Part shown: one piece after another, positions 1-64,000 of the stretch
Position numbering within the stretch: position 1 is the stretch's first letter
Layout of the letters: each line of letters opens with the position of its first letter
Assembly (NCBI GenBank): GCA_964385675.1
Contig: CAYLSF010000001.1
Coordinates: forward strand, 53,651 to 117,650
Length of the DNA stretch: 64,000 bases
Reading direction: 5' to 3'
From: an uncultured Saprospiraceae bacterium
Lineage (GTDB): Bacteria; Bacteroidota; Bacteroidia; Chitinophagales; Saprospiraceae
Program-made: the position numbers and the translations under genes
The notes under the pieces: model-generated
The model's database searches: none
Told to the model about the DNA's origin: nothing
The model's input: the letters and a program-made list of their open reading frames with translations, nothing else

Positions 1-670
1 TTTGCTTCTAAAAATCTTAGTTTTGTTTTTAGCTTTTTACATTGAATGACATCATAAAGATATGAACTTGTTTTATTGTTATTATAACGGGTTAGGTTAT
101 TATAAGTTAATTCTAAGCTATGATCATTTGCTAGTTTAATAAGCAGGTTTTTCTTATAGTCATGTGCATGGCCATCTATATTGATATAAATAGGTGCATT
201 GACTGCGCTCTTTAGCAAAGAGATATGCATGTCTACTTGTGATAGGGCATCATCATAATCATCAGACGCAGATATTAAAGTATCTATTGAAGAACCTTCA
301 TGACCAGTAATAAAAATTAGATTGCTGGTGTCTATATCTGATAATATCTCCATAGAAATTTGTGCGTGCCTGAAAAAGTTAGACGCAGAATGACTTAAAG
401 CCAAGATTTCTAATAATGATTTGTACCCTTGGTGATTTTTAGCTAACATTACTAAAGCTCCGCCATCCATAAACGTCGAGCTTAATCCTAAGATAGGTTT
501 AATACCCTGTTTCTTGGCGGACTTATAAAATTGTACTATACCTGCCATACTATTTAAGTCAGTAATAGAGGCAGATTCAAATTCTTGTTGGACTGAGATA
601 TCTACTATCTCTGAAGGCTTGAGAATGCTATCTAATACGCTATAATGACTATAGTTAATAAAGTTGGTCA
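1..670 (-). CDS. dnaE: DNA polymerase III alpha (DnaE-type), N-terminal PHP-domain part; 3' part of gene lies beyond the left window edge
   Basis: Absent from the ORF track because no stop falls in the window. ATG at 670, frame open to position 1. My translation MTNFINYSHYSVLDSILKPSEIV..ITDLNSMAGIVQFYKSAKKQGIKPILG..LAKNHQGYKSLLEI matches the Pol III alpha N-terminus. Confidence 0.7.
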
Positions 671-741
671 TAGATTTTGTTGACCTTTGTGTTATTGTAT
701 TTGCTTGTCGGCCCAAATCTGAGCTTCTAGTCGAATTCCAA

Positions 742-1722
742 CTACTCATTTTTCTTATATTTACCCATGTTTTCTTCTACATAGTCTATACCATGTAAAT
801 GAATATTATAAATAGAACAATCGCACATTGTCATTGGTGATCCACGGCTAGCAATGCCACCTATTTCTTCCTGTGTTAATTGTGGTAGGTTCGTGCCCTC
901 AGTAGTTAATTTCCCAAAAGGACAAAACTTAGTACATTTCCAACTTATATTGAGTTTAGGTATATTACAATTCTTAATTTCGTGATACCTATCTTTTAAA
1001 AGTTGCTCTGTTTTTTCTAAGTCTTTACTTGAAAAGGGTATACTAAAATAGTCTTGTGTCTTGAAAAACAAAATTGATACAATAAAGTTTTTATACTCTC
1101 CATATACTCTGGTAGCCGCCCAATGATAAAACCTAAGTTGAGGATCTTCAAAAAAGTCTTTATATTTCTTGACTTTGCCTGTGTTCCAGTCTTTGGGCTG
1201 GCCAGTTTTATAGTCAATAATTTCTATTGTATTTTCGTCTACTTCAGTAACTAGGTCAACAATACCACTGAGATAAAACTGTGACCCATCGTAATTTTTA
1301 GCCCACTCTTCTGGAATCTCAACTTTAACTCTTTTTTCTGGCGCCAAGATTTTTCTGTTTCGAGGATCATATTCGCCATTATTAAATGATAGTGCTCTTT
1401 TAAGATATTCCTGCATGGTTTCTATATCTTTACCATCAAAATATCCTTCTTTGAAGCCAGACATAGAAAGATGTAAAAGTTCAGTAATAGTATAATTATC
1501 AATATCTATTTCTGTATCTTTAACTTTGAGCGGCGTATTATCTTGCTCTTGAATCTTAAGTTGTACTAAAGCAAGAATTTCTAGAACCTTATGTACTACA
1601 GTTCCAATATCTGCTGCCTTGCCGGCGGGAAAGGTATATTTCAAATTTTGCTCTAAGAAATATCTATGTTGGCAACCATCCCAACTATTGTAAGATGATG
1701 GAGATATTTTTTTAATTTTCAT
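742..1722 (-). CDS. PD-(D/E)XK nuclease, Cas4/RecB-family exonuclease-like
   Basis: IVDLV..IEIIDYKTG resembles the D..ExK nuclease motif. One N-terminal Cys (CQHRYF) plus C-terminal cysteines (CTKFCPFG..CDC) resemble a Cas4-type Fe-S cluster. Confidence 0.6.
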   Translation of the reverse strand: MKIKKISPSSYNSWDGCQHRYFLEQNLKYTFPAGKAADIGTVVHKVLEILALVQLKIQEQDNTPLKVKDTEIDIDNYTITELLHLSMSGFKEGYFDGKDIETMQEYLKRALSFNNGEYDPRNRKILAPEKRVKVEIPEEWAKNYDGSQFYLSGIVDLVTEVDENTIEIIDYKTGQPKDWNTGKVKKYKDFFEDPQLRFYHWAATRVYGEYKNFIVSILFFKTQDYFSIPFSSKDLEKTEQLLKDRYHEIKNCNIPKLNISWKCTKFCPFGKLTTEGTNLPQLTQEEIGGIASRGSPMTMCDCSIYNIHLHGIDYVEENMGKYKKNE

Positions 1723-2470
1723 TATTAATGCTTTCTAGGAATTTGTGCCAGCCAATATTATTTTTTGTGTCTACGTCTATGTTTTGATTATCGATTACAA
1801 AGTTAAAATTGTCCCAGTCGTATTTGTCTTTATCTAGTTGGGATTCTATTGTCGTATTTCGATGGGTTGTGTTTCTAGTTAATCTACCTACATATCCTTT
1901 ATTTTCTTGAATTTTGATTATTTCATTATGTGATCTGACATCCCCTATTAAAAATATAGTGGGTTCGTTGCATTCATCTATTTCAGAAAACGTGGCATTA
2001 ATCCAACAATGTTCATTAATTCTACGTCCCAAATCTGTTCCTAAATATTCCATAAATTCTCTACCTGTCATGGGTCCAGGCTCATGGAAAATCATGTTTT
2101 TGGTGAGATGTTGATAGTCCTGCTTATTTAGGTAATCTAATTTAACGGACATAGATGGAGTCATTACTCCGGGCATATTTTCCCATTTTAGCCAGTCTAT
2201 AGGTTCATTTTTGCCGTGATCGTCATATACTTGGTGATGAGACAAACCAAATAATTCAATACATATTTTTTTAAGTTGATCTGCAAAATATATTACTCTA
2301 CAAACATTGCCTAATTCAAATTCATGTCCCCAATAATCATATAGCTCTAAAAATGAGTCAGGAAGCATAGTCCAGTCATTTTTAATTTTATCTTCTATAA
2401 AATCTACTAAGGTAGTTTTTCCTGACTGCGCTCTTCCACTAATACCAAATACTATATGTTTTTTAGCCAT
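1712..2470 (-). CDS. P-loop kinase, deoxynucleoside-monophosphate kinase-like
   Basis: N-terminal Walker A FGISGRAQSGKTT. Size and position in the replication/nucleotide block resemble phage dNMP kinases. Confidence 0.45.
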   Translation of the reverse strand: MAKKHIVFGISGRAQSGKTTLVDFIEDKIKNDWTMLPDSFLELYDYWGHEFELGNVCRVIYFADQLKKICIELFGLSHHQVYDDHGKNEPIDWLKWENMPGVMTPSMSVKLDYLNKQDYQHLTKNMIFHEPGPMTGREFMEYLGTDLGRRINEHCWINATFSEIDECNEPTIFLIGDVRSHNEIIKIQENKGYVGRLTRNTTHRNTTIESQLDKDKYDWDNFNFVIDNQNIDVDTKNNIGWHKFLESINNEN

Positions 2471-3552
2471 GTTATTATTTCCTTATGGGTCATATCGCCC
2501 AGGTCATTTTTAGGTGGGCATAAATGCTGTATTTTTACGTCAGGTAAGACTCTTAGTATTTCTTTTTTACATGATAGTTCAGCGTGTTCTCCTCCGTCAT
2601 CAGCATCCATAATTGTTGTGATTAATCTTGGCCTAAGACTAGCTATTTTTTCTGCTTGCATAGCTGTCATATTAGAACCAAAAATCGCCAACGAGTTATG
2701 AATACCACATTCTTCTAGTTTCCATACTTCTGATGGTCCTTCGACTAATATAATCTTATCCCAGTTTTTACCATACATGTTCCAATAGTTATATAGGTAT
2801 CTTTCTCGCCTGAATCCTTTATTATGCTTCCATTTTTGAAACATCCAAGGCTCTGATTTTTGATCTGGACATTGAGCCCTAGAATCATGATAACCATCAC
2901 ATACTAAACATTTGTCTTCTGAGGTTCGACCAGAGCATCCTATAATTGTTTGTCCGTCATCGCTAAAAATTGGGACAAGTATTCTTTTAGATAAAGGCTT
3001 ATAAGGTTTATCATAATATCCAATACAATACTTGCGTAGTATCTCTTCTGAAAATCCTCTATTTATATAATACTCAGGAGGGCATTGAATGTTTTGTAAA
3101 AAAGTTTCTTTAGCTAAATTTAATTCTGTATGTAACTTTTCTTTTTTAGCTTTATTTTTATGATGCCTACGTTTGGAATCTATAGGTAAGTTCGGTCTTT
3201 TTTCTAAAAACTGCTCTATGAAAGAAAGAGTTTCTCTAAAGCCAAATACCTTATCTGTATCATTAAAGTTAGACCAACCTAATTTATTAACAGATAAGAG
3301 ACCTCTTACAAGTCCTACCATTGTGCCTTTAAAAATGTTGTGGCACCCGTGTGTATGGCAAATCCACGCGCCGCTGTCTTTATACAAAGTAAATGCGGCC
3401 GGGTTATCTGAATCGGCGTGTAGAGGGCAGCATCCTTTATAATGATCTTCGTATTCTTGTAGATCAAGATTAAAGAAAAACTCTATAGCTTCAAAGTTTT
3501 CTATCAGTTTTAATGATATGTCATTCAATTTTTTAAAACTCAAGTCCGTCAA
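2452..3552 (-). CDS. DNA primase (DnaG-type zinc finger + TOPRIM)
   Basis: CHC2-like zinc finger CCPLHADSDNPAAF..ICHTHGCH. TOPRIM Glu (ILVEGPSEV) and DxD (IMDADDGGE). Overlaps the helicase gene by 20 nt. Confidence 0.8.
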   Translation of the reverse strand: MTDLSFKKLNDISLKLIENFEAIEFFFNLDLQEYEDHYKGCCPLHADSDNPAAFTLYKDSGAWICHTHGCHNIFKGTMVGLVRGLLSVNKLGWSNFNDTDKVFGFRETLSFIEQFLEKRPNLPIDSKRRHHKNKAKKEKLHTELNLAKETFLQNIQCPPEYYINRGFSEEILRKYCIGYYDKPYKPLSKRILVPIFSDDGQTIIGCSGRTSEDKCLVCDGYHDSRAQCPDQKSEPWMFQKWKHNKGFRRERYLYNYWNMYGKNWDKIILVEGPSEVWKLEECGIHNSLAIFGSNMTAMQAEKIASLRPRLITTIMDADDGGEHAELSCKKEILRVLPDVKIQHLCPPKNDLGDMTHKEIITWLKNI

Positions 3553-4984
3553 AATGATCTTTTTTATTCTTAGCAGGTTCTTTTTTAGCTTCTTTTACTG
3601 GATTCTTTTCTTGACTATGAGACCTAGTTCCATCTTCTATCATTTTATTCTTAGAGTGATCAAATGATATATTAATATAATCACCTGGGTCCATCGGCGG
3701 CCCATACCTAGATATTAGTGGCACTAGTTTTTGATTACCACAGTTATAATGTTCTAAAGCCATTTCTTCTTCTGTCTTCCATTTTAATAACGATATAGAA
3801 GAAGCATACATAGAAATTCTATCGGACGCGCCAATTGCCGCAGTATCTTCTCTAGAAATGCCATCTCTATTTAGTTGAGCTGCGGTGAGGATAGGAATAT
3901 CATATTTAACAGCCAAGTTTTGAAGGGCTGTCATTAAGAATCCTATAGCCTGATGTTCTTGTAGTTTGCCTATGTCATCGGCATCCATCATCTTAATATA
4001 ATCGTATATTAGAAGACAGTCTTTAGCTCTACCATCGGCATCAAGGCCTACATTTCTAATAAGCCACTTTCTTACAATAGCAAACTGAGATTCTAAAGAC
4101 ATTCCACTAATATTTTTGTGCATTATATTAGTCTGTTGTATATCAGCAATAGCCTTTTCCATTTTCTGTTTTTGTTGTCTGAACTTACCAGACTCAATGT
4201 CAGAAATGTTTATGTCGCTAACAGTAGAAAGCAGTCTATTTATTTGATCCTCGGTTTGCATTTCTGTATCTAGAATTAAAACAGGTATGCCTGCTTTAGC
4301 TACATTCCAGCCCACATTCTTACAGAAAGTACTTTTGCCAACTTTGGCTCTAGCGCCTATGACGGTGATAGCATGCTTTCTAAGCCCTCCTCCTATACAT
4401 TTATCAAATATAGGAAAGCCCGTTGGGATGCCAATCTGATCTACTGGGTTTTCTTCTAGATCTTTAACGTGGTCAAATACGCTTTTACCAATGTTTACTG
4501 GCTCAGCAGAAGAGTCCGTAAGAAGATCGGCTAAATCTGCAAATCGTTTTTCAACTATGCCAAAGATATCGCCTAAAGATTCTTCGCCTGAAATATTTTT
4601 GACTTCGCCTTGTATTTCTTTGGCAGAGTCATTTATTTTATTACCAACTTCTAGCTTTCTTAGTCTTTTAGCTAAAGCAGCACCGCTCTCAATTTGAGTC
4701 TCGATACTAGTAATATCTGATAAGTATTGGTCTATCTCATACTCTTGAACCCAATTTTCATACCCTAGTGTTTTTGCTGTGCTAATGATAAGGGGTATGT
4801 CAATTTTTTTGATATTTTGACGATCAAATAAGTCTTTACAGCATAGATATATTGTTTGGTGCTTAAAGTCCGTAAATGTTTCTTGATTAACGCCCGTAAC
4901 ATTTATATCATAGTAAGATTCTAGGCCATAATTAATTATGTTAGATATAAGCGCTTTTTCTGAATCTTGGTCTGATAGACGCAT
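3533..4984 (-). CDS. dnaB: Replicative DNA helicase (DnaB family)
   Basis: Walker A GARAKVGKST, then ILDTEM, LLIYDYIKMM and AAQLNR motifs typical of the DnaB C-terminal RecA-like domain. 483 aa. Confidence 0.85.
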   Translation of the reverse strand: MRLSDQDSEKALISNIINYGLESYYDINVTGVNQETFTDFKHQTIYLCCKDLFDRQNIKKIDIPLIISTAKTLGYENWVQEYEIDQYLSDITSIETQIESGAALAKRLRKLEVGNKINDSAKEIQGEVKNISGEESLGDIFGIVEKRFADLADLLTDSSAEPVNIGKSVFDHVKDLEENPVDQIGIPTGFPIFDKCIGGGLRKHAITVIGARAKVGKSTFCKNVGWNVAKAGIPVLILDTEMQTEDQINRLLSTVSDINISDIESGKFRQQKQKMEKAIADIQQTNIMHKNISGMSLESQFAIVRKWLIRNVGLDADGRAKDCLLIYDYIKMMDADDIGKLQEHQAIGFLMTALQNLAVKYDIPILTAAQLNRDGISREDTAAIGASDRISMYASSISLLKWKTEEEMALEHYNCGNQKLVPLISRYGPPMDPGDYINISFDHSKNKMIEDGTRSHSQEKNPVKEAKKEPAKNKKDHFDGLEF

Positions 4985-4988
4985 AAAT

Positions 4989-5360
4989 TTATTTTCCTAA
5001 ACATTTATTACAAATAAAATTACTGTTATTAAAAATAGAGTTTTCAGCAATGCTGAATTGCCTATTACATTCTTTGCAGCGCTTTTTGATTTGTCGAACT
5101 TTTGGCCTTTTGTTCTTATTGACTGGCGCTATATTTTTTGTAGCATTTACAGCATTTTGTTCAGTTGCAGGAACGTCAGCGCTACTGCCTAGCACTTCTA
5201 ATTTTTTACCCCTGGGTATACTAGATGAACCAGAACCAACAATATCTTCGTCTTCTGATTCAGATTCTTCTAGCAACATCTCTTTTAAAGCATCTTTTAT
5301 TTCTTGATTTTTAAGTAGCTCACCTAACATATCAAGAGGATTTTGAGTGTTTTCAGACAT
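4989..5360 (-). CDS. Hypothetical protein with C-terminal zinc ribbon
   Basis: CKECN..CNKC at the C-terminus. The track start at 5432 overlaps the upstream gene by 80 nt, so I prefer the ATG at 5360 (MSENTQ), which gives an 8-nt overlap. Confidence 0.5.
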   Translation of the reverse strand: MSENTQNPLDMLGELLKNQEIKDALKEMLLEESESEDEDIVGSGSSSIPRGKKLEVLGSSADVPATEQNAVNATKNIAPVNKNKRPKVRQIKKRCKECNRQFSIAENSIFNNSNFICNKCLGK

Positions 5361-5844
5361 ATTTCTGAGCCTTGTTTTTTGAGAATTGTAAACTTTTATA
5401 TTTATCTGATATCTGTTGGATGTTTTTGACAACCTCTGATAATGATTCTATTCTTTGCTCTAGTTCTACTAACTTATCCTGACAAGACTTAGCATATAGA
5501 TTGTCTTGAATAGCCTGCGTTCTTTGTAGATCCCACTGCCCATTATATTGATGAGCCGTGGTACAAATAGCGTTATTTATTTCATGTCTAATATATTTGA
5601 TAGCAGATTCATGTTGATTTACAGTTCTTTGTAGATACAAGGAATACTGTGCTAATCGAGTAGAAATAATAACGCATTCTTCAGCATTTAATGCTTTAAG
5701 ATCTGTAACTCCCATTCGCATATATTGATCATATTCTTCCATTAGACCAGGGGGAGCATTGCTAGGAAGTATTTTTTCAACAAACTGAGCAATCTTCTCT
5801 GTATTATATTGCAGCTTCGATTTGTTTTCTCCAGTTTCTTGCAT
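5353..5844 (-). CDS. Hypothetical protein
   Basis: 163-aa ORF in the gene-strand series. No recognisable motif. Confidence 0.5.
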   Translation of the reverse strand: MQETGENKSKLQYNTEKIAQFVEKILPSNAPPGLMEEYDQYMRMGVTDLKALNAEECVIISTRLAQYSLYLQRTVNQHESAIKYIRHEINNAICTTAHQYNGQWDLQRTQAIQDNLYAKSCQDKLVELEQRIESLSEVVKNIQQISDKYKSLQFSKNKAQKYV

Positions 5845-6202
5845 CTTGCTCTTTCAGTCTTATTATATTAATATTGTTGACTTCACACCATTCTTCTTTT
5901 AATCTATCATTTTTTTGAGCCCTATAGAAAGATAACTTATCTCTATGAAAATGCTTATTAAACTCGCTATGTTGCCTACCGTCTATTTCAATAGCTAAAG
6001 AAAAAGAAGGTATAAATATATCGATATAAATATTTTTTTTTATTCCTAAGGGAAGCTTACATTCTTCATAGATATGGACCATCGGAAGAAGCTGTCTTAC
6101 TATTTCTAACGCTTTCTTATGATTTTTAGACGCATTAGATCTAGGTTTGCTCTTGGGGGTCCATTTGATAGGCTCTGCATTTAATCCAAAATAATCATAC
6201 AT
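5804..6202 (-). CDS. DUF559/Vsr-like endonuclease domain protein (possible free-standing homing endonuclease)
   Basis: FIPSFSLAIEIDGRQH..DRLKEEWCEV..IIRL resembles the Vsr/DUF559 restriction-endonuclease-like core. Start is uncertain (6202, 6214 or 6271). Confidence 0.5.
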   Translation of the reverse strand: MYDYFGLNAEPIKWTPKSKPRSNASKNHKKALEIVRQLLPMVHIYEECKLPLGIKKNIYIDIFIPSFSLAIEIDGRQHSEFNKHFHRDKLSFYRAQKNDRLKEEWCEVNNINIIRLKEQDARNWRKQIEAAI

Positions 6203-7226
6203 CGAAGAAATCATTATATACTGACTTTTTAAGTTGCTCAAATATATCTGTATTGTTACATAAATAGGCACGCATTTTTTCGGCGCCCTGCGTTTTTGTC
6301 AATTCTTTACCGTCAGAATCAAACATTGTAAACCATGCGCCAGCCTTTTTAATTCTACCAATAGAAACGCATAGATCTACTAGTTCTGATACCTCATCGT
6401 ATCCTTCTTTATATCGCAACTTACATGTTGCCTTACTACCAGGAGGTCCTAATGCTGATGTTTCACATTCCCAGTGTACATCTTGGCCAATCTGGCTATC
6501 TCCAACATTCCATGGAGAAACATGCGTACCTTTAATTTTTACGTCTGTTTGATATTGTATTTTTTGTCCGCTGGCCTCTGTCCAAACTTTCATGCCAGGG
6601 CCTTGATTGGCAATTCTGTGAGTAATACCAATAACGATACTTTTATTAACTGGAATGATTTGGCTAATACGCTTACAAAAGGACGACAATAAAAGTGGAG
6701 CGTCGTCTCTAAATCTGTCTCCAATATTAGCATCATATCTAGCCTGCGTACATATAGCGCTGAAGCTATCAAATATAAATATAGCGCCCGGTACGTTTCG
6801 TATCAGTTCTTCGCCAATAGCAATGAATTCTTCACCTGTAATGATCTTATCTTTTGTTGATTTAATTAAGGTGAATTTTTCAGGAGAGGTATCTAAATTT
6901 TTACAAGATATATCCCTGATTTTGATCCTACCTTCAATGTCAAAATAAAATACTTTACGAGGTCCAAACTCGCTATCAATTTTTTGTGCGTTGCCGGCAA
7001 AGTGTAATGATAAAGATGATTTACCTAGCTTAGGAGGGCCGCTAACCAGACAAAAACTCCCCTCGGGTATTCCACCGCTCAAAATAATATCCATCTGTGG
7101 GGTTGTAGGGATTACCTTGGGCGGCGCTGTATGTAAGTCGGCTGCGTCAACAAAGACTTTGCCAAACTTTTTAATAATAGCATCTTCTATATTATTAGAG
7201 TTTCTCATTTCGAGAGTTTTAGACAT
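6195..7226 (-). CDS. RecA/RadA-family recombinase (UvsX analogue)
   Basis: LSGGIPEGSFCLVSGPPKLGKSS (Walker A) and IFIFDSFSA (Walker B-like). 343 aa. Confidence 0.75.
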   Translation of the reverse strand: MSKTLEMRNSNNIEDAIIKKFGKVFVDAADLHTAPPKVIPTTPQMDIILSGGIPEGSFCLVSGPPKLGKSSLSLHFAGNAQKIDSEFGPRKVFYFDIEGRIKIRDISCKNLDTSPEKFTLIKSTKDKIITGEEFIAIGEELIRNVPGAIFIFDSFSAICTQARYDANIGDRFRDDAPLLLSSFCKRISQIIPVNKSIVIGITHRIANQGPGMKVWTEASGQKIQYQTDVKIKGTHVSPWNVGDSQIGQDVHWECETSALGPPGSKATCKLRYKEGYDEVSELVDLCVSIGRIKKAGAWFTMFDSDGKELTKTQGAEKMRAYLCNNTDIFEQLKKSVYNDFFDV

Positions 7227-7241
7227 ATTGTTAATTTCTTT

Positions 7242-7640
7242 CTAATCTAATAGATCTAGGTTAAGATTTTTTTTACTTCTAAATGTGGGATTTTCTACAG
7301 TTTCTACTCTTTTAAGAGTCTTGCTGTTTTTGGCTTTCCAGATCTTGAACTCTTTTGGAATATCATCGTAGATCCACTTTGCTTTAAGCGACCATATCTT
7401 TTTGGATCTAATGTAGCTAACTAAAAAATCAGATGGATAAGTCTTGAGTAGGCTTGTGGCATATTTCATCTGGAATAGATAAAAAGCTTTCCACTGTTTT
7501 AGCTTCCAAAAGTTTTTAGGTATTTCAATGTTATTTTTATCAGCATTATTACTACAAACAAGTTCGACAATATATTGTGCAGGAGTAACTTTCTTATCTA
7601 GGTCGCTATAAATAGATTTATACCTTATAGATTCTGTCAT
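7242..7640 (-). CDS. Hypothetical protein
   Basis: 132-aa ORF in the gene-strand series. Confidence 0.5.
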   Translation of the reverse strand: MTESIRYKSIYSDLDKKVTPAQYIVELVCSNNADKNNIEIPKNFWKLKQWKAFYLFQMKYATSLLKTYPSDFLVSYIRSKKIWSLKAKWIYDDIPKEFKIWKAKNSKTLKRVETVENPTFRSKKNLNLDLLD

Positions 7641-8157
7641 TGTCTATATTTTTGTCTAAGTTTGTTTGAGATTTCTTGGCGTCATCGCCCGCTTGAGATG
7701 CTGCCTGCGTAATGGCCGATACTCCCTTTTCATTATTTGAAGACCTATTAATAAATAACTCTGATCCATTTACAGAGGTTAAAGCAGTATTATATAAGTC
7801 TTCTTCCGAGATAGACTCTATGCCTTTCTTTTGTGCCTGGGCACAAATCTTAGCTATTCTTTGCTTGGCAACATTTACATCTAAGCCAGACTTTATTAGT
7901 GATCGAACTACATTTTGATAAACATCGGTTTCTATATAGTCTATAGGCTCTATACTAGTATTTTCTGGTATACTAGATACATCTTGATTAAACGCTTTTA
8001 AAGATGTTGTTTTAAGTTCTTCTATTACTTTGCCAACGGTGGCTTGTGATCTTTCTAGCTTTTTAGCAATAGCATATGCTGTTTTGCCTTCTGATACTAA
8101 CTTCATAATTTCTAGTTTCTCTTGCGCGGTTACGCGTCTTTGCTTCTTTTTAGGCAT
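7618..8157 (-). CDS. Helix-turn-helix DNA-binding protein
   Basis: N-terminal KKKQRRVTAQEKLEIMKLVSEGKTAYAIAKKLERSQATVGKVIEEL is a typical HTH. Confidence 0.5.
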   Translation of the reverse strand: MPKKKQRRVTAQEKLEIMKLVSEGKTAYAIAKKLERSQATVGKVIEELKTTSLKAFNQDVSSIPENTSIEPIDYIETDVYQNVVRSLIKSGLDVNVAKQRIAKICAQAQKKGIESISEEDLYNTALTSVNGSELFINRSSNNEKGVSAITQAASQAGDDAKKSQTNLDKNIDNDRIYKV

Positions 8158-8498
8158 CAGATCATTCTCCTGAGTACTTCTTGATATATAGCATTATTAT
8201 TAGTTTTTAGAAAATTTATATATGTCTCAAAAGTATCTTTGTTCACATACTGAAATTCTTCGCCTGTTGTAATACTACGTAGTCTGGATGTGTTGAGTCC
8301 TATTTGGCTAGGATTAACGGGATTGCTGTCATCATCTAGTTTGATTGCATATACAGTCTTATTGTCTGTAGAAGCAGCCTTAGCGTAAGTTTTGATAATC
8401 TCATCAGTCGTAGGATAGCCATCAACTAGTTTGGAATGATTACCGAAGTTGGTATACCAAATTTCTACTGGCGTTGTCGGTGAATTGTTTTCGTTCAT
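8157..8498 (-). CDS. Hypothetical protein
   Basis: 113-aa ORF whose start abuts the upstream stop. Confidence 0.5.
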   Translation of the reverse strand: MNENNSPTTPVEIWYTNFGNHSKLVDGYPTTDEIIKTYAKAASTDNKTVYAIKLDDDSNPVNPSQIGLNTSRLRSITTGEEFQYVNKDTFETYINFLKTNNNAIYQEVLRRMI

Positions 8499-8704
8499 TT
8501 TTTGTCCTTTGCGTTTTTATCTGCTAGTCCGCCTATTGTTTTTGGCTCAAAAAACTCATTAACTGGCATATCAGCCAGAAAATTACGAGAAATATTTGAG
8601 TCTCCGCACTTAGTACATGCGTGATCTGTGTGATAGTTCTTGCGTTCCATCTGCACAGAAAATTCAAACCCGCAAGATTCACATACAAATGTGTAGTATG
8701 GCAT
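8495..8704 (-). CDS. FmdB-family zinc-ribbon protein
   Basis: MPYYTFVCESCGFEF..CTKCG, a CxxC..CxxC layout typical of the FmdB family. Confidence 0.6.
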   Translation of the reverse strand: MPYYTFVCESCGFEFSVQMERKNYHTDHACTKCGDSNISRNFLADMPVNEFFEPKTIGGLADKNAKDKK

Positions 8705-8745
8705 TCTTATTCCTATTATACGTTTTACTAGTCTTAGATTAATAG

Positions 8746-9399
8746 CTATTTATAGTTTTCAGCCATCGATTTTTCGATGCAAGAGTTTAACTTATTAATG
8801 CTTTCAATAGATTTAACAGTAAGCTCATTACTCTCTATGATTTTTTGTCTTAAGTCTACTAAGAATATAATACCCATTCCAAGAGCTATTATAGCCATAA
8901 TAATTTGATGCCAATTAGCTATTAGCAAATCAAATATTTTTTCTTTAATCGACTTAATTTTTCGTCGAGGATTTTGATGTTCTGTCACGCTGGATTTATC
9001 TTCCACTGGAACAACGTGTGATACATATATAACTATATTTTTATGAACATCTCTTACTGGATAAACAGTTAATGTTATTTTAACTATTTGTCCTGTTTTT
9101 GTAATAAATCTTTTGACCATTGTATAAGTGTCGCATTCGCCCCGCTCCACTTTTTTTAGATTGGCCCAGTCGATACCAATATCTTCAGGATGAGTAATTT
9201 CTGTAAAGTTTTTATCACATAATTCTACATTGGAATAATGCAATAGTTTACACAAAGCTTGATTAACTCTAAGAAATTTACCTTCCTTAGATACGAATGC
9301 TATTGGCTGTGGACAAAGGTCAAATAGTAATCTGGCTTTATGTTCGTGGTTTTGGTCGATTAAAACCAAAGCTTCTTGGTCGCCATAGGTTTTCTTCAT
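8746..9399 (-). CDS. PAS-domain protein with C-terminal transmembrane segment
   Basis: PAS pattern PIAFVSKEGKFLRVNQALCKLLHYSNVEL..ITHPEDI..KRFITKTGQIVKITL, followed by hydrophobic IIMAIIALGMGIIFLV. Confidence 0.7.
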   Translation of the reverse strand: MKKTYGDQEALVLIDQNHEHKARLLFDLCPQPIAFVSKEGKFLRVNQALCKLLHYSNVELCDKNFTEITHPEDIGIDWANLKKVERGECDTYTMVKRFITKTGQIVKITLTVYPVRDVHKNIVIYVSHVVPVEDKSSVTEHQNPRRKIKSIKEKIFDLLIANWHQIIMAIIALGMGIIFLVDLRQKIIESNELTVKSIESINKLNSCIEKSMAENYK

Positions 9400-9410
9400 T
9401 GTTTCTGCCT

Positions 9411-11078
9411 TTAGTATGCATTTTCATCGAAAACCCTAAGGATGTTACCAATATACTTATTACGCTTTATGTCCTCGTATCCCATTTGAACAACATTACA
9501 GCCCTTTATATTGTTTTTACCAAAATGGTCTACACAAAACTCTAGACCATTGTCTTCATGATATGTGTCTTTTTGTTTTATATCTCCAATAACAACACAA
9601 TGAGTATTATGTCCCATTCTACTAATAAATGTTTTAATCTGAGTTGGGTCGCAATTTTGAGCTTCGTCTAAAATCATTATTGCGTTATGGTATGTATGAC
9701 CACGAATCATTTCTACCGGAATAATATCAATTTTGTTGTCTTTTAGTGCTTTATAATAGTCTTGTGCTAAGAAATCTTGTAGATATGCATGTATAAACAT
9801 AAAATAGGGTTTGGATCTTTCTTCAAGCGTCCCCGGAAGTGATCCTATTTCCCTGCCAACATTGACCAAAGACCTGCTAATAATGATTTGATCGATGTGG
9901 TTTTGCTTTAGTTGATTGACTGCCGTTTGTAGTGTAAATAAAGTATTGTGTGTAACAATAAAATTATCAGTAAGGTATAGATGGTCTTTTGAATCTATAT
10001 AAATACATTGTGTTTTTTTGTTTTTTGTCTTTTTAATAGACTTTATAATTCTTTGTGGCTGATACTTTGTTTTAGGGATGTGCGCCTGTTTTTTTCTAGG
10101 TAAGGCGAAGGGACATATATTCTCCGGCATAGAAATCCACACTCTATAGGCTCTATGTCCTTCTTGCTGTCTGTCATTATAAGTATACTTTGGTGTTCTA
10201 TCCGTAATCGTTGCCTTGCCACCTAACGACTCAACTATAAATTTGACATCATTAGCGAGGACTTCGGAAGTTGTGCAAAAATTAGAGTTATATCCATCGG
10301 TCGTACCATCTGTATCCATCAGTCCTTGTAAAACTTTTTTTCTTACTAATACTGTATTGTATTTATAGCAATCTGGAATATGCTTATAATACGATGTTGT
10401 ATTCAAATTTAATTTTTTAAGTTCTTTTTGAAGCTTGCCGCCAGATCTTAAGTAGTAGCTCATACCGTCTTTTTTAGCGGTATATTCTATCTTAAATTTA
10501 TTATATCTTCGTTCATTGGTAAATTTTTCTAATATCCACTTATCTTTAGTTGTAAAACACGGAGTGGTACCCGTAAGCGAGCCGTCGCCTATTAAGGCTC
10601 CCAAAATATACGGACTTATATTAACATCTTGTTTGTCAAATTCAACGGGCTTGGTTTGCGGTATGCTGAGACTTGCTTTTGGATATTTTTCTAAATACTG
10701 TATAATCTGTTCCGTAGTCCAGATGCTTCCGTCTTGATCTTTAGAACGGTTTTCTTGTGTAAAAATTTTCCATAGGTGTTGTCCACAACACTCAGTGTAA
10801 GAATTATCTGAAAACCATATTTGATATACTGGCGTTTCTCCTTGGGGGAATATGCCTAGAACCTTTGCTGATTTTCCATTTGGGGTAGAAACCCTATCTC
10901 CAACTTTCAACTCGCCCATTTTAGCTGGGCCTTTTGGAGTATAAACTGTGGCATCTAGGGGCTGAGCTTTTCCAGTCCCGCTTGGCCCCGCACAGATGGT
11001 GACGTGTGAGTTAATAATACTAGTAATAAGCTCTTCTTGATTTTGTGTGGGCCTAAGTTCCATTTTGTAGCGTCTCAA
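9411..11078 (-). CDS. phoH: PhoH-like ATPase interrupted by an intein
   Basis: The P-loop is split: GPSGTGK|[intein]|TLFTLQ. The C-extein carries ILDEAQN and VVIGDIKQKD, both PhoH-type motifs. Confidence 0.85.
   Translation of the reverse strand: MRRYKMELRPTQNQEELITSIINSHVTICAGPSGTGKAQPLDATVYTPKGPAKMGELKVGDRVSTPNGKSAKVLGIFPQGETPVYQIWFSDNSYTECCGQHLWKIFTQENRSKDQDGSIWTTEQIIQYLEKYPKASLSIPQTKPVEFDKQDVNISPYILGALIGDGSLTGTTPCFTTKDKWILEKFTNERRYNKFKIEYTAKKDGMSYYLRSGGKLQKELKKLNLNTTSYYKHIPDCYKYNTVLVRKKVLQGLMDTDGTTDGYNSNFCTTSEVLANDVKFIVESLGGKATITDRTPKYTYNDRQQEGHRAYRVWISMPENICPFALPRKKQAHIPKTKYQPQRIIKSIKKTKNKKTQCIYIDSKDHLYLTDNFIVTHNTLFTLQTAVNQLKQNHIDQIIISRSLVNVGREIGSLPGTLEERSKPYFMFIHAYLQDFLAQDYYKALKDNKIDIIPVEMIRGHTYHNAIMILDEAQNCDPTQIKTFISRMGHNTHCVVIGDIKQKDTYHEDNGLEFCVDHFGKNNIKGCNVVQMGYEDIKRNKYIGNILRVFDENAY
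9945..10967 (-). mobile_element. Intein (341 aa) with LAGLIDADG homing endonuclease, in the PhoH P-loop; class-3-like
   Basis: Starts AQPLDATVYT (Ala1) and ends IVTHN|T. LAGLIDADG motifs ILGALIGDGS and LQGLMDTDGT. Coordinates come from residue counting and were checked against codons. Confidence 0.8.
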
Positions 11079-11102
11079 GATTAGTTATAGTAATTTACCT
11101 TT

Positions 11103-11468
11103 CTACTCCCACATTTTACACGACCAATACCGGGCTTTAGTTTTAGGCCCAGGATTGTCGCAATTGTGCCTAGCCCTGAAAGATTTTTTCCGTTTTGGGT
11201 TATCTCTTTTAATTTCCATATTAGGGTCGCCAAAGTTGACCTTTACTACATTTCCCTTCTCATTTTTAACGTATACAGAGAATTTTTTCGGTCCATCTGG
11301 AGTTCTAAAAGGCTTATTTAAAGTGACTTTTCTTCCTTGATATTCGGCCGCTTGGCATATTTCCTGCCATTGCTCTTCAGTAATTTCTTCTGAAAAACCA
11401 AGATCTAAATAATCTTGAGCTGCCTTACTTATACTATCTTTAAATTGATGTTCCATTGTTCTCTCCAA
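11103..11468 (-). CDS. Conserved phage hypothetical protein (basic C-terminus)
   Basis: 121-aa ORF with FGDPNMEIKRDNPKRKKSFRARHNC. I do not recognise a function. Confidence 0.5.
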   Translation of the reverse strand: MERTMEHQFKDSISKAAQDYLDLGFSEEITEEQWQEICQAAEYQGRKVTLNKPFRTPDGPKKFSVYVKNEKGNVVKVNFGDPNMEIKRDNPKRKKSFRARHNCDNPGPKTKARYWSCKMWE

Positions 11469-11515
11469 CTAGTAATACACTTCTTAAAAATATCTATTTA
11501 GGATATTAATACATT

Positions 11516-12067
11516 TTACAGAAAGTGAAAGGGCGCTGATACGGAAGTTGAGTATTCTGATGCTGATTTTAAAGCGGTCATTACTCTATCTTTTGCGTCT
11601 AAATCATACTTTTCAGTAGTAAATAGAGATCCTAAGGCATAGGTAGAGCCAGATCCAATAGAGGCAAATTCATCGGTAGTTTGCCATATAGCAAAATTTC
11701 CCTCCATAATATAAATATTATTATTATATGTGAATATAAAGTCTGTATCTACAGATTCTATATCATCATTTTTATTTAAACAACCATTATTTTGGAATAA
11801 TTCTCTTAAAGACTTGGGTATGGTATAGTGTATATACTGCTCTATGCTTAATGATTGTGATTTAGGAGGAAATTTCCAGGTGGCTTTTACTAGCATACCT
11901 GGACGTAAATCTCCTGCATATCCCATTTTTTCTTTGCGGTTACCCGTAGAAGAAACTAAAAATATTTTGGGTCCTCGCATATGAACGATAGAGTCACTAT
12001 CTGAAGCTGCACTATCAGAGCCAAAAACTATTTTATCATTTTGTTTTACGCCAACAACGCAAGTCAT
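11516..12067 (-). CDS. Ntn-hydrolase, HslV/proteasome beta-subunit-like peptidase
   Basis: N-terminus MTCVVGVKQNDKIVFGSDSAAS puts Thr at position 2 after the Met, as in HslV/20S beta. GSGSTYALG lies near the C-terminus. Confidence 0.55.
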   Translation of the reverse strand: MTCVVGVKQNDKIVFGSDSAASDSDSIVHMRGPKIFLVSSTGNRKEKMGYAGDLRPGMLVKATWKFPPKSQSLSIEQYIHYTIPKSLRELFQNNGCLNKNDDIESVDTDFIFTYNNNIYIMEGNFAIWQTTDEFASIGSGSTYALGSLFTTEKYDLDAKDRVMTALKSASEYSTSVSAPFHFL

Positions 12068-12083
12068 ATTAAACCTCTATTAG

Positions 12084-12506
12084 TTAACTGCCACTACTAC
12101 CAAAGCCTTTATCCCCTCTGTCTGTTTGGTCTAGTTCATCAACTTCTTCTATCTCAAATGAACCATAAGGCTTAAACACTACTTGTGCTATCTTGTCACC
12201 TTTGCAGATTTTACGAGGGCTTAAAGGACTGAGGTTTTGTATCAATACAATATATTCGCCAGTATATGACTCATCACAAACGCCGCCTCGAATAGCTATA
12301 CCTTCTGACCCTAGGCCGGACCTTTCACAAATATGAGCATAATATCCAGGAGGAGGGCTTATTGCCACGCCAGTTCTAATTTTAGTAGCCTCGCTATGTT
12401 GAGGTAGCATAACATCTTCAATTGAGAATAAGTCATATCCCGCATCAGTATGACGAGATCTAGCGGGTATCTTTGCGTCTTTATGTAATCTTTTAACTTT
12501 AATCAT
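12084..12506 (-). CDS. dut: dUTP diphosphatase
   Basis: The five dUTPase motifs are readable: AGYDL, RSGLG, GVCDESYTGE, KGDKIAQ and RGDKGFGSSG. Confidence 0.85.
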   Translation of the reverse strand: MIKVKRLHKDAKIPARSRHTDAGYDLFSIEDVMLPQHSEATKIRTGVAISPPPGYYAHICERSGLGSEGIAIRGGVCDESYTGEYIVLIQNLSPLSPRKICKGDKIAQVVFKPYGSFEIEEVDELDQTDRGDKGFGSSGS

Positions 12507-12971
12507 CTACCTAGAAGTCCTTATTTTTTTAATATCTAGAAACTCTACTTTAATGTTTTGCTTATTAGCTACCACTTGTAATTGTAAATACTTCTTAATG
12601 TCATCATCTGGCTTTTTTAGTATAATAATTTTTGGTTTCTTTCCAGTCATCGCTGCGTAATAAAGAGACTGGCCTACGGCCTCGGGCCACTTAGAAAGCC
12701 ACTCTACTTCTATTGCATATTCATTAGTTAGTATATCTACTCTTGATCGATCTGGCAAGGAATATTCCGGCACGCCTTTTGTGGCCGGCTGACGAGATAG
12801 ATATTTTGACCAATCGATTTCCCTCCAAGAGGAGGTATCTCCGGGCAAATCTCTAAAGTCAAAAGTTTGGGCATATGCCGTGCAACTGATGATGCTAAAT
12901 ATAATAGCAAATAAAATTGTACTGTAAGTAATTCTAACTGTTGTTGTGTTTTTGGTTAGTTTCTTATTCAT
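12507..12971 (-). CDS. Secreted or membrane-anchored hypothetical protein
   Basis: N-terminal hydrophobic segment ILFAIIFSIISCTAYA. RVDIL..AIEVEW..K could be a PD-(D/E)XK-like core, but the match is weak. Confidence 0.45.
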   Translation of the reverse strand: MNKKLTKNTTTVRITYSTILFAIIFSIISCTAYAQTFDFRDLPGDTSSWREIDWSKYLSRQPATKGVPEYSLPDRSRVDILTNEYAIEVEWLSKWPEAVGQSLYYAAMTGKKPKIIILKKPDDDIKKYLQLQVVANKQNIKVEFLDIKKIRTSR

Positions 12972-13452
12972 TTTTTGGGATGGGGTTTTGGGGGGTATTT
13001 AAGTTATTCAAAAATTTATTTAAGTAAAATATTTCCAGCGATGTCGAGTTACTTTTAATTTGATTTGCTCGCCAGCTAATTATCTGAACATTTCCTTTTA
13101 TATATCCTTTGGAACTATCTATCCTATCTATTGATGGGCTGGCATCGCCGGAAAAACTTTGAATTTTAATCCAAGGAAGTACTGGACAATATTCAGGTAT
13201 AGTAATGTCTTCGGATGAAATGTTAAATTCAATATTTTTTTTGTTCGCTCTTCGCTTAGCGCACGACACTAAATATTTTTTTATATCTAAATTTGGAGAG
13301 TTTCTTAGCGCATATGGTAAATTTTTGTTTTTACTCCTCTGGTCTCTGTTGGTTTGTACATTTCTACATCTTTTACAGCAATAAAAATGATTTTTACGTT
13401 TTGGTTGAAATTTTCTTTCACATGTATCAGATTTACAGATTTTGGCATTCAT
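12964..13452 (-). CDS. HNH endonuclease (free-standing, homing-type)
   Basis: SIDRIDSSKGYIKGNVQIISWRANQIKSN is a typical phage HNH core. An N-terminal Cys cluster is also present. Confidence 0.7.
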   Translation of the reverse strand: MNAKICKSDTCERKFQPKRKNHFYCCKRCRNVQTNRDQRSKNKNLPYALRNSPNLDIKKYLVSCAKRRANKKNIEFNISSEDITIPEYCPVLPWIKIQSFSGDASPSIDRIDSSKGYIKGNVQIISWRANQIKSNSTSLEIFYLNKFLNNLNTPQNPIPKNE

Positions 13453-14017
13453 ATATTCTTGCGCTCATATTGTCACAGTTATGCAAAATCCATGCTATTG
13501 TTGTTTTAGGCTGTACATAAGAACCCCATTGTGGTAGCTGATGATGAGCTAAAATAGCATGGGAAACTTCAAATATGTCATCTTCTGATATATTGTTTTT
13601 CGTTGCTGATATTGCCCATATATGGAAGGATCTTGGTATGTGATATATCTTATATTTGTGTTCTGATGATATCCATTTTGAAGAGTACTTTACAGAGCTA
13701 TTGTTAGTTGTATGACTATAACTCTGATCGTAATCGAATGTCTTTCCTATGTCATGGTATAAAGCAGCATACATTAAATTTAAATGCTCTTTATCAGATA
13801 TTTTTCTTTGCTTTGCTACACAATCACATAATTCTAAGACTTCTAATGTATGCTGCAAAAGCCCATTATCACCATAATGATGAACACGGGCATCTCCAGA
13901 TCCGCTACACATTAAAAACTTATTATCTAATAGAACTTCATCTATAACATTTTGATTAGCATTTGTAAAGTTAGAAAATAGCTCTCTGATTTTATTTACT
14001 TTTTCATCTATATTCAT
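13433..14017 (-). CDS. HD-domain phosphohydrolase
   Basis: H..(LQHTLEV) followed by AALYHDIGK, the HD motif. Confidence 0.7.
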   Translation of the reverse strand: MNIDEKVNKIRELFSNFTNANQNVIDEVLLDNKFLMCSGSGDARVHHYGDNGLLQHTLEVLELCDCVAKQRKISDKEHLNLMYAALYHDIGKTFDYDQSYSHTTNNSSVKYSSKWISSEHKYKIYHIPRSFHIWAISATKNNISEDDIFEVSHAILAHHQLPQWGSYVQPKTTIAWILHNCDNMSARIYECQNL

Positions 14018-14142
14018 TTATCTTTATTCTTATAGTCCTGTATTCTTTTTTTCAATTTCCATAAATGAAATCCAAGGATAATAAAAAATCTTCTTATTAA
14101 TCGTTGTACTTTTCTCTTTTGCCTTCTGGTATACTTATTCAT
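14014..14142 (-). CDS. Small basic/hydrophobic ORF (42 aa), translationally coupled on both sides
   Basis: Below the track cutoff. Its ATG overlaps the nrdJ stop (TAATG) and its TGA overlaps the next ATG (ATGA). Translation MNKYTRRQKRKVQRLIRRFFIILGFHLWKLKKRIQDYKNKDK. Confidence 0.4.
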   Translation of the reverse strand: MNKYTRRQKRKVQRLIRRFFIILGFHLWKLKKRIQDYKNKDK

Positions 14143-17100
14143 TACACAATCTCACAAGCTCCACCAGAACAGGCCTGACCTGATAAAGTATCAGCATCTG
14201 TAAACTCAGGCCCACAATCCATCGACTCCCAATTTACATTTTGATATTCTCTAGATAGGTCACACCAAGACTTCCAAAGAAAAACGTGCTTGCAGCAATA
14301 GGTTGCTTTTCTCTCGTTGTTATCAAAGTACCTTTGTGCAAATTGCTTAAGCCTTCTTACCCAGTCTTTCTTCAGCTCATGCTTGTCATAAGCTTCTCTC
14401 TCTTCAAAGTATTTAGCTAAATCTTTGTAATTTCTAGTCTTAGGGTATTGTGGCTCTTTAGGCTTTTCATTATCTAGTGAATTATCTATACCTAAAGCAC
14501 AATTACAAGCTAGCCATAAATCATCAAATGCTTCTAAGCCAGCGGTAATAAGTCCGCTAGCAAATACGGCTGCGTCTCCATATTCTTTTACTAGCTCATT
14601 AGGAGTTAGCACAGTAGAGAAAGGAGCTTGAGCATAGTCTAAGTCGCCACTTGAAGGTAGCAATGATATACCACTAAAATACTCTCTATTATCATAGATA
14701 TACTTTTCTACTTCGTCCCACTCTTCTTGTTGAACGATAATAGTGTTAGATATATTATGGGTAATGTCTGGGTTAAGCCCTCTGTTTTTTATTGTGCCCG
14801 GTAGGACCCAATTCTTTTGAGCAAACTTAACTTTTTCTAAGAAGTCAATAGCGCTTAGTTGATTTTTTACAATAGAACCAGGAGGAACTTCGCAAATAAA
14901 CGAAATTACTTCATCGCTATTATTAGCGTCCCAAACAGAATTTTCTACTGCATTTGGATTAAACTTTTTAAAGTGCTGTAGAGCGCTGTCTTGTTTATTA
15001 GATTGAACTCTTCTAATATATCTTCTAGCATGATGAGGATGTATACCAGAAGAAGTACTAAGAATACAAGATGTTGATCCAGATGGTTTGGCGCATGTTA
15101 GTCTAGCAGCAGGATTGATACCTATTAGCTTAGCTATTTTTTCATTTGTTTTTTTGATAATCTTTACGCCATTTTTTAGTATCTTTTCATCAAAGAAAAT
15201 ATGAGGATTAGACATCCATCCTGTAATAGAGCAGCCAAGCAATGACTCATGCTGAACTATTTTTTCTGTTGTTTCACCTAGATATGGGAAGCTATTATAA
15301 CCAGCCTGAAGAGTTCCTATAATTGCTGATGCTTCGCATTGCTCATAAAACTTTTCTGGAGTGTCACAGTACCCACCATTAATATCTGTAAGATTACAGA
15401 AGCTCATTCCTGTATCACCGTTTTCTAACTGTGGCCAGAATCCGATTTCACAATTATGAAGTAAAAATCCATTACCATCAAAAGACGATGTGCTGGGCAC
15501 TGTACAGTCATATACCTTTTTCTCTTCTAGTAACTTAATTGAATTAATCGTTACTTGAAACTTATCCTTATTAGGAGATCTTTTATATTGACTTATTAAG
15601 TCGATTAGCTTATTTTGCTTTTCTTTATTATTAAAACCAATATACTCATTAAATTTAACTATCGATTCATTGGAAATGACTAAATCGTGCCAAGCTTTAC
15701 ATAGATATTGTTTATATGCCCCCTTTCCATCCGGCATAAGTTTATATCTATCGTCTTCTCTGTTGGTGTAAATCTTGGAGAAGATTCCAATTTTTTGGAG
15801 AATCTGTTGCGCTATTTTAAGATTATTTAGGTTTGTCGAGCATAGTCTAACTGATATGCCTTTGTTTTGATTTCCTTGGACTGATCCGTCTGCATCAAAC
15901 CAACCTTTTAGTAGTCCTTCGCAAAAATTAGACGAACAAGACCATATATTTTTATTTATATTTTTGTTACTTAATATGTCAAATCTGTTAATAAGACTTG
16001 TTAGGTAGTTAGATTTTACTCTTGTGCTTTTAACACCATTAATATTAACAGACTTATATTCTGATATGTCGCATTGACCGTGAGCATTTGTTAAATATTC
16101 AGCGGCAAGCTTAGGCATATATGATTCTTCTTGGCCCCAATACTGAAGGTAATGTTGATTTTGATCGGAGGTTCCGTCTCCAAGATACGAACCAATAAGC
16201 CATCCTTGTTCTTTCTCGCCATATCCTTCCCATGTATTGTAACCTGGGTTATTGATTTCTACAACATCACCTATATTTAGGTCTTTTAGCTCTATCCATT
16301 GACCATTAGACATAAATCTATGATCATTTGTTACTTCTACACTAAAACCTTCCTGCGTAGAAACTTCCCAAAGTACCTTAGATCCAGATTCAAAAAATCC
16401 TTCTTCTGATGAATTAGCATGTTTACCATTTATGATAGTTGTAAATTCTTTTCCTACTAACTCTCCAGCGGTTTTGATGCCTTTAGTTGTATGGACAAGA
16501 GTATTTTCCGAAACGCAGCAAGGATTACAGCTCACAAATTCTGGATCTTCACAAAAATAAACACCCGGCTCACCATATTCACGAACGTTCTTCATGATTT
16601 CTTTATAATCATCAAACGAAATATCATTTCTATTAATAACTACAGAATTATTAGCCCTGGCTCTTTGTGGATTATCAATGAACCAATTCCCAGTTTTGCA
16701 CGCTGCCATTTCTAGGTCGTTTTCAGAAAAAAGACTAATCAAAGCAGATCTTCTTAATCCGGCGCTAATAACAAAATCAGCCGCGTGACAGATAATATCA
16801 TGACAATCAAGCGGAGATAATCTATCTTGATTTGCTTTAATTTTATCTTCTAGTAGTTTTTCAATCTTTATAAGACCATTTTTAAGAGGTTCAGAGCCGG
16901 GAGCTTTAAATCTCTTTGCTATAAGAGCGCCCTTTGGTCTAATCTTAGAAAAATCAAATACTACTTTTTTGTTTTTATACTCTGGAAACGTAGTATTTTT
17001 ACTAAAGAAAGATGATAGTAAAACGCCCACTGAGTCTGCCCACCCCTCACACGAGTCTGGGATTACAAACTTCTTTGTGGAATTAGACCTTTTTGTTATT

Positions 17101-17492
17101 TTGGGTAGCTTTTTTACATGGTGTTTTTGTACGCTATATCCCGCGCCACAGCCCGCCATCAAAACAAATACTATGTCTTGAAATGCTTTGGGCTTGTCAA
17201 TTAGGGTGCCAGTACAATTATATAGCCTTTCATTTTTATCTAAAATAGGGCTGCCACCATATTGAAGCGCCCTCTGAGACCCTAGAGTGCGCTTTTTTTC
17301 GTATTGTTTTTGCGCAAAAACGACAGCATTTTTAAGCTCATCGGAAGCTTCTATTTGTTCCTTGTACTTTTCTCTATGCATATCAAAAATTCGGTCGACC
17401 GCCTCTGACCAAATTTCTTTTCTATTTTTATCATAATTAAATTGTGAGTATCTAGATTGAAATGTATATTCTGAAAGTGCTTGTATGCTCAT
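14142..17492 (-). CDS. nrdJ: Ribonucleotide reductase, class II (NrdJ-like), interrupted by an intein
   Basis: Single 761-aa extein. The active-site NPC|[intein]|CEI junction matches the class II NPCGEI motif. C-terminal redox Cys pair CSGGAC. No NrdB partner in the window. Confidence 0.8.
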   Translation of the reverse strand: MSIQALSEYTFQSRYSQFNYDKNRKEIWSEAVDRIFDMHREKYKEQIEASDELKNAVVFAQKQYEKKRTLGSQRALQYGGSPILDKNERLYNCTGTLIDKPKAFQDIVFVLMAGCGAGYSVQKHHVKKLPKITKRSNSTKKFVIPDSCEGWADSVGVLLSSFFSKNTTFPEYKNKKVVFDFSKIRPKGALIAKRFKAPGSEPLKNGLIKIEKLLEDKIKANQDRLSPLDCHDIICHAADFVISAGLRRSALISLFSENDLEMAACKTGNWFIDNPQRARANNSVVINRNDISFDDYKEIMKNVREYGEPGVYFCEDPEFVSCNPCCVSENTLVHTTKGIKTAGELVGKEFTTIINGKHANSSEEGFFESGSKVLWEVSTQEGFSVEVTNDHRFMSNGQWIELKDLNIGDVVEINNPGYNTWEGYGEKEQGWLIGSYLGDGTSDQNQHYLQYWGQEESYMPKLAAEYLTNAHGQCDISEYKSVNINGVKSTRVKSNYLTSLINRFDILSNKNINKNIWSCSSNFCEGLLKGWFDADGSVQGNQNKGISVRLCSTNLNNLKIAQQILQKIGIFSKIYTNREDDRYKLMPDGKGAYKQYLCKAWHDLVISNESIVKFNEYIGFNNKEKQNKLIDLISQYKRSPNKDKFQVTINSIKLLEEKKVYDCTVPSTSSFDGNGFLLHNCEIGFWPQLENGDTGMSFCNLTDINGGYCDTPEKFYEQCEASAIIGTLQAGYNSFPYLGETTEKIVQHESLLGCSITGWMSNPHIFFDEKILKNGVKIIKKTNEKIAKLIGINPAARLTCAKPSGSTSCILSTSSGIHPHHARRYIRRVQSNKQDSALQHFKKFNPNAVENSVWDANNSDEVISFICEVPPGSIVKNQLSAIDFLEKVKFAQKNWVLPGTIKNRGLNPDITHNISNTIIVQQEEWDEVEKYIYDNREYFSGISLLPSSGDLDYAQAPFSTVLTPNELVKEYGDAAVFASGLITAGLEAFDDLWLACNCALGIDNSLDNEKPKEPQYPKTRNYKDLAKYFEEREAYDKHELKKDWVRRLKQFAQRYFDNNERKATYCCKHVFLWKSWCDLSREYQNVNWESMDCGPEFTDADTLSGQACSGGACEIV
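15453..16517 (-). mobile_element. Intein (355 aa) with LAGLIDADG homing endonuclease in the RNR active site
   Basis: Starts CVSENTLVHT and ends GFLLHN|C. LAGLIDADG motifs LIGSYLGDGT and LLKGWFDADGS. Boundary codons checked in the DNA. Confidence 0.85.
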
Positions 17493-17501
17493 GTTCTTTT
17501 T

Positions 17502-18101
17502 TTATTTACTTGCCCACTTAAATAGATTTTTAATTTTCCATACTTCGTTTAGAGGAACTTCTTTACTTTCGTTAAAGCTGTTCTCTGCGTCCCACATTAA
17601 ATAGGAGATTGTTTGGTCGTCTAAAAATTGTAATTCTAGCTCTTTATTATTTTTCCCTTTTACTTCAATTTGAAGAGAGCCTAAACTGACTGGAACAATT
17701 CTTGTAGAACTAATATCTATTAAGCTTGACATGGATGTTATTAGGTCCTTAGCTGCTTTTATAATTAAGGAATTAATTTGCTTGCTATGTGGACCATCCC
17801 AACCCGCCTCTAGTTTGGATAGGTTGTTAATTTGTTCTAAGAGTTTATTATTTTTTTTAGATCTAGTTCTTTTCTTCTTTTTAGTCGTGCCGCTATTTCG
17901 GTTATAAAAGGATTCTAATTCTTCTGCTTTGCTAGTAGTTATTGTTTTTGTTGTTCCTGTAGGTAACCCGTCTGAGTTTCTAACTTGTACTACTAGTTCA
18001 AATATTGGCTCAGAGTCAAAATCAGGTTGTTTAGCTTTGTTTCTTCTAACTAAAGCATCTAGCTCAGGATTAGGTAGGGGAAATGGTGGTTTTTTATTCA
18101 T
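17502..18101 (-). CDS. Hypothetical protein
   Basis: 199-aa ORF in the gene-strand series. Confidence 0.5.
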   Translation of the reverse strand: MNKKPPFPLPNPELDALVRRNKAKQPDFDSEPIFELVVQVRNSDGLPTGTTKTITTSKAEELESFYNRNSGTTKKKKRTRSKKNNKLLEQINNLSKLEAGWDGPHSKQINSLIIKAAKDLITSMSSLIDISSTRIVPVSLGSLQIEVKGKNNKELELQFLDDQTISYLMWDAENSFNESKEVPLNEVWKIKNLFKWASK

Positions 18102-18115
18102 TGTATATTGCCTAA

Positions 18116-18673
18116 TTATTTTAATAATTCCTTAAAAATATCTAGATTTATTTCAACTTCTTCTACTTCCAGTTGATATTGCGTGAGGTATTTTAGAAGT
18201 TCAAATTGCTCTTTATGAGCCGTATTTTGCATACATACTGGTTTGTTATGTACTTTAGGAACGTAGATTTTAGCGATTCCTGCTTGCCAAAGTTTTTGAT
18301 AACATGGGCAACATGGATACCCAGTAATATATGCTATACAACCTTCTGTTGGAGAGCCTTTTCTAGCTGCATTTATTATACAATTATCTTCAGCATGTAA
18401 GAAGTATTTTTCCTTAGAAATTACAATATCTTTATTATATTCGTAATTTGGTAGGAGTTTATCGTTTATACCTCTGAGAACGCCGTTATAGCCCTCTGAG
18501 ACGATATTATTATTCCTCACAAAAATACACCCACATTTTGTTCGTGCGTCATGTGAGCGTAATGAGGAGATCTGAGCATGCATCAGCCATTTGCTATGCC
18601 AATCTATTCTTTTAGAAGTCTTATTTAGATTTAGAGTATTTACTTTCTCTATTATCTCTTCTGGCTTTCTCAA
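18116..18673 (-). CDS. dCMP deaminase
   Basis: Zinc motifs HAEDNCI and PCCPCYQKL. TTG start according to the track. Confidence 0.8.
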   Translation of the reverse strand: MRKPEEIIEKVNTLNLNKTSKRIDWHSKWLMHAQISSLRSHDARTKCGCIFVRNNNIVSEGYNGVLRGINDKLLPNYEYNKDIVISKEKYFLHAEDNCIINAARKGSPTEGCIAYITGYPCCPCYQKLWQAGIAKIYVPKVHNKPVCMQNTAHKEQFELLKYLTQYQLEVEEVEINLDIFKELLK

Positions 18674-18862
18674 GATTAGTCCTTTAGTATAATTCTAGTC
18701 TTATGGAGTGTCGTTAACTGTATTATTTGCGGTCATATTGATCATTGTTAGATTAGACTCGGAATAAATACCGCACTCTTCGATATTTGAGTCTCTTAGA
18801 TACTTATTGTCGGTTCTACTAAAGGGTCAAGAGCCGGATCAATAGATAGTTTGTAGACATTT

Positions 18863-19159
18863 TTAAGACCTAAGTAAAAGTATTAATTCTATTATTTTAG
18901 GGATAATAAGAATTAGCTGAAGAACTAGAAGTACTGATATTCCACATTCATGCCTTACTTTTTTTCTTAGCGAATGCCCTCTTAGTCCTTGGTCATAAAA
19001 GTATACAGTAGCGGGTATAAAGTTGGGAGTATGCTGTTTGTCAGAAAGATCTAAACCGCATAGAGTCATAGCTTCCCAAGCTATTCCTCCATTATTTCTA
19101 AGATTGCTGTAAATTTGTTGTGATAAATTACATTGATCTGGGCTTAGGCTGAAATCCAT
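18863..19159 (-). CDS. Hypothetical protein with C-terminal membrane anchor
   Basis: Starts 2 nt after the upstream stop. C-terminal hydrophobic VLLVLQLILIIPKIIELILLL. Confidence 0.4.
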   Translation of the reverse strand: MDFSLSPDQCNLSQQIYSNLRNNGGIAWEAMTLCGLDLSDKQHTPNFIPATVYFYDQGLRGHSLRKKVRHECGISVLLVLQLILIIPKIIELILLLRS

Positions 19160-19161
19160 GT

Positions 19162-19665
19162 TTACCTCATGGCTACTAGGAGGTTATCATCAAATATCAT
19201 AGGAGCTTTTGTTCCTACTAGAGTATTTTCTACAATCATAGGGGCCTGAACGCCAACCAAACTAACGCTACCACAGTCACAGTCTACACATTCGCACGGA
19301 TCACAATTGCACTCAGTAAGATTATTCTTAGTTAGAGGGCAGACCTTTCTTCCATTTTCGTCTATATAGCAGTCATTGATTGGGCTTTGATTCTTTTGTT
19401 CTATGTATTTAGATGCGCTGTAAGATGACCGCTGAGATAATCTCTGCGCTCTTGAAGCGCGAATCATTTCTCTATTTGATCTAATTCTTTGAAAGAGACT
19501 TCTAATGGGCCTTATTCTAGATTCTGACCTACCAAAAACTCGAACTAAAACGTTTTTAGCGCGACCTGAAAAGACTCCACATGATCCACTGTTACACTGT
19601 GAATAGGCTAAATTGGCCGGCGCAAGTAAAATACAAGCTAATAATACCGCTGTAAAAGTTTTCAT
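19162..19665 (-). CDS. Secreted Cys-rich protein
   Basis: Signal peptide MKTFTAVLLACILLAPANLAYS. Cys cluster CNCDPCECVDCDCG. Confidence 0.55.
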   Translation of the reverse strand: MKTFTAVLLACILLAPANLAYSQCNSGSCGVFSGRAKNVLVRVFGRSESRIRPIRSLFQRIRSNREMIRASRAQRLSQRSSYSASKYIEQKNQSPINDCYIDENGRKVCPLTKNNLTECNCDPCECVDCDCGSVSLVGVQAPMIVENTLVGTKAPMIFDDNLLVAMR

Positions 19666-20444
19666 TTTGTTTCCTTGTTGTAAGTTACTATCATTTGATT
19701 TAGTATATCCATTAATTCTAATGAATCGTTGGGGACGCTATGAAAAGTATCGTCTGAATTTGTTATAAATTGTCCCTTATTATTTAATACACAAATAACA
19801 GGGCCTGTAAAAGTAGAAATACCATCTTGTGTAGTCACATTGCTGGTGCCAATAGCCCTCGATGCCCAAGCATTTTCATACTCAGGTAAGGACATTTTCC
19901 CCCACAAAGGCACAAAATTTTGATCTACAAAGCCTATAATTTCTTCATTATCCCAGATATCTGAAGGGCTATCTGATGATAGTAATATAAGTACAGCTTT
20001 GTTTTCTTGCGATGCTTTTGCTAGTGATTCTGGACTATTACCTAGCCAACTTATTGTTGACTCAGCTAAAAAATCTTCTGTTTCATCTATGTCTAATATT
20101 ACCTCTCCTCTTTTTTTGTCCTTCCATATCCTAATAACCTCATTTAAGCTTTCTTGATTGTTTCCATCTTCATTATAATCACAATATGGACAATCTCTTC
20201 TCGGTCGACCATCGCCAAAAAAGCCTTGTTGCCCACACTCTTGACAATCTTTCGTTTTTGTTGCTTCTTCAGGACTAGGCTCTGGATCAGGACTAGGCAC
20301 AGATACTCTATCTATACTAGTGCCACCCGCACATACAACTACATAATTTAAGTATTTATCAGGCGAGGGCTTAGGTATAAAAATATTTTCTTTACACCCA
20401 ACGCAAATTACTGAGATTAATAATAATATATATATTTTATTCAT
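19662..20444 (-). CDS. Putative lipoprotein or secreted protein
   Basis: I prefer the ATG at 20444 (MNKIYILLLISVICVGCKE), which is signal-peptide and lipobox-like and lies 1 nt after the upstream stop. The track start is 20471. Confidence 0.5.
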   Translation of the reverse strand: MNKIYILLLISVICVGCKENIFIPKPSPDKYLNYVVVCAGGTSIDRVSVPSPDPEPSPEEATKTKDCQECGQQGFFGDGRPRRDCPYCDYNEDGNNQESLNEVIRIWKDKKRGEVILDIDETEDFLAESTISWLGNSPESLAKASQENKAVLILLSSDSPSDIWDNEEIIGFVDQNFVPLWGKMSLPEYENAWASRAIGTSNVTTQDGISTFTGPVICVLNNKGQFITNSDDTFHSVPNDSLELMDILNQMIVTYNKETK

Positions 20445-20445
20445 T

Positions 20446-22635
20446 TTATACTGCATGGGGTGATAAATCATCTAGTTCTTTTCTTTCCCATCCATTCAGT
20501 CCTGAAATAGCGGTCATATATCTTCGTTGAACATCTTTCCAACGCGCCCAAAATGAACCATGTGGAATTTCTATGTCTGAGTTTAGAATTTCTCTGGGTC
20601 CGTCGTTCCATCTGCCCCAGCTATTTAATACCAAGACTAAAGGTCCGCCATACTTTTGATGAGTTTCTCTTCTGTCATCAAAACCAATATATGTCATTGC
20701 GTGTGCCCAGTTTCCTTTTCGTCTAGAAACGCCGTTTTCATCCCTTTGCGACGAAAATCCTTCTGAGCCACACGTTATAATAAAAAAGCCTCTATTTAGA
20801 AAGTCGCGAACTTCTTCTGCCGTGTTAAGTTCTGTAGCAGTTCTAAACAAATTATTATCTAAATGCTCGCCTATTCTTTCAGGAGGAGCTTTTTTACCGT
20901 ATTTTCCAGCTATTTTTCCCGAGTATTTTTCTAAGTTTACTCCAAGAGTATCTGTGTAATCTGCTCTTAATAAAGCTCCACAGTTATTTACTAAAACTCT
21001 GGCAGCGGCAGGGCAATACCAGCCATCTCCGTTATGACCACGATACCAGTAAATTGGCTCAAATGCCAATACTCTGTTTCTTTCCGCTGTCTTAGAGACT
21101 TTAGGACACTCTTCTAATCTTCCTGTTACTTCATCTGGTATTCCTAATACAGATTCTAATACCATTGTTCCCAAAGCAGCGTTTTGCGCGGCGTCGGCAA
21201 CGCAATTATGTACACTAAATCCATCGACTATTAAAGAATGGTCGTCTTCTACGGTTACACAGTATACATCACCAGAATAGTCTTGCTTATCTATGTTTTG
21301 TATTCGTACGGGTATCCCATAAGGATTATTGTTAATCTCTATTTGTAGAGTTTCTGGCTCCTGTTTTTTGACAGCTAGTGCGTTGTCACCATAAAAATTT
21401 AGACTAAATGACTCTCTGCTTTGTTTATAAGCTTTTCTAATATTAATGGAACATCTTAAGCCACAGCTATTTGCAATTTCTTGCATAGATTCTATCAAGG
21501 GCTTAGAGACAGATACACCTATAGTTTTGGTAGATTTTTTTGTTTTTTCTATCCCAGCCTGAAAGTATCCATCTCCATCTATCCAGCCTTGGAGTAATGA
21601 TAGTTTTGTTTGTTTGGGACATTTAAGAATTTGGTGGGGCGCTTTTTTACCATATGTATTTTGACATCCTCCCAAACTATATAATAGCTGCGCCAAACCC
21701 ACATTCCCAACTCTAATTTTTGTACAATTGCTAGAATTTGTTTGGGTTGTACAATTTAATCCGAACACATCTTTAATGTATTTAGAAATTTTATTTTGAT
21801 AATAGTATTCTTTGGAACTTAGGGAAAATGTTACTCTTTTAGGTTTTCCTGTATCAGATTTATCAATTGATCCTTCTGCTAAATATGCTCCTATAATATA
21901 AGCTAGTTTATGATCTAATTTAATAAATCTTGGTATGTCATTTTTACTACCTAATGACCGGCAATTTTCTTTATTGGGCTTTTTGTTTCGTTTACAATTC
22001 TTCTCAGTAATGTCACATCCATATTCAGTCATATCAAACCAAACATCTTCTTGTTGTATGTTTGGCTTTCCTAATACTAAATACTCTCCTTTTTTAACGT
22101 CTTTTAGTTGCTTTTTAACAAAATTTGTATCTGAAGGAGATTTAATTACTGGAACTTCATGATCTGGCGTCGCCACCAAGCTCCTATGATAATTAGATAC
22201 ACTTACTGATAAAAGTCCGTCTTCTGCACTTTTAGTAATTAGGTGTGTTACTGTCTTAGTATTTCCAAGGTGGGTAATAACCTTATCTCCAATAGATATT
22301 TGTTCTATTGGTTTTTTAGAGCCGTCTGCCATTAAAACCATAGCGCCCGCTTTAAAACATGATCCACGAGTTTGACCAGGGCCCGGTAAAGATTCTGGGT
22401 ACTCTTTTAATACATGCACAAATGGTACTACAAGCTTACCTTTAGCATTGTCTGCAAAACCATATGCATGAGCAGCGTCTGTTCCAAACGCATATTCCGC
22501 CTCATCTCTCAGAGCTTCTTTTTCTTCTTCTGAATATAAGGCTCCAGCAAAACCGCCTTCATACATTTTAATAATGTCTTTGCAGCTTTTATCTTGCTTG
22601 GGATTTTGGTCCCACTGTTTGAATAATTTAGGCAT
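20446..22635 (-). CDS. Papain-like (C1-type) cysteine peptidase interrupted by an intein at the catalytic Cys
   Basis: The extein reads GQTRGS|[intein]|CVADAAQN, giving Gln and Cys spaced as in papain. Then NWAHAMTYIGF (His) and VLNSWGRW (Asn-Ser-Trp-Gly). Confidence 0.65.
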   Translation of the reverse strand: MPKLFKQWDQNPKQDKSCKDIIKMYEGGFAGALYSEEEKEALRDEAEYAFGTDAAHAYGFADNAKGKLVVPFVHVLKEYPESLPGPGQTRGSCFKAGAMVLMADGSKKPIEQISIGDKVITHLGNTKTVTHLITKSAEDGLLSVSVSNYHRSLVATPDHEVPVIKSPSDTNFVKKQLKDVKKGEYLVLGKPNIQQEDVWFDMTEYGCDITEKNCKRNKKPNKENCRSLGSKNDIPRFIKLDHKLAYIIGAYLAEGSIDKSDTGKPKRVTFSLSSKEYYYQNKISKYIKDVFGLNCTTQTNSSNCTKIRVGNVGLAQLLYSLGGCQNTYGKKAPHQILKCPKQTKLSLLQGWIDGDGYFQAGIEKTKKSTKTIGVSVSKPLIESMQEIANSCGLRCSINIRKAYKQSRESFSLNFYGDNALAVKKQEPETLQIEINNNPYGIPVRIQNIDKQDYSGDVYCVTVEDDHSLIVDGFSVHNCVADAAQNAALGTMVLESVLGIPDEVTGRLEECPKVSKTAERNRVLAFEPIYWYRGHNGDGWYCPAAARVLVNNCGALLRADYTDTLGVNLEKYSGKIAGKYGKKAPPERIGEHLDNNLFRTATELNTAEEVRDFLNRGFFIITCGSEGFSSQRDENGVSRRKGNWAHAMTYIGFDDRRETHQKYGGPLVLVLNSWGRWNDGPREILNSDIEIPHGSFWARWKDVQRRYMTAISGLNGWERKELDDLSPHAV
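21205..22359 (-). mobile_element. Intein (385 aa) with LAGLIDADG homing endonuclease
   Basis: Starts CFKAGAMVLMADGS and ends GFSVHN|C. LAGLIDADG motifs IIGAYLAEGS and LLQGWIDGDGY. Boundary codons checked. Confidence 0.8.
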
Positions 22636-23255
22636 TACTTATATGGTCTTAAAGGAATGTTTTTAAGATCTGGATCAAATTCATTAGCTATATCTTTACA
22701 AGTCGCAATAAGACTTTCTCTAACATTAGTCGATGGATCATCAATTCTGACCGCTGGATCGAGAGTGCCAGTGGCTACTTTAAGCTTTTTATTAATAGGT
22801 TCATTGATAGCACTAATACCAACTATATTTTGGGATCTTTGAAAACCTATCATAGCATCTGCATGAAGCTTGTCAAAATCACCTATTGTTTTAATCACGG
22901 GCTCTTCTCTTTGTCCTTGTACTGGATGCTTATCTGATTCAAGATAAAAGGCAAGACTGTGATATAAAGAGCCAAGCTCATCTGCTCCTGCTGGGCTTAC
23001 TAAGCTTCTCAATGTATTATCTATTGGGAAAACAGGCGTGGGCTGAGGAGCGGGCATAGGTGGATTATAATCGTCTCTCTTATCATAAACGATATATCCA
23101 ACTAAAGCAATAACAACAACCCATTGTAGCTTAAGCTTTTGTACCGCTTCCCAAATGCTAATTTCATTTGAAACTGTAGGACTTGGTACATTGGGGCCAA
23201 TAATATTCCGCTGTGGAATTCTTGGGGAAACTTCATTATTTGTAGGCTTAATCAT
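22635..23255 (-). CDS. Membrane protein (single N-proximal TM segment)
   Basis: Hydrophobic segment WVVVIALVGYIVY. I prefer the ATG at 23255 (MIKPTNNE, 8-nt overlap) to the track start at 23297. Confidence 0.5.
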   Translation of the reverse strand: MIKPTNNEVSPRIPQRNIIGPNVPSPTVSNEISIWEAVQKLKLQWVVVIALVGYIVYDKRDDYNPPMPAPQPTPVFPIDNTLRSLVSPAGADELGSLYHSLAFYLESDKHPVQGQREEPVIKTIGDFDKLHADAMIGFQRSQNIVGISAINEPINKKLKVATGTLDPAVRIDDPSTNVRESLIATCKDIANEFDPDLKNIPLRPYK

Positions 23256-23607
23256 TATTTTCTTCTTGTTTTTGTGGTGTAGGAACAACATAAACAAAGA
23301 TACCGTCTACTTCTAGATGGGCACTTACAGTTGGCCAAGCTATATCTAAGAACTTATCATCTTGTAAAGATAGCTCACCTGCTTCACAGCTGTTAGCATA
23401 GCCTAAATAGGTTTCCTTCCCCTGCTCATTTTCATACCATCCTGGCCACACAACATCACCAACCCAAAAAATAATCTTTCTTAAGACCGTTGGAGAACCC
23501 TTAAATGTTGTAGACCCATCATGGTTTTCTACAAAGACAACATTAGGATTAGTAGGAAAGTTATTTTCTTGTGGTTTAATAGTCAAGTCTGGCATATTAA
23601 TCTCCAA
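23248..23607 (-). CDS. Hypothetical protein
   Basis: 119-aa ORF. GGAG lies 8 nt upstream of the ATG. Confidence 0.5.
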   Translation of the reverse strand: MEINMPDLTIKPQENNFPTNPNVVFVENHDGSTTFKGSPTVLRKIIFWVGDVVWPGWYENEQGKETYLGYANSCEAGELSLQDDKFLDIAWPTVSAHLEVDGIFVYVVPTPQKQEENND

Positions 23608-23635
23608 ATAAGTTTAAATGCGGGCCGTAGCCCAC
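23606..23635 (-). terminator. Stem-loop with UACG tetraloop (weak intrinsic terminator or RNA-stabilising hairpin)
   Basis: Minus-sense GUGGGC-UACG-GCCCGC followed by AUUUAAACUUAUUU. The G-U pair forms only in minus-sense RNA, because the plus sense has a C-A mismatch there. Confidence 0.35.
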
Positions 23636-23676
23636 CTTTGTAAGGTATAAACTAAATTGTTTTTTGTAAAATCTGC

Positions 23677-23979
23677 TTATGCAGCCTGTGTCTTCAGAGC
23701 AAAGACAACATCTTCATATCCAGGACAAGGACAGTCAGGGCAAGGATTACCATCTGCATCTGTAAGCCCAGGTCCGGTTGATCCGAATACTGTAGGAAAT
23801 TCTAAGAAAATTTCAACAGCTTTTAGTACTGCGTCCGTAGCGGTGCTTACATAAGAAATAAAAGATAGTACCTTTTCGTCGCTAAGATTTAAAATTCTAG
23901 CAACAAGAGGGGCAACCTTTTCAGCTACTTCTGCGCCTTGGCTAGCTAGCCACTTAATGTACTCAAAGTCAATAGTCAT
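23677..23979 (-). CDS. Small acidic hypothetical protein
   Basis: 100 aa, with AGGAGA 8 nt before the ATG. Bracketed by a promoter-like motif and a hairpin. Confidence 0.55.
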   Translation of the reverse strand: MTIDFEYIKWLASQGAEVAEKVAPLVARILNLSDEKVLSFISYVSTATDAVLKAVEIFLEFPTVFGSTGPGLTDADGNPCPDCPCPGYEDVVFALKTQAA

Positions 23980-24017
23980 CGTAATAAGTCTCCTGAAATG
24001 TTTTAGTTTCTATAGGT

Positions 24018-24045
24018 ATTATACAAACAAGCAGATAGTTTTTAA
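24018..24045 (-). promoter_or_regulatory. Promoter-like element TTAAAA-N16-TATAAT (TGTATAATA type)
   Basis: Minus strand: -10 TATAAT at 24023..24018 preceded by TG, and TTAAAA at 24045..24040. It lies in the gap upstream of 23677..23979. Confidence 0.35.
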
Positions 24046-24053
24046 CGGTAAAA

Positions 24054-24845
24054 TCAGCTTTCTGTGGTATTTACTGTTGATCCGCCTAAGTTATATGTAG
24101 TTTTTTTGGCCCCAATAGAAGCGTCTGTGCCTAGAATAGAAGTATCGTCTCTTTCAATAGGATCGACGGCCCAAGAGCCAGAATATTCGTTCCAATTACC
24201 GGCGCGAATACCAGAAGCTGTCATTACAGTTCTTAGCGCTTCTGTTTGGTTAACGTTTCTATTTGGGCCTGTTGCAGCGCCTTGGATAGCATCGTTAGTT
24301 GAATTGGCTAATGACGCAACTCCAATTTGAATAAATTTATTATCTTCGCCGCTCTTAAATACATCGTTTGTTAAGAGCCAAGCTCTTTCGCCGGACGAAG
24401 TAAAGTAAGTTGATGACTCGGCTACAAGCAAGTTTGTTCCATCTTCTGTTTTGAAGAAAACGGTGTCATTAGGATTACTATCCGTACCAAAGCTAGCAAC
24501 AGTAACAACTTTACCCGTATTTGTGAGAATAGAATCGCCTACTTTAAGCGTAATTGACAAACTAGTAGTATATACTAGGCCAAAATTGGAACCTCCAACA
24601 TCGTTAGATGAGTAAGAGCCGCCGATATCTGTTAAAGGAGTTCCATATGTATATCCAAATAGAGATGGCTTAACAGTAGATGGCTCATTGTCTGGATTGC
24701 TAGCAGCTGTAATATTGGCAGCTGAGTCAGTAGCAACTGTACCACCAACAAATCTAGTTTTCTTATTATTAGGCTGAGAACTAATAGCTGAGCCCGCAGT
24801 ATCGTAGATAGTAGTGGCTACTTGTGAGTTTGCAATAGTAGACAT
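24054..24845 (-). CDS. Ser/Thr/Gly/Asn-rich putative virion structural protein, paralog A
   Basis: Cys-free, low-charge composition. Shares its N-terminus and the C-terminal block RTVMTASGIRAGNWNEYSGSW..PIERDDTSI with the neighbouring gene. Confidence 0.5.
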   Translation of the reverse strand: MSTIANSQVATTIYDTAGSAISSQPNNKKTRFVGGTVATDSAANITAASNPDNEPSTVKPSLFGYTYGTPLTDIGGSYSSNDVGGSNFGLVYTTSLSITLKVGDSILTNTGKVVTVASFGTDSNPNDTVFFKTEDGTNLLVAESSTYFTSSGERAWLLTNDVFKSGEDNKFIQIGVASLANSTNDAIQGAATGPNRNVNQTEALRTVMTASGIRAGNWNEYSGSWAVDPIERDDTSILGTDASIGAKKTTYNLGGSTVNTTES

Positions 24846-24878
24846 TTTTTCATCTCTTTTTTAGAAAAATATTATTTG

Positions 24879-25637
24879 TTAGTAGCTTACGCCTGTAGGT
24901 ACATTTGAACCAAATTGGTAGTTTACGAAACCATTACCAGAAAAAGCGGTATCAGTGGCTGGGTTGACAATACTAGTATCATCTCTTTCAATAGGCTCAA
25001 CTGTCCAGCTGCCAGAATATTCATTCCAATTGCCCGCTCTAATGCCTGATGCTGTCATAACGGTTCTAATAGACTCTGAGTTGTTTACATCTCTATTAGG
25101 AGTGGTTGATCCGCCTTCTATGGCTTTGTTGGCCTCTCCAGCTAAAACATTACTGGATGTGAATAATACTTGATAATCTCTATCTTTAAATGCGTCTTTT
25201 CCTAGTAGATAAGATTCTGATCCCGCCCCGGTTCCTATATTTGCTGAAGCTGTACTTTGTGGTATGTTAACATCTAGTGCGGTATCACTTAATATTCTGG
25301 TTACTTTCCCTAAGTTACCAGACTTATTAAAGAGTATAAAGTCTCCTATGGCCGCGTTGTGAGACGAGCCAAAAGTAACAACAGTATTTTGCCCATTTGC
25401 ACCAAGAGACGATACCGTTCCAATAAGCGTGCCATTATATACTTGTGCAATAGACTGATTAATATCAGATGTCTCAATCTTTGTAGCTTGTCTAAAAACA
25501 GCGTTGTCGCTAGATGAAGTTCCAGGACCAGACGCAGATGTCTTATCTAAGGTAGGTTGTGAGGAATCTGAAATTGCAGCGCCACTCGCAGTAAATAAAG
25601 TAGTTGCTACGGCAGAATTAGAAATTTTTGTTGTCAT
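24879..25637 (-). CDS. Ser/Thr/Gly/Asn-rich putative virion structural protein, paralog B
   Basis: Start chosen at MTTKISNSAVATT by alignment with paralog A (MSTIANSQVATT). The track start is 25658. Confidence 0.5.
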   Translation of the reverse strand: MTTKISNSAVATTLFTASGAAISDSSQPTLDKTSASGPGTSSSDNAVFRQATKIETSDINQSIAQVYNGTLIGTVSSLGANGQNTVVTFGSSHNAAIGDFILFNKSGNLGKVTRILSDTALDVNIPQSTASANIGTGAGSESYLLGKDAFKDRDYQVLFTSSNVLAGEANKAIEGGSTTPNRDVNNSESIRTVMTASGIRAGNWNEYSGSWTVEPIERDDTSIVNPATDTAFSGNGFVNYQFGSNVPTGVSY

Positions 25638-25680
25638 AATAAAATATCCATTGTGCAAAGACTGTCTATGGTGATATACA

Positions 25681-26100
25681 CTAACTTTTTACTGATCTGT
25701 CTATTGTTGCGGCTATCTCTGTTTTTACAGTATTTTCATCGAATAACTTAGCAATGCCTACTCTAAATCGATATCTAGTCATAATATCTAATGTCTCTAC
25801 ACCGTTAACAAACTTTAATTTATTTACTAATATGGGAGTAATATCTACATTGCAATGACCAATCCATAAGTTCAAAGTTTGGAGCATTTGATTATCTTGT
25901 GTAACTGTTACCTTTTCATTACCAAACTCTTCTTGCTCATTTTCTACATATCCCTCAATTTCATCATCATTTGAAAATTCTCGAACGATATTTTGAGTAA
26001 TAGAAGGGTCAAACTTTTCAAACTCTACGTGATTAAATTTATTATTTGTCATAGTTAATTCTAGAGTTGGAAAGTACTTAGCGATACGGTTTGTACCCAT
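25681..26100 (-). CDS. Hypothetical protein
   Basis: 139-aa ORF in the gene-strand series. Confidence 0.5.
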   Translation of the reverse strand: MGTNRIAKYFPTLELTMTNNKFNHVEFEKFDPSITQNIVREFSNDDEIEGYVENEQEEFGNEKVTVTQDNQMLQTLNLWIGHCNVDITPILVNKLKFVNGVETLDIMTRYRFRVGIAKLFDENTVKTEIAATIDRSVKS

Positions 26101-26164
26101 ATTAGATCCTTTATGTAAGATAGGTTGTTATCGTTATATAATACACCTTTTGAAATTTGGTTTT

Positions 26165-26827
26165 TTACGCCCAATCTAGCGCTTTGGATACAATGGGAAA
26201 CTGAGAAACAAATATTTTTTTAATTAATTCTGCTATTTCTCGGTGTTCTTTTTGAGTATCTTCTTTTGTTCTAAGGTTTATATAGTGAATCCAACTTCTT
26301 ATTGATCCTTTCATATATAATTTTGTCGTAGAAGCCATAGGCATGATCATCCTAGCAGATTCTCTAGCAACTCCTGCATCTATTAGCTTGTTATAGCAAT
26401 CTTGAGTATCTTGTAAAACTTGCTTAATTTTCTCGTCTGCTTTTGTAGAATCTGATAGACTAGGGTTTATAATGTCTTCTCCTACCTGACGATTTGTTTT
26501 ACCCTGAGATCTTAATTCTATGTGTTGTATAGATGGAACTTTTGAATACCTTTGAGAAAATTCTTGAAATGAGAAACTTCTATGCCTAATAATCTGTGCA
26601 GCTATAGCTCGACTAGTTTCAACAGACACGCACATATCTACCATTTCAAATATAGACCAGTGTCCGTGTCTTATACAAAAATTTAATAGCTTAGGAGCTG
26701 TTTCATGATTATGCTGATTACTTGGATTAGAAACTCTTGCGCAATATGCTATCAACTCTTCTGGGTTGTTGTTATAATCTGATGGCTGAGTAACAGATAT
26801 TAATTCTACTTTATCTTTATTAGTCAT
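26165..26827 (-). CDS. thyX: FAD-dependent thymidylate synthase ThyX
   Basis: ThyX signature RHRSFSFQEFSQRY. 220 aa. Confidence 0.9.
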   Translation of the reverse strand: MTNKDKVELISVTQPSDYNNNPEELIAYCARVSNPSNQHNHETAPKLLNFCIRHGHWSIFEMVDMCVSVETSRAIAAQIIRHRSFSFQEFSQRYSKVPSIQHIELRSQGKTNRQVGEDIINPSLSDSTKADEKIKQVLQDTQDCYNKLIDAGVARESARMIMPMASTTKLYMKGSIRSWIHYINLRTKEDTQKEHREIAELIKKIFVSQFPIVSKALDWA

Positions 26828-27192
26828 TATTCCTCTGCTTTAAACACTGAAGTTGGACATATTGCCGGTATATTTTTTGCTAGTTCTGCCGCCTCAAAGA
26901 GAGTGACGGCCTGCTGTATGTCATATACTAGATGAGGGTTGTCCTCTTGAAAATCTAATAGATGGTGTAAAAATTCTTTTTTCAAATTTGGGCCTAGTTC
27001 ATCCATAAGCCCGGCCAATATTAAATCTTTTGCTTCAAGCTCGTTATCCATAGTTAGATAACATTCTACGCCGTCATTAGTAATGGTAAATGTAATAACT
27101 GCGCAAGGCTCTGTATTATTTTCCTGAATGCTTGCTTCTTTTGATGGTTGTTCTGGCTTTTTGAATAAACTTTTTATATATCTGATGAGCAT
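26827..27192 (-). CDS. Hypothetical acidic protein (start uncertain)
   Basis: 121-aa ORF. A 77-nt overlap with the upstream gene makes the annotated start doubtful. Confidence 0.4.
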   Translation of the reverse strand: MLIRYIKSLFKKPEQPSKEASIQENNTEPCAVITFTITNDGVECYLTMDNELEAKDLILAGLMDELGPNLKKEFLHHLLDFQEDNPHLVYDIQQAVTLFEAAELAKNIPAICPTSVFKAEE

Positions 27193-27679
27193 GCTGCTTT
27201 GTTCCTTGTAATTTGGCCGCGATCTCAGTAAAGGTTTGATTACCCTCAGTTTTTGCTAAGGCAACATACTTTTCTGTATCCGTGATAGATTTGTTTGTCA
27301 ATATATACTTAATTTCGTCTTTGTTATCTATTTGGTCTATTTCTTTAGTAGAGCCTATATTTTTTAAGTGGCTTATATCTTTGAATTTGTAGCTCTTTTT
27401 TTTGTTTTCTAAAAACCTATATATCTCCCAGTTAACGTATTGTATTCTTCTTGATTCAAAGGTCATCTCAAGTTCTTCATTATATGTACAATCTGAATAC
27501 CATATTGAGACTCCTACGTTACTTATTAGGTCTTCATTGGATAGCATTTCTTTTTTGTAGTATTTACTATTTTTAATATAGTATAGACTAATCTGTCTTA
27601 GATTTTTAATATTGCTATAGTCTGGATCATTTGTAATATGTTTTGGATTTGGAATATATGAAGAAATATGGAAATTCAT
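27116..27679 (-). CDS. Sigma-factor-like protein (region-4-type HTH)
   Basis: C-terminal TFTEIAAKLQGTKQHAHQIYKKFIQKA resembles sigma-70 region 4.2. The rest of the protein is divergent. Confidence 0.4.
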   Translation of the reverse strand: MNFHISSYIPNPKHITNDPDYSNIKNLRQISLYYIKNSKYYKKEMLSNEDLISNVGVSIWYSDCTYNEELEMTFESRRIQYVNWEIYRFLENKKKSYKFKDISHLKNIGSTKEIDQIDNKDEIKYILTNKSITDTEKYVALAKTEGNQTFTEIAAKLQGTKQHAHQIYKKFIQKARTTIKRSKHSGK

Positions 27680-27693
27680 ACTAGAGTCCCTTG

Positions 27694-27727
27694 AATAAAA
27701 AATAAGGGGCTAGGATTACTAGCCCCC
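27694..27727 (-). terminator. Intrinsic terminator
   Basis: Perfect 8-bp stem GGGGCUAG/CUAGCCCC with a 5-nt loop, followed on the minus strand by UUAUUUUUUAUUC. It lies directly after the stop of 27738..27938. Confidence 0.6.
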
Positions 27728-27737
27728 TTTTGTTAAA

Positions 27738-27938
27738 TTACTTACGTCTGTTGACAGCTCTACGAGCGCGGACGCGGGCATTAGTAACAGGAATCTTTTC
27801 TAGTCGGTATAGTTCTGATCTGGCTTCTTCTGTCTTAAGCATAGGTAGAACCGAGCGGATAGAAGCTCCTTCAATAAACTCGTGAATAGCTCTAGCATTA
27901 TCACGAAAAACAACATCCCAATTAGTCGCTACGTTCAT
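27738..27938 (-). CDS. Small hypothetical protein
   Basis: 66-aa ORF followed by a strong terminator. Confidence 0.5.
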   Translation of the reverse strand: MNVATNWDVVFRDNARAIHEFIEGASIRSVLPMLKTEEARSELYRLEKIPVTNARVRARRAVNRRK

Positions 27939-27984
27939 CTTAAAGTCCTTGTGTTAAAAATGTGTTGTACAAAACATCTGTGAT

Positions 27985-29067
27985 TTACTCTAGGTCTAAG
28001 TTAACCTCTCTTTCTTTGACCTTTAAAGATTCAGTTAATATATCGACACAATTATCCCAGTTATAGTACGATATTACATTTTCATAACCAGGGTTATCTC
28101 TAATGTTATTTCTAAAGCAATATCTCATATGCTCTATAAATTGATCTTTTTGCTCTGTCCCTATATTGGCCCATTCAAATTGACCATAAAACCATTTGCC
28201 ATCTATAGCAGGCGTTAGCTTTTGGATAGGGACTTTCAAGCTATTGTTTGTTTGGCAAATTTCAGCTTGAGCCGAGTAATCTGTCGTAATAACAGGCCTA
28301 TTTGATGCTATAGTTTCTAATATTCCTAGTCCAAATCCTTCTGATCTGGTAGGATATATGCCACAATGACAGCTTTTTATTAACTCGGCCACTTCATGAT
28401 GATACTGTGTTCTAATAAAATGGATCTTGTGTCCTAGTGGTGAATTTTTATACAGCCTCTCCCATGTCTCTTGTTCTTCCTTATGGATGAACGGATTATC
28501 CCATTTTATATATAGTTGAACATCATCTTTTTCAGTAAAAGCATTATTAAATAGCTCAACTAGAATGTCGTGACCTTTGCGTTTTTCTAGTTTACCTGTG
28601 GAAAAGAATTTATAGGTTTCTGAGTCATTAGGTTCGGAAGGCTTAAAGATTTCATCATCTGCTCCCATTGGAAGAACTTCACAAGTAGTATTGCAATGTT
28701 CTTCAACAATATTCTTGGCCCATTTAGAAGCAACATATAAATAATCTAATGAGTTAATATGATTGACAGCTCTTTGATTAAGTTTATTTCCCTCAAAAAA
28801 GGTGAGGGCTGTATTTAAAGTATTGCTAAATCTGGCGGCTAAGTCAAACTCATGCCATATTTTCAAAGAAGGATTTTGCCCGTTATATGTGTCTGCATTT
28901 TTTATTGAAGCGTTCCAAGCATTATTAACAGCAGGCGACTCTATATCGGGATTGCCAATAGGAAACAGACAAACATGGTGCCCTTTTTGGTATAAGGTTT
29001 TTAAGATATTGGTGGCAACGCAGCCATAGCCAGTTTTATTGATTCCCGCGCTTAAATTTATATTCAT
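27985..29067 (-). CDS. Glycosyltransferase, GT-B fold (GT4-like)
   Basis: C-terminal EGFGLGILETIASNRPVITTD, an EX7E-type motif. Confidence 0.75.
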   Translation of the reverse strand: MNINLSAGINKTGYGCVATNILKTLYQKGHHVCLFPIGNPDIESPAVNNAWNASIKNADTYNGQNPSLKIWHEFDLAARFSNTLNTALTFFEGNKLNQRAVNHINSLDYLYVASKWAKNIVEEHCNTTCEVLPMGADDEIFKPSEPNDSETYKFFSTGKLEKRKGHDILVELFNNAFTEKDDVQLYIKWDNPFIHKEEQETWERLYKNSPLGHKIHFIRTQYHHEVAELIKSCHCGIYPTRSEGFGLGILETIASNRPVITTDYSAQAEICQTNNSLKVPIQKLTPAIDGKWFYGQFEWANIGTEQKDQFIEHMRYCFRNNIRDNPGYENVISYYNWDNCVDILTESLKVKEREVNLDLE

Positions 29068-29411
29068 GATACTATAATGGTTTTTATATTATATTGATTT
29101 GCTAGTGTAATCATATTCTTTGTTCCTCTTCCTCCTGGAAAAGCAACTACTAAGTCTGGCTTAGCTATATCTAACATCTGCTTATTCCGAATAGGTCCAG
29201 CAGCCCTTCCAAACTTGCTCCACTGGGCTGGAAAACAAACGCTTTTAACCTCTCTTATTATACTATATTCATGCGCGAGATTATCTGCTCCTGAAGCTCC
29301 GCCATGTATAATATAAGAAAAATTTTGTTCTTCTTGCTGTAAAGCGTCTAGCTTAGAAAAGACAGCATTTTTATCATCATAATCCCTTCCTCCACATACT
29401 AAAATCTTCAT
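29064..29411 (-). CDS. DUF2493 / YspA-like SLOG-family protein
   Basis: MKILVCGGRDYDD..IIHGGASGADNLAHEY..GPIRNKQML..VVAFPGGRGTKNM matches the DUF2493 SLOG pattern. Confidence 0.7.
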   Translation of the reverse strand: MKILVCGGRDYDDKNAVFSKLDALQQEEQNFSYIIHGGASGADNLAHEYSIIREVKSVCFPAQWSKFGRAAGPIRNKQMLDIAKPDLVVAFPGGRGTKNMITLANQYNIKTIIVS

Positions 29412-30127
29412 TTATAATACTTAATCCCAAAGTTACCTTCTAAGTCCTCTACTATTGCAGAACAATTTTCTACCCAGTCTCCCGTATTAAAGTATTCTAT
29501 GTCTTCTATCTTGGTCATTTTTGGGAAGTGAATATGTCCTGTGATTATAGTTGTACATCCTTTATTTCTAGCGTGCTCAGCGGCGCGATCTTCGTATTTC
29601 GTTATATACGACATACATTGCTTTGTTTTATACTTTATTTCTTTTGCTAGATTTTCTTTTAATGACCATCTGTCAAACCAAGAACTTATCATTTGGACAG
29701 TTGGATAAAGTCTTGCTCCTATCTTATATAAGAGCCTAGATATCTTAACATGAGATTCTAATTTATCCCCATGCATCATAAGGATTTTTCTATCGCCTCT
29801 ATCTAAGATAATTTCGTCTAAAACCTCAATTTGATTAATAGAAAGACCATCATATGATCTCATAAAAGAATCGTGGTTGCCGGGACAATAAAAGATTTTT
29901 ACTTTGTTTTTATCATTGAGAATATGATTCATAAACATAGTATAGCAACTAGTCCACTTGCGCCTTCTTTTTAGCTGGTCGCAATCAAAAATATCTCCTA
30001 ACAAATAGAGTTCTTCATATTCATATCTAGAAAGAAAATCTAGTAGTGATCTACACTGAGAATATTGAGATCCCAAATGCAGGTCTGAGATATACAAAGC
30101 TTTAACTTTGTGTCTGTATACTACCAT
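29408..30127 (-). CDS. Calcineurin-like metallophosphoesterase, LpxH-like
   Basis: ISDLHLG, LLGDIFD, PGNHD, MHGD and GHIH motifs appear in the canonical order. Confidence 0.7.
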   Translation of the reverse strand: MVVYRHKVKALYISDLHLGSQYSQCRSLLDFLSRYEYEELYLLGDIFDCDQLKRRRKWTSCYTMFMNHILNDKNKVKIFYCPGNHDSFMRSYDGLSINQIEVLDEIILDRGDRKILMMHGDKLESHVKISRLLYKIGARLYPTVQMISSWFDRWSLKENLAKEIKYKTKQCMSYITKYEDRAAEHARNKGCTTIITGHIHFPKMTKIEDIEYFNTGDWVENCSAIVEDLEGNFGIKYYK

Positions 30128-30461
30128 TGTTACTCTCTAAACTTTTGAGACGTTTTTCTAATCTATCCAACTCGTCCTGATTGCGTTCTATTGGATTCTT
30201 AAGAAAAGTGTTATAAAGCTCTATAAAAGATTGATTGGTTTGTTTTTGTCTTTCGACAGCTATTTCTTTTTTATTAGGAAGATTTTCAAGAATGTCTTCC
30301 AACTCCTCGTGAGTAACGAATTCTTCATCTAAATGAGGAGTTATATATGTAGATATCTCTGGGCCAAATAAGCCTAGAAAGATACCTATTAAGACGATAA
30401 AGCCATCTCTAGACGAAACTTTTTTGTTTTGAGAACCGTTTTCATTAATAATTTCAGACAT
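30102..30461 (-). CDS. Membrane protein with coiled-coil tail
   Basis: TM segment FIVLIGIFLGLFG followed by a charged helical region. Confidence 0.5.
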   Translation of the reverse strand: MSEIINENGSQNKKVSSRDGFIVLIGIFLGLFGPEISTYITPHLDEEFVTHEELEDILENLPNKKEIAVERQKQTNQSFIELYNTFLKNPIERNQDELDRLEKRLKSLESNNGSIQTQS

Positions 30462-31438
30462 TAATAACGAACCGAAAACTGAGCTGATTTTTGAAATTGT
30501 TTTATGCTCCTGGCCCCAAAATAACTCATGGAACTACGAAGCCCTTCGCCGTATTGTCTCACCAATTCTTTTATTTTTAGTCCATTACAAGTTAATTCTC
30601 TGGTAGTTCCTTCAACGTACTTAGGTTCTTCTCTGTAAATAGACTGTATTTTTGATGATGCTGAACCGCTATATATCTTATACACCTGACCGTTGTGGTC
30701 AGTTCTGGTTTTAGCAGGACTATCTACACATGCTGCTATGATAGACCCAGCCATAGTTATGTTAGCGCCCAAAGCCAAAGCTTTGCACATATCTTGGGGT
30801 TCTCGGATGCCTCCATCAGCTATTACTTTGGCTTTTTTACTTAAGCACTTATAGTGCCTTCCTTTTGACATTTCTGCTAAAGTTGAAGCCATAGGAGAGC
30901 AACATCCCGTTGCATTTTTAGTAGTACATCCTGCGCCAAAAGCAATGCCCACCCTAACGGCAACTACATTTTTCATTTCTGCTAAAAATTTATACCCTTT
31001 ATAGGATGCGACATTCCCAGCGATTATTTGGGTATCGGGTAAATCAAGCTGAGATATAAATTTTCCTACTCGCTCTGACGCCCCATTAGCAACGTCTACA
31101 CAAAATATTCTACAGCCATTATCATAAAGCTGATTGTATCTTTTCTGCTCTTCTTTTGAAATGCCTATAGCACACGCCACATCAGGAGGAGATTGGAGAT
31201 AAGATTTGGTTTGTTCGTCTATACTAGAAAATCTATGCAATATAGAGTAGCCGCCCGCTTCATATATTTTTTTAGCTACCTCTGAGTCTACAACATCAAC
31301 CATCGGAGGAGCTATAAGAGGAATATCAATTCTAATATCGCCTATTTTAGCGCTAATATCTATATCATCTCTAGAATCAATATTAGAAATGGTATCTGGG
31401 ATTAAGTCTATGTTAGAATAATCTAATGATTGTAGCAT
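30461..31438 (-). CDS. IMPDH/GMP reductase-family oxidoreductase (GMP reductase-like, no CBS insert)
   Basis: Catalytic-loop-like VGIAFGAGCTTK, ADGGIR and GSASS. The 325-aa length is close to GuaC. Confidence 0.65.
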   Translation of the reverse strand: MLQSLDYSNIDLIPDTISNIDSRDDIDISAKIGDIRIDIPLIAPPMVDVVDSEVAKKIYEAGGYSILHRFSSIDEQTKSYLQSPPDVACAIGISKEEQKRYNQLYDNGCRIFCVDVANGASERVGKFISQLDLPDTQIIAGNVASYKGYKFLAEMKNVVAVRVGIAFGAGCTTKNATGCCSPMASTLAEMSKGRHYKCLSKKAKVIADGGIREPQDMCKALALGANITMAGSIIAACVDSPAKTRTDHNGQVYKIYSGSASSKIQSIYREEPKYVEGTTRELTCNGLKIKELVRQYGEGLRSSMSYFGARSIKQFQKSAQFSVRY

Positions 31439-31445
31439 TCTTATT

Positions 31446-31691
31446 TTAGCCCTTTTTAATTATTTGGTAGTTATCTCTATGTTTTTTGAAATGCTGGAGC
31501 CAAGCTATGTTAGAGCTTAGTTTATTTTCTGTCGACTTTTGAAAGTATACAATTAGGTCTTGGGTATGATATGCAAGGTAAGCGTTTTTATCTGCAACTA
31601 TACGAAAATAATTGTCTTCTTTGTCCAAAATCTTTAAGAATAAAAAGAGCTGTAACTTGTCTTGATAAAAGATTGTTTTGCTATGATACAT
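31446..31691 (-). CDS. Hypothetical protein
   Basis: 81-aa ORF in the gene-strand series. Confidence 0.45.
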   Translation of the reverse strand: MYHSKTIFYQDKLQLFLFLKILDKEDNYFRIVADKNAYLAYHTQDLIVYFQKSTENKLSSNIAWLQHFKKHRDNYQIIKKG

Positions 31692-31692
31692 A

Positions 31693-31971
31693 CTATTGAG
31701 AGTCGTTATTAAATACTTTTCTTGTAGCTAGAATGACCATAATTTCATGACTATTAGCTTCTGAAGAGACTAGAGCGTTATAAAATTCTAGATCTGATAT
31801 AGTTGTAAAACTCTTAAAATCAAATTGATTTCCTTCTCTCCTAGACTCAAGCTCACTAGCCACTCCCTGTTCTAGGGCTCTTTGTCTAGCATTTCTACCA
31901 GTAAAGCAAGCTCCGTTGCTTCCCCATTTAAATCCTTTTCTACCATTATTGGAGCAGCTTCTAAGAGACAT
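31693..31971 (-). CDS. Hypothetical protein
   Basis: 92-aa ORF immediately downstream of a sigma-70-like promoter. Confidence 0.5.
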   Translation of the reverse strand: MSLRSCSNNGRKGFKWGSNGACFTGRNARQRALEQGVASELESRREGNQFDFKSFTTISDLEFYNALVSSEANSHEIMVILATRKVFNNDSQ

Positions 31972-32025
31972 AATATCTTACCTTTTAACCTACGATTGTT
32001 TGAGAAACACTATCTTTCTATTAGT

Positions 32026-32054
32026 ATAGTACACTCGTGACCCCTGTTTGTCAA
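32026..32054 (-). promoter_or_regulatory. Sigma-70-like promoter TTGACA-N17-TACTAT
   Basis: Minus strand: perfect -35 TTGACA at 32054..32049, a 17-nt spacer, and TACTAT at 32031..32026. It lies in the gap upstream of 31693..31971. Confidence 0.4.
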
Positions 32055-32058
32055 GTAC

Positions 32059-32358
32059 TTATTGGTAAGATTCCATTATATTTGCCGCTAGAAGCTCTGT
32101 GGTCACTTCTAAGCCCTTGTCTTGAAGCTTACGATGGATGGGAAAGGTTTCGTCGATGTCTATTATAAGGCATCTGTGAGGCCCGTAAGCAGCTCTATAT
32201 TTCTTTGACTTTAATCTAATCTCGTCAGAGTTCCGGCAATATGGTATAACTAGGACAACTTGCTTGAAACTGTCGAGGTTTAAGATCCTAGGGTCTTCTG
32301 ATATATTCTGAAAAAAAATCTCTGCCTGTTCTTCAGGATTACAAGTAAACTTTTTCAT
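32059..32358 (-). CDS. Hypothetical protein
   Basis: 99-aa ORF with AAGGGA upstream of the ATG. GTATAATA motif at 32405..32398. Confidence 0.5.
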   Translation of the reverse strand: MKKFTCNPEEQAEIFFQNISEDPRILNLDSFKQVVLVIPYCRNSDEIRLKSKKYRAAYGPHRCLIIDIDETFPIHRKLQDKGLEVTTELLAANIMESYQ

Positions 32359-32405
32359 TCTTTTGTCCCTTTATAACCAAAACTTTGTTGCATTATATAT
32401 TATAC

Positions 32406-32801
32406 CTATTTCTTGATGCTCATATCTGACAAAATTTCATCGCTAAACTTTAAAAAAGTCTTGTAGGAAATCCACGCTGCTTTATATGGGTTTGTTGCCA
32501 ATATACTTTGCTTTAATCTTTCTTTACCAAATCTAATGAAGCCTTCTCCATTCAATTTAGACATTCTATATATGTAGAATATATTTGATGAGTCATAAGT
32601 CCCACATTTTGACATTATGGTTTTTTGGGCTTGCTCTGTATAATTTTTGTCTAAAACATACATCCACTTAATTTGGTTTAAATTTTTACATATAACATAA
32701 TATTCTTGATATATATGTTTTTTCTGTTTTATTGGGAAAACGATATCATTGTCAGATGGAATTAGCCACGCGGGGTTCCTATTAATGCTGTAAGAAGACA
32801 A
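32406..32801 (-). CDS. Hypothetical protein
   Basis: 131-aa ORF in the gene-strand series. Confidence 0.5.
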   Translation of the reverse strand: MSSYSINRNPAWLIPSDNDIVFPIKQKKHIYQEYYVICKNLNQIKWMYVLDKNYTEQAQKTIMSKCGTYDSSNIFYIYRMSKLNGEGFIRFGKERLKQSILATNPYKAAWISYKTFLKFSDEILSDMSIKK

Positions 32802-33486
32802 TAGAGCCTTTCCCTTTTATGCAATAACCACAATCTGAGCAAGACTTTTTAGTACCTAGTTGCTCCCAGCAAACAGGCGTCTTACCACTATAAGTACTCT
32901 CTATTTTACTATCGGAACTACCCTTTTTTTGTTGAGAATTGAAAGCAAATAAGCTAAATCCTAGACTTTTGAACTTTTTATATTGATCTTCAGTATCAGA
33001 ACTAGCATAAACTTTAACTCCATATTTCTCTAACTTTAGAATATCTTTATTAGGGACATGCGTATATAGCCATATTGGCGGAATTTTATCTTTGTCTAAA
33101 GACTCTAAAGCTTTAATAACGGCATTTAAATACTTTTTATCTAAGACTTTGGCACCAGACTTTGTAGTCATTAACCAATCGCCAGAAACATGCCATCTAA
33201 TTGGCGCATTTTTTTTCTGGGCGGCTAATAATAAGCTGCGATATTTTTGCCAATCTTTAATTTCAGTATTTTTGGACCACGCTTTTAAGGCTGTTGGATA
33301 AATTCTTTGTATCTTTTGGGCGTAGCATTTTCCACCATTAGTGTCTAAATGTTGACAAGAATTTGGGCACGTTTCCCCAGCGATTCTAGATATGGAAAAT
33401 ACTTTGCCTAGCTTAATATTGGTATTATATCCATAGGATAGATTCAATTGATTATCTTCCGTTTTTGCAGGTCTAATTTTTACCAT
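32782..33486 (-). CDS. Hypothetical protein with two Cys clusters
   Basis: GETCPNSCQH..KCYAQK near the N-terminus and CWEQ..CSDCGYC near the C-terminus suggest a metal or Fe-S site. Function not recognised. Confidence 0.5.
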   Translation of the reverse strand: MVKIRPAKTEDNQLNLSYGYNTNIKLGKVFSISRIAGETCPNSCQHLDTNGGKCYAQKIQRIYPTALKAWSKNTEIKDWQKYRSLLLAAQKKNAPIRWHVSGDWLMTTKSGAKVLDKKYLNAVIKALESLDKDKIPPIWLYTHVPNKDILKLEKYGVKVYASSDTEDQYKKFKSLGFSLFAFNSQQKKGSSDSKIESTYSGKTPVCWEQLGTKKSCSDCGYCIKGKGSIVFLQH

Positions 33487-33488
33487 AG

Positions 33489-33496
33489 TGTATAAT
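33489..33496 (+). promoter_or_regulatory. TGTATAAT -10-like element for the only plus-strand gene
   Basis: Plus-strand TGTATAAT lies 35 nt upstream of the ATG at 33531, in the divergent gap. Confidence 0.35.
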
Positions 33497-33530
33497 CCTA
33501 TGTTATTATATGGTTTAAGTGGAGCAGAAA

Positions 33531-33869
33531 ATGTCCAAAATTTTATTTTATCGTGGTGACTCTCTTCCTATAACTATTACTTTGTGGTCTAACCCTAATA
33601 GTGCGGATGTATTTAGTATTGATGGATTTACCTTCGAAATGACTGTAAATACTAATAGAGACCCTATAGATAATACAAATAAGCAATTTGCCGTTGTCGG
33701 CAACGTAACTAATTCAAGTACTGGCACCGTAGTATTTACGCCAACATCTAGTCAAACAGATATTCCTGCTGGGGAGTACTGGTATGATATTAGTATGTAT
33801 AATGAGTCTGAGTCTAGAACTTTAAGAAAAGATGTATTTATTGTTCAGCAAGACATTACTAAAGCTTAG
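33531..33869 (+). CDS. Ig-like/BppU-N-like beta-sandwich protein (possible virion decoration or receptor-binding accessory)
   Basis: Pattern FYRGDSLPITITL..DGFTFEMTV..GTVVFTPTSSQT..AGEYWYDI. I prefer the ATG at 33531 (GGAG 7 nt upstream) to the track's GTG at 33519. Confidence 0.5.
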   Translation: MSKILFYRGDSLPITITLWSNPNSADVFSIDGFTFEMTVNTNRDPIDNTNKQFAVVGNVTNSSTGTVVFTPTSSQTDIPAGEYWYDISMYNESESRTLRKDVFIVQQDITKA

Positions 33870-34254
33870 AATTTGCAGTATAAGTAACGTTGGACATAAA
33901 TAGGCTGATATTATCCCGTATTTCCAATAGACTATTATCACTGCACCCGTCTACATCTTCATAGTCATAAGCCCGATTGGATTTAAGATCATAGACCGCT
34001 GGGTGTTTAGGTATATATACGGCTATTTCATCGTCAACCTTAAAAAGGGCAAGGTATACAGGGAATTCCCAGTCGCCGCCAGCTTGTACCCCAAACCATT
34101 CATATCCTTTATAATGTTGGAGCCCTAAAAGACTTTTATAGGGTAAAAAATCGCTTGCTTCGGTATCATAGTTTTCCCAATCAAAATTTACATGAAAATT
34201 TGTTTCGTGTCTTTGATTGTTAATCCAATCCAATACTTCTGTCTCTGTAATCAT
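33859..34254 (-). CDS. Hypothetical protein
   Basis: 131-aa ORF whose 3' end converges on and overlaps the plus-strand gene by 11 nt. Confidence 0.5.
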   Translation of the reverse strand: MITETEVLDWINNQRHETNFHVNFDWENYDTEASDFLPYKSLLGLQHYKGYEWFGVQAGGDWEFPVYLALFKVDDEIAVYIPKHPAVYDLKSNRAYDYEDVDGCSDNSLLEIRDNISLFMSNVTYTANSKL

Positions 34255-34268
34255 ATAAACTTTCTTTT

Positions 34269-34772
34269 TTAGCGCTGTGTAGATTTATGCTCAATATCCA
34301 TATAGCTATCTGGTTTAATACAAATAGTTATATTGTGAAAAGCTAACATTCCAGATTCATGTAGAGCAAATAACAAATCATTGTCTTGTAATCCTCCTCT
34401 TCCACATCCAATCCAAGGCATTATCACTCTTTTGTTTTCACCAAGGTCACGAGATATTTTTTCTAAGCCAAGCTGGATTGCTATTTTATTAGCATAAACT
34501 TTTTTGTCGTATCCATAGTTATATTGTGAATATAGATTATATATTTTAAATCCTAGTGGATTAGGTAGGATTGCAGACGTATAAGTACCTAGTTTATTAT
34601 AGCTGCCTTTTTTTGTTTTCCTGTCTGCTTCTTCTACTTCTGGAAATGCATCTTTTATAGACTTGGCAACGCCAGAGTTCATTGTATTAAAACAATTGCA
34701 GCCATGTATAGCCGCGTCATAATTTTCTGTTTTAATTTCTTGAACAATATTTGCTGATTTTTCAATCCACAT
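34269..34772 (-). CDS. Macro-domain (ADP-ribose-binding/hydrolase) protein
   Basis: AAIHGCNCFNTMNSGVAKSIKDAFPE and IGCGRGGL resemble the HxxNC..MGxGIA and G-rich loops of small macro domains. Confidence 0.55.
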   Translation of the reverse strand: MWIEKSANIVQEIKTENYDAAIHGCNCFNTMNSGVAKSIKDAFPEVEEADRKTKKGSYNKLGTYTSAILPNPLGFKIYNLYSQYNYGYDKKVYANKIAIQLGLEKISRDLGENKRVIMPWIGCGRGGLQDNDLLFALHESGMLAFHNITICIKPDSYMDIEHKSTQR

Positions 34773-34794
34773 TTTACATTCTTAATAAGTTTGC

Positions 34795-34998
34795 TTATCT
34801 GCTAAATAAATAGGCCACAAATAACACAATAGAAAAGATAAGTAATACTGGCCATAATAAGCCTATAACAATAGAAGTGAATATACATCTATAATAATCG
34901 ACGAAATATAAATCTCGACTTTTAGTGTCAAGATATGGGTCCATATTCAATAACATTACTATAGTTGTAATGATAAATATACAGATATAAATTATCAT
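34795..34998 (-). CDS. Small membrane protein (two TM segments)
   Basis: A 67-aa ORF that is almost entirely hydrophobic. Confidence 0.5.
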   Translation of the reverse strand: MIIYICIFIITTIVMLLNMDPYLDTKSRDLYFVDYYRCIFTSIVIGLLWPVLLIFSIVLFVAYLFSR

Positions 34999-35044
34999 GC
35001 AAACCTTTTATTAAAAATACTAAGCTCTAATTTTAGACTTACTA

Positions 35045-35221
35045 TTATTTGGCTTCATCTTTATTTTCGTATGCTTCTTTTCCTAGGTAGGCCTTATATG
35101 TTTGATCGTCTAAGTCAAATGGACATCCGTGCTTTAATGCATATCGTAGTCTTCTTCTTAACTTGCCGCTATTCAAAATACGCAGCAATTTATTTGATCG
35201 AAAAAGTTTTTTACGCTTCAT
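35045..35221 (-). CDS. Small basic ORF (58 aa)
   Basis: Below the track cutoff. ATG at 35221 overlaps the upstream stop. Translation MKRKKLFRSNKLLRILNSGKLRRRLRYALKHGCPFDLDDQTYKAYLGKEAYENKDEAK, with TAA at 35045. Confidence 0.35.
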   Translation of the reverse strand: MKRKKLFRSNKLLRILNSGKLRRRLRYALKHGCPFDLDDQTYKAYLGKEAYENKDEAK

Positions 35222-35498
35222 GATTTTTCACCAGCTGTTTAAATTTTTGACAAATAGAAATAATATTGTCTATGTTTTTTTCATCTACAATCAGCGTATC
35301 AGTATACTCATTTCTAGTTTTTAGTCCAACTATATATCTATATGCTATTTTGATTCTTTGCCATAGGCTGTGGTATGAGTCTAATGTGGCATAAATTTGT
35401 AACTCCGGCTGATTGTCAAATACGTCTAGATCAAATCTAATACTATGTGTATGATCCGAACATGAACAATCAACTATAACTATGGACTTATCGCACAT
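35211..35498 (-). CDS. Hypothetical protein
   Basis: 95-aa ORF whose C-terminal 17 codons are duplicated at 35849..35900. Confidence 0.5.
   Translation of the reverse strand: MCDKSIVIVDCSCSDHTHSIRFDLDVFDNQPELQIYATLDSYHSLWQRIKIAYRYIVGLKTRNEYTDTLIVDEKNIDNIISICQKFKQLVKNHEA
35237..35288. repeat. 52-nt dispersed repeat, copy A
   Basis: By hand alignment, 45 of 52 positions are identical to 35849..35900. Confidence 0.7.
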
Positions 35499-35530
35499 TA
35501 TTTTTATCCTTATGTTTGTGTATAAGAAGT

Positions 35531-35601
35531 ACGCTAGCCCCGAATCGCACGGAGAACTATTGGTTGGAAGCCAATTATTTTTCTAGTTAAACTACTAGCG
35601 C
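35531..35601 (-). tRNA. tRNA-Gly(UCC)-like gene with non-canonical T-loop
   Basis: Hand-folded 71-nt cloverleaf in an ORF-free, locally GC-rich gap. The acceptor stem is 7 bp with G1-U72 and the D stem is 4 bp. The anticodon stem ATTGG/CCAAT has loop CU-UCC-AA, and the T stem is CTCCG/CGGGG. T-loop is UGCGAUU (G55) and the D-loop lacks GG. No CCA is encoded. Confidence 0.55.
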
Positions 35602-35650
35602 ATTTAAAAACAATACTGGAGGGCCAAAAGACCCATTGTTAAATATGATA

Positions 35651-35839
35651 TCATATAGGCTTAGTCCTTTCTTCGTTGATTTTATCAGATCCATACCACC
35701 AAATATGCCTGAGAGGATAGTTTCTTCTAGTACCATCTTGAAAAACTACGCCTAAAGTTTCTGATTCCGGCATAAAAGCTTCTACATTCTTAAGTATTAG
35801 CTTATTAGATGAGTCTCTAGGAGAGATTGTTAGATTCAT
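35651..35839 (-). CDS. Hypothetical protein
   Basis: 62-aa ORF. Confidence 0.45.
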   Translation of the reverse strand: MNLTISPRDSSNKLILKNVEAFMPESETLGVVFQDGTRRNYPLRHIWWYGSDKINEERTKPI

Positions 35840-35933
35840 TGTGTAGCTCCTTAAATCTTTGATAAATAGAAATAATGTTGTTTATGTCTTTTTCATCTAC
35901 TTTTGCAGTTTTGTAGTCTTTTTTACGAAACAT
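35817..35933 (-). CDS. Small ORF (38 aa), truncated paralog of the C-terminus of 35211..35498
   Basis: AGGAAA 7 nt before the ATG at 35933. Compare ..KVDEKDINNIISIYQRFKEL.. with ..IVDEKNIDNIISICQKFKQL.. Confidence 0.3.
   Translation of the reverse strand: MFRKKDYKTAKVDEKDINNIISIYQRFKELHNESNNLS
35849..35900. repeat. 52-nt dispersed repeat, copy B
   Basis: See copy A at 35237..35288. Confidence 0.7.
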
Positions 35934-35953
35934 ATATTTTTCCTAATTGAGTC

Positions 35954-36445
35954 TTAACTACCCTTAGATTTTTCTCTGTTTTTTATATATTCTACAGCAT
36001 TAGAATAATATTCTTCTATATCTTCATCGTTTACAACAGTGCCAATTCTTGCGGCGTACCAAGGAAGCCCTGGAGAATTAATAAGACCGGACAATTGAAC
36101 GGTTGTAAGATGGGCACAATATTTGTAATAAACGTCCTCTAAAAAGAAGCTTGTTTCCCGGTCTACTTTAACAGGATAGTCTTTCCACCTTGATATAGGT
36201 CCGGCGCCATATTCAACAAAATGTTCCATAACGGATGGAATAGAAGGACCATATTTTTGTTTCACTATAGCATCGTCAAAAAGCGGACTTTTGTTAAGCG
36301 CAAGATGAAACCCATGAGCAATAATACATAGTTTTACTAATTTAAGCAAGGACATATACTCATAGTCACGCTTAGCCCTTTCCAAAAACCATACAGAAAC
36401 TTCTACAGCAGTCATTTTTACTTGATTAGGATCTGAGATATTCAT
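35954..36445 (-). CDS. Panacea (DUF4065, SocA-like) antitoxin-domain protein
   Basis: VEVSVWFLERAK..MSLLKLVKLCIIAHGFHLALNKSPLFDDAIVKQKYGPSIPSVMEHF fits the DUF4065 pattern (LKLxKLxY..hG..L......LF.......GPV.p.v). Confidence 0.65.
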   Translation of the reverse strand: MNISDPNQVKMTAVEVSVWFLERAKRDYEYMSLLKLVKLCIIAHGFHLALNKSPLFDDAIVKQKYGPSIPSVMEHFVEYGAGPISRWKDYPVKVDRETSFFLEDVYYKYCAHLTTVQLSGLINSPGLPWYAARIGTVVNDEDIEEYYSNAVEYIKNREKSKGS

Positions 36446-36457
36446 CTTTTAAATTTC

Positions 36458-36805
36458 TTATCTACAATCATTATAAAAATCTATATAATCTAAATAACAT
36501 TTGGCTCCCTTGACAATATCAGAAATACTGTCTTTAGACCAAAAACAATAAACGTCTACTAAGTTTTCTAATTTATTTATTAAACTTAGATTATCACTTA
36601 AAATTCTTATTTTTCTAGGGTCTGTAATCCAAAAATTAGGTTGATTTAGTTCATCTGTAGATATTTGTGATGGTTCTATATAGATTTTACAATATGTTCC
36701 ATTACTATATCCTATGAGTTCTGAGGGAGTTAGGTACTTGTAAACCGTTTTTAGTTAGAGCAAACGGCAATTGCGGACTGAGGGCATCAGCGTAATAGCA
36801 TACAT
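36458..36805 (-). pseudogene. Interrupted ORF: 16-codon ATG-initiated segment, in-frame TAA, then 98 open codons without any ATG/GTG/TTG
   Basis: My translation is MYAITLMPSVRNCRLL*LKTVYKYLTPSELIGYSNGTYCKIYIEP..YLDYIDFYNDCR*. The TAA is at 36757..36755, next to an A5 run (36752..36748). The ORF ends 12 nt before the Panacea ATG. Confidence 0.4.
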
Positions 36806-36845
36806 ATTCTTCTTGTCCGTTTTTGAATTTATATAGCGCTAAAGA

Positions 36846-36916
36846 TCCTCGTCTCGGCTCTGCCCCGAGCTTTTCCCGGTACAAACGGGGAGTTTTGCTG
36901 ACTAAACTAACGAGGA
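36846..36916 (-). tRNA. tRNA-like cloverleaf, anticodon UGU (Thr), with non-canonical D and T loops
   Basis: GC-rich island. Acceptor TCCTCGT/ACGAGGA is 7 bp perfect, with U8 and A14 present, and the D stem is GTTT/AAAC. The anticodon stem CCCCG/CGGGA has one C-A mismatch and loop UU-UGU-AC. T stem is CTCGG/CCGAG and T-loop is GGCAGAG. 71 nt. Confidence 0.4.
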
Positions 36917-36922
36917 GCATAT

Positions 36923-36930
36923 ATTATACA
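36923..36930 (-). promoter_or_regulatory. TGTATAAT -10-like element placing a transcription start at the 5' end of the tRNA-like element
   Basis: Minus strand reads TGTATAAT-ATATGC-T(36916). The cloverleaf begins 7 nt after the -10. Confidence 0.35.
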
Positions 36931-37048
36931 TTACACACAGCTTGTTCGAATATTTATTGTGTATCACATATATGTGTTGCTTCGAACCTATATTTACGAG
37001 CCACAATGAGAATCCCTAGCAACTCTTCATATTTAATTATAATACACT

Positions 37049-37240
37049 TCAAAACCCTATAAATACTTTACTTGCAAAGTAAATTAGCCACATAAACATA
37101 ATGAGTACTATTCCGAAACATCCCATCATAGGAAAATCATAGTCTGATTTGGTTCTTGTAGACTCATAAACTATCATTCCAACAATCATACATATTGTAA
37201 TAAGCGTTGGAATTGTCCAAATACCTAGTGTTATGCTCAT
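37049..37240 (-). CDS. Small membrane protein
   Basis: 63 aa with two hydrophobic segments. Confidence 0.5.
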   Translation of the reverse strand: MSITLGIWTIPTLITICMIVGMIVYESTRTKSDYDFPMMGCFGIVLIMFMWLIYFASKVFIGF

Positions 37241-37262
37241 TTAATTTCCAATCGATTTAAAA

Positions 37263-37472
37263 TTAAGGTAACGGAAAACATTCGATATATACCACTGCAT
37301 TTTCAGGTCGTTTGTATGTCTCATAGAGCTTGCCATCTGGGCCTTCTATATAATACGGTATAGCATCACTATTAACTAGCTCATCTTCGTGGTATTCTTC
37401 AACATAACTAATCCACTCGTCTTCGGGTACATGTCTAGTTATAAACCCTTTTACTATTGTTTTTTGTATCAT
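37263..37472 (-). CDS. Hypothetical protein
   Basis: 69-aa ORF with AAGGAG 6 nt upstream of the ATG. Confidence 0.5.
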   Translation of the reverse strand: MIQKTIVKGFITRHVPEDEWISYVEEYHEDELVNSDAIPYYIEGPDGKLYETYKRPENAVVYIECFPLP

Positions 37473-37535
37473 ATTAACTCCTTGGCCGATACAGCAATGA
37501 TTTGGTTTAGTTTAGTCATGTAGAAACTCTTAAGA

Positions 37536-37757
37536 TTAACGTTTGATAAAAAATCTAATACTTTTAAGTATACTGTACGATACCAAGATAAGAATCGTAA
37601 CAGGGATATAAATTGGATATGCTAAAGTAGACAACAAAAGGTCTATGTCATTGGGGCTGCTTTTCACTAGTATCGGGAATAAATATCTGTTAAATAGAAT
37701 AGAAAATACTATGCCTATTAATAGGTAAACCGTTAGAAATATTATGCTATTAGCCAT
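37536..37757 (-). CDS. Small membrane protein
   Basis: 73 aa with two hydrophobic segments. Confidence 0.5.
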   Translation of the reverse strand: MANSIIFLTVYLLIGIVFSILFNRYLFPILVKSSPNDIDLLLSTLAYPIYIPVTILILVSYSILKSIRFFIKR

Positions 37758-38677
37758 TTAACCGCCTCTGTATTGTGCCATGCTTCTTCTGAGTAATATT
37801 TATTATAATAATCTTTAGCAGCCTGAGAACATAAAGCATAAAAATCAGAGTCTTGTTTTAATTCTCTAGCTATTTTTCTTGCTAAGACAAGGTTTCCTTG
37901 TTCTACTGTAGTATATGGATGTAGTTCCTTTTGAGTAGAAGAATTTTTATATCCAATACAAGGTATACCAAAATAAGCACAATTTAATTGAAAGGTGCCA
38001 GCGGCATACTCTCTCATCAAATGCACGCCATATTTAAATGCTGATAAAGTAGACATCCAATTTGACCAGTTTGCAAATGGTAAATATTGCACTTTTTTAT
38101 TAATTACTCGCTCATTATCATGTCTTCGGCCCATAGTTGGCGCCCAAACATTTTCTCCTAATTGAGACGCTATAACATACGAATCTGCTCCACCATACCA
38201 TCTAGTAAAATTTCCTCCTATAATGGGATCAGGTAATTGAAGCCTTGTCTCTTTAGGTATGGCATCTTCTATCATCAGTGACTGTAGATGTAAAACATTT
38301 TTTGTTGGCAATAGCCCTGCATAATAATTTATATCACTTTTATTATGGCATAGGAGAGCATCGGCCTGGGACAAAAGCTTTAAATATGTTTCTTGTTTAT
38401 CCGTTTCCCATTCATGCCAATAATTATTTGCTCCTTCTTGCATAAAAGCTAACTTATTACAGTTGTCTTTAATGCGAGCTACAACATCTACAATATTGTA
38501 ATTCCAGTTTTTAGGTAGAATTACTACCCCTGTAGTGTACGTATTGTCGTTAATTTTGCCAAGGTTTTGATGGTCTGCATTTAAACTGCATTGCCATGCA
38601 AATTCTGTGCGCATATTACAAAAAGTTCTAGCAACTTTTCCAAAATGCGTATTTTCCGAAAAGAAACAAATACTCAT
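37742..38677 (-). CDS. Hypothetical protein, last gene of the glycosylation operon (possible glycosyltransferase)
   Basis: 311 aa with a 4-nt overlap to the upstream gene. No clear motif. Confidence 0.45.
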   Translation of the reverse strand: MSICFFSENTHFGKVARTFCNMRTEFAWQCSLNADHQNLGKINDNTYTTGVVILPKNWNYNIVDVVARIKDNCNKLAFMQEGANNYWHEWETDKQETYLKLLSQADALLCHNKSDINYYAGLLPTKNVLHLQSLMIEDAIPKETRLQLPDPIIGGNFTRWYGGADSYVIASQLGENVWAPTMGRRHDNERVINKKVQYLPFANWSNWMSTLSAFKYGVHLMREYAAGTFQLNCAYFGIPCIGYKNSSTQKELHPYTTVEQGNLVLARKIARELKQDSDFYALCSQAAKDYYNKYYSEEAWHNTEAVKWLIA

Positions 38678-39339
38678 AATACTATATTAAATATATTTTT
38701 GCAGTGTTGTGATATATCTAAATCCATAGATTTTACTATCTTTTTATATAGATTTGGATTTTCCTGTTTTATTTCCAAAAATCTTGTATTAACATTATTA
38801 TCGATACGACCAAATGATGAGCCTTGTCCCTCTTTGCTTTTTGGTGGCGCGAATGTCCAAGGTATATGTTTTTTTAAATGCAATAAAGACTCTATTTGCT
38901 TGAGATAGTCTTTATCATATATTAACTTATTATATATAAGACATTTTTCTGGATACATTTCGTATAGTTTTATATATTCTTTCCAAACGTCAATAGCATC
39001 TCTGTTTCTTTCTTTGTTGTGTCTTTGTCTAGCGGAATCTATTCCCCTTTTTGATTTTAGTCTGGATGCAGCTATATTTGGCCAGTCTCTTAAAATAAAA
39101 AGGGTGTCTTTGTTTTGTAGTTCTTCTATTGACGGTTCGAAATCTTCGTAAGAAAATATTTCACATACAGGCTTTACTTTTGTATTTCCATATTTATGTT
39201 TGCTCCATATAAAAGTGGGGTTTGGGTATCCTATGCAATCATTATAATGGATCGTGCATTCAAAATGTTTTGCTATCCATTCTATAATAGCGTGATTTCC
39301 TGATCTTCTTAGGCCAAAAATTTTAAATGATTTCTGCAC
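38674..39339 (-). CDS. Hypothetical protein, weakly sulfotransferase-like
   Basis: N-terminal FGLRRSGNHAIIEW resembles a PAPS-binding 5'-PSB loop. This is weak evidence only. Confidence 0.3.
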   Translation of the reverse strand: MQKSFKIFGLRRSGNHAIIEWIAKHFECTIHYNDCIGYPNPTFIWSKHKYGNTKVKPVCEIFSYEDFEPSIEELQNKDTLFILRDWPNIAASRLKSKRGIDSARQRHNKERNRDAIDVWKEYIKLYEMYPEKCLIYNKLIYDKDYLKQIESLLHLKKHIPWTFAPPKSKEGQGSSFGRIDNNVNTRFLEIKQENPNLYKKIVKSMDLDISQHCKNIFNIVL

Positions 39340-40144
39340 AGGCTATACCTTCTTCGCCTCTGTATGAGTAATAAATAAACTTTTTATTATCTGTGTTTAA
39401 GATAAACGGATCTCTTATCTCTGTGTTCCCAATCCTGGCCCCCGGTCTACTAGGTTCACATCTTAATGCTACTTCAAATCCTTCAGGCTTCATAAAAATA
39501 CTACTTTTTTCGGGTGAATCTATATTGTTAAATTTTATAGATCTAATATGCTCTGGACAATCACCTATTCTTGTATAATACACTGTATCAGTTTTACTGT
39601 CATAGCATGCATGTCTCATATTTGGTAAGACATGTTTTTTTGATTTTCCAAAAAAATCACACAACATCCCCCCGATATTTTCATTCTTGTATAGAAGACA
39701 TGGTGAGCCTATTGATCTTGAGATATATCTAGCATAAAATTGAACTTGGGGAAACTCATAGTGATGTTCAAACTTACGCAAATCTTTTGTAATGTAGCAT
39801 CTGGTTTCCTGTCTACCTTTAGTCACGCCGTGTATCAGTACTGAAATGTCATTTGTTCCTACTATAACATCAGGACTAGCTACATGATCTTTTAATTCTG
39901 GTAATGTATCAACCTTTAATATTGTGTTTTGCGAAACTCGCCATCCATAATGAGGTTCATTTGAATAAGCGACCCTAATAGAGTCTCCTCTATGATGGGC
40001 AAAAAGCATAATATATCTACTGCGCCCAGGTAAAAAATTAGGTCTTTCAAAAACGCATGGACCGTTAATATTAGATGAGTCTATATTTTTTGGTATGCTA
40101 TTTGGCGTGATAACTGGCCCGTGTCTTTTAATGGTTGATGACAT
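39323..40144 (-). CDS. Hypothetical protein in glycosylation operon
   Basis: 273 aa. GPVITP..YIMLFAHH..IRVAYS is faintly reminiscent of beta-propeller glycoside hydrolases or phosphorylases. Confidence 0.4.
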   Translation of the reverse strand: MSSTIKRHGPVITPNSIPKNIDSSNINGPCVFERPNFLPGRSRYIMLFAHHRGDSIRVAYSNEPHYGWRVSQNTILKVDTLPELKDHVASPDVIVGTNDISVLIHGVTKGRQETRCYITKDLRKFEHHYEFPQVQFYARYISRSIGSPCLLYKNENIGGMLCDFFGKSKKHVLPNMRHACYDSKTDTVYYTRIGDCPEHIRSIKFNNIDSPEKSSIFMKPEGFEVALRCEPSRPGARIGNTEIRDPFILNTDNKKFIYYSYRGEEGIACAEII

Positions 40145-41087
40145 TATCTATAGTTGTAATTAATTGGAGGTAGTTGTTATATCCTCTATCTCGAATATTT
40201 TTTTCCTTGTCTATCACAGGATATATTGGCGCACCAGACAATTTTCTATAGTATGACTGTTCATCAAAATATCCTTCTCTAATCTCTTTTCCTGTAGTAG
40301 TATATATAATATTAGGCACTTGAAAATAACTACCCAGAATTCCTACCCCTCCAGCTATAGATATAAATGCAGAGCTTTTACTAAATACTCTTAGCTGTGA
40401 TTCATTATAAGAGCAGTCTGCATTATTAATAATATCTTTTAGTAAAAAGACTCCTGTAGTTTCTCTAGCCAGTTCCAAATCTGTTTGTTGTGATTTCGGA
40501 TCTCTGATGTGTAAATCATCTTTTAAAGTATCTTTTTCTCCTTCGTCGTTTGGAAAATCGGAGTTGATGGGACGATGATAAACAATATCATACCCCTTGC
40601 TTTTTAATAAGGTAAAAATATTTTTGAGAGCGCCATATCTAATAAATCCCGTTGGAGATCTTCCGTGTTCATAATTAAATCTATTTAGAATAGTTACAAA
40701 CTTGGTAGGGGCGTCAATAAACTTATCTTGATAATATTTTTTGTAGTTTGGTGGGCTCCATTTAGAATAGTCTAATACTCCATTTGCTTTAATTTGTTCA
40801 TCTTGTGAACAGTCTGAATAGTCTTTGTTAAACAATGACCAGCAATTATGATGTAACCAATTGTTTGGTAGTCTATCAAGGCCTGCTAGATTATTATTAT
40901 GCGTTCTGTGATTAAATTTTTCTTCAACATTATCCGCAAAAAAATAGAAAGGTTTCATATCATGGCATGTGATTACTTTATTTAATTGATTATTTTTATG
41001 TAGATAATGTACATATGGCGTCATTAAAACTAGTTCTATCCCAAACTCTGGATTACCGGAAATAGTCAATTTAGTTGAGGCAGACAT
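40128..41087 (-). CDS. Hypothetical protein in glycosylation operon
   Basis: 319-aa ORF with 17-nt overlaps on both sides. Confidence 0.45.
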   Translation of the reverse strand: MSASTKLTISGNPEFGIELVLMTPYVHYLHKNNQLNKVITCHDMKPFYFFADNVEEKFNHRTHNNNLAGLDRLPNNWLHHNCWSLFNKDYSDCSQDEQIKANGVLDYSKWSPPNYKKYYQDKFIDAPTKFVTILNRFNYEHGRSPTGFIRYGALKNIFTLLKSKGYDIVYHRPINSDFPNDEGEKDTLKDDLHIRDPKSQQTDLELARETTGVFLLKDIINNADCSYNESQLRVFSKSSAFISIAGGVGILGSYFQVPNIIYTTTGKEIREGYFDEQSYYRKLSGAPIYPVIDKEKNIRDRGYNNYLQLITTIDNVINH

Positions 41088-42009
41088 TTAAAATTTTATC
41101 TATTCTATTGGTGGTTTGGTGCGATGCTTTTGTTTCTAACAAAGATTTATGAGCTAGGTCTTTAGATATATCAGGATTAGACGCATAATATGCCGCTTTA
41201 GTAAGTACATCTTCTGTAGAATACCTATCATAATAAGCTATATTTTTAACGCTATTTGGCAGCTGTGGGGTTATATCGTTCATAACGCAACAGCCACATG
41301 CCATAGCTTCAAATAGTCGCATATCTCCTTCCCATGGCTCTGGATTGCAGTTAATCAAAATTTTAGTGTTTAGCAATAAACGATGATAGGGTTCACTTAA
41401 ACACTGTCTTGCTGACCTACCTCCTTGAGAAACTAAACCTATTTGTTTTTTGTATTGTTTTAAAAAATTGGATTGTTGTACAGCAAAAGCTATAGCGTTT
41501 CTTCGTGTGATTCTGGGGATAGGAGGAAATAATATAGAAATATCAATGGGTCGATTAGCCCAGTTTACTTCTTGAGCTATTTCTAAATCTGGGCGCACAC
41601 AATAGGGTAAATGATAGACTTGTCTGTTATAGGCTACGAGTTTATTTTCTACTAAGTCTGAAGTGCTTCTTTTGAAGTAAAACTTGGCGTTGTCTGGCAT
41701 TAACCTGATAGGATTATCGTCGTAGTCTATGATTGCAGATTTATCAGGATATAAAATTTGTGAAGTTTCTGCTCTAATATTTGCCCATAATTTTCTAGTA
41801 TTATAATGAGTAGACCAACACATTTTATTTCTAGTTGAAAATAAACATAAATCTGCTTCTTCTTGAGTTGGCACTTCTAGAGTTTCTTTATGTTTGTCTA
41901 TACTGTCTTGTATAATTTTGAAATCTTCACCATACAAATCAAAGTCTGGATCTATTTGTTTACATTGTTTGTAACATTCATCATTTTTATAAAGAAAAAT
42001 GCGTATCAT
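41071..42009 (-). CDS. Glycosyltransferase (GT1/CgeB-like C-terminal domain)
   Basis: RLFEAMACGCCVMND is typical of the GT-B donor-binding helix. Confidence 0.55.
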   Translation of the reverse strand: MIRIFLYKNDECYKQCKQIDPDFDLYGEDFKIIQDSIDKHKETLEVPTQEEADLCLFSTRNKMCWSTHYNTRKLWANIRAETSQILYPDKSAIIDYDDNPIRLMPDNAKFYFKRSTSDLVENKLVAYNRQVYHLPYCVRPDLEIAQEVNWANRPIDISILFPPIPRITRRNAIAFAVQQSNFLKQYKKQIGLVSQGGRSARQCLSEPYHRLLLNTKILINCNPEPWEGDMRLFEAMACGCCVMNDITPQLPNSVKNIAYYDRYSTEDVLTKAAYYASNPDISKDLAHKSLLETKASHQTTNRIDKILNVCLN

Positions 42010-42857
42010 ATAAGCTGTGCTATTTCTTCAATTGTGTATTGATCTACTTCATTACTAAAAGTTTTACCATCCATTGTTTCATGCATATTTTCTTCTGAGC
42101 TTAAATTGTTTATTATTACTGTGGGCTCAATATGCTCTTTTCTATATTTTTCAATTAATGCTTTGTTTAGATTGCCTAAGCTCATAGCTTTCATTTGTGG
42201 TACAATCGGCTTTGCATTCGTACCATTTTCAATAGCATTAAAAATTAAATCTATCGCTTCGTTAACAGGCCAAAAAAATCTAGTTGCATTAGGATTGTTC
42301 AAGATTAAAGGTTTGTTTCTCCTGATGCATTCTCTCCATTTGCAAAGAACAGATCCTGTGCTATATAAGACATTTCCATATCTTACAACTCGATACTTAG
42401 TATCTTGATTTATACTTTCATATTCTTGGAATAGTTTTTCCATTAGGTATTTACTAGATCCGTACACACCTTTAAGTTGCGCTGCCTTATCTGTAGAGAT
42501 TCCTACTACTAATTCACATTTATTTGATTTACTAGTTTCCAGTATGTTGATTGTGCCATTAATATTTGTTTGTATACATTGATAGGGATTAGACTCTGCT
42601 ATTCCTACATGCTTCATAGCCGCTAAATGAAATACTATATCTATATTTTGCATAGCCTTCTGAACGTAATAATAGTCTGCAATATCTCCTGGCAGTATAT
42701 TTATACTAGGAAATTGTTCTTTTAAGCTAACAAGATTTCCTTCATTTCTGGCTAGCACTGTTATTTTGTTATTATCGACTAATCTTTCGATTAAAGGCTT
42801 TCCTAAAAATCCTGATCCGCCAGTTATAAGTATATTTTTATTTTTAATTTGCATCAA
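42006..42857 (-). CDS. NAD(P)-dependent nucleotide-sugar 4,6-dehydratase/epimerase (CapD/PseB-like)
   Basis: Rossmann ILITGGSGFLG, the STDKA signature (ISTDKAAQ) and YGSSK (YxxxK). Confidence 0.75.
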   Translation of the reverse strand: MMQIKNKNILITGGSGFLGKPLIERLVDNNKITVLARNEGNLVSLKEQFPSINILPGDIADYYYVQKAMQNIDIVFHLAAMKHVGIAESNPYQCIQTNINGTINILETSKSNKCELVVGISTDKAAQLKGVYGSSKYLMEKLFQEYESINQDTKYRVVRYGNVLYSTGSVLCKWRECIRRNKPLILNNPNATRFFWPVNEAIDLIFNAIENGTNAKPIVPQMKAMSLGNLNKALIEKYRKEHIEPTVIINNLSSEENMHETMDGKTFSNEVDQYTIEEIAQLI

Positions 42858-43821
42858 AAACGTCTTTCCATCCTAGGGGCTTATAATTTGGATCAAATAA
42901 ATGTTGTAAATTTTTGTTTGAGTACTCGTTTGCTATTTTATACCATTGATGGCACGCTCTGAGTTTGCCTAAATCTGTTTTATCTTTGACTAACTCTTCA
43001 CCTAAAATATCTGATCTTTTATCAGGGTGTTTTCTATTATGAACTAGTAATAAATCTTTAAATAAATATTGATTTAAATTATGATGCCTACAAAGCATCA
43101 TAAATCCTGTGTCTTCTGACACAAAAAAGGCATAGTCTTTAGGCACATTAAGGCCGTTTTTGATTACGTCTGATGATATTACTAGGCCACAACCATTAAA
43201 CTGTGGAGTGTTCATCTTATAATAGGAATATTGATAATCTTTATTCCATTCTTCCATTTCGTCATACGACATTTTATACCGAAGGCTCCAGTAGTTTTTG
43301 GTATCGCCCTCTATAAATGGTTTTCCTTGGAATTTTGAGAATGTTAAAACATCCCAAGATTTGTCCCACATAACAGCGCCTCCCCAAAACGCAATAAAAT
43401 TGGGGTCTATATCATATTTTTCATGATAAAGTTTTGCAATAGATATAAATGTTTGACTGGGGACAACCATGTCTGTCTCCCCCCACATCAATACATCGGA
43501 TAGCTCAGAATATTTTTGGTTAAAATCGTACCTATAGTCTGCTACTGTATAGATATCGTCTATATTTACTCTGTAATTTACATCAAGACTGTAGTTTAAA
43601 ACGTATTGATGCATCAAACTTAGAAGTTTTGTCGATATTTCTCCTGGGCTTTTAGAACATTTTTCTAAGTCTTGATTCATATTGAAGACAAAATCAATTA
43701 TGACTTTCCCATCATAATTATTTATTGCCTTAGATAAGGATGATACATACTCTTCAAAAATGTTATGTTCGTACCACTGAACTAAACATCCAATAGCAAT
43801 CGTGGGAAATTTATTTTGCAT
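42844..43821 (-). CDS. Putative GT-A-fold glycosyltransferase
   Basis: N-terminal beta-strand TIAIGCLVQWYE and the acidic motif WGETDMVVP. Confidence 0.4.
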   Translation of the reverse strand: MQNKFPTIAIGCLVQWYEHNIFEEYVSSLSKAINNYDGKVIIDFVFNMNQDLEKCSKSPGEISTKLLSLMHQYVLNYSLDVNYRVNIDDIYTVADYRYDFNQKYSELSDVLMWGETDMVVPSQTFISIAKLYHEKYDIDPNFIAFWGGAVMWDKSWDVLTFSKFQGKPFIEGDTKNYWSLRYKMSYDEMEEWNKDYQYSYYKMNTPQFNGCGLVISSDVIKNGLNVPKDYAFFVSEDTGFMMLCRHHNLNQYLFKDLLLVHNRKHPDKRSDILGEELVKDKTDLGKLRACHQWYKIANEYSNKNLQHLFDPNYKPLGWKDVFDAN

Positions 43822-44542
43822 AATGTTGATATAATTTTTCCATCCAATATTTTGGAGAAGGTTTTACTCCACAGTTAAAATGAAATATATCTCCCATATC
43901 TGACCAAAACAAATCCTCGTCATTCAGACAGTTTCTACGTGGAAGATCCTGTATATTATAGATATATGGCAATCTATTTACTGTGATGTTTCTATGTTTT
44001 AGAAATAAATTAAAGATGGTCTGATCTTGTCCCATCCCCAGTTTATCCGTTAAGTTATAAATTTTATCTTTATTATTACGGACGAATTGTAAAAAATCTT
44101 GGAGAGTTGGACTGATAATTTTATCAACTATTATTAGACCAGTATTGAAATAGTTGTGGTAGTCTAGTGAAATACTTTTAAAAATATTGTGGGCCAAAGA
44201 GCAGTTTTCTATAGTCCTGCATACCCATTCTAAGGAGCCGAAATTTGGCACAGCTGATATAGTTTTATTTTGGCATATAACTTGTTCTAAATCTGAGTTT
44301 GGTCTTATAATAGTATCAGCATCTACTACACACAAAGTTTTATACTTTTTAAATAGAGATTCTAGATCGTATTTTAGAAATTGTGGTCTCAAATCATTAT
44401 TTTTGGTAATTCTTATATAGTCTAGCGCTGGTTTATCTTTAACATAATTCTCAAAAGACTTTGTGTGTATTTCATACCCCTGCAGCACGCTTCTTTCTGA
44501 TTCTATCTGCACACTGACTATTGCATTTTTAGCTTCTTTCAC
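43811..44542 (-). CDS. Glycosyltransferase family 8-like
   Basis: VVDADTII (DxD), FNTGLIIVD and GQDQTIFN, the GT8 motif order. Confidence 0.6.
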   Translation of the reverse strand: MKEAKNAIVSVQIESERSVLQGYEIHTKSFENYVKDKPALDYIRITKNNDLRPQFLKYDLESLFKKYKTLCVVDADTIIRPNSDLEQVICQNKTISAVPNFGSLEWVCRTIENCSLAHNIFKSISLDYHNYFNTGLIIVDKIISPTLQDFLQFVRNNKDKIYNLTDKLGMGQDQTIFNLFLKHRNITVNRLPYIYNIQDLPRRNCLNDEDLFWSDMGDIFHFNCGVKPSPKYWMEKLYQHYAK

Positions 44543-45290
44543 TATAGACGCCCCATATTTGTTTCATGATAGATTCTCTTTGATCTACCGGCATACCGGT
44601 GAAGTGCCAAATTTTTCCAGTTTTTAGAAAATACGGTTCTTGCGAACCTTGTTGAAAATTAGCTTGATTCAACCCTAAAGAAAAAATTCCAAACTGATTA
44701 TACATATGAGGCATATATAGTAATTTTATTTGATGTTTTTGCAAGATAAAATTGATCGGAGTTTGGTCTATTCCAGTATTTGGCGTGTCCCATTGGTCTA
44801 GGTCTTTTTTATTGTTGAGATAAAATTCAAAAAGTAAGTTGCATAAAGAGCTACCCGACTTTCGGTCCATTAATAATATACCAGAATTGACATAATTTTT
44901 ATACTGTAAATTGATATCTGGGAAAAACTTTTGGTATGCTTTTACAGAGTTGTTGAGCCAAGCTAAATTGTTGTGATCTTCAACGCCATAAATACCTTGA
45001 TGTGTAAACGTTTCAAAAATGTTTTCACATCGCCAAGATGGCATTGTATCAGAGTCAACGAGCAAAATTCGATCGCAATTATTGCTGACATAATTCCAAA
45101 TCTGAGATTTCATCCATTTAGGATGATTGATTTTAGGATTATTGATATTGTCTATCAGAATAAAGTCTAAATTATATTTTTTGCAATATTGTTTCCAAGA
45201 TCTTTCAGCATATAGACCCCATGTTGAATGTTGATATTTTGATTTGTCGCTATCTATACAAATCATCACAACGGCATTATTCGATTCCAT
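44529..45290 (-). CDS. Glycosyltransferase family 8-like (paralog of 43811..44542)
   Basis: LVDSDTMP, VNSGILLMD and GIDQTPIN. Confidence 0.6.
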   Translation of the reverse strand: MESNNAVVMICIDSDKSKYQHSTWGLYAERSWKQYCKKYNLDFILIDNINNPKINHPKWMKSQIWNYVSNNCDRILLVDSDTMPSWRCENIFETFTHQGIYGVEDHNNLAWLNNSVKAYQKFFPDINLQYKNYVNSGILLMDRKSGSSLCNLLFEFYLNNKKDLDQWDTPNTGIDQTPINFILQKHQIKLLYMPHMYNQFGIFSLGLNQANFQQGSQEPYFLKTGKIWHFTGMPVDQRESIMKQIWGVYSERS

Positions 45291-46128
45291 CTTCTATAAA
45301 TTTTCTGTTGTCACTTATAATATTGTTAACTTGCCAATATAATTTATCTGGCACATTTTGAAATGCGCCTAACCAGAGATTGTTTTTGTGCATTTTCTCA
45401 TAAGATTCTTCATCTCTAATGTGTTGCCCGTATTTTCCTATATTTTGAACTACAGATACCGCTGGAAACAGGGTCTTTTTACCTTTTGAAAAGTATTTGT
45501 GGAATGGCCATACGAAAGACCCAGGGCCTTTATCGATTCTGTTAATCTCGTTTAGCCAATCTTCTCCCTTGCAAGCATAAGTACGACCTTTTGGAGTAAT
45601 ATAATCTACTCCAAACATACCTATTTTATTAATCTCTTTATATGTTTCTTTAGTCATACCAAAGCCGCCAGTTCCATCAAACCATTCTTTGGCAACTAAA
45701 CCTGTAGTATTGTTGTATGTTTCATAATGACCTGGGTGACATGGCCTATGAAATGTACATGCTGCAAATAGATTATTGTCGTTAAGTCTAGGTAATACTT
45801 GTTGAAAGTAATCAAGAGTATATTTAGATGGCAATGTATCATCTTCTAGATGAATAGCATAGTCATACCCCTTGCTAAAAGTATAGTCTAAGCAGAATTT
45901 AGTGTTAACAAAGCACCCGTGTGTATGGCTATGTCCTAATATATCATAAAATTTAAGCCCGCTGAGTTTTGCTGCTTCTAAATTTTGTTGTTGTATAATA
46001 GTTTCGGCGCCGTCGCACACCAATACTATATCATAGTTGTCTACATTATTACACTTTTTAAGGGCCTTTAATACCTTTAGCAAATAGATAGGCCTTTTAT
46101 ATGCTTTTATAGTGATCAAAGCTTTCAT
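45277..46128 (-). CDS. Putative GT-A-fold glycosyltransferase (EDD motif)
   Basis: ALITIKAYKRP..L..L.. N-terminal strand and IHLEDDTLPS. Confidence 0.45.
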   Translation of the reverse strand: MKALITIKAYKRPIYLLKVLKALKKCNNVDNYDIVLVCDGAETIIQQQNLEAAKLSGLKFYDILGHSHTHGCFVNTKFCLDYTFSKGYDYAIHLEDDTLPSKYTLDYFQQVLPRLNDNNLFAACTFHRPCHPGHYETYNNTTGLVAKEWFDGTGGFGMTKETYKEINKIGMFGVDYITPKGRTYACKGEDWLNEINRIDKGPGSFVWPFHKYFSKGKKTLFPAVSVVQNIGKYGQHIRDEESYEKMHKNNLWLGAFQNVPDKLYWQVNNIISDNRKFIEDGIE

Positions 46129-46781
46129 TTGGTAGCCTCTATTTCTTTTTCTAAGGCGTCTATAGCATCTTGCTGCCGAGAGTCAAAATATCCCTTGGCT
46201 CTAAAATTTCCGGTCCAGTTTTCTTTTAGATGTAGTATTTGATATTTATCGGGGTTTAATATCCCGGCTCTAAATCCATTTGGAACTTCATGACACCCAG
46301 GAGACGCATTCAAATATGGCGAAGTATTTACAAATCTAGTATCATCATTAAGAAAACACATATGATAGTTATCTGGATGTACAAAATGTCTATTAAATAG
46401 ATTGTATCTTAGAACACCGGCATATGAACCCTCTGGATTTACTACATCATATTCCCAGTCAAATGTTTTTAGATGGTCAGCCGTATGAGGCATTAAGAGT
46501 TCATCAGCATCAATAAACATTCTACATTTTGTCTCACACCTATCTAAAATTTGGTTTTTAGCCCCGGCAAAATCATTGTTAAGATTCAAATTAAAGCTAA
46601 AAAACTGAGATTTTTGTATTAAACTAAGTAACTTTGTATATAGATTGTGTGCTTTTGGGCCATCTTCATCTATTCCAACGCAGATTCTAGATGCTATACC
46701 ATCATGGTTTTCACACCAGCCTTTGATAAATTTTTCGTCCGAAGGACTTAGAAGCAAGCATATTGTAAGGTCTTTATTCAT
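46125..46781 (-). CDS. Putative GT2-like glycosyltransferase
   Basis: LTICLLLSP N-terminal strand and FIDADELL (DxD). Confidence 0.45.
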   Translation of the reverse strand: MNKDLTICLLLSPSDEKFIKGWCENHDGIASRICVGIDEDGPKAHNLYTKLLSLIQKSQFFSFNLNLNNDFAGAKNQILDRCETKCRMFIDADELLMPHTADHLKTFDWEYDVVNPEGSYAGVLRYNLFNRHFVHPDNYHMCFLNDDTRFVNTSPYLNASPGCHEVPNGFRAGILNPDKYQILHLKENWTGNFRAKGYFDSRQQDAIDALEKEIEATK

Positions 46782-47176
46782 AAAAACATTTTGGTTAGAA
46801 TTATATCTTTAATAGCTGCTTGAGCGCTTATAATTATACTTTGACGTTGAACATTAGAAACATAAAGCATGCTCGATACTCTACAGTATTTAAGATATTT
46901 TCTATTTTTATGTATTCGGAAATCTCTTATTAGAGTATACAGTGTAGAGTTTGTCTTAAAGCATTTTTCTATTAGTTTGTTATATAATAAAACAATATCT
47001 AAGTCGCATTTCAAAAAAATAGCTATTTGATGCTTTGAGAAAGCTAATGGAGGTACGCTTTCTATAGTTTCGTAAACTGTGTTTGATATTGTTTTAGTTT
47101 TTATAAGGCCGTGCGGTGGACATCCTACGTAATGATATCCACCATTAGACCAAAAAATCTTGCCAGATTGATTCAT
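46778..47176 (-). CDS. Hypothetical protein in glycosylation operon
   Basis: I prefer the ATG at 47176 (ATGA overlap with the upstream stop) to the track start at 47203. Confidence 0.45.
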   Translation of the reverse strand: MNQSGKIFWSNGGYHYVGCPPHGLIKTKTISNTVYETIESVPPLAFSKHQIAIFLKCDLDIVLLYNKLIEKCFKTNSTLYTLIRDFRIHKNRKYLKYCRVSSMLYVSNVQRQSIIISAQAAIKDIILTKMFL

Positions 47177-47706
47177 AGTTTTTGTTGATCCAAAAATTTC
47201 CATCTGTTCAATCTCGGCTCTATTCCCATATTAACATTAATAATGTATCTTTCAACTTCATCCCAAGAGCCAAAAAACATTTCGTGTTTTAGCATTCCCC
47301 ATAGAAAATTAGGAACGCCTTCTTTGCCTTGTTCACAGCAAATAATAACAGGCTTTCTTTGCATAGCTGCATGTGCTATTTCAATAATAGAACCGCACAT
47401 AAAAATATCGTGGTTGATATATGCAACTACAAAGCTAGATAAGTCCACAGCTCTTAGGTCTCTTTGTACAACTTCTTTACCTATTCTTGTAGCCTTATCC
47501 CAGTCTGCCGCTTCTTTTGCAATATTAATTTTAGAAACAGCTACACTATCGTCTTCATTAGAAAAAGCAGAATCTGTTGGATCTATTACAGATATGCCTT
47601 CATTTCTTAAGAAAGGGGCTAGATTTTTTCTCCAAGTCTTTCCATCATCTTTGGCCTGATCAATAGGCCCAGCTAAGTAACAAATATGATTTGATAAAAG
47701 TCCCAA
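47173..47706 (-). CDS. Nucleoside 2-deoxyribosyltransferase-like protein
   Basis: ICYLAGPID..W N-terminus and GSIIEIAHAAMQRKPVI resemble the NDT/Rcl-family pattern. Confidence 0.5.
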   Translation of the reverse strand: MGLLSNHICYLAGPIDQAKDDGKTWRKNLAPFLRNEGISVIDPTDSAFSNEDDSVAVSKINIAKEAADWDKATRIGKEVVQRDLRAVDLSSFVVAYINHDIFMCGSIIEIAHAAMQRKPVIICCEQGKEGVPNFLWGMLKHEMFFGSWDEVERYIINVNMGIEPRLNRWKFLDQQKL

Positions 47707-47718
47707 AATAATAAGTCC

Positions 47719-48231
47719 TTATGGGTTTGCAGATACTATTCCTATTTCAAATGTTGATCCGGCTCCACCATCATTAATTCTAACATATCTATTCGAGCTA
47801 TTTATAACCCAGCCGCTTAGAGGATTAGAAAATGCCATTATACCGCTTGGATAGATGGGTATAACGGTTGATTGAGCATATCCTGTTTGCCCTTGAGCTA
47901 TAGTATTGTCTAGCTCTATAAACTGATTAGCTCCTGTACTAGTATTTTCAACAGAGAGAAATTTAAGCCATCCTCCATCAAGAGATAAGCTGATATTATT
48001 ACCAAATAAGTTTCTTGACAGATTTTGAAAATCAATAGTATCTGATCCGCCCGGAGCTAAAAGTCCAGTACCGTAAAATACCTTGTTAGCTTGACTAAGG
48101 CCTGTGCCATCAGTTAGCTGGGTCGTTCTGCTCATTGTCACAGAATCTCTAGCTTGATTATCGCCAAGTCCGGTATCAGTTTGCGTCCAATTAAGCTCAA
48201 CCCGAAGGGAGCTGGTTGTTGTAATAGCCAT
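47719..48231 (-). CDS. Ser/Thr/Gly-rich putative virion structural protein
   Basis: 170 aa, Cys-free, with composition like 24054..25637. No SD sequence. A TGTATAATA motif ends 5 nt before the ATG. Confidence 0.5.
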   Translation of the reverse strand: MAITTTSSLRVELNWTQTDTGLGDNQARDSVTMSRTTQLTDGTGLSQANKVFYGTGLLAPGGSDTIDFQNLSRNLFGNNISLSLDGGWLKFLSVENTSTGANQFIELDNTIAQGQTGYAQSTVIPIYPSGIMAFSNPLSGWVINSSNRYVRINDGGAGSTFEIGIVSANP

Positions 48232-48236
48232 ACACT

Positions 48237-48244
48237 ATTATACA
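48237..48244 (-). promoter_or_regulatory. TGTATAAT -10-like element (possible leaderless transcript)
   Basis: Minus strand reads GGTGTATAATAGTGTATG. The predicted start falls on or next to the A of the ATG at 48231. Confidence 0.35.
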
Positions 48245-48261
48245 CCAGAACACCGCTTATT

Positions 48262-48465
48262 TTACAGTGTATTTTCTTCTTCTTTATAGTTATCAATAGC
48301 ATTTACTAATGCATCTTCAAAAGATTTCCCAATCATTTGCCTCGGAGTACGAAGTACAAAAGTGTTTTTATCGCTCGGATTTTTAGGACTTATAATCAAG
48401 GCGTATTTCTTTAGTACCTTGATAAGGTCTTCTGTCAAGTCGACATTAAAATCTTGGGTCTCCAT
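48262..48465 (-). CDS. Hypothetical protein
   Basis: 67-aa ORF overlapping the pnkp stop by 20 nt. Confidence 0.45.
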   Translation of the reverse strand: METQDFNVDLTEDLIKVLKKYALIISPKNPSDKNTFVLRTPRQMIGKSFEDALVNAIDNYKEEENTL

Positions 48466-50899
48466 TAGTCCCTCTTTGTTTGACCTGTAAAAATTTGCCT
48501 AGATTTTCGACAGATGGATCTTCTAAGATATCTTTAGCTAGTTTAAATTGAGCAATAGAATCTGACAATTTATATCTAATCTTTTTTCTTGACATTAGCT
48601 TGTCGAGTTTAGCCGGATTAGTATAATCAGGACCATATACTATTCTTAAATATTCTGGATTTCGTACTTTTATGTAGGGCGCTATATCTAAATTATAAAC
48701 CTTATCAGGCTTGACCACGCACCCTTCTATTTTATTAGATTTTAAAAAGGCCTGGAAATCTGATAATAGCTCTTCAGAAATATTATTTAAGTCTAATAAT
48801 ATTGACTTAGATTTATTAATTTTACTAAACATGTCGCTATTTGACTCATTCCAATAGGTCTTGGTAGACCCATCAGTATAAACATCTTTGAGTATAGCGA
48901 ACGGCTCTATTCTAGCCGGCTCATCCGATCCATAAATATCTACCTGTTTTTTGAAAAGTTCTAGATAGGCATTTTGTGATTCTACACTTATATAGTTCTT
49001 GTGTATATTTTTAATACCTTTGGACAAGCTATATTTGTGATGTCCATATTTTTCAATATATTCTGTTTTTGTTAGGTTGTCAAAATCTTTATTTGTAGAA
49101 ATAGATTCTTCAAGCTTATTGAGTACTTTATCTAGATTTCCTTCGGCTCTTAATCTTGAATGTTCTGAGGCTGCATGATAGTATCCGTAAAAAGACTTAT
49201 CTATTAGCCCTTCTCCGAGCAATCTCCATGGAAGGGCCTCGCAATCTAAAATCGTAAATAAGCCACCCTGACTAAAGAAGTCTTGTCTTTCTTCAATTAG
49301 TCTGGCATATTCTTCTTTTAATATTTCATTAAGCTCTTCTTTAAATCTATATCCATTTTTTGTTACTCCATAACACTTCTCGGGATCTGAATATAGATAA
49401 ATTTGCGCTCGCGAGCCCATAAACTTTGGCTGTAAGCACACTTGTTCTATTCCATTCTTCCTATAATAATTAAAGGCCCAATCTAGACTTTCTAGTTCTG
49501 TGTCGGTTTTATCAGCGGGACACATAGTAGGAGATAAATAGCAAATATTTTGCTTTGCCATTCTTGAGGCTAGCTTAAGATTATCTTCGTCTATTTGAAT
49601 ATCTCTAGTAAAAGATAAGGTCTGAAGCCTATCGTCACAATATGCGTTCTTTGAATTAACTTTCAGGAAGTGATGCCGGCCTTTATCAAAATATACTGCG
49701 GTTAGACAGTTACCATATACCGCGCCAGTGTCTATACCTATATTTGAACTGTTAACAAAAGCTCTTTGCAACGCTATATGACCCCAAATATGTTTCTTAT
49801 GAGATTTATTTTTTTCTCTATCAACAAACCACAACTTGTCTTCTAAAGTTTCTTTTTCTTCTAAACGATATCTATAATTTCTTTGATTTCTTAGAGCTTC
49901 TCCAGAGTTCTTTTTTAGAAACTTTGTTTGGCAAGGACTGTGAGTAATAATAGCTTCTTTTGTTTCAACCCAATGGTAAGACAGTTTTAATAGATCTAAA
50001 AATTTTTTTTGTAGCTCTGGGCTCTCAGCTAAAAATACAGCGTCATTAAAATATTTATTGAGAATGTCTTGAGGGACTTGAGTATCTTTTTTAGTCCAAA
50101 AAACTTCTGCAAAATGATCGTGATTACCTCGTACTAGTCTAATTAAGTCTAGATTTTCTTTAATAAGATTGATTGTTTTTTCAGCTGAGTCTTTTTCTTT
50201 GTTCTTATCAAAGATGTCTCCTATTAAAATAATATCTTGAAATTTCTTTGCTCTAAGCTGATTAAGCATTTCTTCTAATTCTCTATAGCAGCCATGTATA
50301 TCTCCAACTACTGCATATTTTGAATTATTGTCTAGCCTTAAACCATTCTTAGGTTCTTCTTCTCTTATTATCTCATGAGAGATTTCGGCATGAGACTTAA
50401 TATTATATACTTGTGCAAAATTTTTGTAAGAGTTTATACTCTTAAGGGTCGTTTCCTTAAATTTTCTAACATGATTCTTAATAATAAAATTATTTCTATC
50501 GCTATAGTAATCTTTTGTGTTCTTGTAATTAAAGGTAACAAAGCACAAATTGTAATGATGCTTTTTAGCTAATGTGGTTATTTTTTCATGGAAGGAAGGA
50601 CTGAGAGCAGTGCTGTCTACAACAACTATGTCTTGATTAGCTGGGTAACTGATAACTGATTCTAGTTCAGTCCAGAGCATATTAAAAGCTTGATCTGATA
50701 CTGCAAAAAGTTCTGAATCATGCTTGTCTAAATCCGATCCTATTATCATCCGCCTCAGATTATCGGAGGATATATAGTGAACTGTTTCAAATAGTCCCGA
50801 CGCAATCGGTAAGAAATTATTCTCGCACCAATAGCTTTTTCCACAATTACTTGGGCCAACTGTAACTACAATAGTATTCTTTTTAATTTTTAATGACAT
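48446..50899 (-). CDS. pnkp: Polynucleotide kinase-phosphatase-ligase (bacterial Pnkp-type RNA repair enzyme)
   Basis: Three modules in Pnkp order. The P-loop kinase has GPSNCGKS. The metallophosphatase has VVGDIHGC, GDIFDK and RGNHD. The adenylyltransferase/ligase has LQPKFMGSRAQIY, similar to the KxMGSR lysine motif. 817 aa. Confidence 0.8.
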   Translation of the reverse strand: MSLKIKKNTIVVTVGPSNCGKSYWCENNFLPIASGLFETVHYISSDNLRRMIIGSDLDKHDSELFAVSDQAFNMLWTELESVISYPANQDIVVVDSTALSPSFHEKITTLAKKHHYNLCFVTFNYKNTKDYYSDRNNFIIKNHVRKFKETTLKSINSYKNFAQVYNIKSHAEISHEIIREEEPKNGLRLDNNSKYAVVGDIHGCYRELEEMLNQLRAKKFQDIILIGDIFDKNKEKDSAEKTINLIKENLDLIRLVRGNHDHFAEVFWTKKDTQVPQDILNKYFNDAVFLAESPELQKKFLDLLKLSYHWVETKEAIITHSPCQTKFLKKNSGEALRNQRNYRYRLEEKETLEDKLWFVDREKNKSHKKHIWGHIALQRAFVNSSNIGIDTGAVYGNCLTAVYFDKGRHHFLKVNSKNAYCDDRLQTLSFTRDIQIDEDNLKLASRMAKQNICYLSPTMCPADKTDTELESLDWAFNYYRKNGIEQVCLQPKFMGSRAQIYLYSDPEKCYGVTKNGYRFKEELNEILKEEYARLIEERQDFFSQGGLFTILDCEALPWRLLGEGLIDKSFYGYYHAASEHSRLRAEGNLDKVLNKLEESISTNKDFDNLTKTEYIEKYGHHKYSLSKGIKNIHKNYISVESQNAYLELFKKQVDIYGSDEPARIEPFAILKDVYTDGSTKTYWNESNSDMFSKINKSKSILLDLNNISEELLSDFQAFLKSNKIEGCVVKPDKVYNLDIAPYIKVRNPEYLRIVYGPDYTNPAKLDKLMSRKKIRYKLSDSIAQFKLAKDILEDPSVENLGKFLQVKQRGTNGDPRF

Positions 50900-50944
50900 C
50901 TATAAACTCGTTTGTTTGTATTTTTTTTAGATTTTCTGATATAT

Positions 50945-51211
50945 TTATTGTTGCAAAAATTGTAGTTTTTCTATAATAGAATTTTTCAACCCCAACTCAT
51001 TAAATAGCGGTATATATCTAGTAATGATGCTTTCTGTATTAAAACCTGCCTGTTCTCTACCGGATAGAATACCGCAAATTTCATAGCGTACAGCTTTAAG
51101 AGTGTTATAGATTAATATTGCATATGCCACATGTTTAGTCTCTAAAAAATATTTAGATATTGTTAATACAAACGCCCCATGTTGTAGGTATGTTATTAAC
51201 TGTATCGCCAA
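50945..51211 (-). CDS. Hypothetical protein (doubtful start)
   Basis: 88-aa ORF between hen1 and pnkp with a 59-nt overlap onto the hen1 3' end. Confidence 0.3.
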   Translation of the reverse strand: MAIQLITYLQHGAFVLTISKYFLETKHVAYAILIYNTLKAVRYEICGILSGREQAGFNTESIITRYIPLFNELGLKNSIIEKLQFLQQ

Positions 51212-52379
51212 TACCTGTTATTGATATTTCTTTATTTTGGCCAAAAATATTTATTATCTGATTAGATAGTTGCTTTAGCGTAAATTCAAACTTATGATCT
51301 TCGTGTCTTAGCTCTATTCCATAGAATGGATTAAATTCTTTGTTTGGCGTAGTAATCAATATTTGGGAGGGTTTTAAACTAAGTAGCCCCTTAAAAATCT
51401 CGGCATGCTTGTCGAGTTCTATATGTTCAATTACTTCAGACATAATGATCGTACAGCCATTTACTGTCTGTTTATCTATTTCGTCAATTGAACTTACTAC
51501 ACTTGCGTTATCTATGCCGTTGTTTTCGATTTTTTTAGAACATTTAATTTGGCAGTCTGGATCTATATCAACACAAATATAATTTTTATGATTCTTTGCT
51601 AGGCGTGTAAGGTATCTGCCCTCGCCAGAGCCAAAATCTATGATAGTGCTATCTTCTGGAATTAAGGAGTTAATGTAGTCGAATCTTGATTCCCAATTAT
51701 TTTTGGGCGACATGTTTAGTTCATATTTCTCACTATTATTGATAAGCTCTTGATATTCGTAGAACTTTTTTTCGCTGTTTCTTAATAGGTTTTGTTTGAA
51801 TAGATACCTGATGAAATATGGCGCGTCAATATCAGATATTAATTGGAAGTATTTTTTGTTTATATTGTCGTCTTTGTATATAGCATCTTGATCTAACGCC
51901 ATATAGAAAGCTACTACCTGAACAAACTTTAAGAAATATTCCAGAGTATGTTTATACGAGCGAATTTTAATACATCTGTAATTAGTCCAATTTTCTGAAG
52001 GGTAATCTTGAATAATAAATTCATGGAAATATTTTTTAATACTTTGGAATGTAGAGTCTCGAACATTAACGTTACTAATTTCCAGTGAGATATCACTAAT
52101 ATCATCATATTTTGTATTTAGACCATCCAACATACCGTCTATCATTTTGTTTATAATAAATGGGTTGTTAAATTTGTTAACGTCTAAATACTCAAAATCT
52201 GAGCCTCCAAATGAACTTTCATCATGACCTTCCATAAATGAAATGTAATATGTTTGTGGGTCTGTAAACCAACCAATCAAATTACCTTTCCTACAGTCTA
52301 TAATACGTGGTCCGCTATCGGGGTTCTTGTTTATAATATAGGAAAAATCTAAATTGTCATTTTTGAGTTTGATGATCAT
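51153..52379 (-). CDS. hen1: Hen1-type RNA 3'-terminal 2'-O-methyltransferase
   Basis: SAM motif IIDFGSGEGRY, then MSEVIEHIE and LRHEDHKFEFT (Hen1 metal/RNA-binding motifs). The N-terminal domain of about 230 aa sits where the Pnkp-ligase-activating domain is expected. Confidence 0.8.
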   Translation of the reverse strand: MIIKLKNDNLDFSYIINKNPDSGPRIIDCRKGNLIGWFTDPQTYYISFMEGHDESSFGGSDFEYLDVNKFNNPFIINKMIDGMLDGLNTKYDDISDISLEISNVNVRDSTFQSIKKYFHEFIIQDYPSENWTNYRCIKIRSYKHTLEYFLKFVQVVAFYMALDQDAIYKDDNINKKYFQLISDIDAPYFIRYLFKQNLLRNSEKKFYEYQELINNSEKYELNMSPKNNWESRFDYINSLIPEDSTIIDFGSGEGRYLTRLAKNHKNYICVDIDPDCQIKCSKKIENNGIDNASVVSSIDEIDKQTVNGCTIIMSEVIEHIELDKHAEIFKGLLSLKPSQILITTPNKEFNPFYGIELRHEDHKFEFTLKQLSNQIINIFGQNKEISITGIGDTVNNIPTTWGVCINNI

Positions 52380-52968
52380 GTTTATTCCAGCTTATTTTAT
52401 GTTTGATGTCGTGCTTTAATTTTGACAGGTCTTCTTTTGGAAATTGATATCCCTGCATCATATATTTTAGTATTCTTTTTTTTGTTTTGTCAGTAGCATA
52501 TTTCCAGTTAACCTTGGTCTGTAGACCTACTATTTCTGATATTATACGTGAGTCTGCCTCTATATGCATTTTTTTTACTGGTAGTATTGCTTTACAGCAT
52601 TCAATATCAAATAAGTTTACACTTACCACACCTTGAAATATTTGTAGTTTTTTCCTGATATTTTTATATTTCAACTTAACATCTATATTAATCTCATAAT
52701 ATGGGCGGTGGTACTTTACTGATTTTTCATTAAGGACCGCAATAGAGTTGAAGATCTTTGCTATTTGATTTACTATTTTAGTATATGCCATATCATTATG
52801 ACATATAAAAATATCTATATCGCCTGCGCCCTCTTGTCTATGTATTGCTCTTTGTATCGAGCCTCCAGTTATAAATATACTATCAAGGTATGTTGGTATT
52901 ATATTGTGGAGTATTTTATCAGAAACATATTTAAGAATCGTATTATTTGGGATTAAATAAGTACACAT
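52357..52968 (-). CDS. Pol-beta-superfamily nucleotidyltransferase
   Basis: FITGGSIQRAIHRQEGAGDIDIFI fits the hG[GS]x9-13Dh[DE]h motif. Confidence 0.45.
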   Translation of the reverse strand: MCTYLIPNNTILKYVSDKILHNIIPTYLDSIFITGGSIQRAIHRQEGAGDIDIFICHNDMAYTKIVNQIAKIFNSIAVLNEKSVKYHRPYYEINIDVKLKYKNIRKKLQIFQGVVSVNLFDIECCKAILPVKKMHIEADSRIISEIVGLQTKVNWKYATDKTKKRILKYMMQGYQFPKEDLSKLKHDIKHKISWNKHDHQTQK

Positions 52969-54227
52969 TAAACATCCTCATAACCATCAAAATCACTAAG
53001 GCTAAATACTTTAGATTCATCTGGTATATAATCTTCTGAAGCTCGTCCAGAAAGGAACCAAAACCAATTCTTAGGTTGTTGCGGACTTACTGCATTCCCT
53101 ATCCCATCTGTTATGACAAATACTAGATTTGGATACTCTTTTTGCTTGGTGTGAACTTGTATATATTCTTCTATAATGTCAAATGCAGTTCCCCCTCCAC
53201 CGTAAAATTTTCCTGTTTTTAAATCTACACTTTCAACTTCTGTGTTAAAAGTATGAAACTTAATGTTAAATGTATCGGTTGGAATGCTCCGCGCCGCGTC
53301 GATAAATCTTTGACAATAATTAACACATGATCCAGAAACATCGGCAAAAAGCCACAAGTCCCATTTATTTTTACCTTTATGATCACATCTATTAATAGTT
53401 GGAAGTAAAAACTTTTTGTCTATTAGGGATGCTCTTCTGTCTGGCTTATGCCATTGATAAGTTCTACTTTTATCTTTAGCTATCAAATTTCTACGAATTT
53501 GCCCAACTACAGATTCCCATCTTTTGTTTTGTGGCTGCTTTTTATAAATTATATTGAGAATATCTTTTATATTTTCTGTGCCAGCAGACAATTCTTGGAC
53601 AATCTTTTCTGCTTGTTCTTTATCATTGATAGCTTCTGAGATAACTTCTTTAAGTTCTTCTTCAGTTAATGATGGTAAAGAGGAATGGTCGTCTAAAGAC
53701 CCTCCATTGGGTGTTGCAGTAAGGTCTATGACAGTTTGTTTTTCTGCCCTATCTAGCAACTCTTTAAAGTAATACTCAAAAATATCATCGTCGTTAATCT
53801 TTTGATGATCATCTTTAAAAGCGATGTCTTTGAATACTGGAGACATATCTCCTAGTTCAGACATGTCTTCTCTAGAAAATCCAAAATTGTCTATAAGAGA
53901 ATGATTAACAACAATATCTAACGCGATATTTGCTATTTTTCTATTTAGACGATTATCTTTGATGCGTTCTCCGTGATTGAAAAGCAGGTGGAGCATCTCG
54001 TGACAGCAAACAAATTTGACTTGATCCCAGGTTAGTTTTTCTAAGAAGTCTGTGTTAAACAAAAACCGTAGGAATTTTCCCTCTCTGTCAAAAGTAACGC
54101 ACGCTGTTTTTATTTTATCTGATACTCCGGGCCTGCCTATTGCGCCTAGCTTATAAAACATCTCGTGATATTCACACATATCTTTGATTATCAAATCATA
54201 ACAATCTAGAAGATCTTGTGGCTTCAT
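52968..54227 (-). CDS. VWA-domain protein with N-terminal HExxH metallopeptidase-like domain (DUF2201-type, MoxR partner)
   Basis: CCHEMLHLLFNH (HExxH). C-terminal VWA-like LWLFADVSGS (MIDAS DxSxS) and VFVITDG. Confidence 0.65.
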   Translation of the reverse strand: MKPQDLLDCYDLIIKDMCEYHEMFYKLGAIGRPGVSDKIKTACVTFDREGKFLRFLFNTDFLEKLTWDQVKFVCCHEMLHLLFNHGERIKDNRLNRKIANIALDIVVNHSLIDNFGFSREDMSELGDMSPVFKDIAFKDDHQKINDDDIFEYYFKELLDRAEKQTVIDLTATPNGGSLDDHSSLPSLTEEELKEVISEAINDKEQAEKIVQELSAGTENIKDILNIIYKKQPQNKRWESVVGQIRRNLIAKDKSRTYQWHKPDRRASLIDKKFLLPTINRCDHKGKNKWDLWLFADVSGSCVNYCQRFIDAARSIPTDTFNIKFHTFNTEVESVDLKTGKFYGGGGTAFDIIEEYIQVHTKQKEYPNLVFVITDGIGNAVSPQQPKNWFWFLSGRASEDYIPDESKVFSLSDFDGYEDV

Positions 54228-54238
54228 TGTATATCCTA

Positions 54239-55324
54239 TTATATTTGTTTAATTTCAGACATGCTAATGTATGATTCAATCGCCTCTAGTATACTTGATG
54301 ATTGTGCGTATTCTAGAAACTCTTTATTGTTCTCGCTTCCAACAGCAATAATATTTGCAATAATATCGTACATTTTTTGTCCATTGCCAACCTCAACAGA
54401 CTCAGAAATAATTGATGTAAGTAAATCTCTATGCTTTACTTTTACTATTTCGGCAGCAATTTTTTCTTTAGGCCAATAATGTATATACTTTTCAGTATTT
54501 TGTTGGCTTAGCACGTAATCTTTTGTCGCGCTAAAATTATTCTCATCCTTAAAGAATTTAGTAATCTTTTCGTGATCTTCACCACACTCCTTAAGTTTTT
54601 CGAGTACTGGTCCATCTTTTAGAGCTGCCTTTAAGCTATTAAGTTCAACTCCTTGCGGGAGAAAAGGTTCTAGTCTCATTTTTTTATTAAGGAAGCCATC
54701 CATAGCATAATCAAGCGTGCGAGGAGAGACCTTTTTAATCAAATCAGGCCTATTAATCTTAAGTTCGTTCCACCAAGATATAGCGCCGGCCGCTGCATTT
54801 TGCCCATACTTATTACTAAAGTAATTTCTATCTGGCTGATATGGCATATTTAGTCGAACGTGAAACCTGCTTTCCTGAGCTAAGTCTAGCCTATCAGTAT
54901 CATAATCATCATTATAAGGGTTGATAGCCACCCAAATAACTTTTAAGTTATCGTACTTAATGCCATTAAGCGATTTAAACTGAATAAGTTCCATCACTGC
55001 ATTTCTGACATGAGTGTCTCCGCGATTAAACTCATCCATAAAGATCGCCTCTATTTTATCTTCGGCAAATCTTTTTGGTCTTACGAGGTCAAGATATTTT
55101 GTTCCGGTGTTCTCGTCTACAGTTTCTTTTGGGCAACCTATAAAATCAATAAATGGGTCCATTGTAGGAGCGCTAAAATAAGCCCAGCTATCTTCTCCAT
55201 ACTTTTCAGTAAATAGCTTGGAAACTATATGAGTCTTACCAACGCCATGTTCGCCCTCTATGATAACATTGAGTTCATTATCTAGAGCTTCCTTGAGATC
55301 CTGAATCATTACTTTATTAGACAT
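54239..55324 (-). CDS. AAA+ ATPase, MoxR/CobS-like
   Basis: Walker A IIEGEHGVGKTH, Walker B IFMDEFNR, 361 aa. Adjacent to a VWA protein. Confidence 0.7.
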   Translation of the reverse strand: MSNKVMIQDLKEALDNELNVIIEGEHGVGKTHIVSKLFTEKYGEDSWAYFSAPTMDPFIDFIGCPKETVDENTGTKYLDLVRPKRFAEDKIEAIFMDEFNRGDTHVRNAVMELIQFKSLNGIKYDNLKVIWVAINPYNDDYDTDRLDLAQESRFHVRLNMPYQPDRNYFSNKYGQNAAAGAISWWNELKINRPDLIKKVSPRTLDYAMDGFLNKKMRLEPFLPQGVELNSLKAALKDGPVLEKLKECGEDHEKITKFFKDENNFSATKDYVLSQQNTEKYIHYWPKEKIAAEIVKVKHRDLLTSIISESVEVGNGQKMYDIIANIIAVGSENNKEFLEYAQSSSILEAIESYISMSEIKQI

Positions 55325-55832
55325 TGATAATCTTCTCCTTAGAGAGTTTAGTTATTCGCCCGCTAGAATCTAATTTTTCGATAGAATGAATAGTTTTACA
55401 TCTAGAACAAAATATTATTAATTTGTCTGGATATATATCAAAATTGCTATCTTGAAACTTTTTTATAGCTGTTTCTCTATCGTTAGTAGACAAGGGAATC
55501 GTAATATCATGAATATTTGAAAACGTGATTAATGTGGTATCTACAATATTCCCATCAACTTCAATCTTTGTAGAATGCTTATGGTCTGATGCTATATAGC
55601 TAATTTCGTGTCCATGTTCAAAAATTTCAGTGTTGTTTTCTGGAAATTTATTATATGTTTTAATATAAGACTGAATGCTTGGGTCGCTTATTGCTCTATC
55701 AAGCATTTTTGCGTCTTCACACAAAGATAAGAAATTATACAAGTATTCATTAGATTCTGACCCACACATAAACATATGCGGCTTACCATCTTTAATAATG
55801 GTAATGTTCTTCCCGCTCATAATTTTTTTCAT
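55317..55832 (-). CDS. Hypothetical protein
   Basis: 171-aa ORF between the rIIA-like and MoxR-like genes. It does not look like T4 rIIB to me. Confidence 0.5.
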   Translation of the reverse strand: MKKIMSGKNITIIKDGKPHMFMCGSESNEYLYNFLSLCEDAKMLDRAISDPSIQSYIKTYNKFPENNTEIFEHGHEISYIASDHKHSTKIEVDGNIVDTTLITFSNIHDITIPLSTNDRETAIKKFQDSNFDIYPDKLIIFCSRCKTIHSIEKLDSSGRITKLSKEKIINV

Positions 55833-55833
55833 G

Positions 55834-57870
55834 TCAATTTACATTCTCTTGAAAGAGCCAAAGAATTTGATCTTTTGATAATTGTTTTTTGACGCTAACA
55901 TACGAGCTAAGTATACTCATAGGCATATTATTTTTTGTTAGGTTAATTATTTTATCTATCAATTTAATAGACTGTTCTTTTATTAGTTTTTGTTGCCCAT
56001 CCGATAAAAAACCTGACCAGAATCTATAATCTTCCAGATTAAGATAGTTTTTGTAACGAAAGCTCGTTCGTCTATATTGAAATGCTTGGTCTATGCTTTG
56101 AATTTCGGCGGCGGTAAAAAGTTTGACCTTAATACTATCTTCTAAGCGTCCCCAGATTGCATAAAAATTAATATAGTTTTTATCTTGTAGCTGACTAAGA
56201 CTTTCTATCAAGTAGATATTTTTGCAATATCTTAGTTTTTCATCAGGAATACCTTTATTTTTGATAAAGTCTTTTAAGGGCTTCATATTCTGAGAAATCG
56301 CCCAGTTTATCTTATCTGGTTTGACTCCAAATAAATTGTATTTCCCAAAATCTATGAAGTCTTTGTACCTATCCATATGGATATTTATATCAACTTCTGG
56401 CTTGTATCTTTTTATTGGAACATATAAGTCGGACTTGCCATTATTAGTAGTATAATTAACAGCCTCCCAGAATCTAGAATATTGATTTACATTGACCCCG
56501 CCTTTGTCAGGCCTGAACTTAAAGATTTTAATATGTCCATATGTCCCTCTTTTTTTGCCGGTAGATTTAACGTAGTAATCGCTTGCACGAATAATCTCAT
56601 GGTCTTTTAAGCCTGTCAACTTTTGGAGTTCATCAATATTCCCTGAAAATAATAGTCCATGAATTTGATTTGTCTTGTTCAGGTAGCTTCTGGCTGCTTT
56701 GACATATCCAGTCTTAATATCTACATATATAATAGGAAGTTTGTTACTTATGTCATTTCCAGAAAGAAAATCTGTGTCATTTCCTCTTTTAGCAAAAAAT
56801 CTATCAACTGAAGATAAAGTCCCCGCACTCTTTATATCAATTCCATTTGAATTAATTTTTGAGCCTTTATATTCTGAGAAAATTACAGGCTTGTTAGAGC
56901 TTCTAGAGAGCTTATGCAAGAATCCAATCGCTTCATATGGCGTGGCAAAGCTGTTTACTTTTTTCGCTGTATCCTTTTCTATTTCTTGATATACTTCTTT
57001 TAATTTAGCGGAAACTTTTGCAGAATTTTGCGGTGTGTCTTGTAACGCTTCTCGGCTTATTGTAATGCCAACATATCCTATAGGCACTTTTATAATAAGA
57101 TTATCAAATGTTGTTTTTATATTTGTCTTGTAAAGAATATTCCCCATCAAAACTTGGGCATTGCGTCTTTGAAACGAATTTGTTTCTAGACCTTTATGTA
57201 GTAAAAAGTTATCTCCAGAGAAATAAGATAGATTTTTATGAGTTTTGATGTTTTTAACTTGGTCAGTATTGTAATTTGGCTGCACATCAAACCATTGGTA
57301 TATAATTGCAGCTTTTTTGATAAACTCTTTGTGGTCTTTAGTCTCTACGGGAAACTTTACTTCTAGCCCATTTTTCTCTGTTGTATCTTGTTCCGAGATT
57401 ATTTGTAGGTATGGTACATGATATTCATCTCTAGCGCACAAAGCAGAGATAGCTCTGCCGTTAAAATACGAGGTTACAATAAACTGATTTGTATACGCAA
57501 ATGGGCTCTTGGAGCCGATGCCGATTGATCCAATATGCTCATTAGAATCTCTTCTATTACTTTTAGCGTAGCGAGTATAAGTTTGTGTTAAGTCTTCTTT
57601 TGACAGGCCAGTACCATAATCTCTAATGCGAAAATCTGCGTTGCTACCTATGGGCAAGTCTATATCAAATGGCACATCTTGATTATTGGCATCTATATGG
57701 GCATCATAAGCATTCGTGGCCAATTCTCTAAGGATAGCAGAAATTGGATCTTCATATACATCATCTGACAGCCTTTTCATAATGGCTGGGTCGGTTTCTA
57801 CTTGAAACTCAAATCTTTCATCTGCTTTTAGCTCGTTTTTATGATATTGCCTATTAAATGAGGGCTTCAT
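55834..57870 (-). CDS. rIIA: rIIA-like GHKL-ATPase protein
   Basis: RELATNAYDAH, RDYGTGLS and IGSIGIGSKSPFAYTNQFIVTSY match the Bergerat-fold N-terminus of T4 rIIA as I recall it. 678 aa. Confidence 0.65.
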   Translation of the reverse strand: MKPSFNRQYHKNELKADERFEFQVETDPAIMKRLSDDVYEDPISAILRELATNAYDAHIDANNQDVPFDIDLPIGSNADFRIRDYGTGLSKEDLTQTYTRYAKSNRRDSNEHIGSIGIGSKSPFAYTNQFIVTSYFNGRAISALCARDEYHVPYLQIISEQDTTEKNGLEVKFPVETKDHKEFIKKAAIIYQWFDVQPNYNTDQVKNIKTHKNLSYFSGDNFLLHKGLETNSFQRRNAQVLMGNILYKTNIKTTFDNLIIKVPIGYVGITISREALQDTPQNSAKVSAKLKEVYQEIEKDTAKKVNSFATPYEAIGFLHKLSRSSNKPVIFSEYKGSKINSNGIDIKSAGTLSSVDRFFAKRGNDTDFLSGNDISNKLPIIYVDIKTGYVKAARSYLNKTNQIHGLLFSGNIDELQKLTGLKDHEIIRASDYYVKSTGKKRGTYGHIKIFKFRPDKGGVNVNQYSRFWEAVNYTTNNGKSDLYVPIKRYKPEVDINIHMDRYKDFIDFGKYNLFGVKPDKINWAISQNMKPLKDFIKNKGIPDEKLRYCKNIYLIESLSQLQDKNYINFYAIWGRLEDSIKVKLFTAAEIQSIDQAFQYRRTSFRYKNYLNLEDYRFWSGFLSDGQQKLIKEQSIKLIDKIINLTKNNMPMSILSSYVSVKKQLSKDQILWLFQENVN

Positions 57871-58262
57871 TTTAGTTTTTCCAATTGTCCACGATTATTT
57901 GTATACATTACTTTTGTAATGCCATATGATTCAATAGTTTTCATACAGCTACTACAAGGCCTTGACATTAAGAATGTCTGTTTGTCTGGCTCTCTACTAA
58001 TTCTGAAGTTAACTAAGACACATTTTCTAAGATTGTATTTTTTAGGCGCCTTTCTTAAAGCGTCTAGCTCAGAATGAATTGATGGATAAGAATAAAACTT
58101 AGCTGCATTAGTATTTGTTTTTCCTGAGTTTAATCCTATCGATATGATTCGATTTTTATACAATATAATGGTAACATGTCTACATCTTTCTTGGCATTTA
58201 TCTGCTATATTAATAGCAAGATCCGAGATTTGAATCTTCTTGGGTTCTGAAATCATGTTCAA
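57867..58262 (-). CDS. Cytidine/deoxycytidylate-deaminase-fold zinc enzyme (second deaminase)
   Basis: IHSELDAL (H[AS]E) and PCSSCMKTI (PCxxC). 131 aa. Confidence 0.6.
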   Translation of the reverse strand: MNMISEPKKIQISDLAINIADKCQERCRHVTIILYKNRIISIGLNSGKTNTNAAKFYSYPSIHSELDALRKAPKKYNLRKCVLVNFRISREPDKQTFLMSRPCSSCMKTIESYGITKVMYTNNRGQLEKLK

Positions 58263-58446
58263 ACTGACCGTTTAAAAGATTGCATACAGTATTTAGAGTC
58301 TCAATATTAAGGGGACCAAGATCAACAGTTCCACTTTGTAGATTAGCCTGTCCTAAGCAATTACTTTCCCCGCATGGAAGTTCCTCCATAATGTATACTA
58401 ACTCTTCATTGTAGGGATGAATTTCTAGTAAGATAGTGTTCTTCAT
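58210..58446 (-). CDS. Hypothetical protein
   Basis: 78-aa ORF with a 53-nt overlap onto the downstream gene start. Confidence 0.4.
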   Translation of the reverse strand: MKNTILLEIHPYNEELVYIMEELPCGESNCLGQANLQSGTVDLGPLNIETLNTVCNLLNGQFEHDFRTQEDSNLGSCY

Positions 58447-58461
58447 GGGAATATCCTTATA

Positions 58462-59358
58462 TTAAGTTAAACATCTGCCGCTAGGAAGTTTTTTAATTAT
58501 TCCTATACGATCTAAATAGGGTTCAATTTCTTCTAGAATTGTATTTTCTGTAAGATTTGATAAACTAGCAATAGTCTTTAGTCCTAATGGTCTATCCGCA
58601 GCTTTTAAGGTATCAATATATTGCCTATCATTCTTATCTAAACCTTTTTCATCTACTCCATATAGATCAAAAGCTTCGTTGACTATATTAGCGGATACAT
58701 TTCTTGTATTTTTACTGATAGAAAAGTTATATATCCACTCTAAATATGCGCTCGCAATTCTTGGCGTCCCTTTACATCTTTTTGAGAGATTACGCTTAGC
58801 GTCTTCATCTATTGTAAAATTGTTTTGGGTTGTGTGCTTCTGAATGATATTTTCTAGTTCTTTATCAGAATAGAATGTCAGGTGAAACTTAAGTGTCATC
58901 CTATCTAGCAAAGGCTTTGGCATCAGCCCTGTATTAGTAGTTGCACCTATTATTGTAATAGGACTTATAGGAACAACAATTGCATTCTCTGTTTTGTCTT
59001 TCTTCGCCTCTGTAATGATGAGCTTATCATCTTCGAGAGGCATATATAATGTTTCTGCTACTTTTTTAGGCAGAGAATGGATTTCATCTATAAAAACAAT
59101 ATCTTTATTTGAGCTTTGTACTAATGCTTTAATTATAGAGCTGGGATTAGATACTGTTGCGCCATTGATTATTTGACAATTTGAATCAAGTTCATTGGCA
59201 ACGGCTAGTGCAAATGTAGTCTTACCAAGACCTGGAGGACCTTGGAATATCATATGTGGTATTTTACGGTCTAATTTACTTGCTGCATTAATACAAATCT
59301 TTAAGCTTTGTTTTATATCTTCCTGCCCAATAATATCATTTATTTTTGATGGTCTCAT
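58462..59358 (-). CDS. ruvB: Holliday-junction branch-migration ATPase RuvB
   Basis: MRPSKINDIIGQEDIK, FQGPPGLGKTT, FIDEIH, IGATTNTG..PLLDR, GTPRIA and a C-terminal winged-helix EIEPYL..G.I.. Confidence 0.85.
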   Translation of the reverse strand: MRPSKINDIIGQEDIKQSLKICINAASKLDRKIPHMIFQGPPGLGKTTFALAVANELDSNCQIINGATVSNPSSIIKALVQSSNKDIVFIDEIHSLPKKVAETLYMPLEDDKLIITEAKKDKTENAIVVPISPITIIGATTNTGLMPKPLLDRMTLKFHLTFYSDKELENIIQKHTTQNNFTIDEDAKRNLSKRCKGTPRIASAYLEWIYNFSISKNTRNVSANIVNEAFDLYGVDEKGLDKNDRQYIDTLKAADRPLGLKTIASLSNLTENTILEEIEPYLDRIGIIKKLPSGRCLT

Positions 59359-59714
59359 ATGTATTCTAATGTGTTTTTTACCATAAGGTCAAACTCACCA
59401 TCTTCTACTTTTAATAGGGCCTTTTGAATATTTTGCTTTTCAAATCCCTGAGCTTCTAGTATAGATAAGATTCTTTCCCTATTATCATTTTTAGCCGCTT
59501 CTATGTTTTGAGTTTTTACCTTATCTGCTTTCTTTATAAATTGTGCTAGGTCAGGATCTTCTATTTGAGATACCTGTCCACAGCTACAAAAAATTTGAAA
59601 GTTTGGATTATTAAATTGCGGCGGCGTTAGCCAATGTATCCAGCAACAATTATTACAAATATAGCTAACTGCTATATCATAATCATTTGGCTTTAAGCGT
59701 TGGTATTTTTGCAT
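59355..59714 (-). CDS. Hypothetical Cys-rich protein
   Basis: 119-aa ORF with CNNCC..CSCG. Confidence 0.5.
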   Translation of the reverse strand: MQKYQRLKPNDYDIAVSYICNNCCWIHWLTPPQFNNPNFQIFCSCGQVSQIEDPDLAQFIKKADKVKTQNIEAAKNDNRERILSILEAQGFEKQNIQKALLKVEDGEFDLMVKNTLEYI

Positions 59715-60103
59715 AAGATTTTATGCTGTGTATAAACAGCTCCTGAATGCATAGTTCTTTCTTGTTCATCCATATAGATATAATGGATTCCAGTTAGCTC
59801 TTTAGTAGAGTACGCTAGTATTCCATCTTTTAAAATTTCTTTGACTTGAAATACTCCGTGGGAGTTAAGATGGATTTTTTCTTGAGACTCTTCACATATG
59901 TAATAAGGACCTGACCCCTGTATTACTTTAATAATATCGTTTTTCTTTAGCCGTCGCCAATCTTCACATGGGATATATTGCTTGGGTCTTCTTTTTCTAC
60001 GAGTAGATTTTTGTACTACAAATTTATGCCCACAGGTTTTACAAACTTGTAATCTTACTCCAGAGATAGTGCCGCATGATGGACATTTCTTTTTGCCTCT
60101 CAT
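59693..60103 (-). CDS. Zinc-ribbon protein
   Basis: N-terminal CPSCG..CKTCG. Confidence 0.5.
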   Translation of the reverse strand: MRGKKKCPSCGTISGVRLQVCKTCGHKFVVQKSTRRKRRPKQYIPCEDWRRLKKNDIIKVIQGSGPYYICEESQEKIHLNSHGVFQVKEILKDGILAYSTKELTGIHYIYMDEQERTMHSGAVYTQHKILCKNTNA

Positions 60104-60556
60104 TTATTCTCCATAGTCTTCAAATGCACTATCTAGATCGTCGTTATTACCTTTATAACCCATCGACTTTCCGAATAGTTCAGGAATGATATTCTGAGAC
60201 TTTTCTTGAAAATATTTATCTATATCTTCTACTTTTTTATAGTAAAGAGGTTGTCCATTCTCTTTTTCTACTAAAAAGAAGAAATAATTTGCTATATGCT
60301 CTGGAATTAAACTTGTATATACTTCTCCTTCTGGAAGGTATTCAAGAGAAATTTTAAGTCTTTGCAGCATAGCCTTGTCTTCTTCCATATTGATTATCAG
60401 ATTAAACTCTGGGTTTTCAACTGGGACGGGCTGAATTTTTAGGTTAGACATCTCCCTAAGATTAAATCCAAAATTTAACTTAAAGAAAGAATATATATAC
60501 GATGACGGTACCCATTCTGATTCTTTAGGTATTCCCCAACTTTGTCTAATACTCAT
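60104..60556 (-). CDS. Hypothetical protein
   Basis: 150-aa ORF that abuts the upstream stop. Confidence 0.5.
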   Translation of the reverse strand: MSIRQSWGIPKESEWVPSSYIYSFFKLNFGFNLREMSNLKIQPVPVENPEFNLIINMEEDKAMLQRLKISLEYLPEGEVYTSLIPEHIANYFFFLVEKENGQPLYYKKVEDIDKYFQEKSQNIIPELFGKSMGYKGNNDDLDSAFEDYGE

Positions 60557-60569
60557 ATTTTGATACCTC

Positions 60570-60866
60570 TTAATCTTCCTTAGTCTTTATATTTTCAGCA
60601 AATTCTTTTATATTTACTTTTTTAGCATAATGGCTATCTAGTCTTTTGGTTATTCTTATTGTTTTTGAAACAGGGTCATAACACAAACAGTCTCCGATAA
60701 GCCTAGAGTGTCTTCTTCTATTTTTAGAAAAATGGTGATAACAATAAAAAATTGCTGCTGAGCAGTCTGATGTCAGCGACCACTTTTTAAGTTTTAACAC
60801 AAAGCCTATATATCTTAGGTCCGATATGCTTTTTATTCTACAGTATAATTGTTTGTTTCTAACCAT
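60570..60866 (-). CDS. Hypothetical protein
   Basis: 98-aa ORF. Confidence 0.45.
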   Translation of the reverse strand: MVRNKQLYCRIKSISDLRYIGFVLKLKKWSLTSDCSAAIFYCYHHFSKNRRRHSRLIGDCLCYDPVSKTIRITKRLDSHYAKKVNIKEFAENIKTKED

Positions 60867-60903
60867 TTTTACTGTGTAATTTTAGACCTTGTAGCTCTTT
60901 GAC

Positions 60904-61749
60904 TTATAGTATTTTATAAGTGATTATAGAATCTGGATAGCTATCTGCACTCCTATAGGAGTCTGTAGTAATAATCTTGTCAAAGGTATTCAGTGGCTCT
61001 GCATAACCCTTACTAAAAATTCCGTGGGTTACAAAGACCCTTACTTCACTTGCTTTTTTCTCTCTTAAGAGATTAGCTATGGCTATGTGGCTACCAAATC
61101 CGTCCCCAATGTCATCAATAATAACGCAAGACTTATTATCTAAGTTATCGCTATGAACTTTAAAGTTAGATAGCTTGCCTGTTTTTGTATCTCTTTGTTT
61201 AGAACAATAAACAATTTCGGGGTGGGGAGTATTTGCAAAGCTTACAATGCTACTTATACGCTTTACTGCTCCCGCGTCTGGACAAACTACTACATCTATA
61301 TCATCGTCAATAACATTATCGGCAATCATATGATCTATGTTTTTAACTTTACATCTATCAATCAATGCAGTAACAACATCACTATGAGGCTCTATAATTT
61401 GAACCCAGCCATAATTTTGTTGGTTTATAATCTTAGCATAAACTTTGGCGCCTAGAGCTTCTCCTTCTTGAGTTACTCTGTCTTGTCTTGCCCCTGGAAA
61501 ATAACCTGTAATTAGATTAATCTTAATAAGCGGGAAAGCCTGTCTAATAGCATCGGTTGCCATAACCAGATACATTAGATCGTCGCTATCATTAAGTCTA
61601 CATGTGATATTACAGTGAGTCCAGTCTTTTTTGCTTAAGGGCCTATCATTTAATCTAACATGAACCTCTCCCGCGGGAAATTTAATTTGAGTTAATCCGC
61701 ACTCTAAGGTTTCATTTTGATCAATGTCGATAAATTGAAGTTTAAACAT
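60904..61749 (-). CDS. Ribose-phosphate pyrophosphokinase (Prs)-fold enzyme; candidate ADPR-pyrophosphate synthetase (Adps-like)
   Basis: FPAGEVHV, YFPGARQDR, PDAGAVKR, THGIFS and TTDS all follow the Prs layout. The phosphoribosyl loop is IIDDIGDGFGS rather than DDxxDTxGT. 281 aa. The gene starts 3 nt after the Nampt-like stop. Confidence 0.7.
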   Translation of the reverse strand: MFKLQFIDIDQNETLECGLTQIKFPAGEVHVRLNDRPLSKKDWTHCNITCRLNDSDDLMYLVMATDAIRQAFPLIKINLITGYFPGARQDRVTQEGEALGAKVYAKIINQQNYGWVQIIEPHSDVVTALIDRCKVKNIDHMIADNVIDDDIDVVVCPDAGAVKRISSIVSFANTPHPEIVYCSKQRDTKTGKLSNFKVHSDNLDNKSCVIIDDIGDGFGSHIAIANLLREKKASEVRVFVTHGIFSKGYAEPLNTFDKIITTDSYRSADSYPDSIITYKIL

Positions 61750-61751
61750 TT

Positions 61752-63197
61752 TTAGTTTCTCATATTGTTACGAATTTGATCAAGAGTAATTTTATTAACA
61801 ATAACACCATTCTTAAATACTGTTTTAAGCTCGCCTTGCTGCTCTTCCTCTTGGGATACTTGATCTTTTAGGGTGAGCTGGCCATTTACTCTTTCTACCT
61901 TTAACAGGCCTTTTGCTGATTTTTTAGTGCCGTCATCAGTTATAGGGTCCTTATAAACATTATAACCACAGTTTTCATGTTCTACATAAGTACATTTAAC
62001 TGCCCATCCAAATTCATCACGAGTCTTACAATGGTTCCAACTGCCTAATCCTAAAAATACATTAGGATAAAATCCTTTATCAATAAGTCCGTTAAGGATT
62101 CTGTCACATCGATCTAAAGAAATAGCCTCACCATAAACTGCTCCTACTTTAGGATTCAGTCTCTTAAAACCATTTTCATCAATCTCGCCTCCAAAGGTAT
62201 CCCATAACAGCTCTATCGTACCTTTATATTCTGGGCTATTTGGATCTGCATCAGGATCTCCTACTATAATTTTTACAGGGTCTCCACTGTCTCCCCTAAT
62301 AGCACAAGATACTAAGCCATTTTCGTCAGGCGTTCTATTTAAAATTTCATTTTTTAGCTTTGGCATGTACTCTGTAAGAACTCGCCAGTAATCATAAGTA
62401 TCACTGACCAAAGCAAGCAATCCACTTGGAAATGCTTCTGTAACAAGATATTTATAATAGTCAAACTCTGATCCTAAAATCTTAGTACCTGTACTCATAC
62501 AGGCATGTTCACTAGCAAATATCTTGTTTGTAGGGAATGATGCATTATAGTATTTATCAATAGCATAAAATGCGGGCACAGTATCAGATGCATCAAAATT
62601 AACAAAGTGTGCCATTCCAGCAACCATAGATGACTCTGAAGAATTGAGCCCTCTGCAACTAAAATCGTGAAATTGTATGTTTATAAATCCATTGTCACCG
62701 CCTACTCTATCCCATGCTTTTTCTGCAACTTTCCTATATTGATTTAGCGTTGTAGCAGAAGTACTTGGCAACCAAAGTACACAAGACATTAAAGTTTCTA
62801 TATAATTTGTAAGCCAATAAAAATCTTCGTGTGTATTGGTGATTGTTAAAACTGGCACTCTCAATGGGACTTTAGTTCCTTCCGGCAGAGCCTTAATTTC
62901 TATCGGAAGAAAACCAAGTTCATGAAGCTGCCTAATCTTATCTGTGTCAAAAGCAGTATACTTTTCAAATTCTTCTACAACTTCTTCTATATCCCTATCA
63001 AAAAACCCCTTTTGCATTCTTGTAGTAAGATATTCTTGCAAAAAATATTGCAATCCAAAGAATACAATTTCTTTAATTTCTGCGTCTCTTGATGCTCGCG
63101 GAGTCAAATTGCTATAAATCTTTGTAGTCCCAGGAACTAAAAAGTAATCGTGAAAAGTTTTGTAGCTATCAACAGTAAGCAAAGGGTTTTCAATCAT
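61752..63197 (-). CDS. Nicotinamide phosphoribosyltransferase (Nampt/NadV)-family enzyme; candidate Namat-like
   Basis: 481 aa. N-terminal NPLLTVDSYK, IRGDSGDP and GLGSW motifs are typical of the Nampt family. Confidence 0.8.
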   Translation of the reverse strand: MIENPLLTVDSYKTFHDYFLVPGTTKIYSNLTPRASRDAEIKEIVFFGLQYFLQEYLTTRMQKGFFDRDIEEVVEEFEKYTAFDTDKIRQLHELGFLPIEIKALPEGTKVPLRVPVLTITNTHEDFYWLTNYIETLMSCVLWLPSTSATTLNQYRKVAEKAWDRVGGDNGFINIQFHDFSCRGLNSSESSMVAGMAHFVNFDASDTVPAFYAIDKYYNASFPTNKIFASEHACMSTGTKILGSEFDYYKYLVTEAFPSGLLALVSDTYDYWRVLTEYMPKLKNEILNRTPDENGLVSCAIRGDSGDPVKIIVGDPDADPNSPEYKGTIELLWDTFGGEIDENGFKRLNPKVGAVYGEAISLDRCDRILNGLIDKGFYPNVFLGLGSWNHCKTRDEFGWAVKCTYVEHENCGYNVYKDPITDDGTKKSAKGLLKVERVNGQLTLKDQVSQEEEQQGELKTVFKNGVIVNKITLDQIRNNMRN

Positions 63198-63208
63198 TTT
63201 ATCTTTCT

Positions 63209-63490
63209 TTAGTTTGAGCGGATTGTATTTAAAAGTGTTTGTAATGAAACTTCTTTATAGTAAGTACATGGGTCTTTAGCGCCTACATATATTTCTGTGC
63301 GATTAAGTATAATGAATCTATTTTTAAAGCATATTAAGACTTTATCTGGTTTATTTTTAAATGTTTTTATTAGCCTACAAGGACCCTTTTTATCCCAATC
63401 ATTAGTTTCAAGCTTTTTTTCTATTTCTTTATTTACTAAGTAAAAAGATAGGCTGTTGTCTATTTTGTAAGCAAGTTGACACGACTTCAT
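63209..63490 (-). CDS. Hypothetical protein
   Basis: 93-aa ORF. Confidence 0.5.
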   Translation of the reverse strand: MKSCQLAYKIDNSLSFYLVNKEIEKKLETNDWDKKGPCRLIKTFKNKPDKVLICFKNRFIILNRTEIYVGAKDPCTYYKEVSLQTLLNTIRSN

Positions 63491-63783
63491 TTTGTTTTGA
63501 GTTCTGCTAAAAAGTCTTCAACGGATATTGCTATCTGTCCGATGGGGGGTACTCTCGATAAGTAAAAATTTCTATCTAGAATATTATTCTGTGGCTCAAC
63601 ATAAGATATTTGAAGATAATATTTTTCAGACTCGGACAAATTAGCACGCTCAAAAGCTAATCTTATTTTTTTTAAAACCTCCCTGGGATCTTCTTTTGCT
63701 CGAAGGGCTTTTGAGGCCTTAAGAACTATTAGTTCTGCTTTCATCTTTCCTAGTATAGGCCCTATTACTTTATAGCTTATCAT
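63487..63783 (-). CDS. Hypothetical protein
   Basis: 98-aa ORF with a 4-nt overlap to the next gene. Confidence 0.5.
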   Translation of the reverse strand: MISYKVIGPILGKMKAELIVLKASKALRAKEDPREVLKKIRLAFERANLSESEKYYLQISYVEPQNNILDRNFYLSRVPPIGQIAISVEDFLAELKTK

Positions 63784-63814
63784 TATTGATATTTTGTCTT
63801 AATAAAGATTCTAT

Positions 63815-64000
63815 TTATTCTTTAGAGCTTTTCTTATTTGTATAAATGTCAAGAATATTGGCTCCTATGTATGTTTCGATATACATGATTATGATGCCAA
63901 GAGACATTCCGAAAATGTTAGTGATTGTATTTGCTTCGGCTAACAAGGCGCCAATCCAAAACATTCCCCCTAAAAATAAAATTAGCGCTGCTAACAGCAG
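63815..64000 (-). CDS. Membrane protein, C-terminal part only (gene starts beyond the right edge)
   Basis: Absent from the track. The frame is open from 64000 to TAA at 63815..63817. Translation ..LLLAALILFLGGMFWIGALLAEANTITNIFGMSLGIIIMYIETYIGANILDIYTNKKSSKE. Confidence 0.45.
   Translation of the reverse strand: MLLAALILFLGGMFWIGALLAEANTITNIFGMSLGIIIMYIETYIGANILDIYTNKKSSKE

Follow-up and report, generated by a model that had tools for sequence, protein, structure and literature searches.

A class 1 intein inserted at the proposed catalytic cysteine of a phage-borne papain-fold peptidase

A 729-aa open reading frame in the stretch of DNA analysed here (64,000 nt, hereafter the window) is best read as a papain-fold peptidase interrupted by an intein at its catalytic cysteine, and we give this reading a probability of roughly 0.85. 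What is new, as far as it can be read from the sequences, is a large phage-borne peptidase family, an intein hotspot within it, further inteins at other sites and a conserved three-gene module. The precursor starts at an ATG that overlaps the stop codon of the upstream gene (TAATG), and its parts are the following:

20446..22635, minus strand: precursor ORF as called, comprising N-extein, intein and C-extein, 729 aa
22360..22635, minus strand: N-extein, aa 1-92, ending ...PGPGQTRGS and containing Gln88
21205..22359, minus strand: intein, aa 93-477, 385 aa, CFKAGAMV...GFSVHN
22054..22359, minus strand: N-terminal Hint (splicing) region, intein residues 1-102, which aligns with the mini-intein of locus L097
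21388..22053, minus strand: LAGLIDADG homing-endonuclease domain, intein residues 103-324, exactly what the L097 mini-intein lacks
21205..21387, minus strand: C-terminal Hint region, intein residues 325-385, with blocks F and G (VYCVTVEDDHSLIVDGFSVHN)
20446..21204, minus strand: C-extein, aa 478-729, plus the stop codon

Excision of the intein joins GQTRGS to CVADAAQN and yields a product of 344 aa, as a re-check of the codons confirmed. Cys478 (codon at 21202-21204) is at once the +1 residue of the intein and the proposed catalytic cysteine, and it becomes Cys93 in the spliced numbering. Likewise, His645 (20701-20703, in NWAHAM) becomes His260, while Asn671 (20623-20625) and Trp673 (20617-20619), both in VLNSWG, become residues 286 and 288. 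Gln88, an invariant residue proposed to form the oxyanion hole, is encoded at 22372-22374.

A preliminary description of this DNA had placed an intein at residues 93-477 of the ORF, and these limits were borne out by domain matches, by the predicted fold and by intein-free homologues. The insert matched the Pfam families Intein_splicing (50.9 bits, gathering threshold 35.8), Hom_end_hint (42.4 bits, threshold 32.1) and LAGLIDADG_3 (35.5 bits, threshold 22.5), and the NCBIfam model TIGR01443 (intein_Cterm) matched at aa 456-478 with 29.4 bits (threshold 15.6). All class 1 residues are present, namely C93 (Cys1), T156-P-D-H159 (block B, TPDH, aa 156-159, window 22159-22170), H476-N477 and C478 (+1). 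The two LAGLIDADG motifs, LAYIIGAYLAEGS (aa 244-256, window 21868-21906) and LSLLQGWIDGDGY (aa 345-357, window 21565-21603), retain their acidic residues. The GC content of the intein is 0.334, against 0.41 for both exteins. The AlphaFold model of the precursor (pLDDT 87.2) matched the TliVMA intein (E 1.9e-20, TM 0.76) and PI-SceI (E 3e-18), and Foldseek matches for the endonuclease part were I-DmoI, I-SceI and PI-SceI.

The best structural matches thus come from VMA1-type class 1 inteins (PI-SceI of S. cerevisiae, TliVMA, PhoVMA), which share with the window intein the initial cysteine, a TxxH block B, the His-Asn end and the +1 cysteine, and which likewise nest the endonuclease between two Hint halves. 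The N-terminus of the window intein, CFKAGAMVLMADGSKKPIEQISIGDKV, resembles that of PI-SceI, CFAKGTNVLMADGSIECIENIEVGNKV, and the first ∼70 residues of the N-terminal Hint region align with it; overall identity to this group, however, is only about 13-19%. The hosts also differ, since VMA1-type inteins interrupt the catalytic subunit of the V-ATPase and not a peptidase, whereas the window intein is phage-borne. By its motifs and its predicted fold, the insert is a canonical class 1 intein with a LAGLIDADG homing endonuclease, and it would be expected both to splice and to cleave. A bacterial intein-like (BIL) or non-splicing Hint domain was also considered and rejected, as the insert has the full set of canonical intein residues and its +1 residue belongs natively to the extein. 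It is very unlikely that the intein is dead and the gene a decaying, non-functional allele: the confidence of the model does drop at both splice junctions (aa 90-92 and 477-480), but low junction pLDDT is expected in a precursor, the frame is intact, no canonical splicing residue and neither LAGLIDADG acidic residue is missing, and the window extein retains every residue that is invariant in the family.

The insertion point is marked by relatives that carry no insert. A homologue search found 316 sequences, and nearly all of the 120 listed were 336-375 aa long. Hundreds of intein-free homologues of ∼345 aa are continuous across the junction QxRG[DS]|CV, and alignments showed them to be colinear through it. 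In two close relatives a shorter intein occupies exactly the same position. At locus L098 the gene is intein-free (junction ...CAGACCAGAGGTTCC|TGCGTAGCAGATGCC...), and at L097 it contains a mini-intein of 164 aa; the two exteins share 80.6% identity, and the genes around them follow one another in the same order and are almost equal in size. The window intein can be described as that of L097 with an endonuclease domain of 222 aa added. By pairwise alignment and motif rules, we delimited 38 alleles at the cysteine site, 14 of them mini-inteins (<200 aa) and 24 full length; Cys1, the terminal Asn and the +1 Cys were found in 38/38. Further inteins in the family immediately follow the catalytic His, or the catalytic Asn or its NSWG motif, or precede Cys156. 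Taken from these allele positions, the peptidase family is an intein hotspot.

Inteins are nonetheless scarce in the family, occurring in one of the 80 best IMG/VR loci and in two of the 120 best clusters. The inteins of P0151 and P0156 are closer to their counterparts than the exteins are; that of P0151 shares 57-70% identity with the window intein, against only 47% between the exteins. The coexistence of full-length and mini alleles, together with this conflict between intein and extein identity, favours selfish homing. The intein is best seen as a selfish homing element that is aimed at the best-conserved DNA within the gene, passes from phage to phage during co-infection, decays to mini-inteins and is lost.

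To the extein, structure gave a clearer answer than sequence. The AF2 model of the spliced extein (pLDDT 95.6, pTM 0.93) gave 106 Foldseek matches in the PDB at E <= 1e-3, and the top 50 were all papain-family proteins, including xylellain, cathepsin B, papain and Lpg2622. The structural alignments spanned about 260-390 columns, and the mature targets are about 208-330 residues long. Matches in BFVD included Peptidase_C1 phage proteins. By contrast, the Pfam model Peptidase_C1 (PF00112) matched 0/85 family members at E <= 10, nor did it match any of 10 further members of greater divergence, so that the earlier description of the extein as a papain-like peptidase held for the fold but not for membership of the Pfam family. 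Likewise, the spliced extein matched no Pfam, NCBIfam or PHROG family, phmmer and hmmsearch found no match among PDB sequences, and tblastn and blastn searches with the extein against GenBank phages added no annotation. On its predicted structure, the extein is a papain-fold (clan CA-like) protein and not a demonstrable sequence member of family C1.

Profile-profile comparison extended this picture to individual residues. An extended hhalign alignment paired Q88, C93, H260 and N286-S-W of the spliced product with Q19, C25, H159 and N175-S-W of papain, at a probability of only 23%. Against papain or five C1 enzymes, hhalign gave a low-probability C-terminal alignment (overall probability 18-35%) and reached the cysteine region only in relaxed local mode, a result that is consistent with the fold match but is not independent proof of it; in -glob mode it gave no meaningful alignment with the C1 enzymes. 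Q88, C93, H260, N286 and W288 are invariant in 85/85 aligned family members. In the model, Cys93 is the first residue of a long helix (93-112), like Cys25 of papain, and strands 254-268 and 281-285 lie in the region of His260 and Asn286, which are placed on the β-barrel lobe. Conservation, alignment and fold match thus jointly support the proposed assignment of the catalytic Gln, Cys, His and Asn.

These data also bear on what had been said of the active site beforehand. The proposal that the +1 nucleophile of the intein is the catalytic cysteine agrees with the invariance of this residue, its predicted position at the start of the helix and its pairing with papain Cys25. The His (NWAHAM) and Asn-Ser-Trp-Gly (VLNSWG) contexts are present as described, with the residues invariant in 85/85 members, whereas the Gln stated to lie six residues before the Cys actually lies five before it (Q-T-R-G-S-C). 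In this respect the phage peptidase differs from papain, in which the spacing between Gln19 and Cys25 is six. With the papain family (MEROPS C1: xylellain, cathepsin B, papain, Legionella Lpg2622) it shares the two-lobed fold and the order of Gln, Cys at a helix N-terminus, His on a β-strand and Asn-Ser-Trp-Gly; it differs in being only about 12-16% identical, in being encoded by phages, in being without a signal peptide and in belonging to a fixed three-gene module. The cysteine region aligns with papain only under relaxed settings, and the family has further nearly invariant cysteines, so the +1 Cys might be merely structural and the true nucleophile lie elsewhere, for example at Cys156 or Cys237. 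We regard this as highly improbable, given that Cys93 is invariant, comes after the invariant Gln88 and stands at the start of helix 93-112, just like Cys25 of papain, and that every top PDB match is a papain-family enzyme.

With the intein at the catalytic cysteine, the following course of splicing can be proposed from class 1 intein chemistry. Cys1 of the intein would perform an N-S acyl shift at the Ser92-Cys93 bond of the precursor, and the N-extein would then be transferred by transesterification to the thiol of the +1 Cys (Cys478). Cyclisation of Asn477 would free the intein, and an S-N shift would link ...GQTRGS with CVADAAQ.... One thiol would thereby serve twice, as splicing nucleophile first and as catalytic nucleophile afterwards. 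The protease is expected to be inactive before splicing, because only splicing would bring Gln88 to within five residues of Cys93 where the central helix begins, facing His260 and Asn286. From the anatomy of the precursor, splicing is expected to be an obligatory maturation step.

Whether this step is also a regulated one is a different matter. The intein blocks the active site fully, both splice-junction nucleophiles are cysteines, a thioredoxin-like lipoprotein is a conserved neighbour and redox-sensitive inteins have been published (the DnaB intein), all of which would suit a removable zymogen lock, sensitive to redox state or timing, that sets the moment of peptidase activation, e.g. at lysis. 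Such a switch is unlikely: most family members are intein-free, so the enzyme works without it, and selfish homing, which we prefer, agrees with the presence of both full-length and mini alleles and with the discrepancy between intein and extein identities.

At 50% identity the peptidase family has 1360 representatives, and at least 488 of its loci occur in IMG/VR; the family is linked to Planctomycetota-binned contigs. The preliminary description had placed the gene among secreted, lipoprotein and membrane genes; these neighbours proved real and conserved across loci. In the window they are:

22635..23297, minus strand: partner A, conserved, upstream of the peptidase; likely start ATG at 23255
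19662..20471, minus strand: partner B, conserved, downstream; lipoprotein-like, with lipobox ICVGC and a CxxCxGxG...CxxC zinc-finger motif
19162..19665, minus strand: small secreted Cys-rich protein with a signal peptide and a CNSGSC motif, also found at L012 and L003

Partner A carries in its N-terminal third a signal-anchor-like hydrophobic stretch, LQWVVVIALVGYIVY, which was read from the sequence and falls just under the prediction cut-off. A homologue of partner A lies within 1.5 kb upstream of the peptidase in 92/97 loci, and in P0076 the two are fused; a homologue search with the window copy returned the query itself alone. Partner B lies directly downstream of the peptidase in 77/97 loci. 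Its window copy had no Pfam match, and its homologues at L014 and L001 matched Thioredoxin_7. PHROG and Pfam scans of the partners at other loci yielded only sub-threshold matches to Thioredoxin_7 and the DnaJ zinc-finger as functional names. The peptidase itself has an N-terminal hydrophobic segment in 0/80 unique sequences and no peptidoglycan-binding domain.

Partner A, the peptidase and partner B together make up the conserved three-gene module, whose position varies between loci. In the window it is surrounded by genes of nucleotide metabolism, in L014 and L016 it falls between the capsid genes and the tail genes, and in L011, a Pirellulaceae prophage, its place is just upstream of the terminase. 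In L015 a Phage_holin_4_1 gene lies three genes downstream of it, and in L002 a PG_binding_1 plus M10 peptidase and small membrane proteins lie upstream. The conserved secreted, lipoprotein and membrane neighbours make an envelope or lysis role plausible, and we tentatively propose, at somewhat less than even odds, that the peptidase targets the host envelope at a late stage of infection, in association with lysis. A prohead protease was considered separately and rejected, since neither the place of the gene, which is not between portal and capsid, nor the fold suits such an enzyme.

Papain-fold phage lysins act on the envelope at lysis. The CHAP, NlpC/P60 and Lysin A peptidase domains are, like the window peptidase, phage-encoded Cys-His hydrolases without a signal peptide, but they are small domains of a single lobe, mostly attached to modules that bind the cell wall, whereas the window peptidase has both lobes of a complete papain-like enzyme, exported partners that are separate proteins and a putative lytic function. 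The Cys-His-Asn machinery of the extein might instead serve an activity other than protein cleavage: that of an amidase or endopeptidase for peptidoglycan stem peptides, of a deamidase, or of an acyl- or transglutaminase-type enzyme. The missing C1 sequence membership, the exported partners and weak BFVD neighbours annotated as an N-acetylmuramidase fragment, peptidoglycan-binding-like and mycobacteriophage Lysin A point this way; the closest structures, however, are all true C1 endopeptidases, and the papain signature of Gln, Cys, His and Asn-Ser-Trp-Gly is complete, which leaves such an activity rather doubtful. This question concerns the substrate alone, and the intein finding is unaffected by it. 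The most far-reaching combination, a hotspot outside nucleic-acid metabolism with independent inteins at each catalytic motif and thiol-dependent splicing as a zymogen lock that times an envelope-degrading protease in lysis, we consider improbable.

The great majority of known intein hosts belong to the metabolism of DNA, RNA and nucleotides. The inteins of archaeal LonB sit in its ATPase part. The window itself carries two further inteins, one in RNR right after the NPC Cys and one in PhoH within the Walker A loop. The nearest relatives of the window intein in GenBank phages, at about 25% identity, are in Dmt, DNA polymerase III and RNR genes. Phage inteins in RNR, DNA polymerase III alpha, Dmt methylase and terminase likewise occupy the most conserved catalytic motif, but those hosts bind nucleotides or DNA, and the present host is a peptidase. 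Peptidases are not among the 19 intein host protein types of a 2025 actinobacteriophage survey, and peptidase hosts of the papain class are absent from the text of a 2016 cross-domain survey. In the open-access literature we found no published intein in a papain-like peptidase, in agreement with the earlier description, to which no intein allele in a C1-type peptidase was known. Inteins are cited in other proteases, the chloroplast ClpP of Chlamydomonas eugametos and archaeal LonB, and interrupt a protease precursor there as here. ClpP is a serine protease and LonB is listed in the citing literature as a P-loop NTPase, neither being papain-fold, and for neither does that literature report a catalytic nucleophile serving as +1 residue.

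A papain-fold host whose catalytic thiol would double as the splicing nucleophile widens the host range of inteins. The inteins found beside all three catalytic residues form a natural data set on why inteins settle in active sites and how they switch between sites. A naturally intein-caged cysteine protease could also serve as a template for splicing-activated proteases. For the phages themselves, this large unannotated gene family and the two exported partners that regularly accompany it are candidates for a module acting on the envelope or in lysis.

The peptidase gene of the window encodes a precursor interrupted by an intein, both on the minus strand:

20446–22635, minus strand: peptidase precursor ORF, 729 aa
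21205–22359, minus strand: intein, precursor residues 93–477, beginning CFKAGAMV and ending GFSVHN

Domains of the insert were called with Pfam gathering thresholds as the standard. Intein_splicing (50.9 bits, threshold 35.8), Hom_end_hint (42.4 against 32.1) and LAGLIDADG_3 (35.5 against 22.5) all exceeded them, and NCBIfam intein_Cterm passed at aa 456–478 of the precursor, which includes the +1 Cys. The insert carries Cys1, a TPDH block B, a His-Asn end and two LAGLIDADG motifs that keep their acidic residues (LAYIIGAYLAEGS and LSLLQGWIDGDGY). Modelled with AlphaFold in its full length, the precursor reached a mean pLDDT of 87.2; only the two splice junctions, some loops and termini scored low. 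The best PDB matches of this model were the homing-endonuclease inteins TliVMA (E = 1.9e-20, TM 0.76 on target), PI-SceI (E = 3e-18), PI-PkoII and PI-PfuI; free-standing LAGLIDADG enzymes ranked after them, and the extein part was still matched by xylellain and procathepsin B. The intein has a lower GC content than either extein (0.334 versus 0.41). These results bear out the intein limits proposed in the preliminary description. Removal of the intein fuses GQTRGS to CVADAAQN in a 344-aa product, as verified codon by codon. The gene carries a class 1 intein of splicing-competent anatomy that, taken alone, is ordinary.

That the intein interrupts the extein, as also proposed, was confirmed by comparison with intein-free homologues. 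A search with the spliced extein returned 316 matches; nearly all of the 120 listed were 336–375 aa long. The aligned homologues run without a gap across the junction Q-x-R-G-[DS]/C-V, and only two of them, P0001 (514 aa) and P0009 (497 aa), have an insert at the identical position. Two loci provide a closer comparison, one with an intein-free allele (L098) and one with a 164-aa mini-intein (L097). Extein identity between them is 80.6%, and the genes around the peptidase follow the same order and are nearly equal in size. Adding a 222-aa block, the endonuclease domain, to the L097 intein gives the window intein. Intein-free, mini and full-length alleles exist, as expected from the usual cycle in which an intein invades, loses its endonuclease and is then lost itself.

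The extein had no match in Pfam, PHROGs, NCBIfam or PDB sequences, nor among GenBank phages. Modelled in spliced form from an 85-sequence alignment (pLDDT 95.6, pTM 0.93), it gave 106 Foldseek matches in the PDB at E ≤ 1e-3, the best 50 of which belonged without exception to the papain family: xylellain (E = 1.2e-8), cathepsin B zymogens, papain, cathepsins S and L, Der p 1, rhodesain and Legionella Lpg2622. A viral structure library added matches to Peptidase_C1 proteins, from uncultured phages as well as giant viruses. Gln88, Gly91, Cys93, Trp258, His260, Asn286 and Trp288 (spliced numbering) are among the residues invariant in all 85 sequences. In the model, Cys93 begins a long helix (93–112) and His260 lies on a strand (254–268), an arrangement shared with papain. 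When the profile was compared with papain, whose query sequence was identical to PDB papain over its full length, WAHAM paired with VDHAV (His159) and LNSWG with KNSWG (Asn175-Ser-Trp177); an extended alignment also paired PGQ-TRGSC with NQGSCGSC (Gln19, Cys25) and GDGW with NGGY. Since the hhalign probability was low (18–35%) and the Cys region paired only in the extended alignment, the assignment of Cys93 rests on fold, conservation and colinearity jointly. From these we concluded that the +1 Cys of the intein is the predicted catalytic nucleophile, as the preliminary description had held; its papain-like label stands at the level of the modelled fold and catalytic motifs, yet the extein is no demonstrable member of Pfam Peptidase_C1, and the Gln it placed six residues before the Cys lies five residues before it (Gln88).

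This geometry suggests how the intein could affect the enzyme. The unspliced precursor would be inactive, because 385 residues part Gln88 and the N-extein helices from the Cys-bearing helix. Splicing, if it takes place, would use one thiol twice, for transesterification first and for catalysis afterwards. The endonuclease of the window intein may still home.

An exhaustive profile search yielded 1360 family representatives, clustered at 50% identity, which inflates the share of intein-bearing forms. Many of the best 150 were long proteins in which the profile hit two or three separate segments. At the Cys site we delimited 38 intein alleles of 122 to 426 aa (14 mini, 24 full length); all have Cys1, a terminal Asn and the +1 Cys, and 27 have the penultimate His. 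Inteins of the window and of two representatives are more alike than their exteins (57–70% versus 47% identity for P0151, 48% versus 36% for P0156), a difference in sequence identity that fits horizontal homing. Some representatives carry inteins elsewhere (spliced numbering):

Before Cys156 (GDGWY/C...HN/C): P0134
Directly after catalytic His260 (W-x-H/C...HN/C or S): P0156, P0252, P0264, P0239, P0240, P0255
Two residues beyond the His260 site (GN end): P0124, P0230
After Gly289 of NSWG: P0241, P0192, P0266 (truncated protein)
Directly after catalytic Asn286 (GQ/S end): P0236

P0156, P0264, P0192 and P0241 have two inteins each. Pfam confirmed intein, Hint or LAGLIDADG domains in most of the inserts outside the Cys site; it gave no match for the P0236 insert or the second P0241 insert, both called on junction motifs only. 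One intein type starts with C-x-S-x-DTE-[IV]-LT and ends in GN or GQ in place of HN. Carrying an intein is the minority state of the family: among the 80 best IMG/VR loci only L094 had one, a mini-intein at the Cys site, and among the 120 best clusters of the homologue search only 2 did.

Two further window genes contain inteins:

14142–17492, minus strand: class II ribonucleotide reductase (RNR), 1116 aa, with a 355-aa LAGLIDADG intein at 15453–16517
9411–11078, minus strand: PhoH, with a 341-aa intein at 9945–10967

The RNR intein directly follows the active-site Cys of the NPC motif (NPC/CVSENT...LLHN/CEIGFW), and the PhoH intein lies within the Walker A loop (GTGK/AQPLD...VTHN/T). The latter, with Ala first, Trp in GQHLW, Cys in TQCIYID and a T-H-N end, appears from these motifs to be a class 3 (WCT) intein containing a LAGLIDADG domain. 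Together with the peptidase, the 64-kb window has three inteins, each at a catalytic motif. In L012, a 117.8-kb contig colinear with the window (~14.1–31.4 kb) along the 21.5-kb stretch compared, the peptidase is interrupted by a mini-intein of 142 aa, and neither RNR (759 aa) nor PhoH (219 aa) has an intein.

The window belongs to a large phage. Every ORF of 150 aa or more lies on the minus strand, and besides RNR and PhoH the window encodes DnaB, primase and the following:

18116–18673, minus strand: dCMP deaminase, auxiliary metabolism
24054–24845 and 24879–25658, minus strand: two paralogous Ser/Thr-rich proteins of ~260 aa, just upstream of the peptidase module
26165–26827, minus strand: ThyX, auxiliary metabolism
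27985–29067, minus strand: GT4 glycosyltransferase, auxiliary metabolism
35529–35601: tRNA-Gly(tcc), the single tRNA
48446–50899 and 51153–52379, minus strand: Pnkp (kinase-phosphatase-ligase) and Hen1 methyltransferase, a phage-encoded RNA repair system
61752–63197, minus strand: NAMPT-like phosphoribosyltransferase, auxiliary metabolism

The Ser/Thr-rich paralogues had no family match; L012 has three copies. The peptidase family is present on 488 or more IMG/VR contigs, the longest of ~205 kb. Seven of the ten genome-collection (MAG contig) matches, L001–L010, are from Planctomycetota (Pirellulaceae, Kuenenia, Planctomycetia), and one match comes from a complete 7.8-Mb Pirellulaceae chromosome, where its surroundings are prophage-like and terminase, portal and capsid genes adjoin it. 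As the GC content of the window is only 34%, the host of its phage may differ from Planctomycetota.

The peptidase is part of a three-gene module, compared here across 97 related loci:

19162–20471 and 22635–23297, minus strand: conserved module neighbours of the peptidase

The upstream partner A, whose stop overlaps the peptidase start (TAATG) in the window, has a homologue within 1.5 kb upstream in 92 of the 97 loci and a hydrophobic anchor near the N-terminus in 68 of 76 unique sequences; the window protein was also found on a 142-kb contig. In P0076 partner A is fused to the peptidase, with a lipoprotein signal in front. Partner B, directly downstream in 77 of 97 loci, shows the motif CxxCxGxG...CxxC in 53 of 68 sequences; a lipobox is frequent. 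Its L014 homologue matched Thioredoxin_7 and that of L001 was just below threshold. Partner B is a predicted zinc-finger, thioredoxin-like lipoprotein. In some phages a small secreted CxSGSC protein follows. Functional annotation was found for neither partner nor for this small protein. The peptidases themselves lack a hydrophobic segment at the N-terminus in all 80 unique sequences. The anchored partner A and the lipobox of partner B agree with the earlier remark that secreted, lipoprotein and membrane genes surround the peptidase. At other loci, the module sits between head and tail genes (L014, L016), the third gene downstream, at the close of the late operon, is a Phage_holin_4_1 gene (L015), and upstream genes encode a peptidase with PG_binding_1 + M10 domains along with small membrane proteins (L002) or a subtilase (L003). 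On module make-up and these contexts, a late, envelope-directed (lysis-associated) role appears the likeliest single function, although we hold it at slightly less than even odds. We speculate that, for phages of Planctomycetota, getting through a protein-rich envelope with disulfide links might require proteases and a thiol-disulfide protein.

Open-access full-text literature yielded no intein in a papain-like or C1 peptidase, in line with the preliminary description, which knew of none. The only proteases named in a 2016 cross-domain survey are ClpP and LonB, and peptidases are absent from the intein hosts of a 2016 mycobacteriophage survey and from the 19 host protein types (~800 inteins) of a 2025 actinobacteriophage survey. 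The novelty lies in the host family, the site of insertion and the occurrence of inteins beside every catalytic residue of the peptidase.

Follow-up and report, generated by a model that had tools for sequence, protein, structure and literature searches.

The locus lies on the minus strand of a 142-kb marine-biofilm phage genome, of which a stretch of 64,000 nucleotides (the window; GC content 34.4%) was analysed. Read along this strand, it consists of a −10-like box, a tRNA-derived cloverleaf, an interrupted reading frame, a Panacea/DUF4065 gene of the PanA type, two small overlapping ORFs and a tRNA-Gly (Table 1). The interrupted frame is described here by two open frames, A and B. All the sequence features named in a preliminary description of this DNA were found in place on the minus strand.

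Table 1. Features of the locus in the order in which they are read, with the basis of each call
Feature	Coordinates	Strand	Remarks
−10-like box, TGTATAAT	36923..36930	−	From sequence; ends 7 nt before the cloverleaf
tRNA-derived cloverleaf, 71 nt	36846..36916	−	ARAGORN -mt, geometry scans, conserved positions
Frame-A ORF, 71 codons	36705..36920	−	ATG abuts the cloverleaf; coding-like from about 36842 to 36750, not across the cloverleaf
Frame-B ATG (36805), 16 codons and TAA (36757..36755)	36755..36805	−	First ATG past the cloverleaf; not coding-like
A5 run	36748..36752	−	Within a 50-nt zone (36754..36705) in which frames A and B are both open
98-codon frame B and stop	36458..36754	−	Coding-like; no ATG, GTG or TTG; no homologues
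PanA-type Panacea/DUF4065 gene, 163 aa	35954..36445	−	Panacea domain only; PF13274, phrog_1281, tblastn
orf38 (35933..35817) and overlapping orf62 (35839..35651)	35651..35933	−	Begin 20 nt past PanA; SD-like sites; no family match
tRNA-Gly(UCC), true tRNA	35529..35601	−	ARAGORN; Rfam RF00005, 53.5 bits; closes the block opened by the cloverleaf

The region was 100% identical in four independent assemblies from different runs, and PanA was carried by 13 contigs. Since the four assemblies agree, neither the A5 run nor the TAA is an assembly error, and a sequencing indel, one of the explanations offered earlier for the broken ORF, is unlikely. Stop-codon reassignment was also considered and was ruled out, as the remaining genes of the window read normally in table 11.

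No lysogeny genes were visible in the window. The same phage genome encodes Pnkp (PNKP_ligase domain, 112 bits) and, adjacent to it, a protein with a Hen1_N domain (129 bits), which together constitute a Pnkp-Hen1 RNA-repair pair. When synteny was searched through a conserved 311-aa neighbour, 54 related contigs were obtained; the small genes of the locus were present in none of them (0/54), and tRNAs in few. The macro-domain neighbour gave no matches as a query, nor did blastn of the region against phages, and no direct repeats flanked the locus as a sign of insertion. Every small gene of the neighbourhood formed a singleton cluster, and orf38, of 38 aa, is paralogous to orf95 in the C-terminal end of the latter only. 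This paralogy, the singleton clusters and the absence from the 54 related contigs speak for a small-gene neighbourhood in flux. It may be noted that the locus, as a single-genome observation, has the value of a lead rather than of a finding.

The cloverleaf and the box before it

The box TGTATAAT had been taken for a promoter. The element is indeed present, and the first acceptor base of the cloverleaf (36916) lies seven positions past its last T; its promoter status, on the other hand, did not hold up, and it is described here as a −10-like box only. For a sigma-70 promoter we looked for −35 and −10 hexamers separated by a spacer of 16–18 nt. The TATAAT hexamer alone was present; a −35 partner was not found, and a promoter scan did not call the site. 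TATAAT occurred at chance level (147 observed vs 149 expected), as did promoter-like sites in the region (12 vs 10.7). For the 8-mer itself, 14 occurrences were counted on both strands, compared with 6.2 expected. The tRNA-like gene could have its promoter in this box.

The cloverleaf was the minimum free energy structure whether folded alone, in an 86-nt context or in a 226-nt context. Its stems measure 7, 4, 5 and 5 bp, and 20 of the 21 pairs form, the sole mismatch being C27-A43 at the top of the anticodon stem. Hence a GC-rich cloverleaf of the length and spacing first reported does exist, while its description as perfect-stemmed was a slight overstatement. Its GC content was 54.8%, compared with 34.4% in the window. 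The anticodon loop, UUUGUAC, gives the anticodon UGU (Thr). The D loop, AGUCAGCA, is of 8 nt, the T loop is GGCAGAG and the variable loop has 4 nt. CCA is encoded neither by the cloverleaf nor by the phage tRNA-Gly.

Stem arrangement, canonical spacers and an anticodon loop of 7 nt with U33 and R37 together correspond to tRNA geometry. A strict scan of the 64 kb for this geometry (at most one mismatch) returned the cloverleaf, the real tRNA-Gly and nothing else; on random sequence the scan gave 0.08 matches per 64 kb, and on 622 kb of related phage DNA it gave one false positive. Besides its four stems, the cloverleaf retains U8, A14, A21, U33, A37, G53-C61 and C56. Conserved tRNA positions agreed at 13 of 18 sites, with 6.2 expected (P = 7e-4), and the joint chance of the geometry and the conserved positions was roughly 1e-4. 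ARAGORN in its mitochondrial mode (-mt) called mtRNA-Thr(tgt) at 36844..36916, and made two further doubtful calls in the same 10 kb. Moreover, the D arm hardly differs from the D arm of the phage tRNA-Gly, which lies 1.2 kb away on the same strand with small ORFs around. Positions 8–14, 18–19 and 21–24 are the same in both, and A18, G55 and C56 are common to them, so that tRNA-Gly(UCC) likewise has A18 for G18 and G55 for U55. The tRNA-like character first proposed for the cloverleaf was thus borne out by the geometry scan, ARAGORN -mt and the conserved positions, and we conclude, as far as sequence comparison goes, that the cloverleaf derives from a tRNA.

The elbow is altered. Out of the set G18 G19, U54, U55, C56, A58 and Y48, the cloverleaf has G19 and C56 only. 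The cloverleaf obtained neither a covariance-model score of more than 29 bits nor a call by ARAGORN in default mode, either of which was taken to define a tRNA: default ARAGORN was silent even with lowered thresholds (-ps80), and Rfam RF00005 gave no match at E <= 10 in searches of 5 kb and of 121 nt. Judged by these two detectors, it is not a canonical translational tRNA. Cloverleaf DNA patterns found no match in IMG/VR.

The interrupted frame

Translation of 36805..36455 gave MYAITLMPSVRNCRLL* followed by 98 codons and a stop. This confirmed the in-frame TAA and, with it, the reported ORF without a usable start, in which an ATG and 16 codons precede the TAA and the start-less codons. ATG, GTG and TTG are all absent from the 98 codons; for the lack of starts alone P = 0.05, and for the freedom from stops P is about 6e-4. 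The codon score of the frame was 0.34 bit/codon, compared with 0.40 for PanA, and the other two frames scored −0.74 and −0.83. The original view that so long a stop-free stretch is unlikely to be non-coding therefore stands.

As described before, the ORF 36705..36920 uses a different frame and spans the cloverleaf. Around the A5 run, the registers of frames A and B differ by +1, and removal of one A from AAAAA (36752..36748) joins this ORF to the 98-codon frame. Over 36842..36750 (31 codons), frame A scored +6.1, which is reached by 1.5% of stop-free off-frame windows and falls inside the coding range, though as a modest signal, at the 12th percentile of coding windows. The frame-B leader peptide scored −7.07, under the first 16 codons of all the reference genes (37/37). 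Of the nonsense and frameshift lesions envisaged earlier, the codon statistics thus favour a frameshift at the A-run over a nonsense mutation. After the cloverleaf there is no usable start in frame A or in frame B. Since frame A is also start-less there, a single 1-nt insertion cannot explain everything. orf62 and the frame-B leader are weakly similar across the TAA, to a degree that was judged insufficient (p about 0.016, uncorrected).

In a pseudogene, more stops would be expected to build up; the 98 codons are open, with good codon usage and no further stops, which implies that the lesion is recent or that the frame is still in use. We infer a recently disabled pseudogene. Its body would be 36754..36458 in frame B, the stretch before it is best read in frame A, and no full-length product is expected.

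For the 98-aa frame, a word-indexed search of 5.8 billion proteins gave no match, tblastn against phages, IMG/VR and JGI metagenomes was empty throughout, and exhaustive HMMER over 1.84 billion representatives gave two repeat-protein artefacts only. Nor did the 71-aa product of frame A have a homologue. The suggestion that the interrupted ORF is the cognate toxin of PanA found no backing, as it has no homologue and matches nothing in Pfam, PHROGs, PADLOC or NCBIfam.

Residues 26–96 of the ORF could be aligned with ThiF-type proteins in one consistent register, from beta2 to beta4 of the Rossmann fold. Chain A of PDB 9egc gave E = 0.0076, pairwise shuffles gave p about 1e-7, and in a reverse HMM search the ORF ranked first of 465 frames with E = 0.007, which became 4.1 without the seeding subfamily. 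The hhalign probabilities were 37% and 17%. PF00899 did not match the ORF at E <= 10. The GxGxxG motif was absent from all frames and NLxRQ from the ORF; the upstream extensions, in frame A or B, showed no likeness to a ThiF N-terminus and no gain in score. With the ORF stopping at the beginning of PanA, the ThiF domain lacks its C-terminal half. Structure prediction of the 98-aa segment, one of the checks proposed at the outset, was run with AlphaFold2 and gave no usable fold, the pLDDT (48 alone, 42 with two ThiF fragments) being too low for a fold search. The similarity to ThiF/E1 folds is therefore graded as borderline.

PanA and its neighbours

PanA scored 28.8 bits against PF13274 (cut-off 25.7; E = 2.5e-6; profile positions 1–50 of 113) and matched phrog_1281 at 1.2e-24 over residues 9–159. 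By tblastn it was 28–33% identical to annotated phage PanA/DUF4065 proteins over 80–94% of the length. With a profile match above threshold and full-length phage PanA homologues, the assignment to Panacea/DUF4065 was confirmed. Against NCBIfam NF047745 (SocA) the score was 31.9 bits (9e-8), under the equivalog cut-off of 190 bits; by this measure the protein is a relative of SocA and not a SocA equivalog. Close relatives of PanA were absent from IMG/VR, metagenomes and the 5.8-billion-protein set, and genomes gave one distant match.

Panacea type II toxin-antitoxin pairs are known as PanA-PanT (Kurata et al. 2022, PMC8832971). Among 1,268 such loci, the toxin lies downstream of PanA in 943 and comes first in 325; many PanT toxins target translation or tRNA, and about half of the DUF4065 genes are located outside loci resembling toxin-antitoxin systems (PMC8832971). 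We took over from that study (PMC8832971) criteria for such a locus, among them genes at most 100 nt apart, an architecture conserved across species and an intact, translatable partner gene. The spacing here is close. The 12-nt gap reported between the interrupted ORF (stop at 36460..36458) and the ATG of PanA (36445) was confirmed, and 20 nt separate PanA from orf38. Conservation of the architecture was not found, the neighbours having no homologues and PanA no close relative in viral, metagenome or genome collections. An intact, translatable upstream partner was likewise not found: ATG, GTG and TTG are all missing from the upstream frame, an in-frame TAA stands before it, and its register differs from that of the coding-like frame A. 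The earlier proposal of a toxin-antitoxin locus is weakened accordingly, the more so as a toxin upstream would be the rarer PanAT arrangement (325 vs 943; PMC8832971).

Interpretation and comparison with known systems

Our preferred reading, held tentatively and with something less than even confidence, is that this patch of a phage tRNA/accessory region is no single module but holds three separate things, namely a tRNA-like gene of non-canonical type, a gene that was disabled recently and an orphan PanA. Nothing that we could read in the DNA points to a working toxin-antitoxin or decoy system made of the three parts, and the idea that the tRNA-like leader is a decoy or a processing signal is neither supported nor excluded. 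Against reading the locus as a patchwork counts the cloverleaf itself, in which near-perfect stems go together with an altered elbow, as if a particular RNA function were under selection.

Different accounts of the cloverleaf and of the partner of PanA were weighed against this reading. The cloverleaf might be a working tRNA-Thr(UGU) that boosts the decoding of ACA and ACG or takes the place of a host tRNA-Thr cleaved by an anticodon nuclease, its location by the ORF and PanA being incidental. We consider this unlikely, yet a serious candidate. In its favour are the exact tRNA geometry with U33, A37, G35 and U36, and the usage of ACA, the commonest Thr codon (41%), the other phage tRNA reading GGA, the top Gly codon. 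The accepted tRNA-Gly has the same A18/G55 deviation, and so the phage tolerates a non-standard elbow. Pnkp-Hen1 is encoded in the same genome, and phage tRNAs have been proposed to escape anticodon nucleases and other tRNA-targeting defences (PMC10264068). However, the T54-A58 pair that builds the T loop is replaced by G54 and G58, U55 and Y48 are lost too, and both tRNA detectors are silent, Rfam on 121 nt at E <= 10 and default ARAGORN at lowered thresholds. Moreover, the 1-72 pair is U-A, compared with the G-C used by E. coli ThrRS. That the cloverleaf is a chance structure within the 71-codon ORF 36920..36705, which gene callers sometimes predict and which is annotated in one assembly, appears the least credible account of all. 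Its folding energy is unexceptional (z = −1.4), and ARAGORN -mt did make two doubtful calls nearby; against this stand the joint chance of roughly 1e-4, the negative codon scores over the cloverleaf in each frame, and a 71-aa product without homologue. As for PanA, its partner could be the downstream orf38 and/or orf62 in antitoxin-first order, the start-less ORF upstream being unrelated debris. Antitoxin-first is the order in 943 of 1,268 PanAT loci (PMC8832971), PanT directly follows PanA in annotated phage examples, and both ORFs have an ATG and an SD-like site (AGGA for orf38, AAGGAG for orf62). We nevertheless hold this to be improbable, as orf38 is only 38 aa long and a copy of the orf95 C-terminal motif, and the two ORFs match no toxin or defence family and have no homologue outside the phage. 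The downstream 146 nt showed no excess folding (z = +0.33) and no Rfam match.

The 98-codon frame has been read in further ways. It may encode an ordinary small phage protein, perhaps a P-loop-less ThiF/E1-like domain, translated from a non-standard start (ATA 36715 or ATC). The codon usage equals that of real genes, there are no more lesions in the 98 codons, and the ThiF alignment of residues 26–96, with its E-values for 9egc and the reverse HMM and its shuffles, would agree; against it, no purine- or A-rich leader precedes any ATA, ATC or ATT codon, ATG begins all 60 reference genes inspected (60/60), and the ThiF signal misses PF00899, lacks GxGxxG and NLxRQ, stays at 17–37% in hhalign and falls to E = 4 without the seeding subfamily. 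On balance such a protein is doubtful. More doubtful still is a live toxin-antitoxin pair with a recoded toxin, produced at a low level by a +1 slip from A to B at ACU-AAA-AAC or by read-through of the UAA, PanA neutralising the product. The 12-nt gap suits an operon, toxin-first PanAT loci do exist (325/1,268), frames A and B are each open and coding-like on their own side of the A5 run, and all assemblies share the lesion. A programmed +1 frameshift calls for a P-site codon that is slippery, an A-site codon that is slow or a stop, and a stimulator. At the A5 run, AAA-A permits re-pairing, and tRNA-Lys could re-pair perfectly if it moved by +1 on AAAAA. Against this, AAC at the A site is a common codon (28% of Asn), and there is no stop, rare codon or visible SD stimulator as in prfB, in a single locus without homologues; the slippage suggested in the preliminary description would, if programmed, thus have a poor site. 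The sole frame-A start, ATG 36920, is 2 nt past the −10-like box and directly before a cloverleaf of −23 kcal/mol with non-coding-like codons. Transcriptional slippage is unlikely, five A residues being to our knowledge too few. UAA is the stop least prone to read-through, no suppressor tRNA was found in the window, and the ORF fits no toxin family.

A bolder view, which we think has very little chance of being right, would unite cloverleaf, broken frame and PanA in one RNA-gated toxin switch. The frame-A AUG at 36920, the sole start, is 1 nt before the acceptor stem; since it is immediately 5′ of that stem, an RNase P-type cut at the 5′ end of the tRNA-like RNA would sever the start codon, and the toxin would remain untranslated. 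Uncut transcripts would be translated through the cloverleaf and would then need a +1 slip on A-AAA-A; the A-site codon in the +1 frame, ACG (Thr), could be decoded by the UGU tRNA-like RNA itself, and PanA would buffer any toxin produced. In a milder form, the elbow-less tRNA-Thr mimic would be a decoy for a host tRNA-targeting effector, beside PanA and Pnkp-Hen1 in a tRNA-centred counter-defence set.

Returning to the three separate elements of our preferred reading, the cloverleaf probably belongs to a transcript shared with its neighbours, or else is transcribed from the −10-like box in front of it. Its RNA probably folds as a cloverleaf and probably acts as a non-standard tRNA-like RNA; it may double as a cutting point for RNase P/Z. 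The disabled gene may be a former partner of PanA. Given the Pnkp-Hen1 RNA repair encoded by the same phage, the orphan PanA is plausibly a counter-defence factor, and from this context it would most likely serve the phage by neutralising a host-encoded toxin. If this is true, the presence of a lone Panacea antitoxin, a tRNA-Thr mimic with altered elbow and a Pnkp-Hen1 pair in one large marine phage of virulent type would point to heavy pressure from host toxins attacking tRNA or translation and would offer a testable case of an antitoxin domain used by a phage as counter-defence. The tRNA-like gene illustrates how phage tRNA-derived RNAs can evade standard detectors, the stems being kept and the elbow contacts changed; one of its elbow changes, A18/G55, is common to the accepted tRNA-Gly of the phage.

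Like the PanA of PanA-PanT pairs such as that of Escherichia phage PhiR47_1, the present PanA is a phage-borne, single-domain DUF4065 protein of typical size with an ORF within 100 nt on each side. Unlike in those pairs, the upstream neighbour is start-less and broken by a stop or a frameshift, and neither neighbour shows conservation anywhere or a likeness to a known PanT cluster. The phage matches of PanA are mostly from temperate phages, whereas the present phage, of 142 kb, has no visible lysogeny genes in the window. T4 Dmd is a phage antitoxin-type counter-defence against RnlA/LsoA. With Dmd and with orphan antitoxins left by decayed toxins, the locus shares an intact antitoxin-family gene with no intact cognate toxin beside it.

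For the interrupted frame, the overlapping open frames with a +1 offset and a re-pairing run recall programmed +1 frameshifting in prfB and in the structural genes of Listeria phage PSA. The A5 site differs from these in having no slow A-site codon, stop, SD-like stimulator or conserved partners, and frame A in having no credible start. Compared with the ThiF/MoeB/E1 adenylyltransferase fold, the ORF is under Pfam detection and has no Gly-rich ATP loop and no Arg/Asp motifs.

tRNAs with non-standard elbows are known among metazoan mitochondrial tRNAs and in the non-proteinogenic staphylococcal tRNA-Gly used for cell-wall synthesis. The cloverleaf resembles them in its intact stems and divergent D and T loops, and ARAGORN sees it in mitochondrial mode only; it differs from them in belonging to a phage of a marine bacterium, with no known link to non-ribosomal use. 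Unlike the genes of phage tRNA regions, e.g., the T4 tRNA cluster with its small ORFs, it is without U54-A58, G18-U55 and Y48 and is rejected by standard tRNA detectors. Like them, it is a tRNA-shaped gene on the coding strand amid small accessory ORFs, with a bona fide tRNA 1.2 kb away and an anticodon that suits the preferred A-ending codon of the phage.

Layout and reliability of the locus

The preliminary description had placed a promoter, a tRNA-like cloverleaf, an interrupted ORF and a Panacea antitoxin-domain gene in this order along the minus strand, and all of these elements were found at their places. The cloverleaf (predicted anticodon UGU, Thr) is followed by a region readable in two frames. 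Frame B has an ATG and 16 codons before a TAA, then 98 codons that include no ATG, GTG or TTG and stop 12 nt before PanA, the Panacea/DUF4065 gene. When one A is removed from the AAAAA run (A5 run), frame A, the ORF that overlaps the cloverleaf, fuses to this 98-codon frame.

A sequencing or assembly indel at the A5 run had been considered as a cause of the break. This is ruled against by four assemblies from separate runs (two ENA, two Logan), in which every base of 35946..37105 is the same. Hence, both the A5 run and the TAA belong to the phage population itself and are not assembly indels. The PanA protein was present on 13 contigs.

Features of the locus and of its surroundings (window positions)
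Feature	Position	Strand	Remarks
729-aa protein	20446..22635	-	intein (Hint/Intein_splicing) and LAGLIDADG homing-endonuclease domain
GMP reductase/IMPDH-family enzyme	30461..31438	-	auxiliary metabolic gene
Macro-domain protein	34269..34772	-	auxiliary metabolic gene; phrog_335, 1e-37
orf95	35211..35498	-	
tRNA-Gly(UCC)	35529..35601	-	accepted tRNA, Rfam 53.5 bits; A18 and G55 replace near-universal G18 and U55
orf62	35651..35839	-	
orf38	35817..35933	-	
PanA	36445..35954	-	163 codons
98-codon part of frame B	36754..36458	-	stop 36460..36458
A5 run	36752..36748	-	
TAA of frame B	36757..36755	-	
ATG of frame B	36805	-	
Frame A	36920..36705	-	
Cloverleaf	36916..36846	-	71 nt
-10-like box, TGTATAAT	36930..36923	-	
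311-aa protein	37742..38677	-	no Pfam or PHROG match; 37-50% identity in 54 IMG/VR contigs
Pnkp	48446..50899	-	817 aa; kinase (AAA_33), Metallophos (phosphatase), PNKP_ligase (112 bits)
Hen1	51153..52379	-	408 aa, adjoins Pnkp; Hen1_N (129 bits) and methyltransferase domain
NAMPT/NAPRTase-type enzyme	61752..63197	-	auxiliary metabolic gene

The interrupted ORF

Coding potential was scored by a codon-usage log-odds model trained on 37 long window genes. At 0.34 bit/codon, the 98-codon frame reached the level of real genes, against -0.74 and -0.83 for its two other frames, and so looks coding; the signal was strong from about 36730 onward. Upstream of the TAA, frame B (MYAITLMPSVRNCRLL) scored -7.07, under the first 16 codons of all reference genes. 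The score of frame A from the cloverleaf to the A5 run (LALYKFKNGQEEYVCYYADALSPQLPFALTK) was +6.1, in the coding range, where only 1.5% of stop-free off-frame windows arrive. By the same scores, no coding-like frame runs across the cloverleaf itself. Since frame A is coding-like before the A5 run and frame B after it, the best description is that the coding signal moves by +1, out of frame A and into frame B, inside the zone 36754..36705, where the A5 run lies.

Of the nonsense and frameshift lesions proposed earlier, the frameshift is therefore favoured, and the score of the frame B leader disfavours the nonsense lesion. A single inserted A is insufficient as the full explanation, because frame A has no start codon after the cloverleaf and its sole ATG (36920) lies 2 nt past the -10-like box and 1 nt ahead of the acceptor stem. 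The gene also seems to have lost its 5' end, or to have had it overwritten by the tRNA-like element. Programmed +1 frameshifting at the A5 run is unlikely: AAC, the A-site codon, is in common use, a stimulator is not seen, and transcriptional slippage needs a run longer than five A residues. Read-through of the UAA would depend on a suppressor, and the window has none. It may be noted that the N terminus of orf62, a small ORF after PanA, weakly resembles the frame B peptide across the TAA (36796..36695 (-); 31% identity over 36 aa), at a shuffle p of ~0.016, uncorrected, which was considered insufficient. If real, this likeness would favour the nonsense reading and place a paralogue downstream of PanA. 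The ORF is coding-like and probably disabled, by a lesion that is no assembly error.

No homologue of the 98-codon ORF was found in any collection searched, and Pfam, PHROGs, PADLOC and NCBIfam gave no match; nothing shows it to be the cognate toxin suggested previously. The single lead was PDB 9egc, a 264-aa ThiF-type protein, of which residues 65-137 aligned with ORF residues 26-96 (E = 0.0076); the aligned fragment of 9egc is itself a clear PF00899 member. The same register was recovered by pairwise shuffling (p ~1e-7), by hhalign against 3- and 6-sequence profiles (probability 37% and 17%), and by a reverse HMM, which ranked the ORF top among 465 six-frame segments (E = 0.007). When the HMM was made from E. 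coli MoeB, E. coli ThiF and a Salmonella ThiF-family protein alone, first place again went to the ORF, at a non-significant E of 4.1. The ORF has neither the ATP-binding Gly loop nor the NLxRQ motif, lacks the fold's C-terminal half, and gave AlphaFold2 models of low confidence. The ThiF similarity is suggestive and not established, the balance tipping somewhat against it; it may point to a gene fragment, away from a classical toxin.

The Panacea gene and the tRNA-like element

PanA scored 28.8 bits against Pfam PF13274 (cut-off 25.7), matched phrog_1281 over nearly all its length (E = 1e-24), and shared 28-33% identity, across 80-94% of length, with phage proteins carrying a PanA or DUF4065 annotation, confirming its assignment. 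It scored far under the SocA equivalog cut-off. The gene is intact (0.40 bit/codon). In a survey of 2,281 DUF4065 proteins, about half lay in conserved two-gene TA-like loci, with gaps of at most 100 nt and the antitoxin first in 943 loci versus the toxin first in 325 (Kurata et al., PMC8832971). In annotated phages, the gene for the toxin partner, PanT, comes after PanA. For the present locus, the conservation called for in a PanAT system was not found. The stretch 36211..36232, in the PanA coding sequence (..VMEHFVE..), recurs at 82% identity as a 22-nt direct repeat at 36684..36705, where a short out-of-frame ORF, MEHIVKSI (ATG 36703), lies inside the 98-codon frame behind the region's best SD-like site (AGGA, 7 nt upstream); the repeat is probably due to chance.

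The cloverleaf is not a canonical tRNA, because default ARAGORN did not call it and the Rfam tRNA model did not match it, even with the search confined to 121 nt. ARAGORN in mitochondrial mode reported tRNA-Thr(UGU) at 36916..36844, along with two further doubtful calls within the same 10 kb: a 55-nt 'tRNA-Trp/Stop' within PanA (36259..36313 (+)) and a 'tRNA-Ala' overlapping orf63 (37039..37110 (-)). The geometry was therefore tested directly by a strict scan (7-2-4-(7..11)-4-1-5-7-5-(4..5)-5-7-5-7, at most one non-pair). Both extra calls failed it and are thus probably false positives. Over the 64 kb, both strands included, the true tRNA-Gly and the cloverleaf were the only passes; random sequence of window composition gave 0.08 passes per 64 kb, and 622 kb of related phage DNA gave three true tRNAs and one false positive.

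The cloverleaf satisfied 13 of 18 near-universal tRNA positions (random expectation 6.2; P = 7e-4), compared with 16-18 for true tRNAs and 8 for the false positive from related phage DNA. Together with the geometry, this upholds its tRNA-like nature. All five failures (D-loop GG, Y48, U54, U55, A58) fall in the D-loop/T-loop elbow. Two of them are common to the phage's own tRNA-Gly, the D arm of which is nearly identical; A18 and G55 in both may represent a co-varying change of the 18:55 elbow contact in the tRNAs of this phage. The cloverleaf anticodon reads ACA, the commonest Thr codon of the phage (41%), and tRNA-Gly reads GGA, its commonest Gly codon. The folding energy alone was unremarkable (z = -1.4), and no structure was found in the 146 nt downstream. 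Judged by sequence, the element is tRNA-derived, its stems retained and its elbow changed beyond standard tRNAs.

The promoter scan found no -35 partner for TGTATAAT and no enrichment of promoter-like sites across the region; TATAAT occurs in the window at the chance rate. The 8-mer itself is over-represented window-wide (14 versus 6.2 expected, both strands; 14 was reached in 0 of 100 shuffles), with copies for example at 24018..24025 and 48237..48244 (-) besides that at the cloverleaf. Half of the coding-strand copies (3/6) are intergenic, and the copies share no upstream or -35 motif. One copy sits 5 nt ahead of the ATG of the gene 47719..48231, which could be a leaderless start. The placement 7 nt ahead of the acceptor stem is at most suggestive of a promoter of the cloverleaf. 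The coding strand has no predicted terminator from 37800 to 35400, so that the block may plausibly be co-transcribed as a whole.

The phage setting

A contig of 142,144 bp recovered from marine-biofilm metagenomes (ENA ERZ23498940 scaffold_54) contains the window; PMC6355793 cites the sample accession. The minus strand carries all genes, the GC content is 34.4%, and the recognised genes include a DnaB-type helicase, ribonucleotide reductase, a PhoH/terminase-like ATPase, the intein-bearing and macro-domain proteins and NAMPT. The source is a large phage, to which nothing among the GenBank phages is closely related.

The coding-strand order is orf63, cloverleaf, broken ORF, PanA, orf38/orf62, tRNA-Gly, orf95, orf58, orf67 and the macro-domain gene. 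By the contig's own gene table, the 311-aa gene ends a run of glycosyltransferase/epimerase-type genes (block up to ~47200), and the accessory region starts directly after it. Only the C-terminal motif of orf95 is repeated in its paralogue orf38 (VDEKDINNIISIYQRFKEL in orf38 vs VDEKNIDNIISICQKFKQL in orf95; 68% identity, 22 aa), which indicates that small genes around tRNA-Gly have probably been duplicated or fragmented. The small genes of the neighbourhood are all singleton clusters, and none turned up in the 54 contigs that also have the neighbouring 311-aa gene. The accessory region that holds the locus changes fast, and fragments of genes are to be expected there.

The phage also encodes, 12 kb away, a complete Pnkp-Hen1 RNA-repair pair. 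Bacterial Pnkp-Hen1 repairs ribotoxin-cut RNA (PMC3675462, PMC4411300), and its presence here suggests pressure from host defences that cut RNA or tRNA. Many PanT toxins target tRNA or translation (PMC8832971), and one proposal for phage tRNAs is that they get round defences aimed at tRNA (PMC10264068). Against this background, the orphan PanA and the tRNA-like RNA could plausibly act in counter-defence.

From the possible phage toxin-antitoxin or decoy locus of the preliminary description, a real PanA gene, a tRNA-derived cloverleaf and a coding-like, probably disabled ORF are retained; nothing was found in favour of the toxin, nor the conservation of a PanAT locus. That the locus combines a tRNA-like gene that is not canonical with a recent gene remnant and an orphan antitoxin gene has, in our estimation, a nearly even chance of being correct. 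Its elements are of known kinds, here in an unusual variant that was seen in one phage population.

Follow-up and report, generated by a model that had tools for sequence, protein, structure and literature searches.

A tightly packed glycosylation operon in an uncultured 142-kb marine phage and its possible role in coating the phage head

Glycosyltransferases of bacteriophages have been assigned to virion proteins, to the host envelope and to phage DNA. Glycosylation of the capsid and tail tube is known in mycobacteriophages (PMC12619734). Marine cyanomyoviruses encode up to 13 glycosyltransferases, which are usually taken to remodel the host envelope (PMC12801897). On DNA, phage enzymes of the GT-A, GT8-like and GT-B types place mono- to trisaccharides onto 5hmC (bioRxiv 10.1101/2023.12.21.572611), 5hoC is poly-arabinosylated in RB69 and DLP3 (PMC13326640), and thymidine in the DNA of the 145-kb phage YerA41 bears a modification of about 1 kDa resembling an oligosaccharide (PMC9023294).

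The locus described here is a tightly packed glycosylation operon of an uncultured 142-kb marine phage, studied within a window (the whole stretch of DNA analysed) of 64,000 nt. It consists of 13 consecutive minus-strand ORFs running from 47706 down to 37742 and is preceded by a gene for a 170-aa protein. The features are as follows.

48237..48244, minus strand: extended -10-like motif TGTATAAT, 5 nt before the ATG of the 170-aa gene, read from the sequence
47719..48231, minus strand: 170-aa jelly-roll protein, PHROG 22694 (full-length PHROG match, AF2 model)
47173..47706, minus strand: nucleoside 2-deoxyribosyltransferase-like (Ndt-like) protein, 177 aa; TTG start, AAGGA Shine-Dalgarno
46778..47203, minus strand: 141-aa protein (132 aa from 47176), without family match
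46125..46781, minus strand: GT2-type GT-A with DADE motif (Pfam GT2 0.004; profile matches to SunS, GmaR and ThuS)
45277..46128, minus strand: GT13-like GT-A (GnT-I/POMGnT1 type) with HLEDD motif (profile match to POMGnT1)
44529..45290, minus strand: GT8-type with VDSDT motif, paralog of 43811..44542 (weak Mannosyl_trans3 match, 0.01)
43811..44542, minus strand: GT8 with VDADT motif (PF01501 9.2e-6, 25.9 bits against a cut-off of 24.3)
42844..43821, minus strand: 325-aa protein, no Pfam, PHROG, NCBIfam or PDB match
42006..42857, minus strand: SDR of the Polysacc_synt_2 family, PseB/FnlA/CapD-like UDP-HexNAc 4,6-dehydratase, 282-283 aa (PF02719 2.6e-59)
41071..42009, minus strand: GT-B with FEAMACG motif (PF13524 Glyco_trans_1_2 1e-12)
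40128..41087, minus strand: 319-aa protein, no significant match
39323..40144, minus strand: 273-aa protein; sole match GH32N at E=0.099, chance level
38674..39339, minus strand: 221-aa protein, no family match
37742..38677, minus strand: 311-aa protein, no PDB or Pfam match; GT-B-like C-terminal motif by eye only
37536..37757, minus strand: 73-aa ORF, strongly hydrophobic over an N-terminal stretch and with two hydrophobic helices by eye

The initial annotation had described 13 overlapping genes, and measurement at every junction bears this out, with overlaps of 4, 4, 4, 14, 14, 11, 14/11, 4, 17, 17, 17 and 4 nt along the operon. At the first junction the overlap amounts to 31 nt when the longest ORF is taken and to 4 nt if the gene at 46778 begins at the ATG at 47176. 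Elsewhere in the window, neighbouring genes overlap at 26/74 junctions (35%), in runs of no more than 4; the packing is thus not due to chance, given 0.35^13 (about 1e-6) against the 35% background. The operon has 13 genes, arguably 14 with its end at 37536, where the 73-aa ORF, sharing 16 nt with the last operon gene, is a possible fourteenth member. Its G+C is the same as elsewhere in the phage, and it is surrounded by replication and nucleotide-metabolism genes, among them dCMP deaminase, ThyX, RNR, dNMP kinase and DNA polymerase III, and by no structural genes. No membrane segment is predicted in any of the 13 operon enzymes, and Pfam/NCBIfam family searches of the operon found no undecaprenyl-phosphate machinery (initiating phosphoglycosyltransferase, flippase, polymerase or ligase).

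The label of glycosylation operon is largely supported, with five glycosyltransferases and a sugar dehydratase statistically backed by family and profile matches. At least six glycosyltransferases had been proposed; five hold, and a sixth was not confirmed, the 325-, 311- and 319-aa proteins being without a family match. The expected GT-A types with DADE and EDD motifs were both recovered. The GT2 profile (A4) matched SunS (6.6e-6), GmaR (2.9e-4) and ThuS (5e-3) in the PDB, the SunS and GmaR matches being confined to the region around the DxD motif. SunS, GmaR and ThuS are protein- or peptide-glycosylating enzymes, and the GT2 protein is a candidate initiating transferase. The GT13-like profile (A3) matched POMGnT1 (4.4e-6) and GnT-I (0.04), enzymes that extend protein-linked glycans, and relatives of this protein match Pfam GNT-I. 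The suggested GT8 pair was confirmed, as one member exceeds the Pfam cut-off and the other is its paralog (BLASTP, 27% identity, E=6e-15), and the GT-B assignment likewise stood. A further gene at 27985..29067 is indeed a GT4, as had been suggested, but it is part of another module than the operon. That separate module comprises IMPDH-like, phosphoesterase, YAcAr/SLOG and GT4 genes.

The predicted CapD/PseB-type dehydratase was upheld by its Polysacc_synt_2 match and by the presence of both STDKA and YGSSK (YxxxK) motifs. It also matched the PseB equivalog TIGR03589 at 2.5e-49, but scored 168 bits where the cut-off is 407.75, and its C-terminus is shorter than that of PseB. The 325-aa protein has orthologs in the glycosylation clusters of two related loci, L015 (34% identity) and L011, and in L073 and L075 orthologs of the 311-aa protein (31-33% identity) have a GT13-like or GT2 gene as neighbour. 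The 221-aa protein had been called weakly sulfotransferase-like; this found no support, as no sulfotransferase family was matched at E<=0.1 and the protein is unlike the true sulfotransferase of the L075 cluster.

The Ndt-like protein, also anticipated by the initial annotation, matched PF15891 at 1e-11, over the Pfam cut-off, and PF05014 at 2.7e-6, slightly below it. The glycosylation core begins with its conserved gene, and its orthologs stand beside GT13-like genes in L015, L016, L075, L061/62, L064, L067, L127 and L130. The Glu within its GSIIEIAHA stretch is kept in three aligned orthologs. A gene of similar size occupies the position of the 141-aa gene in L015, with undetectable sequence similarity. 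The core of Ndt-like, GT2 and GT13-like genes recurs in other uncultured phages, with GT2 orthologs at 37-46% identity in L011, L015 and L016 and at 30% in L075, and a GT8 ortholog of 43811..44542 at 35% in L011. The sugar-pathway genes differ: L015 has a CMP-sugar synthetase and an MptE-like gene, L014 a heptose-like pathway, and L075 GDP-mannose dehydratase, DegT, GT10 and sulfotransferase genes; GT25 is also found among the genes of relatives.

Homologs of the GT13-like protein were found at 55 IMG/VR loci and 69 metagenome loci, against 4 weak matches in 185,579 species genomes, so that by homology searches the family appears almost restricted to phages and nearly lacking in cellular genomes. 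In one phage lineage (38 IMG/VR loci) the gene order is portal, major head protein, a 731-aa glycosyltransferase and then the GT13-like gene, which is placed between the major head protein and the tail genes. The GT13-like gene abuts tail-fibre-like and virion structural genes in L054 and lies 2 kb from the portal gene in L060.

The 170-aa protein ahead of the operon is likely a capsid decoration or cement-like protein, judging from its modelled fold and the synteny of its family. It is 22% Ser+Thr and 12% Gly and Cys-free, in agreement with the composition first reported, and it and two tandem proteins rank as the top 3 of 73 ORFs in Ser+Thr. These tandem paralogs (24054..25658) share 41% identity with each other; they had been described as similar to the 170-aa protein, to which no relationship was found. 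The AF2 model is an all-beta jelly roll (pLDDT 96.6). Among solved structures its best, though weak, fold matches (TM 0.3-0.5, at most 0.52) are to phage capsid accessory proteins, among them Pam1 capsid chain H, the HFTV1 turret and the KHP40 cement protein. The PHROG 22694-type family comprises 221 clusters in a representative search, and in Streptomyces phage Hiyaa, Microcystis phage Mae-JY04 and Bradyrhizobium phage ppBeUSDA76-1, three unrelated cultured phages, it is represented by a gene positioned between those of the major capsid protein and of the head-tail adaptor. Fold, fold matches and synteny thus support the earlier description of the protein as virion-like, and do so well past its composition. 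The promoter-like motif attributed to this gene, TGTATAAT, is present, but promoter scans found such sites in the region no more frequently than in shuffled sequence; the GTATAATA motif is also found ahead of several other genes. As the gene lacks a Shine-Dalgarno sequence, its mRNA may be leaderless.

Taken on the evidence of gene families and synteny, the operon would glycosylate a virion head protein in the cytoplasm, and the phage would coat its own head with a complex glycan; we give this reading a probability of roughly 0.5. The scheme builds on the observed gene content, packing, family assignments and fold and on the synteny in other phages; its acceptor, step order, sugar identities and biological role are those that we infer. 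Judging by its enzyme family, the PseB/CapD-type dehydratase would convert host UDP-HexNAc to a 4-keto-6-deoxy sugar nucleotide, and at least five soluble glycosyltransferases would assemble a hetero-oligosaccharide straight on a phage-made protein, with the SunS/GmaR-like GT2 as initiator and the GnT-I-like GT-A, the two GT8 enzymes and the GT-B also taking part. The most likely acceptor would be the 170-aa jelly-roll protein, whose gene heads the same gene string and which would then coat the capsid surface. In favour of head-protein glycosylation, the 170-aa gene ends 12 nt from the next gene (47706) and is possibly co-transcribed with the operon, and its adjacency to a GT13-like gene recurs in the related contigs L011, L012 and L013, with varying gene order. 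The likeness of the GT2 to protein-glycosylating enzymes, the soluble enzymes without lipid-carrier machinery and the presence of the phage-restricted GT13-like family in structural modules of other lineages point the same way, as does the mycobacteriophage precedent. Against it, the operon sits among replication and nucleotide genes rather than structural genes, the sole promoter-like element is of sigma-70 type and does not suggest late expression, the cement-protein fold matches are weak, the SunS/GmaR matches cover only the DxD-motif region, and it is not obvious what the conserved Ndt-like first gene would do in protein glycosylation. In addition, the jelly-roll gene and the glycosyltransferase core are each found apart: the core lacks the jelly-roll gene in L014, L016, L075 and all distant loci, and a related phage (L009/L010) has the jelly-roll gene with no glycosyltransferase within 10 kb. 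Their pairing is therefore not obligatory and may reflect only shared synteny among close relatives.

Remodelling of the host envelope is an unlikely alternative, by which the soluble enzymes would add sugars to a lipid-linked intermediate of the host (lipid A-core, Und-PP-glycan or teichoic acid) or to one of its surface proteins (such as flagellin or an S-layer protein). The surface would then change during infection, leading to superinfection exclusion or to progeny that are not trapped. The LPS-core transferases WaaJ and WaaO, peripheral enzymes that have no membrane segments, belong to GT8; dehydratases of the PseB/CapD type typically serve in pathways for O-antigen, capsule and flagellin glycans; and this alternative would also accommodate the GT25, heptose-like and CMP-sugar genes of relatives, the small hydrophobic ORF that closes the operon and the usual interpretation of the cyanomyovirus enzymes. 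However, a carrier-lipid initiating enzyme, a flippase, a polymerase and a ligase are all missing from the operon, the families of its conserved core are specific to phages and not copied from the host, its G+C is that of the phage, and in small phages the same glycosyltransferase family lies within head and tail modules. Serotype conversion in its classical form belongs to prophages, and no lysogeny genes were found within the 82 kb examined.

Less probable again is that the glycosyltransferases assemble an oligosaccharide on a base in the DNA of the phage, blocking restriction and other nucleases, with the Ndt-like enzyme acting in nucleotide or base chemistry. The nucleotide-metabolising fold of the conserved first core gene, the nucleotide and DNA polymerase III genes around the operon, the solubility of every operon enzyme and the 5hmC, RB69/DLP3 and YerA41 precedents are consistent with this idea. 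Known clusters, however, usually have a base-activating enzyme beside the glycosyltransferases; no ThyA-type hydroxymethylase or hydroxylase was found in the window with 10 kb on each side or in 145 loci (1.9 Mb in total), and family searches detected no methyltransferase or dioxygenase families among the operon genes. ThyX and dCMP deaminase indicate ordinary dTMP synthesis, the closest solved relatives of the GT2 act on proteins, the GT13-like gene lies between head and tail genes in another lineage, and a 13-gene pathway exceeds the DNA-glycan clusters described in the literature surveyed.

A small-molecule pathway, in which a nucleobase or sugar phosphate would be released by the Ndt-like enzyme, much as the CMP hydrolases BlsM and MilB act in hexosyl-nucleoside antibiotic pathways, and the glycosyltransferases would make a glycosylated nucleoside or soluble glycoconjugate for conflict or signalling, is very improbable. 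In its favour, the Ndt-like gene is tightly and repeatedly linked to glycosyltransferases, the second module with its IMPDH-like and GT4-conflict genes lies in the same phage, and an IMPDH and GT4 pair adjoins the Ndt-like and glycosyltransferase genes in L061. Against it, the likeness to the CMP N-glycosidase 4jen is very weak and below significance (E=0.73), typical tailoring enzymes of nucleoside pathways were undetected, the structural-module contexts of the GT13-like homologs do not fit, and five or more glycosyltransferases far exceed the use by any nucleoside pathway known to us.

Returning to head-protein glycosylation, variable sugar-pathway genes among relatives are what would be expected of an exposed, diversifying glycan. 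Related phages would swap the sugar-pathway part of the cassette, giving rise to different "serotypes" of capsid glycan.

The thirteen minus-strand genes running from 47706 down to 37742 include five supported glycosyltransferases, assigned from sequence comparison, together with a nucleoside 2-deoxyribosyltransferase-like (Ndt-like) protein and a sugar-nucleotide dehydratase.

Assigned products of the operon
47173..47706, minus strand: Ndt-like protein (PF15891, E = 1e-11)
46125..46781, minus strand: GT2-like protein of 218 aa (Pfam, E = 0.004; family profile, SunS 6.6e-6, GmaR 2.9e-4, ThuS 5e-3)
45277..46128, minus strand: GnT-I/POMGnT1-like GT-A protein (family profile, POMGnT1 4.4e-6, GnT-I 0.04)
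44529..45290, minus strand: GT8 paralog (E = 6e-15 against 43811..44542)
43811..44542, minus strand: GT8 protein (PF01501, 25.9 bits against a cut-off of 24.3 bits; VDADT motif)
42006..42857, minus strand: Polysacc_synt_2 dehydratase (PF02719, E = 2.6e-59)
41071..42009, minus strand: GT-B protein (E = 1e-12)

The initial annotation had named an Ndt-like gene, two GT8 paralogs, GT-A types with DADE and EDD motifs and a GT-B enzyme, and these assignments hold, with 44529..45290 counting as GT8 by paralogy only. The first product scores 45.6 bits against PF15891 (cut-off 30 bits) and 27.9 bits against PF05014, below the cut-off of 28.8 bits; the Glu in its GSIIEIAHA stretch is kept in three orthologs, a nucleophile Glu being a criterion of the family, and the protein is classed as probably nucleoside 2-deoxyribosyltransferase-like (PF15891/PF05014). 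Family profiles of the two GT-A types reach SunS, GmaR and ThuS in one case and POMGnT1 and GnT-I in the other. The second of these (45277..46128) has no direct Pfam match in its own right; relatives score 27.0 and 22.7 bits against Pfam GNT-I (PF03071, cut-off 25.4 bits), its HLEDD aligns with LEED of POMGnT1, and it is best called GT13-like. The product of 42006..42857 had been described as a CapD/PseB-type 4,6-dehydratase. Its predicted membership of the Polysacc_synt_2 (PF02719) 4,6-dehydratases is clear (201.3 bits against a cut-off of 20.2 bits, with STDKA and YGSSK present), and it is PseB-like, yet it stays below the PseB equivalog cut-off (168 against 407.75 bits). A complete pseudaminic acid pathway (PseB, C, H, G, I, F) was considered and rejected, as the first enzyme type alone is present; Pfam and NCBIfam detected no aminotransferase, acetyltransferase, hydrolase, synthase or CMP-transferase of that pathway.

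Two further proposals were not supported. A sixth glycosyltransferase was not recovered among the 325-, 319- and 311-aa proteins, which have no family or PDB match: PDB searches gave no match with single sequences of four unassigned proteins or with family profiles of the 311-aa and 325-aa proteins, and profile-profile comparison with the operon's own glycosyltransferases was negative. The gene once read as sulfotransferase-like (38674..39339, minus strand) has no match to PF00685 or PF13469 at E<=0.1, and its product is also dissimilar to the sulfotransferase of L075, one of the fetched loci of related phages to which L numbers refer.

The genes had been described as overlapping start to stop by 4-17 nt. 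Every junction does overlap, and the range holds for all but the first, where the overlap is 31 nt by the longest ORF and 4 nt if the start is the ATG at 47176. Among the remaining junctions of the window 35% show an overlap, in runs of no more than 4. A possible fourteenth member, a 73-aa ORF without a family match (37536..37757, minus strand), has a 16-nt overlap with the final gene of the operon. Its N-terminal stretch is strongly hydrophobic, two hydrophobic helices can be made out by eye, and it is the sole membrane ORF of the gene string. At the other end, 12 nt separate the first operon gene from the gene of a 170-aa protein (47719..48231, minus strand). The promoter-like motif reported before this gene is present as an extended -10-like TGTATAAT just 5 nt from the ATG, with no Shine-Dalgarno sequence before the gene, but scans for consensus promoters, terminators and motifs found no more than expected by chance. 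The extended -10-like GTATAATA recurs in intergenic spacers upstream of several minus-strand genes (8705..8745, 23980..24053, 32359..32405, 33487..33547, 36921..36930 and 48232..48261), at 36921 and 48237 so near the ATG that a leaderless mRNA would result; across the window as a whole it shows no statistical enrichment. A lone tRNA-Gly(TCC) gene (35529..35601, minus strand) lies in a short-ORF region downstream of the operon.

None of the 13 operon proteins has a membrane segment, and no phosphoglycosyltransferase, Wzx/ABC transporter/flippase, Wzy polymerase or ligase was detected in Pfam, NCBIfam or PHROGs. The operon does not have the make-up of an Und-P-dependent surface polysaccharide locus of the O-antigen or capsule type. 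Given the five supported glycosyltransferases, the lack of membrane segments and the missing phosphoglycosyltransferase, flippase and polymerase families, the set appears to consist of soluble, lipid-carrier-free phage glycosyltransferases, as in a virion protein glycosylation system.

The 170-aa protein at the front of the gene string is Ser/Thr/Gly-rich and Cys-free, as first described (Ser+Thr 22%, Gly 12%, no Cys), and poor in charged residues. It shares the highest Ser+Thr content of 73 ORFs with two tandem proteins at 24054..25658 (minus strand; 263 aa and ~252-259 aa; Ser+Thr 24-26%). The tandem pair, placed at 24054..25637 by the initial annotation and thought similar to the 170-aa protein, proved unrelated to it; the two are relatives of each other (41% identical), share a conserved C-terminal block (RTVMTASGIRAGNWNEYSGSW) and have no family match. 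A full HMMER scan recovered 221 clusters of full-length, ~170-aa homologs of the 170-aa protein, and PHROG 22694, which has no annotated function, aligns with residues 3-168 of 170 (E = 4e-6; 74 of 91 family members match). Single-sequence structure prediction gave a pLDDT of 31, and AlphaFold supplied with 90 homologs gave an all-beta jelly roll with a pLDDT of 96.6. Among solved structures the closest folds match weakly (TM 0.3-0.5) but are informative: cyanophage Pam1 capsid chain H, small coat proteins of the jelly-roll type, the cement protein of KHP40 and the turret protein of HFTV1. Predicted structures gave higher scores (TM 0.76 and 0.81), with uncharacterised phage proteins as top matches.

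Detected solely by family consensus, cultured members occur in Streptomyces phage Hiyaa (gp9), Microcystis phage Mae-JY04 and Bradyrhizobium phage ppBeUSDA76-1 (1e-33 to 1e-40 against the family HMM). All three phages carry the gene within the head module, with the major capsid protein ahead of it and the head-tail adaptor, or other neck/tail genes, immediately behind it, a slot usual for decoration, cement or head-completion proteins. The 170-aa protein belongs to this PHROG 22694, head-module jelly-roll family. Its earlier description as virion-like is thus supported by predicted fold and by synteny in other phages, but its gene in the present phage has non-structural surroundings. In Hiyaa (L146 6950..8785) gp9 is followed within the head module by an annotated methyltransferase, gp10, which hints that the family may adjoin modifying enzymes in other phages too. 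A 174-aa Ser/Thr-rich ORF of L061 was compared as a hidden jelly-roll homolog, with a negative result.

The window occupies positions 29,572-93,571 of a 142,144-bp marine-biofilm metagenome contig (ERZ23498940 scaffold_54), and its gene string is also present in several samples. Of its ORFs of at least 100 aa, 73 of 76 lie on the minus strand, and G+C is ~34% throughout, operon included. The annotated DNA, 82 kb in all (the window and 10 kb on each side), is confined to genes of replication, nucleotide metabolism and auxiliary functions: DnaB, primase, split DNA polymerase III alpha, RecA-like protein, SSB and a sigma factor; RNR, ThyX, dCMP deaminase, dNMP kinase, NAMPT and PRPP synthetase; PhoH; and a Hen1/PNKP RNA-repair pair. 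No recognisable virion gene was found in these 82 kb. RNR and PhoH each bear an intein; the intein or homing-endonuclease insertions (all minus strand) lie at 9411..11078 (PhoH, LAGLIDADG), 14142..17492 (the 1116-aa RNR) and 20446..22635 (a 729-aa protein; Hint, Intein_splicing), and a Hint domain also occurs in the DNA polymerase III finger gene of L072, the region just outside the window. No close cultured phage was found; neither the whole region nor the GT2, GT-B, GT13-like or 170-aa protein had a match in searches of cultured phages, and IMG/VR scans with single proteins were likewise negative.

Several other modules of the same genome were noted. An NAD-salvage pair (60904..63197, minus strand) comprises NAMPT (481 aa) and a PRPP-synthetase-like protein (281 aa); such pairs occur in phages countering NAD-depleting defences. 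A bacterial-type RNA-repair pair (48446..52379) lies directly upstream of the 170-aa gene and probably counters tRNA-cleaving defences; Hen1 and PNKP also precede the jelly-roll gene in L013, as does a PNKP fragment in L012. A separate module at 27985..31438 (minus strand), which also contains a 119-aa gene and a metallophosphoesterase, looks nucleotide-centred rather than part of the operon; its IMPDH and GT4 pair again adjoins Ndt-like and glycosyltransferase genes in L061 (12861..15057). Directly behind the phage sigma-factor gene, L072 (16833..18470) encodes a 545-aa protein with a faint Glycos_transf_1 match, possibly a further glycosyltransferase of the same phage.

Components of the RNA-repair pair and the separate module
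51153..52379, minus strand: Hen1-like methyltransferase (RNA-repair pair)
48446..50899, minus strand: full-length PNKP of 817 aa with kinase, phosphatase and ligase domains (RNA-repair pair)
30461..31438, minus strand: IMPDH/GMP-reductase-like protein
29064..29411, minus strand: YAcAr/SLOG protein
27985..29067, minus strand: GT4 protein, also matching 'GT4-conflict'

In distant contigs the jelly-roll gene stands behind the same block as in the window (dCMP deaminase, HATPase_c_3, 171 aa, ~360 aa, DUF2201_N, ~205 aa). Five genes of this block lie at 52357..57870 (minus strand; HATPase_c_3, 678 aa; 171 aa; 361 aa; DUF2201_N, 419 aa; 203 aa), syntenic in L009, L013 and L016 and always upstream of the jelly-roll/glycosylation region; weak AAA matches were seen in the L016 ortholog of the 361-aa gene and a weak Gad2 match for the 203-aa protein. 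The association with glycosylation genes is variable. L009 and L010 have the jelly-roll gene with no glycosylation gene within 10 kb; L011, L012 and L013 have a GT13-like homolog beside it in varying order, L011 with orthologs of the GT2, GT8 and 325-aa genes as well; and L015, L016, L073 and L075 have glycosyltransferase core genes with no jelly-roll homolog within the sequence examined. The core, comprising the Ndt-like, GT2 and GT13-like genes, is accompanied by partner genes that vary widely from contig to contig.

Core and partner genes in related phage loci
L015: core order Ndt-like, 144 aa, GT13-like, GT2; partners CMP-sugar synthetase with HMGL-like domain, methyltransferase, MptE-like, GT4, GT2
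L016: core order Ndt-like, 88 aa, GT2, GT13-like
L073: core 311-aa ortholog, GT13-like
L075: core Ndt-like, two GnT-I-like genes, 311-aa ortholog, GT2; partners GDP-mannose 4,6-dehydratase, DegT, GT10, sulfotransferase, O-methyltransferases
L014: partners of a heptose-like pathway with DegT and epimerases
L061 and L067: partners GT25, PMM, radical-SAM enzyme, O-methyltransferases

The Ndt-like gene also accompanies distant GT13-like genes (L061/62, L064, L067, L127, L130). The GT13-like family was found at 55 IMG/VR loci and 69 metagenome loci, and cellular genomes gave four weak matches in a set of one genome per species (185,579 bacterial and archaeal species). At 60% identity the 55 IMG/VR homologs form 15 clusters. 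The largest (38 loci) keeps a fixed order of portal, unknown gene, major head protein, 731-aa glycosyltransferase, GT13-like and tape-measure-like genes. The GT13-like gene of L054 directly adjoins genes for a tail-fibre-like and a virion structural protein, in L060 a portal gene is 2 kb away, and other clusters lie among further glycosyltransferases or near RNR.

The most economical reading, to which we give a probability of about one half, is cytoplasmic glycosylation of a virion protein. Soluble enzymes, missing lipid-carrier machinery and a phage-restricted core argue for it. Further support comes from GT13-like homologs placed in structural modules elsewhere, from the likeness of the GT2 and GT13-like enzymes to transferases acting on proteins, and from the head-module gene at the front. 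The glycan would be built in the cytoplasm on a phage virion protein, with the 170-aa jelly-roll protein as prime candidate acceptor on the capsid surface, and swappable sugar cassettes would diversify it. The best solved relatives of the 218-aa GT2, SunS/ThuS and the flagellin O-GlcNAc transferase GmaR, are soluble GT-A enzymes that place the first sugar directly on a polypeptide; the likeness is confined to ~60-100 residues around the DxD (E = 6.6e-6 to 5e-3), and the domains with which SunS and GmaR bind their acceptors, tetratricopeptide or other, are missing from the GT2. We infer the steps from a glycan assembly line to this acceptor and to the capsid surface, and three points weaken them: linkage of jelly-roll and glycosyltransferase genes is not obligatory, their neighbouring positions could be synteny passed down in a single phage lineage, and the conserved Ndt-like gene has no explained role.

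Remodelling of the host envelope is an alternative, if an unlikely one. It is the usual reading of cyanophage glycosyltransferase islands, and since GT8-type enzymes can act on lipid-linked acceptors though they are not membrane proteins, the lack of membrane segments is compatible with it; the phage-specific core and the structural-module contexts count against it. Marine cyanomyoviruses (such as S-SCSM2R and P-SSM2) carry many glycosyltransferases and NDP-sugar enzymes in accessory regions, and NAD-salvage genes too (PMC12801897). The present phage resembles them as a large marine phage with all three in one genome. Unlike their scattered or loosely clustered, host cell-wall-like islands (PMC12801897), it has a single gap-free operon with a phage-restricted core and a head-module gene first.

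Glycans attached to DNA are a serious alternative, albeit an improbable one. Oligosaccharide-type DNA modifications are already known, the operon neighbours nucleotide metabolism and the core begins with a nucleotide-fold enzyme. DNA sugar-hypermodification clusters (T4 alpha/beta-GT; 5hmC glycans, Pyle et al., bioRxiv 10.1101/2023.12.21.572611; arabinosyl-5hoC of RB69/DLP3, PMC13326640; YerA41, PMC9023294) likewise have soluble phage-specific GT-A, GT8-like and GT-B enzymes near nucleotide-metabolism genes, sometimes with sugar-nucleotide synthesis genes. However, the hydroxyl acceptor is made there by a ThyA homolog, or by a methyltransferase together with 5mYOX, encoded within or beside the cluster. 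With E. coli ThyA as tblastn query, nothing was found in the window and 10 kb on each side or in any of 145 loci (1.9 Mb), and Pfam scans, run with no model dedicated to 5mYOX, detected no methyltransferase or dioxygenase among the operon genes. No predicted enzyme making a hydroxylated or hydroxymethylated pyrimidine was recognised by these searches, which covered 82 kb of the 142,144-bp contig for ThyA and the operon genes for the other families, and ThyX with dCMP deaminase suggests ordinary thymidylate. If DNA were nevertheless the acceptor, this would be a DNA-sugar pathway without the usual base-activating enzyme.

A bolder proposal, which we consider quite improbable, is that the core (Ndt-like, SunS-like GT2 and GnT-I-like GT-A) forms a glycosylation system specific to phages and common among aquatic ones. 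Its Ndt-like enzyme would contribute chemistry out of the ordinary, forming a (deoxy)ribosyl or N-glycosidic linkage or exchanging a base. An undescribed route, needing no hydroxymethyl-pyrimidine precursor, would anchor the oligosaccharide to capsid protein or nucleic acid, and interchangeable cassettes would yield glycan 'serotypes'. A literature search linking Ndt-like genes to phage glycosyltransferases returned nothing relevant. That the operon makes a nucleoside-sugar small molecule is a long shot.

Virion protein glycosylation has parallels in other viruses. Chloroviruses (Vp54) and mimiviruses (fibrils) themselves encode sugar-nucleotide enzymes along with several glycosyltransferases, in clusters that differ between clades, and glycosylate without recourse to the membrane machinery of the host. 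The present operon resembles these systems in its virus-borne sugar-nucleotide enzyme and multiple glycosyltransferases; unlike this phage, they belong to eukaryotic viruses with unrelated capsid proteins. Within the literature surveyed, virion glycosylation in phages has been demonstrated for mycobacteriophages only. There 2-4 genes suffice and the acceptors are the C-terminal tails of major capsid and tail-tube proteins (Freeman et al. 2023, as summarised in PMC12619734). The two systems share glycosyltransferase genes outside the core structural block, soluble cytoplasmic enzymes, a virion surface protein as target (here proposed) and a gene set that varies among related phages (PMC12619734). 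The mycobacteriophage system differs from the 13-14 genes of this marine phage (G+C 34%), which include a predicted sugar-nucleotide dehydratase and other glycosyltransferase families, and whose candidate acceptor is a separate, putative jelly-roll head protein.

The operon is not a new category, since glycosyltransferase islands are known from phages, as is the glycosylation of phage virions. What is new is its size and gap-free organisation, a phage-specific core (Ndt-like, SunS-like GT2 and GnT-I-like) common to many uncultured aquatic phages with swappable sugar modules, and the link to a previously unannotated head-module jelly-roll family. The analysis provides a candidate acceptor family (PHROG 22694), a marker glycosyltransferase family (GT13-like) almost absent from cellular genomes, and an unexplained tie between that family and an Ndt-like enzyme. 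If the virion reading is true, uncultured marine and freshwater phages would carry a far larger, modular and mostly phage-specific glycosylation cassette, with a protein accessory to the capsid as its target. Glycans on the capsid would in that case be a trait both widespread and diversifying, and would matter for phage stability, for attachment to mucus or biofilm matrix, for recognition by grazers and immune systems, and for phage engineering.
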